Below are positions 1 to 64,000 of a stretch of DNA of 64,000 nucleotides, one piece after another. A program made the translations under genes and the position numbers. Origin of the DNA: Macrostomum lignano (taxonomy: Eukaryota); the NCBI GenBank assembly GCA_002269645.1, contig NIVC01000887.1:186001-250000 (forward strand). Reading direction: 5' to 3'. A model generated the notes under the pieces. That model was given only the letters and a program-made list of their open reading frames with translations. It made no database searches and was not told the origin of the DNA. Every line of letters begins with the position of its first letter. The first letter of the stretch is position 1.

Positions 1-105
1 CCTGGTGCTGGCGCCCCTGGTGCTGGCGCCCCTGGTGCTGGCGCCCCTGGTGCTGGCGCCCCTGGTGCTGGCGCCCCTGGTGCTGGCGCCCCTGGTGCTG
101 GCGCC
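1..105. repeat. 15-bp tandem repeat (CCTGGTGCTGGCGCC) x7, probably truncated by window edge
   Basis: Seven perfect copies read directly; one frame reads PGAGA repeats, but there is no coding context in the window. Confidence 0.95.
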
Positions 106-149
106 CTGCAGAGTGACGGACTGCGCATATCGTTGGGATCCCAAAGAAA

Positions 150-1260
150 CCAGGCTCCGTTAAGATCGAAGAGAAGAGAGTATCACGGGATTTCACTAAT
201 GCCCTGCATGGCTAAGCTGTTTAACAGGGTTCGGCTGTCGCGGCTGAAGCCGATGCTGGACCCGCAGAACGGATTTTGGCCAGCCACCATTTGCATCTTC
301 GTGGAATTCCTGAAGGCCTTTGACTCGGTGATGAGGCGGGTCATCACGACCATCCTGCGCGCGTATCACTTACCTGAGCAACTGGTGACGGCTGTGTTGG
401 CTCTGTAACAGGAGACTAGGACTGTTCGTCCTGATCCTGGACTGGGTACTGCGCACCGGCCTACCTGACGACTCCAACGGATTCTTGCTCTGTCGCAGAA
501 CAAGCAGGCGACACCCCGAGAAGCGACTCTCCGTCCTAGCGTACGCGTACAGCCTAGCGCTGCTGTCTAGCTCAGCTGAAGGAGCTCAACGCCTGCTAGA
601 CCAGCTGACGGCGGCGGCCGTTGCGATTGGACTGTCCGTGAACACCAAAATGGTGCTGACCGTCCGAAAGGGCAGGCGGCGTTGCTGCCTCGCTGCAAAG
701 AGTTCATCTATCGGCGGTCTTGTGCCAAGCAACATAGACGACGTGGCACGGCGCAGGGCGCTTGCCTTGGGGGGGGGATGGCGCATTTCGCACAGTGCGG
801 ACTGTCTTGCAGTGCCCCACGCTGCCGGATCGCTGAGAGGGCGGCTGTTCCAGGCAGTCATACGAGTAGAAGCTTTCCTGATCTTTACAATGCTGAAACG
901 TGGACACTGACCCGCAGGAGCGGCAACTCGACACCGCTCACGCTGGACTTCTGCGAGCCGCCTTAGGTGTCCACTACTCGCCGACCGCCACCACCAGCAC
1001 CAGCAATGACGCGCTATACCGTCGGGCCCGGCTCTTCCGACCATGCCAGCTGAGCTGCGCATCCGGCGCCTACTGCTGGCGGCGGCCACGTCATCCGAGC
1101 AGAACAGTACTGTCCTGAGCCGCTGCAGGACGTGCTGCTGCTCTCTCCCTTCAAGGACCGCGGCGGCTTGGTCAGGCGAGAAGTCTGCGTTTTGTCGACT
1201 TGCATGCTTCTAAGAGACGCAGAGAATTTCGGACCCTCACGGACGCGCGCTGTTCTGCGC
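150..1260 (+). mobile_element. Degenerate non-LTR retrotransposon (RTE-like LINE) reverse transcriptase fragment
   Basis: RT motifs spread over several frames with stops and frameshifts: GISLMPCMAKLFNR..RL..QNGF, FVEFLKAFDSV, LFVLILDWVLR, LAYAYSL (decayed YADD), EFIY (FxYLG-like), LYNAETWTLT, LLRAALGV..SNDALYRR. Boundaries approximate. Confidence 0.85.
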
Positions 1261-1713
1261 AACTCTGCGCTTGCGCTCGCATTTTGACAGCAGCCAAGCT
1301 GGCCTGTCCAGGGCTGCTGTAGTTTGTTTTTTATGGAACTTGTTAGGTGTTATTTAAATAAAATCTCAATACCCGTTTTTTTATACAAAACTTTTGCGTG
1401 AATATTGAGTGAATGAATATATTTTTAGCTGTTGTATTTTTTTCAAACGTGAATAATTTTAACTTCATTTTTATAAAACTTCGATGATTAATTTTGCGTT
1501 TCATCTGCGCTGTTAAAGCAACGGCATCCAAATAGTGCATCCCAAATAAAAGCAGAATAAATATTTATGAATACATGAAAAATTACAAAAATATCTGGTG
1601 TTAGTTTTTACGACTTCGAGGTTAAAAGTGCCGTTTACTATACAGTACTCTGTCCAGCTGTAATGATGAACACAATATATATGTTGTCATACTGGATATT
1701 CGGTGTTCAGTGT

Positions 1714-4580
1714 TCAGACATGGGTGCCGTCATCTTTGCGAATCTTGTTCACCATGCACGAAGCGATTACGACGCAGAAAATCTGGAAAAAATTATTAAG
1801 GTAGGTCCCCATAACTCAAAATGTAGAAGCAGCATTTTCTAAAATTTAGGCGACATTCTCTGATGCACAAATTTTGTCGGATACTTTCTATTTTTTAATT
1901 AACCAACCGGATGTTAAAATTTAATCTTTTACGATTGTTTAGTTAAACTAGAAACTCTCCAGATTTGTTTTTTAATTCAACTTCTAAGAATTGCTACAGT
2001 TTAATATTTCTGTTATTTGTTTTTTTAGTCTAAATGCTATTTCTAAGTTGTTTTGTTAAGTAAAGATTTTTGTTAAAATGTAAAGATAATTTAAATTTGT
2101 GTTGCTATTGAAAAGTGCATAAAATGTAAAGATAATTTACACATGAAATAAATGCATGAAATTCTCTAAATAGCTCCGTAATCCTAAAATAAATATAAAT
2201 ATAGATTTAGCTCATCACGCAAATTTAATTTTTTTGTTAAAATTACCTCAAACACGGCGACAACGACGCAGACGATGATGATGGGCAGCGCGTAAAAGTC
2301 GATCGTTTTTTCCAGTTTGTTGTAGCAGCCCTGAAATTGACATTTTCAATGCTTTTTGTTACTTTTCAGCAGTTTCATGCTTCGTCTGAGATGCTGGTTC
2401 AAAAGTTTATAAAAAATCTAATTGAAGACATTACATTACAAACAAATTCATAAACCAACATTACAAATTCGTAAACCACAACTATGCTCTCTTAACCGGA
2501 CTTCGCAAAAATTTGCTTCCAAAAGACATCCCTGTCTAGAAAAAAAGGCACCCAGAAAAAGCACTCTGAAGAGAGGAGCCGCTGAAATATTGCTTCGCCA
2601 CCTGCAAAAAAATATTCATTGTCGACCTCCAAAACCATATATATACTATCTGACATTATTTCTTTCTAATTGCTAAGTCTAAAAATATGAGACTTTGTTT
2701 GCTGAGGTGCTAAACAACTGGGGTTGTAGCCTTGTGGTTAGAGTGTCGGAATCACAACTGAAAGGTCGGGGGTTCGATTCTCGACCCATTCGGAACAATT
2801 TGTGTCCTTGAGCAAGACACTTAACTCTGCATTGCTTCAGCTCACCCAGCTGTAAAATGGATGTCAGCATTAGCTGGGGAAATTGAGGCTGTGTGTGGCG
2901 ACCCCCCCCCCCAGTCCTTTGACTGAACAGCCGTACGCAGCCTTCAGTTCTGGCCCAATTAAGGCAGGTGTAATCTACAGGTGTAAAAACTGGGAAATGT
3001 CTATCAAGCTACAGTGCTTTTTAAAGCGGAAACCGGTCTCAGGTGAAGTCCTACTTGTTAAACTGTCCATACGACAATCAAGCACGGCTTTAGTATAAAA
3101 ACATGCTTAGCTCAGAAATTCACCTCGGTCAGCGAATTCATGCCGGTGTTCGGACACGTTGGATCAGACAAATAGTCGCGCGAATTCTTCCAATCATTCT
3201 TAGACAGCAGTTCGTTCTTTGTCGACTTCATCTTGCAGCAGGTGACCGGCATGACCTGCCACAGGCCGTTGTAGTAGCGCTCGGATTTGCTCCACTTGGT
3301 GTCGCTGCCGGTGATGTCCGACTGGTTGTTGACGCCGCAGCATTCAAGCTGAAATTTATAGCGCATAATTAACTTACGCCTATTGTTCCAACATAACTAC
3401 TATTAGTAGGTTAGCTACGAATTTTACTGGTACTTACAGAAACTTGCAGGTAGTTTATGTAGGTGGTGATGGTGACGTCCGTGCTAGACTCATTGCTGAG
3501 AGTCTGGTTCAGCGGAATGAAGTGGTTCTTCTCAAGGGTGATGAAGCGCGGCTTGAGCTCTTTGCTAATTTGATTTTTGAACACCGCGGCCACGATAGCT
3601 CCAGCGATTTCCGCGGCAAGGATGATGGAGATGGAAACTGCGTACTGCAATGGGGAATCAGTGTCTTTAATGTTTAATTAGTGGGCCGCCACTAGCTTCA
3701 GGGTTCTCAATTAGTGGGCCGCTACTATAGCTTCAGGGTCCTCAATTAGTGGGCCGCTACTATAGCTTCAGGGTCCTCAATTAGTGGGCCGCCACTAGCT
3801 TCAGGGTTCTCAATTAGTGGGCCGCTACTATAGCTTCAGGGTCCTCAATTAGTGGGCCGCTACTATAGCTTCAGGGTCCTCAATTAGTGGGCCGCTACTA
3901 GCTTCAGGGTTCTCAATTAGTGGGCCGCTACTAGCTTCAGGGTTCTCAATTAGTGGGCCGCTACTAGCTTCAGGGTCCTCAATTAGTGGGCCGCTACTAG
4001 CTTCAGGGTTCTCAATTAGTGGGCCGCTACTATAGCTTCAGGGTTCTCAATTAGTGGGCCGCTATTAGCTTCAGGGTCCTCAATTAGTGGGCCGCTACTA
4101 GCTTCAGGGTCCTCAATTAGTGGGCCGCTACTAGCTTCAGGGTCCTTAATTAGTGGGCCGCTACTAGCTTCAGGGTCCTCAATTAGTGGGCCGCTACCCT
4201 AGCTTCAGGGTCCTTAATAATTGGAAGTCTAAAACGACTTTTTTTCACCCCTAGCAAGCAAGCGGGGAGCAGCTCACAAAGATCAGCATGCAGGCGTTCT
4301 CCTTGATGGCGCCGCAGCAGCCGCAGAATCCGATGATGATTGACAGGCCGCCGAATGCCACGGCAATGTAGGCGGCAGCCAATAGAGTGGACGTGCCATT
4401 CAAATAGTTGTCCATGGTCTTACTATCAACATTGACGTCCTTGGTTAGCAGCTGCATGAACTCGAACAGGCTGCCCTGAGAGGCGATCACCCAGATGGAC
4501 ACGGCGGTGATGGCGACGCCGAAGATGAGGAACACCACATTGATGGCGATCAGCATGCACTTGTTGAAGCAGTTGCACAT
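1714..4580 (-). CDS. Tetraspanin paralogue A, 5 coding exons, ~295 aa
   Basis: Exons 4580-4278, 3644-3438, 3348-3124, 2330-2247, 1782-1714; all GT-AG and phase 0. Four hydrophobic TM segments, GFCGCCGA after TM2, large-loop CCG, PVTCC, DPTCP and GCY; ends IFCVVIASCMVNKIRKDDGTHV*. Confidence 0.93.
2720..2880 (+). mobile_element. tRNA-derived SINE with CORE-like central domain (tetraspanin A intron 3)
   Basis: A-box-like TAGCCTTGTGG (~2727), B-box GGTTCGATTC (2771), then GTGTCCTTGAGCAAGACACTTAAC...CTGTAAAATGG resembling the MIR/CORE-type SINE central domain. 3' end uncertain. Confidence 0.75.
3675..4218. repeat. 33/35-bp minisatellite (CAATTAGTGGGCCGCTACTAGCTTCAGGGTCCT) in tetraspanin A intron 1
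   Basis: About 16 near-identical units read directly. Confidence 0.95.
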
Positions 4581-5629
4581 GTTTGCTTGGCTGGGGTTTT
4601 CGGGCTATTGATTAATTAGTATCTGGTAGAATAAAGCCGAGAGAGCAGAGCAAGCAGACTTGAAGACTACGCCCCTGAGAACTAACAGTTTGCAGTGTGC
4701 AGTGGCAGTCGTTGCATTTATGGATTTTCAGCCTCCCCCTTAAGCTTCCTTCCCTCCTACTCCCTGCCCTGTCGCGTTTCAAACCTGCTCTACCTCACCA
4801 TGCGCGAGGGGGTAAATAGTCTCTGTTACCATGGCAACACTGTACAGTGCCACGCATAGGACAGAGACGGCAAGCAGTACGCGGGACAGAGAGAGAGACT
4901 TGCACTCAGCATGACTCAAAGACAACAATATAAGAGAGTTCTCTCTCTCCCCCTTAGCTTTACAGCCCAGCCCGCATTGTTTATTACATGCGCGAAGCAA
5001 CTTTTGTGTTGCTAAATTTAGCCCGAACGACCTACCTGCGTCACTCACATTTCACATAGCTACTGAGTTACTGACTGCTTCAAGCCCTCCGCTTCTCCAT
5101 AGCTAATTCTCTTTTTCTGCACTGAGACTTTACCTGACTCAGCCAAGCTAAATATGCCGAAGGTTTAGCTGCATTATGAGCAATGCGCCTTTGGTTTAGG
5201 TTTTAGCATTTATCCATTATCAAAGAGATTTTACAGCATCCACAATATACGCTGTTGTGCTTGTTTCTAAAAATTGTCTTCGTGTGTTTTTTTTAATATT
5301 TAGCAGCTTCAGCTATGGCTCATTCAGTATTAACATTTTCACTAATTTTACAATCTTTACCTAATTTCGAACAGCATCTGTGATGCTGTGTCAAACGCAT
5401 TTGCCAAAACATTTTCGTTGTTTAAAAAAAAATGCAGCTTGGGCGTTTACTGACAGAGTCACACAAATTAACAGCTTAATCTTGCAAATTACCGAGTAGT
5501 CTAATTAGCCGATTAATTTGTCTCAGCTGAGGGCAAGCAATTAAACAATTTGCTTTTGCTAGGGTCACCTCTGCACTCGGCTAACCACATGACTCAAATT
5601 GGCATTGCATCGGGGATTCGAATCAAGCT

Positions 5630-8600
5630 CAGTTCCTGACCCATGCAGCTCGCAGCTCCATGTCTCAGCTGAGTCAGTCCCTGACCCATGCAGCTCACCG
5701 CCAAATCTCTCAGCTGAGTCAGTCCCTGACCCATGCAGCTCGCAGCCCCATGTCTCAGCTGAGTCAGTCCCTGACCCATGCAGCTCGCAGCCCAATGTCT
5801 CAGCTGAGTCAGTCCCTGACCCATGCAGCTCGCAGCCCAATGTCTCAGCTGAGTCAGTCCCTGACCCATGCAGCTCGCAGGCCCATGTCTCAGCTGAGTC
5901 AGTCCCTGACCCATGCAGCTCACAGTCCCATGTCTCAGCTGAGTCAGTCCCTGACCCATGCAGCTCACAGGCTCATCTCTCAGCTGAGTCAGTCCCTGAC
6001 CCATGCAGCTCGCAGCTCCATGTCTCAGCTGAGTCAGTCCCTGACCCATGCAGCTCGCAGCCCAATGTCTCAGCTGAGTCAGTCCCTGGCCCATGCAGCT
6101 CGCAGCCCAATGTCTCAGCTGAGTCAGTCCCTGACCCATGCAGCTCACAGTCCCATGTCTCAGCTGAGTCAGTCCCTGACCCATGCAGCTCACAGTCCCA
6201 TGTCTCAGCTGAGTCAGTCCCTGGCCCATGCAGCTCACAGTCCCATGTCTCAGCTGAGTCAGTCCCTGGCCCATGCAGCCCGCAGGCCCATGTCTCAGCT
6301 GAGTCAGTCCCTGACCCATGCAGCTCACAGTCCCATGTCTCAGCTGAGTCAGTCCCTGGCCCATGCAGCCCGCAGGCCCATGTCTCAGCTGAGTCAGTCC
6401 CTGACCCATGCAGCTCACAGTCCCATGTCTCAGCTGAGTCAGTCCCTGACCCATGCAGCTCACAGTCCCATGTCTCAGCTGAGTCAGTCCCTGGCCCATG
6501 CAGCTCACAGTCCCATGTCTCAGCTGAGTCAGTCCCTGGCCCATGCAGCTCACAGTCCCATGTCTCAGCTGAGTCAGTCCCTGACCCATGCAGCTCGCAG
6601 GCCCATGTCTCAGCTGAGTCAGTCCCTGGCCCATGCAGCTCGCAGGCCCATGTCTCAGCTGAGTCAGTCCCTGACCCATGCAGCTCGCAGGCCCATGTCT
6701 CAGCTGAGTCAGTCCCTGACCCATGCAGCTCACAGTCCCATGTCTCAGCTGAGTCAGTCCCTGACCCATGCAGCTCGCAGGCCCATGTCTCAGCTGAGTC
6801 AGTCCCTGGCCCATGCAGCTCACCGCCAAATCTCTCAGCTGAGTCAGTCCCTGACCCATGCAGCTCACAGCCCAATGTCTCAGCTGAGTCAGTCCCTGAC
6901 CCATGCAGCTCGATCACCGCCAAATCTCTCAGCTGAGTCAGTCCCTGACCCATGCAGCTCACCGCCAAATCTCTCAGCTGAGTCAGTCCCTGACCCATGC
7001 AGCTCGATCACCGCCAAATCTCTCAGCTGAGTCAGTCCCTGACCCATGCAGCTCACAGGCCCATGTCTCAGCTGAGTCAGTCCCTGGCCCATGCAGCTCA
7101 CAGTCCCATGTCTCAGCTGAGTCAGTCCCTGGCCCATGCAGCTCGCAGGCCCATGTCTCAGCTGAGTCAGTCCCTGGCCCATGCAGCTCACAGTCCCATG
7201 TCTCAGCTGAGTCAGTCCCTGGCCCATGCAGCTCACAGTCCCATGTCTCAGCTGAGTCAGTCCCTGGCCCATGCAGCTCACAGTCCCATGTCTCAGCTGA
7301 GTCAGTCCCTGACCCATGCAGCTCGCAGGCCCATGTCTCAGCTGAGTCAGTCCCTGGCCCATGCAGCTCGCAGGCCCATGTCTCAGCTGAGTCAGTCCCT
7401 GACCCATGCAGCTCGCAGGCCCATGTCTCAGCTGAGTCAGTCCCTGACCCATGCAGCTCACAGTCCCATGTCTCAGCTGAGTCAGTCCCTGACCCATGCA
7501 GCTCGCAGGCCCATGTCTCAGCTGAGTCAGTCCCTGGCCCATGCAGCTCACCGCCAAATCTCTCAGCTGAGTCAGTCCCTGACCCATGCAGCTCACAGCC
7601 CAATGTCTCAGCTGAGTCAGTCCCTGACCCATGCAGCTCGATCACCGCCAAATCTCTCAGCTGAGTCAGTCCCTGACCCATGCAGCTCACCGCCAAATCT
7701 CTCAGCTGAGTCAGTCCCTGACCCATGCAGCTCGCAGCCCAATGTCTCAGCTGAGTCAGTCCCTGACCCATGCAGCTCACAGGCCCATGTCTCAGCTGAG
7801 TCAGTCCCTGGCCCATGCAGCTCACAGTCCCATGTCTCAGCTGAGTCAGTCCCTGGCCCATGCAGCTCGCAGGCCCATGTCTCAGCTGAGTCAGTCCCTG
7901 GCCCATGCAGCTCACAGTCCCATGTCTCAGCTGAGTCAGTCCCTGGCCCATGCAGCTCACAGTCCCATGTCTCAGCTGAGTCAGTCCCTGGCCCATGCAG
8001 CTCACAGTCCCATGTCTCAGCTGAGTCAGTCCCTGACCCATGCAGCTCGCAGGCCCATGTCTCAGCTGAGTCAGTCCCTGGCCCATGCAGCTCGCAGGCC
8101 CATGTCTCAGCTGAGTCAGTCCCTGACCCATGCAGCTCGCAGGCCCATGTCTCAGCTGAGTCAGTCCCTGACCCATGCAGCTCGCAGGCCCATGTCTCAG
8201 CTGAGTCAGTCCCTGACCCATGCAGCTCGCAGGCCCATGTCTCAGCTGAGTCAGTCCCTGACCCATGCAGCTCGCAGCCCAATGTCTCAGCTGAGTCAGT
8301 CCCTGGCCCATGCAGCTCACAGTCCCATGTCTCAGCTGAGTCAGTCCCTGACCCATGCAGCTCGCAGGCCCATGTCTCAGCTGAGTCAGTCCCTGGCCCA
8401 TGCAGCTCGCAGGCCCATGTCTCAGCTGAGTCAGTCCCTGACCCATGCAGCTCGCAGGCCCATGTCTCAGCTGAGTCAGTCCCTGACCCATGCAGCTCAC
8501 AGTCCCATGTCTCAGCTGAGTCAGTCCCTGACCCATGCAGCTCGCAGGCCCATGTCTCAGCTGAGTCAGTCCCTGGCCCATGCAGCTCGCAGGCCCATGT

Positions 8601-8825
8601 CTCAGCTGAGTCAGTCCCTGACCCATGCAGCTCGCAGGCCCATGTCTCAGCTGAGTCAGTCCCTGACCCATGCAGTTCACCGCCAAATCTCTCAGCTGAG
8701 TCAGTCCCTGACCCATGCAGCTCACAGGCCCATGTCTCAGCTGAGTCAGTCCCTGACCCATGCAACTCACAGCCCCATGTCTCAGCTGAGTCAGTCCCTG
8801 ACCCATGCAACTCACTACCCCATGT
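5630..8825. repeat. 45-bp minisatellite (CCCATGCAGCTCGCAGGCCCATGTCTCAGCTGAGTCAGTCCCTGA), ~70 units, between the two tetraspanins
   Basis: Direct periodicity; variant units (CACCGCCAAATCTC, +GATC) recur as higher-order blocks. Explains all long ORFs at 5.6-8.9 kb. Confidence 0.97.
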
Positions 8826-9322
8826 CTTGAACAGCCAGTACTGTCATTTAAACAAAACAGTTCTCCCCTGAGAAGAAAGCAAAGGAAATGAGCGAACAGT
8901 CAGAAACACTATCCATAGTACTGATTCTAGTAGTGAATAGGCACACATTAATTTCAAATATCCTCATCGTTCAAGGACCGTTTGATCTGATAAAAAAGTT
9001 TTTTGGAGATATGAGTACTGTAAAACATAAATTGTGCTCAGTTTCATTGAGCAGGCAGTGAAGTTATAGCTCGTATTAAAAAGTGAAAAGTTAAAATGTC
9101 GAGAGTAACTACAGTGTACTGGAGTTCAAACAAAACTGATATATTATTGATTTCATATTTAAATCGTTTCGATCTTTTTTGTTTGAGAATTGTAAATAAA
9201 CATTTTCATGTATAAATATTTGCATCCTGATAATGTCTTTAATAAAAATGTTCCGCGTTGTAAAATGTTTAAATGTTTAACTCGCAGTTGTCCATGGCTT
9301 CAAAAGCTTGAGATGCGAAACT

Positions 9323-13605
<4,283 letters not shown>

Positions 13606-14289
13606 CTTTGCTGTGTTTGAATTTGATTTCCAATTGGGTTCAAGAACTGTTTTTGTGCTTTCGACAATAGGTTTTATCTTGGTCAGCCCGTATAAACTGG
13701 CCAGTATATAAACTTATGGTTTGCTTGTGTGGGGTATTATGCGGAAAATTCCATACATAATGCATTCGCCAAGTTTCTGTATGGGCCCCCCACCCGCCTC
13801 CAAAAACACTTCCATTGTTCAATATTCCGTCTCATTCGAGTTTTTCGTGGCTTAGACTGTGGGCCAGACTGCGTGATGACTCACACACATCCACAAAACT
13901 GCCGTGCTTCGAATTAAAAGGTACCAAAAAGTGTACAATTGTCTCCGAGAGGGGGGGGGAGAGTCCGCGGATCGGTTGTTTTGCGTAGCGAGCGCTGGCA
14001 CGTCTTGTCTCGCGGTATGCGAAATTGGGTATGACAGATAGATGCTCGGCATGAGACCACCTCACCTCAGCACAGACTGGTTCAACCGCTAATGATTTGA
14101 AAAATGTATTGAGTTCCCCAGTTTCTGTTCACTAACTGCAATAGACACTACTCACAAGTACTCATCGTGTAGTGCAAGCATTGCTTTGTAAAAAATAGGA
14201 ATACGAGCCGTAAATGAAATTTAAAAAATTGAGATTGAACCAATACAAAATTACCTGAAAAAAAGAAGAGAAAGCATAAGAATAAGAGA

Positions 14290-15320
14290 GACGGAGAAGA
14301 GATGGAGAAGTGATGGAGCAGAGATGGGGAAGAGATGAAGAAGAGATGGAGAAGTGATGGAGCAGAGATGAAGAAGAGATGGAGAAGAGATGGAGAAGAG
14401 ATGGAGCAGAGATGGAGAAGAGATGGAGCGGGATGGAGAAGAGATAGAGCGGGATGGAGAAGAGATGGAAAAGAGATGGAGAAGAGATGGAGAAGAGATG
14501 GAGCAGAGATGGAGAAGATACTGAGAAGGGATGGAGAAGAGATGGAGCGGGATGGAGAAGAGATGGAAAAGAGATGGAGCAGAGATGGAGAAGATACTGA
14601 GAAGGGATGGAGAAGAGATGGAGCGGGATGGAGAAGATACTGAGAAAGGGATGGAGAAGATACAGAGAAGAGACTGAGAAGGTATGGAGAAGATACAGAG
14701 AAGAGACTGAGAAGGTATGGAGAAGATACAGAGAAGAGACTGAGAAGGGATGGAGAAGATACAGATAAGAGACTGAGAAGGTATGGAGAAGATACAGAGA
14801 AGAGACTGAGAAGGTATGGAGAAGATACAGAGAAGAGACTGATAAGGGATGGAGAAGATACAGATAAGAGACTGAGAAGGGATGGAGAAGATACAGATAA
14901 GAGACTGAGAAGGTATGGAGAAGATACAGAGAAGAGACTGAGAAGGGATGGAGAAGATACAGAGAAGAGACTGAGAAGGGATGGAGAAGATACAGAGAAG
15001 AGACTGAGAAGGGATGGAGAAGATGCAGAGAAGAGACTGAGAAGGGATGGAGAAGATACAGATAAGAGACTGAGAAGGGATGGAGAAGATACAGAGAAGA
15101 GACTGAGAAGGGATGGAGAAGATGCAGAGAAGAGACTGAGAAGGGATGGAGAAGATGCAGAGAAGAGACTGAGAAGGGATGGAGAAGATGCAGAGAAGAG
15201 ACTGAGAAGGGATGGAGAAGATACAGAGAAGAGACTGAGAAGGGATAGAGAAGATACAGAGAAAATACTGAAAAGAGACGAGATTGAGAAGAGACTGAGA
15301 AGAGAGTGATAATAGATGAA
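14290..15320. repeat. Purine-rich array of 11-bp units forming 33-bp repeats (GAGACTGAGAAGGGATGGAGAAGATACAGAGAA)
   Basis: Direct periodicity, almost purely G/A on the plus strand. Confidence 0.93.
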
Positions 15321-16044
15321 GAAGCCATGGGCAAGGGATGGAGCAGAGACAGAAAGGAGAAAGAGAAGAGAAGAGGCAGAAGAGAAGATTCGGAAGGCAT
15401 TGAATTCAAAACTGGGTTCTCTGATGCTTTTTAAAAAAGTTGGCGTAAGACAACTACAAGTTGTGTTCATCTTGCCATAAAAGCTTTATAAAAATGCGGT
15501 CGTAAAGCATCAGTTCGCAGAAGAAAACTGTGACAGTTAAAATATTGTAGTTTATGAATTTCAATAGAAACCAGAGTTTGAATGGCACCTAGGAGGTTCG
15601 CCATGAGGTCAATAAGTTAAAATTGATTTGCAAAGAACATTTGCACATTAATATAGAGTTTTTATGAAAGAATTTCCCATAAATATTCGCCGTGATATTG
15701 AAATCTGCTCCGAGACCAACTACTTAACTCCTGGCTGTGTTAATGCACTCCCTCTGGTTACAGCCTCGGGCACGCTCTCGAGTAGACTGCTTTAGAATTG
15801 TTCTTAGTCGGAGAGGCACAGAGGGATGTGGAGGGGGGGGGGGCTCGCAACTGCGGCCATTCACGGGTGCAGGCATTTCAGCCTATACCGAAAAAGAACA
15901 GGAGAGCAACTATACAGACCGAAGATTCTCTCTGTAGACTTTTTACGGAGTCAGGTTTGCTGCGCTGCCGCTCTGTGCTCGCTCTGCCCAGGAGACCTGA
16001 CAACAAAATATGGAGTAGCGGCATTGGCCCGAATACTCTGCAGG

Positions 16045-16720
16045 TGGAAGCTAGATGGAAGGTGGAAGCTGGCTGGAAGATGGAAGCTAGATGGAAGGTG
16101 GAAGCTGGCTGGAAGATGGAAGCTAGCTGGAAGATGGAAGCTAGCTGAAAGAGGGAAGCTAGCTGAAAGAGGGAAGCTAGCTAGAAGAGGGAAGCTAGCT
16201 GGAAGAGGGAAGCTAGCTGGAAGATGGAAGCTAGCTGGAAGATGGAAGCTAGATGGAAGGTGGAAGCTGGCTGGAAGATGGAAGCTAGCTGGAAGATGGA
16301 AGCTAGCTGGAAGATGGAAGCTAGCTGAAAGAGGGAAGCTAGATGGAAGATGGAAGCTAGCTGGAAGATGGAAGCTAGCTGGAAGATGGAAGCTAGCTGA
16401 AAGAGGGAAGCTAGATGGAAGATGGAAGCTAGCTGGAAGATGAAAGCTAGCTGGAAGATGGAAGCTAGCTGAAAGAGGGAAGCTAGCTGAAAGAGGGAAG
16501 CTAGCTGGAAGAGGGAAGCTAGCTGGAAGAGGGAAGCTAGCTGAAAGAGGGAAGCTAGCTGGAAGACGGAAGCTAGCTGGAAGAGGGAAGCTAGCTGGAA
16601 GATGGAAGCTAGCTGGAAGATGGAAGCTAGCTGGAAGAGGGAAGCTAGCTGGAAGAGGGAAGCTAGATGGAAGATGGAAGCTAGATCGAAGATGGAAGCT
16701 AGCTGGAAGATGGAAGCTAG
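16045..16720. repeat. 18-bp minisatellite (GGAAGATGGAAGCTAGCT), copy 1
   Basis: About 37 units read directly. Confidence 0.96.
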
Positions 16721-16929
16721 CCCGAAACACTATCTCGAATGCTTGCCCTGCAGGCGAGTATCTGCCTCATATCTCATAGCTGAGCAGCAAGTTGACGCAT
16801 CGCTTGTTGGCCTTCTGTGCTCTGCCTTCAAATCTGCGACGATCAAGTCGCCCACCGATGCTGCAGGCGCTACAGGCGCTGCAAGGATAAAAGAGAGAAT
16901 AGATAAAGAAAACATGGAGAAGAGATAAG

Positions 16930-17445
16930 GAAGAGTTGGAAAAGTAATGAAGAAGAGAGGGAGAAGCAGAGAAGAGACAGAGAGGAGACGCAGAAGAGAT
17001 GGAGAAGAGACAGAAGCGACAGAGAAGAGACACAGAAGAGATGGAGAAGAGACAGAGAAGAGACGCAGAAGAGATGGAGAAGAGACAGAGAAGAGACGCA
17101 GAAGAGATGGAGAAGAGACAGAGAAGAGACGCAGAAGAGATGGAGAAGAGACAGAGAGGAGACGCAGAAGAGATGGAGAAGAGACAGAGAAGAGACACAG
17201 AAAAGATGGAGAAGAGACAGAGAAGAGACGCAGAAGAGATGGAGAAGAGATGCAGAAGAGAGAGAAGAAACAAAGAAGAGACACAGAAGAGACAGAGAAG
17301 AGACACAGAAGAGACACAGAAGAGACACAGAAGAGACACAGAAGAGACAGAGAAGAGACACAGAAGAGACACAGAAGAGACAGAGAAGAGACACAGAAGA
17401 GACACAGAAGAGACAGAGAAGAGACAGAGAAGAAACGAAGAAGAG
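16930..17445. repeat. Purine-rich 11/33-bp array (GAGACAGAGAAGAGACGCAGAAGAGATGGAGAA)
   Basis: Direct periodicity; shares the GAGATGGAGAA 11-mer with the 14.3-15.3 kb array. Confidence 0.93.
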
Positions 17446-18012
17446 ACGCTGCAGGTACCCTACCAGCAAGAACAGGGGCGCACTCGGCTGCTTTTTGTCG
17501 ACTGCACAGCATCAAACACACCAGCCATGATGGGCGCCCCCTTGGCACTCAATCTAGAACTCTTTGGCCAGCTGTTCAATCCAGACTGCACCTCATCCAG
17601 AACTCCTTGGCCCACAGCGAGCCGGCCCTCAGAAGTGACTGGCCACTCGAGCAAATCTGTTTATTCAAACCAAAGCGCGGCCGTCTACCCCCTGCCCCTG
17701 TCTCTTCTTTCCGTCTCTTTTAAAAAGCCAGAGCGGCAGTCTGCGCCCAAGCCCTGAAAGATGCAGTCCCCCGAAAGATCTTAATCGGACAACTGTGTGA
17801 GCGCGACAGCAACAGGCGGAGGTGTCAGAGTCCAGTGTCGCAAGTAGTGACATCTTATTTGTTCGATCCATTCAGCTCAGAGAGTCATCAAAGTCATCGA
17901 AGAGTTGGAATGGCGAAGTGGAACACCGGGGGCCGGTCACGTGACCTGATTCCCGTTTAAGCACCCGCTGAGGAGGTATGTGAATTACAATGTGCGATTA
18001 AAAGCTCTTAAC

Positions 18013-18795
18013 ACTTGGAAGCTAGCTGGAAGATGGAAGCTAGCTGGAAGATGGAAGCTAGCTGGAAGATGGAAGCTAGCTGGAAGATGGAAACTAAATG
18101 GAAGATGGAAGCTAGCTGGAAGATGGAAGCTAGATGGAAGATGGAAGCTAGCTGGAAGATGGAAGCTAGCTGGAAGATGGAAGCTAGCTGGAAGATGGAA
18201 GCTAGCTGGAAGAGGGAAGCTAGCTGGAAGAGGGAAGCTAGATAGAAGAGGGAAGCTAGCTGGAAGATGGAAGCTAGCTGGAAGAAGAAAGCTAGCTGGA
18301 AGAGGGAAGCTAGATGGAAGATGGAAGCTAGCTGGAAGATGGAAGCTAGATGGAAGATGGAAGCTAGCTGGAAGATGGAAACTAAATGGAAGAGGAAAGC
18401 TAGCTGGAAGAGGGAAGCTAGCTGGAAGATGGAAGCTAGCTGGAAGATGGAAGCTAGATGGAAGAGGGAAGCTAGCTGGAAGAGGGAAGCTAGCTGGAAG
18501 AGGGAAGCTAGCTGGAAGAGGGAAGCTAGCTGGAAGAGGGAAGCTAGCTGGAAGATGGAAGCTAGATGGAAGAGGGAAGCTAGATGGAAGAGGGAAGCTA
18601 GCTGGAAGAGGGAAGCTAGCTGGAAGAGGGAAGCTAGCTGGAAGATGGAAGCTAGATGGAAGATGGAAGCTAGCTGGAAGATGGAAGCTAGCTGGAAGAT
18701 GGAAGCTAGCTGGAAGATGGAAGCTAGATGGAAGAGGGAAGCTAGCTGGAAGATGGAAGCTAGCTGGAAGATGGAAGCTAGCTGGAAGATGGCAG
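18013..18795. repeat. 18-bp minisatellite (GGAAGATGGAAGCTAGCT), copy 2
   Basis: Same unit and orientation as 16045-16720. Confidence 0.96.
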
Positions 18796-19439
18796 CTACC
18801 CGATGTTAGCTAATGTTAGAAGCTAACGAACAAATTTTCACTAGAAATGTATTTCGTAAGCAAAAAAACAGCATGGCAACATGAAATTTTGCTCAGTCAA
18901 TTTTTTGCTTCCAAAATTCCATAAATATAAATATACTGCCTGAAATCAAGAAAGCAATTTCACTCGCATATGAGCTTCGGACTGAGAAGTTCAGAGAAGT
19001 GACCATGCGAGCTAAAATCCCTTAACTCGAAATTCCCCTAGCAGATCCAATCCGACCCCTCCCAGACTCCCCAACGGACTTGATGAAGAAGCTGCTGGCG
19101 AGCTGAGTGAAGCGCTAGCGAGATTTTCACAGTTCCCAACCTGCTCTCAAGTCTCTCGCGTCCATACAAGTGAGGAATTAGATTTCCGCCAGATGATTGA
19201 GGCAGCTCTTCAGCAGGTCTGGGATCCAATATAAGACCGGGTATTGCCTCTGCCGAGGCTGCAGACTGCAGTTTAAAGTGCATGTAACATTAAATTGGGC
19301 CCAGTTTACTTCGCAGATTTTTCTAAGAAAGCAGTGAATGTAAGATCTAAGAAAGCTAAGAAAGCAATCTAAGAAAGCATTCCTGCAATGGTTGTGGCCC
19401 AATGGTTTCTTAAAGAAACCTCAATATTTTCTAATTACC

Positions 19440-20088
19440 CCTTAATGGTTCTCTAATGACCCTCTATGGTTTACTAATGATCCCAGTGATTCTCTAATGA
19501 CCCCAATGATTCTCTAATGACCCTCTATGGTTTACTAATGATCCCAGTGATTCTCTAATGACCCCAATGATTCTCTAATGACCCTCAGTTATTCTCTAAT
19601 GACCCTCAATAAACTACTAATACTCCCAGTGATTCTCTAATGACCCCAATGATTCTCTAATGACCCCAATGATTCTCTAATGACCCTCTATGGTTTACTA
19701 ATGACCCCAATGATTCTCTAATGACCCCAATGATTCTCTAATGACCCTCAGTTATTCTCTAATGACCCTCAATAAACTACTAATACTCCCAGTGATTCTC
19801 TAATGACCCCAATGATTCTCTAATGACCCCAATGATTCTCTAATGACCCTCTATGGTTTACTAATGATCCCAGTGATTCTCTAATGACCCCAATGATTCT
19901 CTAATGACCCTCAGTTATTCTCTAATGACCCTCAATAAACTACTAATACTCCCAGTGATTCTCTAATGACCCCAATGACTCTCTAATGACCCAATGATTC
20001 TCTAATGAACCCAATGATTCTCTAATGACCCTCAATGATTCTCTAATGACCCTCAATGATTCTCTAATGACCCCAATGATTACCTAAT
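19440..20088. repeat. 20/21-bp minisatellite (TCTCTAATGACCCCAATGAT) with higher-order blocks
   Basis: Direct periodicity. Confidence 0.93.
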
Positions 20089-20282
20089 GGACGAAAAATT
20101 CAAATGTTTATATCGATCACTTTTGATCACCCAGAACGATTCAGTAGATCAAGCGAATAAAAGATCAGACAGTACTGTAATTGATTGATGGCCGCCTGGA
20201 AATTCCTGGAAATTCCACAGCAGCTCTGGCGCACCTTCTCTCTACGGCACCTGCAGCTGCCCGAGGCTGCCCGGCTCTCGGG

Positions 20283-23200
20283 ATGAACCGGCCATGCCGC
20301 AGCAGCCTGCCATCTCCGCTGTTCACCGCCTGCCAGCAGCAGCAGCAGCAGCAGCAGACTCCAAGCAGATGCGTCCCCAAACACAGCGGCTCCCCTTTAC
20401 AAGGTAGCGTTTTAAGAATTTAAACTTTTTATTCATCACTGGATTGAACTGCTTTCCGACTCGCTCAAAGTTTGCTTGAAACAAAATGTCTGCAGTCTCC
20501 ATCTACCGACTGCAATCTCCCTCTCCCGCCGACTGCAATCTCCCTCTCCCACCGACTGCAATCTCCCTCTCCCGCCGACTGCAATCCCCCCTCCCACCGA
20601 CTGCAATCTCCCTCTCCCACCGACTGCAATCTCCCTCTCCCACCGACTGCAATCTCCCTCTCCCACCGACTGCAATCCCCCCTCCCACCGACTGCAATCT
20701 CCCTCTCCCACAGACTGCAATCTCCCTCTCCCGCCGACTGCAATCTCCCTCTCCCACCGACTGCAATCTCCCTCTCCCACCGACTGCAATCTCCCTCTCT
20801 ATCCGACTGCAATCTCCCTCTTCCGCCGACTGCAATCTCCCTCTCCCGCCGACTGCAATCCCCTCTCCCGCCGACTGCAATCTCCCTCTCCCGCCGACTG
20901 CAATCTCCCTCTCCCACCGACTGCAATCTCCCTCTCCCACCGACTGCAATCCCCCCTCCCACCGACTGCAATCTCCCTCTCCCACCGACTGCAATCTCCC
21001 TCTCCCACCGACTGCAATCTCCCTCTCCCACCGACTGCAATCCCCCCTCCCACCGACTGCAATCTCCCTCTCCCACAGACTGCAATCTCCCTCTCTATCC
21101 GACTGCAATCTCCCTCTCCCACCGACTGCAATCCCCCCCTCCCACCGACTGCAATCTCCCTCTCCCACCGACTGCAATCTCCCTCTCCCGCCGACTGCAA
21201 TCTCCCTCTCTATCCGACTGCAATCTCCCTCTCCCACCGACTGCAATCTCCCTCTCCCACCGACTGCAATCTCCCTCTCTATCCGACTGCAATCTCCCTC
21301 TCCCACCGACTGCAATCCCCCCCTCCCACCGACTGCAATCTCCCTCTCCCACCGACTGCAATCTCCCTCTCCCACCGACTACAATCCCCCTCCCACCGAC
21401 TGCAATCTCCCTCTCCCACCGACTGCAATCTCCCTCTCCCACCGACTGCAATCTCCCTCTCCCACCGACTACAATCCCCCCTCCCACCGACTGCAGTCTC
21501 CCTCTCTATCCGACTGCAATCTCCCTTTCTATCCGACTGCAATCTCCTTCTCTATCGGACTGCAATCTCCCTTTCTATCCGACTGCAATCTCCCTCTCTA
21601 TCGGACTCAAATCTCCCTCTTCCACCGACTGCAATCTCCCTCTCTATCCGCCTGCAATCTCCCCCTTCCACCGACTGCAATCTCCCTCTCTATCCGACTG
21701 CAATCTCCCTCTCTATCCGACTGCAATCTCCCTCTCTATCCGACTGCAATCTCCCTCTCTATCCGACTGCAATCTCCCTCTCTATCCGACTGCAATCTCC
21801 CTCTCTATCCGACTGCAATCTCCCTCTCTATCGGACTCAAATCTCCCTCTTCCACCGACTGCAATCTCCCTCTTCCACCGACTGCAATCTGCCTCCCTCT
21901 ACCTGCAATCTTGTGCTCAGCCTCCATCCGTTCCCTACAATTTTCCTTCTCAGCTCAGCTTCACAGAGCTTCTTCAGCAGATGGACATTTAAACATGCAT
22001 TTCAGGAAACAAGAGCAACCTGCTCCATCATCACTTTATCACAGGTGCATCAGGCGACCGCGGCAGCGTCAGCAATGGCACCAGCGATGGCGCCATCTCG
22101 AAGCCAGTCGGCAGCAATATCAGTGTCAGCAGCAGCAGCAGCAGCTCGGACACCGACAGCGGCGATGCCGCCGTCAAGAAGACAAAGACAGTCAACCGCA
22201 CTCGTCGAGAACGTCCGGTAGGAGTCCGAGCTCGAGTCCTGTTCAGCTTCGAGGCCAGCGGCCCCGGAGAGCTCAGCGTGACAGCCGGACAGCCGGTCCG
22301 AGCTCTCTACCACGTCGGGAAGCGCTGGCTGTTTGTGCTGACGGGCGCAGGCCAGGTGGGCTACATCCCCTTCCTGTACGCCGCCAAGGAGGCCTGGGCG
22401 CCGTGCCGGCCGGTGCCCAGCATGCGCCGCTACTGCCGCGAATTCTCGCCGCAGCCGGCGCAGCAACCGGCCGCGGCAGACTGTCCTGGTGAGCAGCGGC
22501 TCTGTCTGCCTGCCGATTTGAGCAGGCCGCCCGCGATGGCGCCGGAGGAGAGGCTGCCAGCCTCCGAGGAGTCTTCCGATAGTCGCCGGGGTGGACGAGA
22601 CCGAGCAGCCTGCGACTGGAGCCGTCTGGGGCTTCGCTGCCGGGTTTTGAGGTAGCGAGATTTGGAAAGGGAGATTGGGAGTGGGAGTTGGGATTGGGGA
22701 ATTAGGAGAGAGAGGGTGGGAGAGGGAGATTGGGAGAGGGAGATAGGGAGAGGGAGATTGGGAGAGGGAGATTGGGAGAGGGAGATTGGGAGAGGGAGAT
22801 TGGGAGAGGGAGGTTGGGAGTGGGAGTTGAGATTGGGGAATAAGGAGAGGGAGGTTGGGAGAGGGAGGTTGGGAGAGGGAGATTGGGAGAGGGAGGTTGG
22901 GAGAGGGAGGTTGGAAGAGGGAGGTTGGGAGAGGGAGGTTGGGAGTGGGAGTTGGGATTGGGGAATTAGGAGAGGGAGATTGGGAGAGGGAGGTTGGGAG
23001 AGGGAGGTTGGGAGAGGGAGATAGGGAGAGGGAGATAGGGAGAGGGAGATTGGGAGAGGGAGGTTGGGAGTGGGAGTTGGGATTGGGGAATTGGGAGAGG
23101 GTGGTTGGGAGGAGGTTGGGAGAGGGAGGTTGGAAGAGGGAGGTTGGGAGAGGGAGGTTGGGAGTGGGAGTTGGGAGATGGAGGTTGGGAGTGGGAGTTG

Positions 23201-24290
23201 GGATTGGGGAATTAGGAGAGGGAGGTTGGGAGAGGGAGGTTGGGAGAGGGAGGTTGGGAGAGGGAGGTTGGGAGAGGGAGGTTGGGAGAGGGAGATAGGG
23301 AGAGGGAGATGGGGAGAGGGAGATAGGGAGAGGGAGATTGGGAGTGGGAGTTGGGATTGGGGAATTGGGAGAGGGTGGTTGGGAGAAGGAGGTTGGGAGA
23401 GGGAGGTTAGGAGAGGGAGATTGGGAGAGGGAGATTGGGAGAGGGAGGTTGGGAGAGGGAGGTTGGGAGAGGGAGATTGGGAGAGGGAGGTTGGGAGTGG
23501 GAGTTGGGATTGGGGAATTGGGAGAGGGTGGTTGGGAGGAGGTTGGGAGAGGGAGGTTGGAAGAGGGAGGTTGGGAGAGGGAGGTTGGGAGAGGGAGGTT
23601 GGGAGAGGGAGGTTGGGAGAGGGAGGTTGGAAGAGGGAGGTTGGGAGAGGGAGGTTGGGAGTGGGAGTTGGGAGATGGAGGTTGGGAGTGGGAGTTGGGA
23701 TTGGGGAATTAGGAGAGGGAGGTTGGGAGAGGGAGGTTGGGAGAGGGAGGTTGGAAGAGGGAGGTTGGGAGAGGGAGGTTGGGAGAGGGAGGTTAGGAGA
23801 GGGAGATTGGGAGAGGGAGATTGGGAGAGGGAGGTTGGGAGAGGGAGGTTGGGAGAGGGAGATTGGGAGAGGGAGGTTGGGAGAGGGAGGTTGGGAGAGG
23901 AAGGGATGTCATCAGACCACAACGGACGATCTCGCCCTCCAGCAGGCGCGGAGCAGCCGGGCACCGCAGCTTCAATCGGTTGCTCTCGACCGGCCTCGCC
24001 GATCTTCATTCGACAGCGCAGTGAGCTGCGTCGCTCCGCCAGCCGCCGCCGCCGTCGCCGCCGCCGCCAAGCGCCGGGTGACCTTCCGGACTGACGCGGA
24101 GATCATCGGCACGGCGGACAACATCGACAGACAGCCGGTGTACCAGCAGTTCCAGCCGGCTCCAAACGAATTCCAAAGCGGTCGCAACGCGGCGGAGCAG
24201 CGGCACAGCTATTTTGGCCACCGACAAGGCGACGCGAAGTCCGCGGCAGAGGCAGCGGAAATCGATTGCGTTTACCAGACACTCGTGTGA
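20283..24290 (+). CDS. SH3-domain adaptor-like protein (3 putative coding exons)
   Basis: Exon 20283-20403 (poly-Q, phase 1) joins in frame to exon 22045-22651, which contains an SH3 domain (RARVLFSFEASGPGELSVTAGQPVRALYHVGKRWLFVLTGAGQVGYIPFLYA, ~22227-22385). The terminal exon ends at 24290 (...KRRVTF...VYQTLV*); its acceptor (24017 fits the phase) and the N-terminus are uncertain. Confidence 0.7.
20495..21900. repeat. 23-bp C-rich minisatellite (CCGACTGCAATCTCCCTCTCCCA) in SH3-gene intron 1
   Basis: About 60 units read directly. Confidence 0.96.
22660..23900. repeat. 14-bp G-rich minisatellite (GGGAGAGGGAGGTT / GGGAGAGGGAGATT) downstream of the SH3 exon
   Basis: Direct periodicity; dense GGG runs with G-quadruplex potential. 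Confidence 0.96.
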
Positions 24291-24540
24291 CAGCTGCCCG
24301 GCAACTAGATGGCTGTCTGTACCATACTGTACATACTGCAGAGTATAGGGCGCGCTGACTGCATTTGTTTAACTACTTGCTTAATACTACAGTAACTTTT
24401 TCACTTTTAAAATTAACAAAAAATTAACAAAATTTGGGATGCTTCCGTATTACAAGCGGAGCAACTCAGCAACCAGCAACTCAGTGTTGTGTTTCATGCT
24501 AATATTTAATACCGGTGGCAGAGCGGCTCAGCGGTAAATA

Positions 24541-24941
24541 ACTAGATGGGCCACTCAGCACATTTGCGTGCAAGTTACTTTCAGTTCAGTAGTCAGTTAT
24601 ACAGAACCATTTTATTTAACGACAGGCTTGTTTGGCTCTTACCCCCGCCCCCTAAGCTTAAACCCTCAAACTCCACACGGAACCCCTGCCCCGCCCCAAT
24701 TTTTATTGCCTTTCTCTGAATTCCAGCCTAAAGCTGCCATGTACATTTCAGTGGACTGGCTAATGTACATTATTGCTGAACCAATTAGCAAGCTGTTTAC
24801 GCCTGCAAGCTTGGGCTTCTAAACTTATCAAAGTCGTTTCAGCTGCTTTTATTTTTATAAAATAGCTTATGTATTATTCTTCTTTGCTACTGAACTGAAA
24901 GTGGAAAGCCTAAGTATATATGCCTGAGTGGCCCATCTAGT
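24541..24941. mobile_element. TA-flanked MITE-like element with 18-bp terminal inverted repeats
   Basis: ACTAGATGGGCCACTCAG at 24541-24558 and its exact reverse complement at 24924-24941; TA on both sides; no ORF. Confidence 0.7.
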
Positions 24942-25769
24942 TATTCCTGTGTCTGTGCCCATGGTTCGATCCGTGCAAGGCCAAATTAATTTTGGCTGGG
25001 GGTTGTGGTGCGTCCTTCGACTTTAGCTGTCCATGGATGACTTGCGATCACTACTTCTAGGCTAGAATTATGGCCAAAATATCGCCTATAAAAACTTAAG
25101 CGATTATCTATGATTTGAGCATAAAACACTTATTATACTACTTTAATCAGCCTAGTCAAGTGTGCTGCTCTATCCTCTTAGTGGTCCTCGCAAATAAATA
25201 ATACGCAAAATTTGATTCGTAGGCATTATAACAAGGTGAAGCATTTATTTTTCTGACTCGGTATTCATTTCATTCATTGTCAACTGTTCACACTTTAAAG
25301 AAGCAGCAATGCAAATAAAAACAACATTTTTGCACAGAATAATTTCTGTTTATTAAAAACAAAATATTAATTCAACGCGCATCAAAACTACTGCCCAGTA
25401 GTGCGCGGCATCCGGGAACATCTAGACAGATATAAAAGTGCGTTTCAAACAGGCACTTTTAGGAGGAGAAACGTCTTTTGAAATATTAAGAGGTTTATAA
25501 TATCATAGATAAATAATGGTGAAATTTGAAGGCACAAAATAATTGAATGATTTAGTAAGGGTTAATTGGAGTTAATAAAAAGGGCTTCATGAAACAGCAA
25601 ACAGTGCATAACACAGTTAAAACAGTAACTCTGTTGCCAAAATATTTATCTGATTTTGAGTTTCATTTGTAAGTCAAGAAGCTGAGCAGAGTGACGTCCG
25701 GTGGCTGGAATATTTAAAGACGAATTCAAATGTGTATTATATGCATAGACAACATACATTTATATACTG

Positions 25770-26095
25770 TGTGATAAAGAGAGAGGCTGATAAGAGAGAG
25801 GCTGATAAGAGAGAGGCTGATAAGAGAGAGGCTGATAAGAGAGAGGCTGATAAGAGAGAGGCTGATAAGAGAGAGGCTGATAAGAGAGAGGCTGATAAGA
25901 GAGAGGCTGATAAGAGAGAGGCTGATAAGAGAGAGGCTGATAAGAGAGAGGCTGATAAGAGAGAGGCTGATAAGAGAGAGGCTGATAAGAGAGAGGCTGA
26001 TAAGAGAGAGGCTGATAAGAGAGAGGCTGATAAGAGAGCTGATAATAGAGCCGATAAGAGAGGATGATAAGAGAGCTGATAAGAGAGGCTGATAA
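25770..26095. repeat. 15-bp tandem repeat (AGAGAGAGGCTGATA)
   Basis: About 18 perfect units plus a degenerate tail; source of the READK / LSLIS pseudo-ORFs. Confidence 0.96.
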
Positions 26096-26218
26096 GCTTG
26101 ATGGACTGAGGCAGACATCATAAAGTCACAGAGAGTAAAGCCACGAGACAAAGTCAGAAACCTTGGTTGAGCAATAGTGACTCACCTGAGCCTACTATCC
26201 AGTCTCGCGCAAGTGACG

Positions 26219-26461
26219 TCACTTTTTGGACCCCGGGCGGGCGGGGTTCGCCGGGAAGGGCTTCTTAGCTGAGGCCGGCTTCTTGCCATCCGAGCTGGCG
26301 CTGCTATTGGCGCCGCCCTGTGGCTGTTTGGCGCTGGCTAGACGGCTCTTCAGCGCGGCTTTCCGCTTCTCGAGGGCGTCAGCCTGGCGCTCTTTGGCCG
26401 CCGACACCTGCTGATCATTCTCCTGGGCCTGGGCCAGTAGCTGCCGGCTGCGCTCCTCGTG
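26219..26461 (-). CDS. Probable distal terminal exon of the Kv3 gene (coiled-coil then low-complexity tail)
   Basis: GC-rich island with acceptor ccgcag|CAC (phase 0) reading HEERSRQLLAQAQENDQQVSAAKERQADALEKRKAALKSRL...PGSKK*; matches the phase-0 GTGAGT donor at 32072 after ...EARVNEE. Confidence 0.55.
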   Translation of the reverse strand, partial: HEERSRQLLAQAQENDQQVSAAKERQADALEKRKAALKSRLASAKQPQGGANSSASSDGKKPASAKKPFPANPARPGSKK

Positions 26462-26574
26462 CTGCGGTGCAACGCGAGGATGTGAGATGTCGGAGGTTGA
26501 GTCGGGGTCTAGTTAGAGAGGCCAGTCAACATGCAACTTGCAGTAGGTGCTTTGGGTCTCTGTAGCAAATTACA

Positions 26575-29500
26575 TCACTCCTGCACCCACCTCAATCCTG
26601 CACCCACCTCACTCCTGAAACCACCTCACTCCCGCACCCACCTCACTCCCGCACCCACATCACTCCTGCACCCACATCACTCCTGCACCCACATCACTCC
26701 TGCACCCACCTCACTCCTGCACCCACCTCACTCCTGCACCCACCTCACTACTGCACCCACCTCACTACTGCACCCACCTCACTCCGACGCCCACCTCACT
26801 CCTGCACACACCTCACTCCTGCACCCATTTCACTACTGCACCCACCTCAATCCTGCACCCACCTCACTCATCCACCCACCTCACTCCTGCACCCACCTCA
26901 CTCCTGCACCTACCTCACTCCTACACCCACCTCACTACTGCACCCACCTCACTCCGACGCCCACCATCACTCCTGCACCCACCTCAATAAAGCACCCACC
27001 TCAATAAAGCACCCACCTCAATAAAGCACCCACCTCAATAAAGCACCCACCTCAATAAAGCACCCACCTCAATAAAGCACCCACCTCAATAAAGCACCCA
27101 CCTCAATAAAGCACCCACCTCACTCCTGCACCCAACTCAATAAAGCACCCACCTCAATAAAGCACCCACCTCAATAAAGCACCCACCTCAATAAAGCACC
27201 CACCTCAATAAAGCACCCACCTCAATAAAGCACCCACCTCAATAAAGCACCCACCTCAATAAAGCACCCACCTCAATAAAGCACCCACCTCAATAAAGCA
27301 CCCACTTCAATAAAGCACCCACCTCACTACTGCACCCACCTCACTACTGCACCCACCTCACTCCGACGCCCACCTCACTCCTGCACACACCTCACTCCTG
27401 CACCCATTTCACTACTGCACCCACCTCAATCCTGCACCCACCTCACTCATCCACCCACCTCACTCCTGCACCCACCTCACTCCTGCACCTACCTCACTCC
27501 TACACCCACCTCACTACTGCACCCACCTCACTCCGACGCCCACCATCACTCCTGCACCCACCTCAATAAAGCACCCACCTCAATAAAGCACCCACCTCAA
27601 TAAAGCACCCACCTCAATAAAGCACCCACCTCAATAAAGCACCCACCTCAATAAAGCACCCACCTCAATAAAGCACCCACCTCAATAAAGCACCCACCTC
27701 AATAAAGCACCCACCTCAATAAAGCACCCACCTCACTCCTGCACCCAACTCAATAAAGCACCCACCTCAATAAAGCACCCACTTCAATAAAGCACCCACC
27801 TCAATAAAGCACCCACCTCAATAAAGCACCCACTTCAATAAAGCACCCACCTCAATAAAGCACCCACCTCAATAAAGCACCCACCTCAATAAAGCACCCA
27901 CCTCAATAAAGCACCCACCTCAATAAAGCACCCACCTCAATAAAGCACCCACCTCACTCCTGCACCCAACTCAATAAAGCACCCACCTCAATAAAGCACC
28001 CACCTCAATAAAGCACCCACCTCAATAAAGCACCCACCTCAATAAAGCACCCACCTCAATAAAGCACCCACCTCAATAAAGCACCCACCTCAATAAAGCA
28101 CCCACCTCAATAAAGCACCCACCTCAATAAAGCACCCACCTCAATAAAGCACCCACTTCAATAAAGCACCCACTTCAATAAAGCACCCACCTCACTACTG
28201 CACCCACCTCACTACTGCACCCACCTCACTCCGACGCCCACCTCACTCCTGCACACACCTCACTCCTGCACCCATTTCACTACTGCACCCACCTCAATCC
28301 TGCACCCACCTCACTCATCCACCCACCTCACTCCTGCACCCACCTCACTCCTGCACCTACCTCACTCCTACACCCACCTCACTACTGCACCCACCTCACT
28401 CCGACGCCCACCATCACTCCTGCACCCACCTCAATAAAGCACCCACCTCAATAAAGCACCCACCTCAATAAAGCACCCACCTCAATAAAGCACCCACCTC
28501 AATAAAGCACCCACCTCAATAAAGCACCCACCTCAATAAAGCACCCACCTCAATAAAGCACCCACCTCAATAAAGCACCCACCTCAATAAAGCACCCACC
28601 TCACTCCTGCACCCAACTCAATAAAGCACCCACCTCACTCCTGCACCCAACTCAATAAAGCACCCACCTCAATAAAGCACCCACTTCAATAAAGCACCCA
28701 CCTCAATAAAGCACCCACCTCAATAAAGCACCCACCTCAATAAAGCACCCACCTCAATAAAGCACCCACTTCAATAAAGCACCCACCTCACTACTGCACC
28801 CACCTCACTACTGCACCCACCTCACTCCGACGCCCACCTCACTCCTGCACACACCTCACTCCTGCACCCATTTCACTACTGCACCCACCTCAATCCTGCA
28901 CCCACCTCACTCATCCACCCACCTCACTCCTGCACCCACCTCACTCCTGCACCTACCTCACTCCTACACCCACCTCACTACTGCACCCACCTCACTCCGA
29001 CGCCCACCATCACTCCTGCACCCACCTCAATAAAGCACCCACCTCAATAAAGCACCCACCTCAATAAAGCACCCACCTCAAAAAAAAGCACCCACCTCAA
29101 TAAAGCACCCACCTCAATAAAGCACCCACCTCAATAAAGCACCCACCTCAATAAAGCACCCACCTCAATAAAGCACCCACCTCAATAAAGCACCCACCTC
29201 AATAAAGCACCCACTTCAATAAAGCACCCACCTCAATAAAGCACCCACCTCAATAAAGCACCCACTTCAATAAAGCACCCACCTCAATAAAGCACCCACC
29301 TCAATAAAGCACCCACCTCACTCCTGCACCCAACTCAATAAAGCACCCACCTCAATAAAGCACCCACCTCAATAAAGCACCCACCTCAATAAAGCACCCA
29401 CCTCAATAAAGCACCCACCTCAATAAAGCACCCACCTCAATAAAGCACCCACCTCAATAAAGCACCCACCTCAATAAAGCACCCACCTCAATAAAGCACC

Positions 29501-30280
29501 CACCTCAATAAAGCACCCACTTCAATAAAGCACCCACCTCACTACTGCACCCACCTCACTACTGCACCCACCTCACTCCGACGCCCACCTCACTCCTGCA
29601 CACACCTCACTCCTGCACCCATTTCACTACTGCACCCACCTCAATCCTGCACCCACCTCACTCATCCACCCACCTCACTCCTGCACCCACCTCACTCCTG
29701 CACCTACCTCACTCCTACACCCACCTCACTACTGCACCCACCTCACTCCGACGCCCACCATCACTCCTGCACCCACCTCAATAAAGCACCCACCTCAATA
29801 AAGCACCCACCTCAATAAAGCACCCACCTCAATAAAGCACCCACCTCAATAAAGCACCCACCTCAATAAAGCACCCACCTCAATAAAGCACCCACCTCAA
29901 TAAAGCACCCACCTCAATAAAGCACCCACCTCAATAAAGCACCCACCTCAATAAAGCACCCACCTCAATAAAGCACCCACCTCACTCCTGCACCCAACTC
30001 AATAAAGCACCCACCTCAATAAAGCACCCACTTCAATAAAGCACCCACCTCAATAAAGCACCCACCTCAATAAAGCACCCACCTCAATAAAGCACCCACC
30101 TCAATAAAGCACCCACCTCAATAAAGCACCCACCTCAATAAAGCACCCACCTCAATAAAGCACCCACCTCAATAAAGCACCCACCTCAATAAAGCACCCA
30201 CCTCAATAAAGCACCCACCTCAATAAAGCACCCACTTCAATAAAGCACCCACCTCACTCCTGCACCCAACTCACTCCTGC
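26575..30280. repeat. 17-bp composite satellite (CACCCACCTCAATAAAG / CACCCACCTCACTCCTG) with higher-order structure
   Basis: About 215 units; a cassette of variant units (marked by CTCCGACGCCCACCTCACTCCTGCACACAC) recurs at ~26781, 27360, 28229, 28823 and 29575. Confidence 0.97.
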
Positions 30281-31107
30281 AAGTTCACAGGACTCGAGGA
30301 AAGATCTGAATTTTCACCCATGAATAGACTTGATAAAAAAACTTCAACAAAAAGATGGCCATCACAAGTGGGAATGATGGGGGCGTAGCGGCGCGGGGTT
30401 GAAAGCTTTTGAGAGCTTCAAACAGAGCGGGAAGCGCAAAGCAGCCACACGCGGGAGCCTAGTTACTTCTGTATCCCAAACCCCACTATGAATTGAATTG
30501 ACTGCTGAGCAGTCTGCCACAGCTGGCTTCCCAGCTACCTGTCAGACAGTTCCTCAGTGAGGTATCCCGCTGGGCACTTGAATAATTTAGAGCATTTTGC
30601 AGAATTCCCGCACAGATCCACCCCCCCCCCCACAGCAGCTACGCTGACTCACTGTGACATCCAACTCAAGCTGCAGGAGGACCACCGCCGAGCCCCTCCA
30701 GTCTCACCCTGCTGCCTTCATTTGAGCATGTTGCCATGCGGGTAGAACAGATGCCCAACCCTGATATGAGGCACAAGCCCGCAGCGGCAACAGGCAGCTG
30801 ACAGAAGCCAGTTTATCCCGCACCCTAGCTCCTAGCAGAAATAACTCAACAGAATGGCCACTCAACTGCCTCATCTTTACACTTGAGTCGACCAGCAGCC
30901 CTATGGTCTCGCTGAAAAAATTCATTAGCATATTTACAGGTATTTTCAGAACTAAATTCTGGATTATGCAATATGCTTCAATATACTTGAATGTCAATAA
31001 AGTTATATGCTGTGCTTGTACCATAGACTACGTGACTGAGAAATGCCAGCTCTCAGTCTCAGCGACTGCCAGTTCAACTATAGCTTTTTGTGTTCTAGTT
31101 TGGACCG

Positions 31108-31838
31108 CGGGCTTTTAATTTGGACACAGAGTTGAGCAAAGCCCAGAGAATGCTGGCTAGTCTATGGCACAAACCAGAAGCAACTGACGGGCTTTTAATT
31201 TGGACACAGAGTTGAGCAAAGCCCAGAGAATGCTGGCTAGTCTATGGCACAAACCAGAAGCAACTGACGGGCTTTTAATTTGGACACAGAGTTGAGCAAA
31301 GCCCAGATAATGCTGGCTAGTCTATGGCACAAACCAGAAGCAACTGACGGGCTTTTAATTTGGACACAGAGTTGAGCAAAGCCCAGATAATGCTGGCTAG
31401 TCTATGGCACAAACCAGAAGCAACTGACGGGCTTTTAATTTGGACACAGAGTTGAGCAAAGCCCAGATAATGCTGGCTAGTCTATGGCACAAACCAGAAG
31501 CAACTGACGGGCTTTTAATTTGGACACAGAGTTGAGCAAAGCCCAGATAATGCTGGCTAGTCTATGGCACAAACCAGAAGCAACTGACGGGCTTTTAATT
31601 TGGACACAGAGTTGAGCAAAGCCCAGATAATGCTGGCTAGTCTATGGCACAAACCAGAAGCAACTGACGGGCTTTTAATTTGGACACAGAGTTGAGCAAA
31701 GCCCAGATAATGCTGGCTAGTCTATGGCACAAACCAGAAGCAACTGACGGGCTTTTAATTTGGACACAGAGTTGAGCAAAGCCCAGATAATGCTGGCTAG
31801 TCTATGGCACAAACCAGAAGCAACTGACGGGCTTTTAA
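31108..31838. repeat. 80-bp tandem repeat, ~9 near-identical copies
   Basis: CGGGCTTTTAATTTGGACACAG...CAACTGA repeats every 80 bp with no spacers. Confidence 0.97.
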
Positions 31839-32018
31839 ATGAGGTAGATATGCCACCCATCAGAGAGCTCTGAAGAGAGCAATAAAAGGCTCACACCATG
31901 CTCTATTAAAATACAAATTTGCATCGTCTGTGCATTCTGTGCCTGGAGGGGGGGCTCCAAATGTATATGGCCGCGCGCGGAATTGAACCACGGGTCCTAG
32001 CGCGAGAGTCAGACTCAA

Positions 32019-47931
<15,913 letters not shown>

Positions 47932-48678
47932 GCGCTTAGCCTAGCTAACCAGCAGCCTGTCCGACTACTGTCACTTGCATGCAGCAATGAGCTACTTCCC
48001 AGATCAGGCCAGGTGTATAACTGGAAGGGGCCGGTTTTTTGGTTTAGCTCTGCTCAGTGGGGCTGGGGCTTTGTAGCACCTGAGAATTGGAGGGGAGAGG
48101 CAGTTGGGGGTAGTTTTGTTGTTTCAAGCGTATGGTTATCGAGCGACTCTGTACCCTCGGCCTGACTGGCTGCTGCAGGCACTGGTAGCTCAAAGCCGCC
48201 CGTCTGCCTATTCAGAGTGAGCCTCCCCCCAGCGCTCTGCACGCCGGAGGGGAAGCATTTTGTCAGCTTAAAAATGCAATTTGCCCCGCTCCGGTCGATG
48301 CGCCTGGGACGCATACAGGTATAGGGCGAATTGCAGTCACTACCGATAGCAGCGTTGCCAATAGTGACGCCAATGGCTGGCCTGCACAGTGGATAGCCGC
48401 AGTGTTGCTGACTTGCAGGCTCACTGACTCACAGCTTTGCTAGCGCGAGACCGCATGCAGTCGCTGATCCGGGAGCCCCCACGATAGATTTTACAAAGGA
48501 AGCCCAAGTGGAACGGAAAATGCATGCTGAAGTGCCTGGTTGATAAAACGCTTGCATATGCTGCGCATGTTCCCGTAGCCACTCAACAACTTTAGTGGCA
48601 GAAAGTATAAGCGATACTCCAGATCAATTTAAAACAATTCTGGTGCAGAACATGTGCTTTGGGAATGGGCGAGAGACA

Positions 48679-49212
48679 GCAAGATGAGACATGATCTGCC
48701 ATACTCAACAGACACAGCTCTGACAGCAAGGTGAGACATGATCTGCCATACTCAACTGACACAGCTCTGACAGCAAGATGAGACATGATCTGCCATACTC
48801 AACAGACACAGCTCTGACAGCAAGATGAGACATGATCTGCCATACTCAACACACACAGCTCTGACAGCAAGATGAGACATGATCTGCCATACTCAACAGA
48901 CACAGCTCTGACAGCAAGATGAGACATGATCTGCCATACTCAACACACACAGCTCTGACAGCAAGATGAGACATGATCTGCCATACTCAACAGACACAGC
49001 TCTGACAGCAAGATGAGACATGATCTGCCATACTCAACAGACACAGCTCTGACAGCAAGATGAGACATGATCTGCCATACTCAACAGACACAGCTCTGAC
49101 AGCAAGATGAGACATGATCTGCCATACTCAACAGACACAGCTCTGACAGCAAGATGAGACATGATCTGCCATACTCAACAGACACAGCTCTGACAGCAAG
49201 ATGAGACATGAT
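48679..49212. repeat. 47-bp minisatellite (GATGAGACATGATCTGCCATACTCAACAGACACAGCTCTGACAGCAA)
   Basis: About 11 near-identical units upstream of the Kv3 start. Confidence 0.96.
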
Positions 49213-49214
49213 GA

Positions 49215-50105
49215 GACAGTGTCAGTACCTGTCCATCATTAGTGTGTGTCAGCACCTGTTCATCAACAGTGTCTGTGTCAGCACTTGTCCATCTAACACT
49301 GTCAGTACCTGTCCATCAAGAGTGTCTGTGTCAGCTCTTGTCCATCTAACAGTGTCAGCACCTGTCCATCTAACAGTGTCAGTACCTGTCCATCATTAGT
49401 GTGTGTCAGCACCTGTTCATCAAGAGTGTCTGTGTCAGCACTTGTCCATCTAACAGTGCCAGCACCTGTCCATCTAACAGTGTCAGCACCTGTCCATCTA
49501 ACAGTGCCAGCACCTGTCCATCTAACAGTGCCAGCACCTGTCCATCTAACAGTGTCAGCACCTGTCCATCTAACAGTGCCAGCACCTGTCCATCTAACAG
49601 TGCCAGCACCTGTCCATCAACAGTGTCAGCACCTGTCCATCTAACAGTGCCAACACCTGTCCATCTAACAGTGCCAGCACCTGTCCATCAACAGTGTCAG
49701 CACCTGTCCATTATCAGTGTGTGTAAACCAGTCCATCATTAGTGTGTGTCAGCACTTGTCCATCTAACAGTGCCAGCACCTGTCCATCTAACAGTGTCAG
49801 CACCTGTCCATAAAGAGTGTCTGTGTCAGCACTTGTCCATCTAACAGTGCCAGCACCTGTCCATCTAACATTGTCAGCACCTGTCCATCTAACAGTGTCA
49901 GCACCTGTCCATCAAGAGTGTCTGTGTCAGCACTTGTCCATCTAACAGTGCCAGCACCTGTCCATCAACAGTGTCAGCACCTGTCCATTATCAGTGTGTG
50001 TCAGCACCTGTCCATCATTAGTGTGTGTCAGCACCTGTCCATCAACAGTGTCTGTGTCAGCACCTGTCCATCTAACAGTGTCAGCACCTGTCCATTATCA
50101 GTACC
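49215..50105. repeat. ~24-bp minisatellite (GTCCATCTAACAGTGCCAGCACCT)
   Basis: Direct periodicity with length variants. Confidence 0.93.
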
Positions 50106-50592
50106 TGTGGTCAAACAGTATTTGCTAGAAGTTGACTCAAAGCAAACTCCACAAATTGGATGCCAGCAAATGAAGCCATTTTGATTTTAAATAGCACAAT
50201 AAATATTGTTAGCAGTGAAGCCGACTGATTAACAAGACTGTTTTATTGCTTGTAAACAAACAAACACAAGAATAATGAATTTATTTAAAAAAAGAGTTTA
50301 AATGCCTCCCACACAAAATGCAGCAAGTATTGAGCACCAAAACTGCAATTTCTTGGAATTGAAAATAATTCAAATATTCCAATAGCAACGATAGCAAGTG
50401 GACTAAAAATAAGAAAATAAATTAAACTGAGAAAATAAAGTTTCAAGTACGATTAGTTGTTATAGTACAGTTAATAGTAGGGCTTGGGCGCTGCCTAAAA
50501 TTTGAATCATTCGGAGATAAGACCGCTACTGAGACGGGAATTAAAGGTTAGATTATTGTAGCACGCATCGGTTCAATAGTTTGTGCTTCCTG

Positions 50593-53500
50593 TTAAGACT
50601 GCCTGCAGAGGGGATCGTTGCGGGCAGACTCGGGGATCTGGTACTTGCCTGACGGGTCAGCCGCTAGTGCGCCTTCATCTTCTGCTGCTGCGGCTGATGA
50701 CGCCCTCCCTGATAGCTCTGCGGTTGCCTTGGCTACGCCACCGGCCTCCCTGGACACTGGCGGACTGGCTGAATCTTTGTTCTCTATCGATACTGAACCG
50801 GTTAAATCAACCTTCGCTTTGGATACGGTGCTGGCCGAGTCTTTGTTCTGTTTACTTAAATAGCTAGTAGGCTCTTTGTTTTCTTTGCACATAGAACTGA
50901 AGGAGTCCGTGTGCGCCTTGAGCATCGAGCTAGTGGAGTCTTTGTTCTCCTTGAGCATCGAGCTGGTAGAGTCTTTGTTCTCCTTGAGCATCGAGCTAGT
51001 GGAGTCTTTGTTCTCCTTGAGCATCGAGCTGGTAGAGTCTTTGTTCTCCTTGAGCATCGAGCTAGTGGAGTCTTTGTTCTCCTTGAGCATCGAGCTGGTA
51101 GAGTCTTTGTTCTCCTTGAGCCTCGAGTCGGTGAAGTCTTTGTATTCCCTGGCCGCAGGCGGGGGAGGCGGGGGAAAAGACTTGACCGAGGCAGTCCCAG
51201 GAAGTCTAGCAGTGACCGCTGCGGCAGAAGCTACCGGCTGTGCTGCCGAGTTCGGCACGGGCAGTCGAGCAACCGGCGGCCCCCCGGAGCGTCGCTGCTT
51301 GCCGCCGGCGGCGGCCGACGCCTCCTCGCCGGAGTTGCGTCCGGTGGCGCGCGACGGCACAACGTGGCGACGAACAACGGCGGCGCAATGCTGGCAGGCC
51401 TGGGCGCGCTCCACTATGGCCGAGAAGGCCAAACCCATCCGGCCGCTCTTCTCATCGAGAGTCGCCAGTTCCTCAGTCAGCCGCTGGCAGCGAGACCGAA
51501 GCTCGTCCGATTCCGCTGTCGCGCGCTCCGCCGCCGTCTCGGATGCCGCCGCTCGCTCGGCAACAATCGCCAGCTGCTTGTTGAGCTCCGAACAGCGGCA
51601 TTCGGCAGCGTCAGCTCGAGTCTTAGCCGACTCAAGCTTAGCCTCAACAGTTGCCACCTGCTCAGCAGTCGCTTGCAGCCGATTTTCCAGCTCAGAACAG
51701 CGAACCTCGGCAGCTGCGGCTCGCTCCGCGGCGTCAGCCAGCTCGGCCTGCAGCTTTGAAGCCGCTGAGCTGTCAATCTCGTCCGGCATAGCGGCCACTT
51801 GGTTGAGCTCGGATTTCAACGATTCAATTTTATCGTTGAGCCGCCTGAGCTCGTACTCGGCGCCGGAGACAGCTTCGACGGCGTCGTAGAATGCCCGACG
51901 CAGATCGGCCTGCCGTTCGTCCGATTTGACAGCCGAGTCCAGGCTGAGGAAGAGGTCCACGCGGACGCCCTGGTCGCGGCAGCTGATGGCCTGCAGTACA
52001 GTCATGAGCAGAGCTCGATAGTCTGTGTCGCCGGCCTCGTCAGAATAATCTCGCTTGTCCAGCGCACGCCGCAGGTCGGCCAAAGCGTCGGTAGCGTCGG
52101 CCAGCTCGCGGTGCAGCTCGGCATTGTCGCCGCCGCAATCGTCGGCCTTGACAAGCTGATGGTAGTCGGCTAGGGACATTGTTCGGCCTTCGGCTAACTG
52201 AACCTGCAGCTTGGCCTTCAAATTTGAGGCCTTGGCGATTGCGCGGCGGCACAGACGATGCGCCCGGCTGTAGTTGGCAGCCATGCGGTCCCGCTCCCGC
52301 TTCCTGGCGTCGGACAGCTCGTACAGGGCGGCGATGTCGTTGAAGGCGGCGGCGACCCGACGCCGCTCGGCCAGGAGCTGTTCGCTGGCTTCGGCCAGGC
52401 GCGACTCCAGCCCGGCCGCCGCAGCCTCCGAGTCCGTCAGGCGAGCCGCCAGGCCTTCCAGACGGTGCAGCTCGACGCTGTCAATGGCAGTCTGGCATTC
52501 GACATCGGCCGGGGCATCGAGCGAGGTGGCCGCCACTCGCTCAGTCTGTACAGCCGAGTGCAGGCAGGTTTCGTCAAGCTGCAGCCGCCTGAGCTCCGGG
52601 CAAGTCATGGTGGACGAGCTGACCTTCACAATCCATTCGGAGCCGGCGAACGTCTGCGTGCAGGCCGTCCGGACCGACGGCTTCGACGGCTGCGGTTGCG
52701 GCGGCGGCGGAGGCGGCGGAGTTGGCGCTGGCGGAGGCGCGGCAGCGGCCGAGCGGGCGGATTCGAGCTGCTCCAGCTGGGCGAGCAGTCTGGCGTTCTC
52801 CTCCTCGGCCAGCGACATCAGCTGGGCTCGGTCGGCCCGCTCTCTGGACAGCTGGCCGAGAGCTTCGTCCAGTTCGGATTGCAGGCGGAGCACCTCGGAG
52901 TTGATCACGCCGCGCCTGCCCTCCGACCAGTACTTGCTGGTGCGCTCCCTGTTGTTTGTCGGGTGGGGAGTGCACGATGTACTTTTATTTCGAAAATAAG
53001 CTAGACAGCTGGCTTTTAGGGCTGATGCTTTGTAACGATTTGAAAAATATTTTTCTTTAGAAAACTAACAATGTACAAGGCTGTCTACACGTATAGCTTA
53101 TTAAACTTTTTATGACCTATGATAACCTAAATTAACCAACATTTATTACCCCTGAGGACCTAAATTAACCAATATTATGACCCCTGAGGACCTAAATTAA
53201 CCAACATTTATTACCCCTGAGGACCTAAATTAACCAACATTTATGACCCCTGAAGACCTAAATTAACCAACATTTATGACCCCTGAGGACCTAAATTAAC
53301 CAACATTTATTACCCCTAAGGACCTAAATTAACCAACATTTATTACCCCTGAGGACCTAAATTAACCAACATTTATGACCCCTGAGGACCTAAATTAACC
53401 AACATTTATGACCCCTGAGGACCTAAATTAACCAACATTTATGACCCCTGAGGACCTAAATTAACCAACATTTATTACCCCTAAGGACCTAAATTAACCA

Positions 53501-56500
53501 ACATTTATTACCCCTGAGGACCTAAATTAACCAACATTTATGACCCCTGAGGACCTAAATTAACCAACATTTATGACCCCTGAGGACCTAAATTAACCAA
53601 CATTTATGACCCCTGAGGACCTAAATTAACCAACATTTATTACCCCTGAGGACCTAAATTAACCAACATTTATTACCCCTGAGGACCTAAATTAACCAAC
53701 ATTTATGACCACTGATGACCTAAATTAGCCAATATTTATGATCTCTGAGGACCTAAAATAACCAATATTTACGACCCTCGATGACCTAAATTAATTAATA
53801 TTTATGACCCTGGATGACCTAAGTTAGTAAATATTTATGAACCTGGATGACCCAAGTTAATAAATATTTATGAACCTGGATGACACAAGTTAATGAATAA
53901 TTGAGCCCTGATGATCTACATGTAAGTACGCATGACCCTGGCGACCCTACACCCTAAAAACCCAAAGCGCCCAACCTGAACTCTTCCAGCTCCGCAATCA
54001 GCTTGGCATTTTCCTCCTGCAGTCTGATGGCCTCCAAACCGCTGGCCTCCAGCAGCGGCCTCAGATTGGCCAGCTCATTGCGCAGCTCGGCCTCGGCTGC
54101 GGCCAGCTCGGTGAAGCGGGCGTGCATCGAGTCAGACTCCTCAGCTGCTGCCGCGGCTCGAGCCTCGGCGTCCAAAAGCCGGGCCTCGGTCCAGGCCAGG
54201 CGGCGCTGCTGCTCCTCCGTGGCCGGTATCAGCGTGGCGTCGGATTTGTTCGGACTGCCGGACGCGTCGGAGCCGGCGTCTGTGGCGCGCTGTTCCGCTT
54301 CGGCAAGTCGCTTTTCCGCTTCCGTGGCTCGATTATCCGCCTCTGTGGCGCGCTGTTCCGCTTCCGTAGCGCGCTGCTCCGCTTCCGTAGCGCGCTGCTC
54401 CGCTTCCGACGTGCGAGCTTCTATTTCTTTGGCGCGAGTTTCCGATTCCGTTAAGCGAGCTTCTGCTTCCGTGGCGCGCGTCTCTGCTTTCATGACGTCA
54501 GTTTGTAACTCGGTTAAGCGAGATTCTGCTTCCGAAGCACGAGTTTCCGATTCCAATAAGCGGTTTTCCACTTCTTTGGCGCGATTTCGTTCTTCAATGA
54601 CGAGCGCTTCTGCTTCTTCAGCGCGCGTTTCTGCTTCTACAGCGCGTTTTTCCGCTTCTTCAGCGCGTGATTCTGCTACTGTGACACGCGTTTCCACTTC
54701 CGCGGCGCGCGTTTCTGCTTCCGTAGCGCGCTTCTGCTCTTCGATGATGAGCGCTTCCGCTTCTGTAACGCGTGTTTCAGCTTTCGTAGCACGCGTTTCT
54801 GCTTCCGTGGCGCGCGTCTCGGCTTCCGCAGCGCGCTTCCGCTCTTCGATGACAAGCTCTTCCGCTTCCGAGGCGCTTGTCTCTAAGCTGGTTAAGCGAG
54901 CTTCCGCTTCCAAAGCGCGAGTCTCCGATTCCAATAAGCGATTCGTGGCTTCAGTGGCGCGCTCCTCTGCTTCCGAGGTGCGGCTCCGCTCTTCCAAAAT
55001 GAGCGCTTCCGCTTCTTTAGCGCGCGTTTCCGCCTCCGCGTTGCGCGCCTCTGCTTCCTTGGCGCGCTTCCGCTCTTCAATGACCAGTGCTTCCGCTTCC
55101 TTGGCGCGCAATTCAGCTTGCTCGATACGCGATTCCGCGTTGCCAACCGACTGCTCCGTATCTCCAGCGCCTGATTCATCAGCTTCGATACCGAATACCT
55201 GCATGTCCAGTGCCTCGCCGCCAGCAGCAGCTGGCTTTGCCCCCTGAGCAGCTTCCGCCGCAACCAGTTCCGCTTCTACGGCTCGAGCCTCAGCCGCGAT
55301 TAACCGCTGCTCCAATTCCGAAGCGTATTGCGCCGCTTCGTTAGCGCGCGACTCCGCTTTCTCTAAACTGGCTTCCCACGGGCTGTCTCTGGGTATCTCG
55401 GTTTGAACCTGCGCATCGGCGAGGACCAGCGGCGCTTCAGCCAGGTCTGCGGCAGCCTCCGTCTGAGTGCTGGCCACCAGCTGACGCTCCAGATCGACGA
55501 CACGGCGAGCCAGCTGCCGCGCCTCATCGGCAGCTGAATCAGAGACTGCATCAGCTTGGACTGCAACTACTGGCGTTGCCAGCGACTCCGCATCGGCTCT
55601 CGGCGATAGAACAGTTGGCCGGCCAAAGATGTCGCTGCCGCCGATGTCCTCGCGCTGGCTGCTCTCCAGAGCCGCCGCTGCAGCTTCGGCGGCCTGCAGC
55701 TCCAGGCCGATGAACTCCTCCTCCTCCATGCGGGATATCCGACCGCACAGGGAGGCATTCTCATGCTCCAGCTTGGCCACCTGGACAATGGGCAGAACCA
55801 TCACTGTGCGTGATTATGCTGACACTTAGCAATTATAGCTGCCTGAACCTCTGCACACACCTATCTGAGCTGCCTGAACCTCTGCACACCTATCTGAGCT
55901 GCCTGAACCTCTGCACACACCTATCTGAGCTGCCTGAACCTCTGCACACCTATCTGAGCTGCCTGAACCTCTGCACACACCTATCTGAGCTGCCTGAACC
56001 TCTGCACACACCTATCTGAGCTGCCTGAACCTCTGCACACACCTATCTGAGCTGCCTGAACCTCTGCACACCTATCTGAGCTGCCTGAACCTCTGCACAC
56101 ACCTATCTGAGCTGCCTGAACCACTGCACACACCTATCTGAGCTGCCTGAACCTCTGCACACACACCTCAGCCACCCGAACCTCCGCCCACAGACCTCAG
56201 CCACCCGAACCTCAGCCCACACACCTCAGCCACCCAAACCTCAGCCCACACACCTCAGCCACCCGAACCTCCGCCCACAGACCTCAGCCACCCGAACCTC
56301 AGCCCACACACCTCAGCCACCCAAACCTCAGCCTACACACCTCAGCCACCCGAACCTCTGCCCACAGACATCAGCCACCCGAACCTCAGCTAACACACCT
56401 CAGCCACCCAAACCTCAGCCCACACACCTCAGCCACCCGAACCTCCGCCCACAGACCTCAGCCACCCGAACCTCAGTCCACACACCTCAGCCACCCGAAC

Positions 56501-59500
56501 CTCAGCCCACACACCTCAGCCACCCAAACCTCAGCCCACACACCTCAGCCACCCGAACCTCCGCCCACAGACCTCAGCCACCCGAACCTCAGCCCACACA
56601 CCTCAGCCACCCAAACCTCAGCCCACACACCTCAGCCACCCAAACCTCAGCCCACACACCTCAGCCACCCGAACCTCCGCCCACAGACCTCAGCCACCCG
56701 AACCTCAGCCCACACACCTCAGCCACCCGAACCTCAATCCACACACCTCAGCCACACGAACCCCCACCCCTCACCTGCTCAGCCAGCCGGCTGCTATTCC
56801 GTTGCTCCAGTTCGAGTTGAGCAGCTAAGCGCTGCGATTCACCGCAAGCGGCCTGCAACTGCTGCTCCAGCTCGGCAACGCGGGACAGAAGCAGAACCTG
56901 CTGTTCCTGTTGTTGTTGCTGCTGCTGCGGCTGCTGCCAGGACTCAGACTCAGTCTGGCTGTCCCTGTTCACAGTGGCCGTCACGCCGTCAATGCTAAAC
57001 GAAGACGCCTCCATTTGGCTGCATTCTAGACGCCGAAAAAATGATTCGGTCAGCTTTTGGCTAACAAAATTATCGTCAAAGCTGTCGGCTCCGACTGGGG
57101 GGAAAATCTGCTGCTGCTGCTGCGACGAGGCTGTTGGCAGCGAGGGTAACGAAGGCGCCGGGGGCGGTGGTGGAGGCGGCGGCGGTGGCTCTTCGCCGAT
57201 GGCGCCTAGCAGGCAGCGTCGCAGAGCGCCGCTATCTGGCAATTGTCGGCGACTGTTTGGCGCCCAGGTGCGTCGGCGCAGCAGCATGGCGGGGACGTCG
57301 CCAGTGGAACTGTCGTCATCGTCTATACCTGAGGCGCCGCAGTACCTGCGTGGGGACAAAAATTTATGAGAATTTTTATTTCTGTATGAACGGTGATTTC
57401 TAACTACTCCATTTGTACTACCTGCAATAGTCTATTGAGCAGTGGCTAAACTACAGGATCAGATGCGCAATTACAAACGAGAGAACACTGACCTGGACAA
57501 AGTCTCCATCTGGTGCAGGACTCGCTGCCGTTCGGACAGCTGCTCCTCGGCCAGCTGACCAAACCGCGGATTCTCGTCCGCTACTCTGGACGTCTCCATC
57601 TGACGAACGAGTCGCTCGTTTTCAGCCTCGACCCGATCCTTCTGACACGTCATCTTGAGCAGCTGCTCTTTTAGGCTCTCCATCTGTTTTTCTAAACGCT
57701 TTCTGTAGGCCTCGTCGGAAACCGACTCGTTCACTACTGGCTTGTTTTTCACAGTCTTGGCGATTGACGCGAACTGCAGGATATTGGGTTGAAGTTCAGT
57801 GAAACTGGGTTTGGATTTCTGTGGAACTGGGTTTGGATTTCTGTGGAACTGGGTTTGGATTTCTGTGGAACTGGGTTTGGATTTCTGTGGAACTGGGTTT
57901 GGATTTCTGTGGAACTGGGATTGGATTTCTGTGGAACTGGGTTTGGATTTCTGTGGAATCGGTTCGGTTTTCTGTGGAATCAGTTTGGATTTCTGTGGAA
58001 CTGGTTTCGAATTTGTGTGGAATCAGTTCGGGTTTCTGTGGAATCAGTTTGGATTTCTGTGGAATCAGTTCGGGTTTCTGTGGAATCAGTTTGGATTTCT
58101 GTGGAATCAGTTCGGGTTTCTGTGGAATCAGTTTGGATTTCTGTGGAATCAGTTTGGATTTGTGTGGAATCAGTTCGGGTTTCTGTGGAATCAGTTTGGA
58201 TTTCTGCGGAACTGGATTGAGATTTAACAGAGCATCTATGAATCCAGCAGAGGCAAAACTTACATTCAGAGTCCGCTGAGATTGGTCGTACACGGCAGGC
58301 GTGATGTTGCAAACAATTAATGTTCTCGAATTGCCGCCCAGACTCGACATCAGGATGCTGGTCAGTTTGCTATCGCGAAATGATATATAGCTAGAAAAAG
58401 AAGCGAGTTTGAACATGACTTAAAAAACTGGCAAGTGTAATAAGTTATGAATCATGCGCTGAGCATTCAATCCAGAAAGCAGCATCTAGCCTACTCACGA
58501 AGAGTTCTCAGATAGCTGCCTGATGACAAGGCACAGGCTGGACAGGCTGGAGTTGATGTTGCACGCCTCTTTCAGCGTAGTGCCGGATGCGCCGGATTCC
58601 GATACGCGTTCCGATCCGGCTAAGTCGACAAGATTCTGAGCAAAAATTAGGGAAATTTGCAGGCGTTATCTACTTCAAGTAGTTTTGTTGCATTTGAAAG
58701 GCTGAGCTAAATTATAGTCTAAAATATTTGCGGAATTATTGTGAAATCTGATAGATCTGTTGTGGACTCTGATAGATCTGTTGTGGACTCTGATAGATCT
58801 GTCGTGGAATCTGATCGATCTGCTGTGGAATCTGATCGATCTGCTGTGGAATCTGATCGATCTGCTCTGGAATCTGATTGATCTGCTGTGGAATCTGATC
58901 GATCTGCTGTGGAATCTGATCGATCTGCTGTGGAATCTGATAGATATGCTGTGGAATCTGATAGATCTGCTATGGACTCTGCTAGATCTGTTGTGAAATT
59001 TAATAGATCTGCCGTGGAATCTGGTCATCTGATCATCTGATCATTCGTAACTGTCAGCAATATCGTCAAGACAAACCAGCACGGAGTTCCAGATGACACC
59101 GTCCTCCTCGCGACAGCGGGACTCGATGGCCAGCCGCAAGATGGTGTGGGATCGGCTTGAACGCTCGTTCATGTTTGTCTCGCCGATGTGTCTCTGGGCT
59201 GTAGGGGGCCGGGGTCATTAATGGCTAAGCATTCATTACATTTACATGTAAACGTAATAAAGGATCTGAGAGGCTGGTCCAGCAACTGAGAATCTGAGAG
59301 GCTGGCGGCCCAGCAACTGAGGATCTGGAAATCTGGCCCAGCAACTGAGGATCTGGGAGGCTGACCCAGCAACTGAGGATCTGGAAATCTGGCCCAGCAA
59401 CTGAGGATCTGGAAATCTGGCCCAGAAACTGAGGATCTGAGAGGCTGGCCCAGCCACTGAGGATCTGGAAATCTGGCCCAGAAACTGAGGATCTGAGAGG

Positions 59501-60734
59501 CTGGCCCAGCCACTGAGGATCTGGAAATCTGGCCCAGCAACTGAGGATCTGGGAGGCTGGTCCAGCAACTGAGGATCCGGGAGGCTGGCCCAGCAACTGA
59601 GGATCCGGGAGGTTGGCCCAGCAATTGAGGATCCGGGAGGCTGGCCCAGCAACTGAGGATCTGAGAGGCTGGCCCAGCAACTGAGGATCTGGAAATCTGG
59701 CCCAGCAACTGAGGATCTGGAAATCTGGCCCAGAAACTGAGGATCTGAGAGGCTGGCCCAGCCACTGAGGATCTGGAAATCTGGCCCAGCAACTGAGGAT
59801 CTGGAAATCTGGCCGAGCAACTCAGGATCTGGAAATCTGGCCCAGCAACTCAGGATCTGGGAGGCTGGCCCAGCAATTGAGGATCTGGGAGGGTAAAATG
59901 TTTCATAACTTGGCGAACAATCAACACTAATCACAAAAGTCTAACCTTCGCCCTTGCTAAGCAGGTTAAGCACTTCATCAACGCTAGTCACAATCTCCTC
60001 TTTGACGTTGCGCAGCGTTGACTTGGTGCGTTCGATGATAACGGAGACCTTCTTGTCCGGATCGTTTGAGAGCAGATCGATCACTCTCTCGTTGTAAATC
60101 TCTAAGAAGGAAATGCTGACAAGAAATTCACGCTCCGTAGCCATTTCCTGGCGTAGTGGAAGACAGTATCAATTTGTTAGTGACAACAGGTTACAGATGG
60201 CAAAATTGATAAAAATGGCTCTTGTACAAGCGTACCAGAAACACAATACGACATTAAAAAAGCAAATAACAAGCTTAACTATTTAATGATCAGTGATGAA
60301 TCCTAGTTACCTGCAGTGCAAATATATCTCTCAAGGCTAGCACAATGACGCCAGGATCTTGCACGCTGCCATACATTGTGTGCGTCTTGCCGCTGGAGGT
60401 CTGGCCGTAGGCAAACACTGTACCGCTGACGCCCTCCATGCAGGATGTTACTATAGGCTTGACAGCTTGCGTGTACAAGGCTTGGGTCTGGTGAGATTTG
60501 CCATAGACACCATCTGCGGGAGACCACCACATGTGATTATAAATAAGTGAAACAGGTATTAACTAAACATCACGGATACTAAAGCTTACCAAAGCAGAAC
60601 CTCTTGGTGCCATCGGCAGTTCTCACTGTAGAGTCTTCAGCTAGCCACTCCTCCTTGCAGCAGCTGTTCAGCTCCCGCTCTATTAGGGGTCTTAAACGAA
60701 CCACTACGGATATTGTTTCTTGTTTTGCATCCAT
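50593..60734 (-). CDS. CENPE: Kinesin-7 / CENP-E-like motor protein, 10 exons, ~1,982 aa
   Basis: Exons 60734-60590, 60513-60311, 60147-59946, 59198-59077, 58635-58499, 58390-58264, 57773-57493, 57345-56775, 55780-53976, 52948-50593; phases 1,0,1,0,2,0,2,0,2 all compatible (5,949 nt). N-terminal motor with [69 protein letters not shown]; post-motor RRRTW; long coiled coil; C-terminal CRQS. Subfamily call is by motif, not phylogeny. Confidence 0.88.
53150..53900. repeat. 33-bp minisatellite (GAGGACCTAAATTAACCAACATTTATGACCCCT) in kinesin intron 9
   Basis: About 18 clean units decaying toward 53900. Confidence 0.95.
55835..56755. repeat. Composite 29-31-bp minisatellite (CTGCCTGAACCTCTGCACACACCTATCTGAG, then CTCAGCCACCCGAACCTCAGCCCACACAC) in kinesin intron 8
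   Basis: Two related unit types with a switch at ~56160. Confidence 0.94.
57800..58215. repeat. 21-23-bp minisatellite (TTGGATTTCTGTGGAATCAGT) in kinesin intron 6
   Basis: Direct periodicity. Confidence 0.93.
58740..59030. repeat. 21-bp minisatellite (ATCTGATCGATCTGCTGTGGA) in kinesin intron 4
   Basis: Direct periodicity. Confidence 0.92.
59262..59890. repeat. 28-bp minisatellite (GGCCCAGCAACTGAGGATCTGGAAATCT) in kinesin intron 3
   Basis: About 22 units read directly. Confidence 0.94.
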
Positions 60735-63642
60735 TTTTGTTCTAGCTGCAAATAGCAAATTATAAATGGTATGCAAATCATTGAGATCGAGAAAACAAGC
60801 ATTCCCTGCTGTTAGTATCCAGTTAATTATACAATACTAATAATTGAAACAAACATTGAGTCACAGGTGAACCAAGGTGACAATAGGTCATATAGAGAAA
60901 GTGAAATGAATACAGAATCATAGAAATGATAAAGTTATATAACTAAACATGTAGAAATTCAAAATTCAATCATAATATTTATATGTTTTTTTGAAAGCAT
61001 CCTTTTCATATTCCTAATACATAGAACAGACACAACAATTAGAATATACATGTAGGGCAATAGCCACATTAGCTGATCATGCTGTATATATGCTAGAACA
61101 AATAAGGCTTAAACCAATTGCACACAGTATACCAAGTAAAAAATAAACTTTGAGGTAAGACAATATGCTTTAGAAGACACAGAAGATACTATAATTTTTC
61201 TGGCATTTTTGCATAATTTATAACATTAATTGAAAAAATAATAAAACATTTAGTGCTTTTTATATAATATAGATTATAATAATTGACCACTTAATAGCCT
61301 AATAATACTTTTTAATATAGTAGGTCTTATTTTTTCATAAAATTTCATAAAAGATTCTTTAATCTGCAACCAATTTGCAACAAAAAAGGAAGGTGACCCT
61401 CATTGCATATTGCATTTTTTTGTACAATTTATGCCAAGGCAAATTAGCAATTTAAAAAGTAAACAAAAGAAATTGAAGATAAAACTACAGAGAATAAAAC
61501 TATAAAAACAAAAATTTGAACAATTTTATGTAGACAAACAAGGCTAATCCTAAAAAATAAGGTTTAAAACCCCTTGGCACATGGTGAAAAGAGAGAGCAT
61601 AATGGAGAAGAGGGTACTAGGGGTGGGATTAATGCTTTATATGAGGCCTATAGAGCAAGCCTAGTATAAATTAGACAATAATCCACAACCCTACTAGCAA
61701 CAATATAAAGGCAAAGGCAGTAGGATGACAGCAAATACAAAGTAGAAATAAGAAATAGAAGGGATCCCAACCCAAAAAGAAAAAAACAAGGGAAAGAGGA
61801 ACCAAGGGTTAATTAATAGAAGCAGCAATTTGCTAGATAGTAGAGAGCACCTATAGGCAAAAGCTAAATAGCCTAAAAATAGTACAGATAGAATTGAAGT
61901 GCCAATAACCATAACCAAGGTAATAGATATTGGCCATAGAGTGGTCACCTTGGCATTCCTTTGGTTTACAATCATTTTTTTACCTGCATTTTGGTTCATA
62001 ATCCCCATGTTATTTTCCATTTCAGTGATTATGGGCTGCTCAAAAGAAACAAAAATGGTTAAACTAGGCTTATTCATTTCACTATAAAAACTGAATAGAC
62101 TAGTTGACCTATAGTTTCTCCTGTGGCATATGGCGATGACAAGGATCCTATATATCCACTTCAGTTTACAATCATTTAAATGGGAAAACATACATGCCCA
62201 ACGTCAAAATTTCACCCATCCAGTGCAACTTAGTTTTGTCTAGATTTGCGACTTAGTTCCTCTCAATTGCAACTTAGTTCCCCCAATTGTAACTTAATTT
62301 TCACTTTGTATATGACTTTTCTTGCCTTTTTCTCTTTTCTTCTCTTTTTTTCTCTCTCTCCTCTTTCCTCTATCTCTTTTCTCTCTCTTTTCTTTTCCTC
62401 TTTTTTTCTCCCAATTTTTCGTTTTTTTTGCATTTTAAATTTTGTAACTTACCTAGGCTGGTAGCCATTTCACCCATCCAATTTAGATAGGTTGGATAGG
62501 TATTAGGCATGTATATGGAAAAATAGATGTAAATGATTGTGAAGCAAAGGAAAACCATCACCTTAAGGTGGTGGTAGCTGCTAGCCTTGTCTTTATACAA
62601 ACTCTAGCCTAAGAAGTTATCCTCACTCAGGGAAACTGGGAAACCTATAGTTTGGATCATACTAGGTGCATGCCTAAACAAAAATTGAATAGTTACAAAT
62701 ATACACAAAAAAATTAAGTGCATGCCTATTCTCTAAACTATGCCAGTATTGCAACAATAAATGACCTTTTATATATTGTGACAATAAATGACCTTTAAAT
62801 GACCTTTTTGAATTGTATAATAGACCCTTTTTGACAAGTTGTTAATTTTTCTAGTTTTTTGGCAATACTATTTATAGTAAAAAATTGATGCATGCAAAGA
62901 TTTGTTTAAATGCTTTATTATGATATATTTAATATCATATATTTTTTTATAAGTATGATTGTATGAGCTTTGTAATATTATAATATAGTATTATAATACT
63001 AATACTAATAATATAGTATTTGAAAGAGCACCTAAATATTATTTACAAAACTTTGACTGAGCTTTAATGACTAACAAAGAAAAAATAAGGAATTAAAAAA
63101 AGACAAGTATTGTGTGAAATTGATATATGTAGTTGGTGGTTTTGAGCAAATCAGTTTAACCTGTAGGTATTTAATAAAGTATATAGGTAAATCAGATAAT
63201 AACAAATTTGTATTAAATATAATATTTGAAAGAGCAAGAGCGTATAAGATTTTTTGCAGTTTTTTCAGACGAACTATATGGACTAACAACAGAATGACAG
63301 GTAATTAAGTAGGGAGTTATAAAAACAGGTACCATATGGCTTTGATGCAAAAAATGGTTCATCCAAAATGCAATTTAAAATAGGTAATTAAGCATTATCC
63401 TGCTAATGAAAAATATCAAGTATAAGTATTGCTTACATTATTTGGTGATTATTATAAAAATATATTATTTGAAAGCCTGAAAACCTTTTAACTTTGTCTT
63501 TAGCAACTTTCAATGCTTAAATTTGGGGCTGAATTCGAATCTCGGCTTGGATATGCTCATGCAATTAACGGCCTTGAGAGCCAACCCCCCAAGGTGCAGT
63601 GAAGTGTACATGCCTAATGATAAATAAAGTTAGGGCCACTAT

Positions 63643-63816
63643 CATGCTTGGGCGCAACCTTGGGATTCACTCGGCCGTTTCTATTGGCAACACACACACA
63701 CGTAAGTCGCTATTGGACGGAATAGTAGTCACGTGACTGCACTCAGCCAATAGCGACTTACATGTATGTGTTGCCAATAGAAACGGCCGAGTGAATCCCA
63801 ATGTTGCGCATGCATG
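63643..63816. mobile_element. 174-bp palindromic MITE with 8-bp target-site duplication (hAT-type signature)
   Basis: Starts CATGC and ends GCATG; ~70-bp arms are near-perfect inverted repeats; GCCACTAT at 63635-63642 and 63817-63824. Confidence 0.8.
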
Positions 63817-64000
63817 GCCACTATACACTCCTGTGTGAGTGTGTGCCTATGTATGTATCTGCACACTTGTATGCCTACTCAGGGGAGTCGGCAGAATGGG
63901 CAATAATGCCTCTTGCTGGTTGTGAGCCTATTTCGCTTAAAGTGCGCCAGGGTGCACACAACCCCCTGCCTCTAATAAAAAATAAAAACTTTTAACATCT

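Follow-up and report, generated by a model that had tools for sequence, protein, structure and literature searches.

A young coding minisatellite, in frame within the last exon of a Macrostomum lignano CENP-E gene, with its KEN tripeptides as probable passengers

Human CENP-E (KIF10, kinesin-7) is a protein of 2701 residues with a motor domain, a long discontinuous coiled coil and, near residue 430, a basic-x-T-W sequence whose T422 and W423 belong to an Aurora site and PP1-docking element in an RVxF motif (PMC7475649, PMC10474297). The chain ends in Cys-Lys-Thr-Gln, and a cysteine at position -4 is common to opisthokont CENP-E orthologues (PMC10630089). At mitotic exit the human protein is broken down, with timing of the APC/C-Cdh1 type and in step with Aurora A, a Cdh1 substrate, and the cited CENP-E literature neither maps its degron nor describes an 11-residue tandem array in it. 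Human CENPE holds five KEN tripeptides (counted, not located), yet none of them is a validated degron, and the curated list of validated KEN-dependent APC/C substrates does not name the protein; the tripeptide is present in about 10% of human proteins, and 33 KEN-dependent substrates have been validated. CENP-F (mitosin), a large farnesylated coiled-coil protein that does appear on the curated list, comes closest to being a precedent for a kinetochore protein with a CaaX end and a KEN degron in its tail. CENP-F is neither a kinesin nor a homologue of CENP-E, however, and carries a single mapped KEN rather than a tandem array.

The KEN box itself (Pfleger and Kirschner 2000; ELM DEG_APCC_KENBOX) is an exact K-E-N lying in polar sequence of low complexity within a mitotic protein. 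A single box binds Cdh1 weakly (KD 14-26 uM), one specific KEN-binding pocket has been described on the activator's WD40 domain, and documented multivalency is that of D-box plus KEN, not of KEN plus KEN. The APC/C pseudosubstrates BubR1/Mad3 (KEN1 and KEN2) and Acm1 engage their activator or activators through more than one KEN or degron per chain, using mixed KEN, D-box and ABBA motifs whose defined spacing suits either separate sites or a pair of Cdc20 molecules. Two further kinds of repeat are relevant here: coding minisatellites (VNTRs), and the 11-residue helical repeats of LEA_4 and of the synuclein/apolipoprotein type. The genome of the flatworm M. lignano consists of repeats for more than 50%, with simple repeats plus tandem repeats making up 15% (PMC5730564).

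The stretch of M. lignano DNA that we analysed (the window, 64,000 nt) contains a kinesin-7/CENP-E gene on its minus strand (50593-60734), with 10 exons and a CDS of 5949 nt that encodes 1982 residues. Exons 1-5 lie at 60734-60590, 60513-60311, 60147-59946, 59198-59077 and 58635-58499, and exons 6-10 at 58390-58264, 57773-57493, 57345-56775, 55780-53976 and 52948-50593; every intron is GT-AG, the frame is kept and the only stop is terminal. Exons 1-8 are matched by the protein P0001 (UniRef A0A1I8H7S5), the exon 9/10 junction by P0121 and P0162, and the entire architecture by PAA89684.1. The motor domain and neck (exons 1-7, 57493-60734, minus strand) match Pfam Kinesin, and their best solved-structure match is CENP-E (1t5c, 2.4e-86, 293 bits, versus 243 bits for kinesin-1). 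The named relatives are likewise CENP-E or KIN-7, in agreement with the initial annotation, which had assigned the tail to a CENP-E-type mitotic kinesin. RRRTW (aa 429-433, 57264-57278, minus strand) resembles the T422-W423 site of human CENP-E: it has T-W and the basic residues, with Arg where the RVxF motif has Val. A long coiled-coil stalk is predicted from exons 9 and 10, which give sub-threshold tropomyosin-type (coiled-coil) Pfam matches and AlphaFold2 helices with pLDDT 85-96. The protein ends in CRQS (50596-50607, minus strand, stop at 50593-50595), a CaaX-type putative farnesylation signal with Cys at -4, as in the human CKTQ. Having the motor, the long coiled coil and the CaaX-type end, the gene is a CENP-E orthologue, and with it a flatworm amenable to transgenesis has a CENP-E model that is full-length and CaaX-ended.

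Terminal exon 10 (50593-52948, minus strand) encodes coiled coil, a basic P/A/G-rich linker, the 11-residue repeats, the C-terminus and the stop. The array sits in a stop-free ORF of 771 codons (50593-52908, minus strand) that joins the nine upstream exons in frame, the splice junction AELEEF/R/ERTSKYW being confirmed by P0121, P0162 and P0171. The linker upstream of the array (aa 1701-1797, 51151-51441, minus strand) has by composition a net charge of +9 and 44% P+G+A, is modelled by AlphaFold2 with pLDDT below 50 and, by analogy with human CENP-E, may be a second microtubule-binding site.

We took as a coding minisatellite any array with units of at least 10 bp, high identity and a length divisible by 3 inside an ORF. 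TRF reports a 33-bp period at 50873-51143 on the minus strand (8.2 copies, score 388), and the units are head-to-tail, of high identity and within the ORF. The core of the repeat is a young array of six perfect 11-residue units (50920-51117, minus strand) that alternate between two synonymous forms, ...TCT ACC... and ...TCC ACT..., making a 66-bp higher-order unit repeated three times; the 66-bp periodicity runs without a mismatch across 50916-51121 (206 bp). This is the arrangement that the initial annotation had described, at 50918-51115: its coordinates were right to within a few bases, but one register shift away from the units given here. Decayed copies like those that it had placed after the perfect units are present on both sides of the array and number six, counted in the ORF frame on the minus strand. 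A degenerate 11-residue unit, unit 0, precedes the young array (51118-51150) and has an 11-residue counterpart in a paralogous gene copy, while five old degenerate units, 55 residues in all, lie on the other side (50755-50919). Relative to the unit consensus, the five old units have pN of about 0.25-0.39 and pS of 0.5-1.1; position by position, conservation peaks at D5, K4 and K1 rather than over K-E-N. A composition count shows the array to be polar, with 34% Ser+Thr, so that the description of the tail as S/T-rich holds for the array and for the array only.

The paralogous locus (L001, NIVC01000142.1) is colinear with the present one, with a dS of 0.037 and a dN/dS of 0.22, and shares the CRQS end. 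Its transcript-derived protein model, PAA89684.1, comes from a GenBank annotation built from an RNA-seq transcriptome with TransDecoder and includes the same tail, confirming that the region is coding. The array is thus translated. The young array consists of six units, (A,B)x3, at the present locus versus seven (C, Ax4, D, E) in L001, and the different number and order indicate that it has turned over independently since the duplication. The array is therefore both coding and variable in length, and the length polymorphism that had been suggested for it holds between two gene copies in one genome. That the array goes back to a recent expansion of a repeat, in line with the origin proposed in the initial annotation, is supported. 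The six changes among the young units comprise four synonymous and two non-synonymous ones, where about 18-25% would be expected to be synonymous (P about 0.012-0.038); this bias shows that the array peptide matters to some degree. By contrast with the young array, the five old units show no difference from one gene copy to the other, with identity at 165 of 165 nucleotides. We considered recent gene conversion as the source of this identity and rejected it, since the single synonymous difference seen does not fall significantly short of the roughly 2.8 expected.

We conclude that the feature is, somewhat more probably than not, a coding minisatellite of recent origin, in frame within the last exon of CENP-E, with KEN as a passenger. 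The surroundings are of the same kind: 35 tandem arrays make up 49% of the window and 72% of the intron bases of the CENP-E gene. The array resembles known coding minisatellites in its in-frame head-to-tail units, 66-bp higher order, independent homogenisation, difference in copy number and degenerate older units at one flank, and differs from them in nothing of substance. An older 11-residue repeat region, now degenerate, would have been in the tail before the array, and one unit type would recently have been re-amplified through replication slippage or unequal exchange, yielding the 66-bp double unit three times here and the 33-bp unit four times, plus variants, in the paralogue. Its translation adds 66-77 polar, net-neutral, Ser/Thr-rich residues between the basic Pro/Ala-rich linker and the CaaX-type C-terminus. 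Such a peptide would be tolerated under mild constraint, most likely as a spacer or phosphorylatable segment, and KEN would have multiplied along with the amplified unit rather than having been selected as a multivalent degron.

The principal rival to this reading comes from the initial annotation, which took the tandem KENs for a multivalent degron of APC/C-Cdh1/Cdc20, tunable by copy number and phosphorylation, or for a pseudosubstrate decoy, which would control the kinesin's destruction on exit from mitosis. The seven KENs that it had counted are indeed there: they lie at aa 1809-1886 in the C-terminal tail and are all the KENs of the protein, the paralogue has eight, and composition predicts 0.29 across the entire 1982 residues. 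Because one unit was copied, however, the seven are not independent events, and more generally a linear motif reiterated within a repeat should be counted as one event, not seven. Ser or Thr residues adjoin each KEN, and none of the 13 young units in the two copies has lost the tripeptide, the Glu codon of one having changed synonymously from GAG to GAA; yet uniformity among such recent units cannot reveal selection. Destruction of CENP-E at mitotic exit, which the initial annotation had cited, is borne out in the literature for the human protein, alongside Aurora A, and since this occurs through a degron that the cited papers do not map, a degron in the flatworm tail would be biologically reasonable. 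The weak affinity of a single KEN for Cdh1 likewise means that additional copies might increase the concentration that is locally effective, but with one KEN pocket described per activator tandem KENs cannot give true avidity. Against the degron stands the fate of the decayed units. The initial annotation had named a lack of preferential retention of KEN in these copies as refuting its reading, and KEN is intact in one of the six, where overall decay predicts 0.82; ENK, NKD and KDS are each preserved in two. The extended KEN-box consensus has D, N or E before KEN and Pro at +3, but the array units read LKENKDS, with neither, and a search of the last 280 residues for a D-box (RxxL) as partner found none. 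The validation of 33 KEN-dependent substrates among so many KEN-bearing human proteins, with CENPE and its five KENs outside that set, also argues against reading function from the tripeptide, and identical KENs every 11 residues are unlike the mixed, spaced motifs of BubR1/Mad3 and Acm1. We found no evidence here of selection for the KENs as a degron; the degron reading is not supported, and we regard it as unlikely. More doubtful still is a bolder form of it, in which the array, beside the putatively farnesylated CENP-E end, would serve Cdh1 (or Cdc20) as a docking platform tunable through copy number, with phosphorylation of adjacent Ser/Thr residues as its gate, and would set the rate of destruction at mitotic exit or locally buffer APC/C at the kinetochore corona; its length already differs between the gene copies.

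A narrower version, to which we give the same low credence as to the docking platform, would make the old unit CKENKEP the only functional KEN box (KENKEP, 50869-50886, minus strand), with the six-unit array as a neutral neighbour copying the tripeptide. Of all the KENs this candidate alone has Pro at +3, its K and E are preserved by codons that differ synonymously from the consensus (AAA GAA versus AAG GAG), and it lies where the predicted helix ends and pLDDT falls below 50. It is, though, a lone motif whose retention matches the chance rate, it is preceded by Cys, no unit having D, N or E before KEN, and its identity in both gene copies extends to all the old units. The helix raises another possibility, namely that the 11-residue period is itself functional as a long 11/3-type helix in the style of LEA group 3, synuclein or apolipoprotein, forming a structural or surface-binding element beside the putatively farnesylated end. 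AlphaFold2 models the array as one long helix (aa 1797-1886, pLDDT 72-88, flanks below 50), which departs from the disordered tail of the initial annotation and would also sit poorly with a degron, but a single-sequence model of a perfect repeat is weak evidence for a helix. Pfam LEA_4 matches the array at 31 bits against a cut-off of 51.1, and membership of the family was rejected on that score; a faint match to LEA_4 is also listed for the paralogue. The hydrophobic moment peaks at 98 degrees, as follows automatically from a period of 11, and the unit is Ser/Thr-rich with a very narrow hydrophobic stripe (2 of 11 residues hydrophobic, 6 of 11 Ser, Thr, Asn or Asp), giving no evidence of homology to the 11-residue helical families despite the shared period, predicted continuous helix and weak profile match. 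We hold a functional helix to be very unlikely. Finally, in so repeat-rich a genome the array might be an assembly artefact or be absent from the mature mRNA, but it is found with its frame intact at each of two independent loci, forms part of a protein model derived from transcripts, varies with a synonymous bias and lies in an ORF that closes with a conserved CaaX-type motif; this explanation is extremely improbable.

If the minisatellite reading is right, a genome filled with minisatellites is writing new in-frame sequence that bears a short motif into an essential mitotic gene, and the two gene copies have been caught in different repeat states. Other parts of the gene behave alike: exon 9 is also built of in-frame repeats, with unit indels separating the two copies, and the introns that bear minisatellites differ in length between them by 165-904 bp. 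Should the KENs after all be used, they would make up a tandem-array KEN degron, the first of its kind, and offer, with 6, 7 or more copies, an allelic series from nature for relating degron number to the timing of APC/C substrate destruction. The array shares with described KEN boxes the exact tripeptide, the polar low-complexity setting and the mitotic protein; it lacks their preferred flanks and a companion D-box, and its reiteration is without a described counterpart. A literature search for tandem KEN arrays yielded work on multivalent D-box plus KEN binding and nothing on KEN arrays, in line with the initial annotation, which knew of no equivalent.

We also searched protein databases with the tail. 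The word-indexed search with the tail ORF returned no match, because full-length PAA89684.1 is hidden in a 90% cluster represented by a 500-residue fragment. An exhaustive HMMER protein search gave 41 matches, among them no orthologous tail from another species, and the flatworm tail has no detectable sequence similarity outside M. lignano. Forty of the matches fall on the array, including a fish amine oxidase, a sea-cucumber TCF25, a hagfish RIF1 and an unnamed ENA protein, and we rejected these as homologues since they are unrelated proteins with 11-residue tandem repeats that share periodicity only. Such unrelated arrays include one of RIKENEEHCVD in dozens of units and, in another M. lignano protein, one of DNKELTGSAIV in about 20 units.

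Tandem Repeats Finder reported a 33-bp period at 50873-51143 on the minus strand (8.2 copies, score 388), within a stop-free ORF of 771 codons (50593-52908). Read in the frame of this ORF, the minus strand encodes six identical 11-aa units (51117-50920), preceded by one degenerate 11-aa unit and followed by 55 aa of degenerate units. The raw sequence consists of two types of 33-bp unit in alternation that differ solely in TCT ACC versus TCC ACT, both changes being synonymous, and the resulting 66-bp periodicity is perfect across 206 bp (50916-51121). The tandem KEN repeat described in the initial annotation is thus real. All seven KEN tripeptides of the whole protein fall within the repeat region, compared with 0.29 expected for the protein from composition alone; having arisen by copying of a single unit, the seven amount to one event.

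Upstream of the tail, stop-to-stop segments of the minus strand carry kinesin motor motifs. The joined motor sequence matched the CENP-E motor 1t5c best among solved structures (2.4e-86, 293 bits; kinesin-1, 243 bits), while in a large protein database the first match, 99% identical, came from Macrostomum lignano and the next-best were named CENP-E or KIN-7 proteins (43-51% identity). With the 99%-identical protein as a guide, and the last two junctions inferred from sequence, we built a 10-exon model in which every intron is GT-AG and a CDS of 5949 nt encodes 1982 aa with one stop, at its end. The exon 9/10 junction was borne out afterwards by database fragments reading across it (a 14-aa junction string). 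Two short motifs also appear to fit CENP-E. RRRTW (aa 429-433; 57264-57278, minus strand) can be likened to T422/W423 of human CENP-E, an Aurora-phosphorylated PP1-docking site, except that the Val of RVxF is Arg here. The C-terminal CRQS (50596-50607, minus strand), shared with a paralogue, is a putative CaaX-type farnesylation signal; its Cys at -4 resembles that of human CENP-E, which ends in CKTQ, and is the residue by which the CaaX box of opisthokont CENP-E orthologues is defined (PMC10630089). The earlier assignment of the gene to a CENP-E-type mitotic kinesin is correct. UniRef names P0121 (A0A1I8ITB0), a coiled-coil fragment of this kinesin, 'ATG16 domain-containing protein', a label that is probably an artefact of the coiled coil.

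Searching a clustered protein database with the tail ORF alone gave no homologue, and an exhaustive search with the tail returned just a 214-aa M. lignano fragment and unrelated repeat proteins. Listing the members of a cluster whose representative has 500 aa uncovered PAA89684.1 (BOX15_Mlig004592g1, 1987 aa), which matches the kinesin model in architecture, repeat region included, and has the identical ...DPLCRQS end. For that assembly, GenBank's annotation rests on an RNA-seq-based transcriptome and TransDecoder ORFs (PMC5730564), and the tail of the paralogous copy therefore belongs to a transcript-derived model. Two database models of the paralogue, P0171 (PAA89684.1) and P0162, disagree over a 14-aa segment, EAEARLTYFQTRAT, at about 16177 of the paralogous locus (exon 9), which is present in P0162 and the genomic ORF and absent from PAA89684.1; this could reflect alternative splicing or a modelling difference.

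The paralogous locus (L001, NIVC01000142.1:491171-521710) is colinear with 40000-61300 of the window for upwards of 20 kb, downstream minisatellites included, with DNA identities of 88-96%. This copy probably arose as a homeologue in the known genome duplication, the alternative being a divergent allele. Between the two CDSs dS is 0.037 and dN/dS 0.22, placing both copies under purifying selection. The five old degenerate units (50755-50919, minus strand) are identical at 165/165 nt, whereas the young array of L001 comprises seven KEN units, namely a single KENKDSTTSML, four type A units and two with ACG, the last ending in V, alongside an 11-aa unit 0. Since the young arrays differ while the old units are identical, the arrays were homogenised independently after duplication; the amplified unit would have been the 66-bp double unit in the window copy and the 33-bp unit in L001. 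The repeat expansion that had been proposed is supported, and the proposed length variability holds between these two gene copies (six units versus seven), the pair to which its support is limited. Variants among the young units are four synonymous and two non-synonymous, when 18-25% would be expected to be synonymous (P = 0.012-0.038), and the old units compared with the unit consensus gave a pN of about 0.25-0.39 and a pS of 0.5-1.1. The synonymous bias in the young units and pN below pS in the old ones thus indicate that the peptide is translated and its variation restricted.

How should such an array be read? The initial annotation saw in it a multivalent degron or APC/C decoy. KEN is intact in one of the six degenerate units, against 0.82 expected at the overall residue identity of 0.515, while ENK, NKD and KDS are each intact in two, and conservation by position is highest at D5, K4 and K1. 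KEN is therefore not preferentially retained, an outcome that the initial annotation itself had named as refuting its reading. Several other points count against a multivalent degron. The extended KEN-box consensus has D/N/E before KEN and Pro at +3; by that consensus the array units, reading LKENKDS, have neither, and among KEN units only CKENKEP (50869-50886, minus strand) has the Pro. No RxxL occurs in the last 280 residues of the kinesin. [quoted passage not shown] About 10% of human proteins contain a KEN, and 33 substrates are validated. Human CENPE has five KENs and its level drops from mitosis to G1, yet it is absent from the curated KEN-substrate list that includes CENPF. Human CENP-E does disappear with Cdh1-type timing, which makes it plausible that the protein contains a degron at some position. 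As a function of the array, degron or decoy is conceivable but unsupported by every available sequence test; the most interesting remaining lead is that CKENKEP may be a lone KEN box of the conventional type.

We lean instead towards a young coding minisatellite that is a tolerated or mildly constrained polar spacer. It lies between the basic linker and the CaaX-type end, and KEN would be a passenger of the amplified unit. We also considered that the array might form an 11-mer helix. Single-sequence AlphaFold2 modelling of the last 423 aa predicted the coiled-coil helices confidently (pLDDT 85-96), the basic linker (aa 1723-1790, net charge +9) and the old units with the C-terminus at low confidence, and one long helix across the array (pLDDT 72-88), which is weak evidence, as the sequence is a perfect repeat and no alignment guided the folding. 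A sub-threshold LEA_4 match (31 bits, cut-off 51.1) points the same way, but just two of the 11 residues are hydrophobic. The disorder that the initial annotation ascribed to this tail is thus not borne out by the model, nor is it refuted.

A minisatellite is in keeping with its surroundings. Tandem arrays (35 after merging) make up 49% of the window and 72% of the kinesin gene's intron bases; a 17-bp unit x216, (ATAG) x546 and a 45-bp unit x71 are among those at 26583-30256, 43032-45212, 5629-8827 and 10209-11863. In the published M. lignano genome, repeats exceed half, simple or tandem repeats account for 15%, a genome average that the window far exceeds, and duplicated blocks span 180 Mb. 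Repeat-rich sequence of this kind yields in-frame minisatellites, KEN-containing ones too: P0124 (PAA59770.1), an eIF4E-like M. lignano protein, carries about 20 units of DNKELTGSAIV, and P0122, an unnamed ENA protein, is another tandem KEN array with dozens of RIKENEEHCVD units. Minisatellite-bearing introns differ in length by 165-904 bp between the two gene copies through array turnover, and exons differ by in-frame indels only; most of these are repeat units, namely EAEQRAT, one of 14 aa and the KEN unit of 11 aa.

In exon 8 (56775-57345, minus strand) the stalk contains runs of a single residue (Pro x11, Gln x5 to x8), and the Gln run shows a 2-aa indel relative to the paralogue. The coiled-coil stalk in exon 9 (54279-54932, minus strand) is made of in-frame 21-bp and 105-bp repeats (ETRATEAE..., plus a 15-aa motif), with unit indels of 7, 14 and 4 aa relative to the paralogue. 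The paralogous kinesin is flanked in L001 on its upstream side by a gene of 555 aa that has no Pfam hits (291-7084) and downstream by a BTB_2/Ion_trans potassium-channel-like gene (23782-30540).
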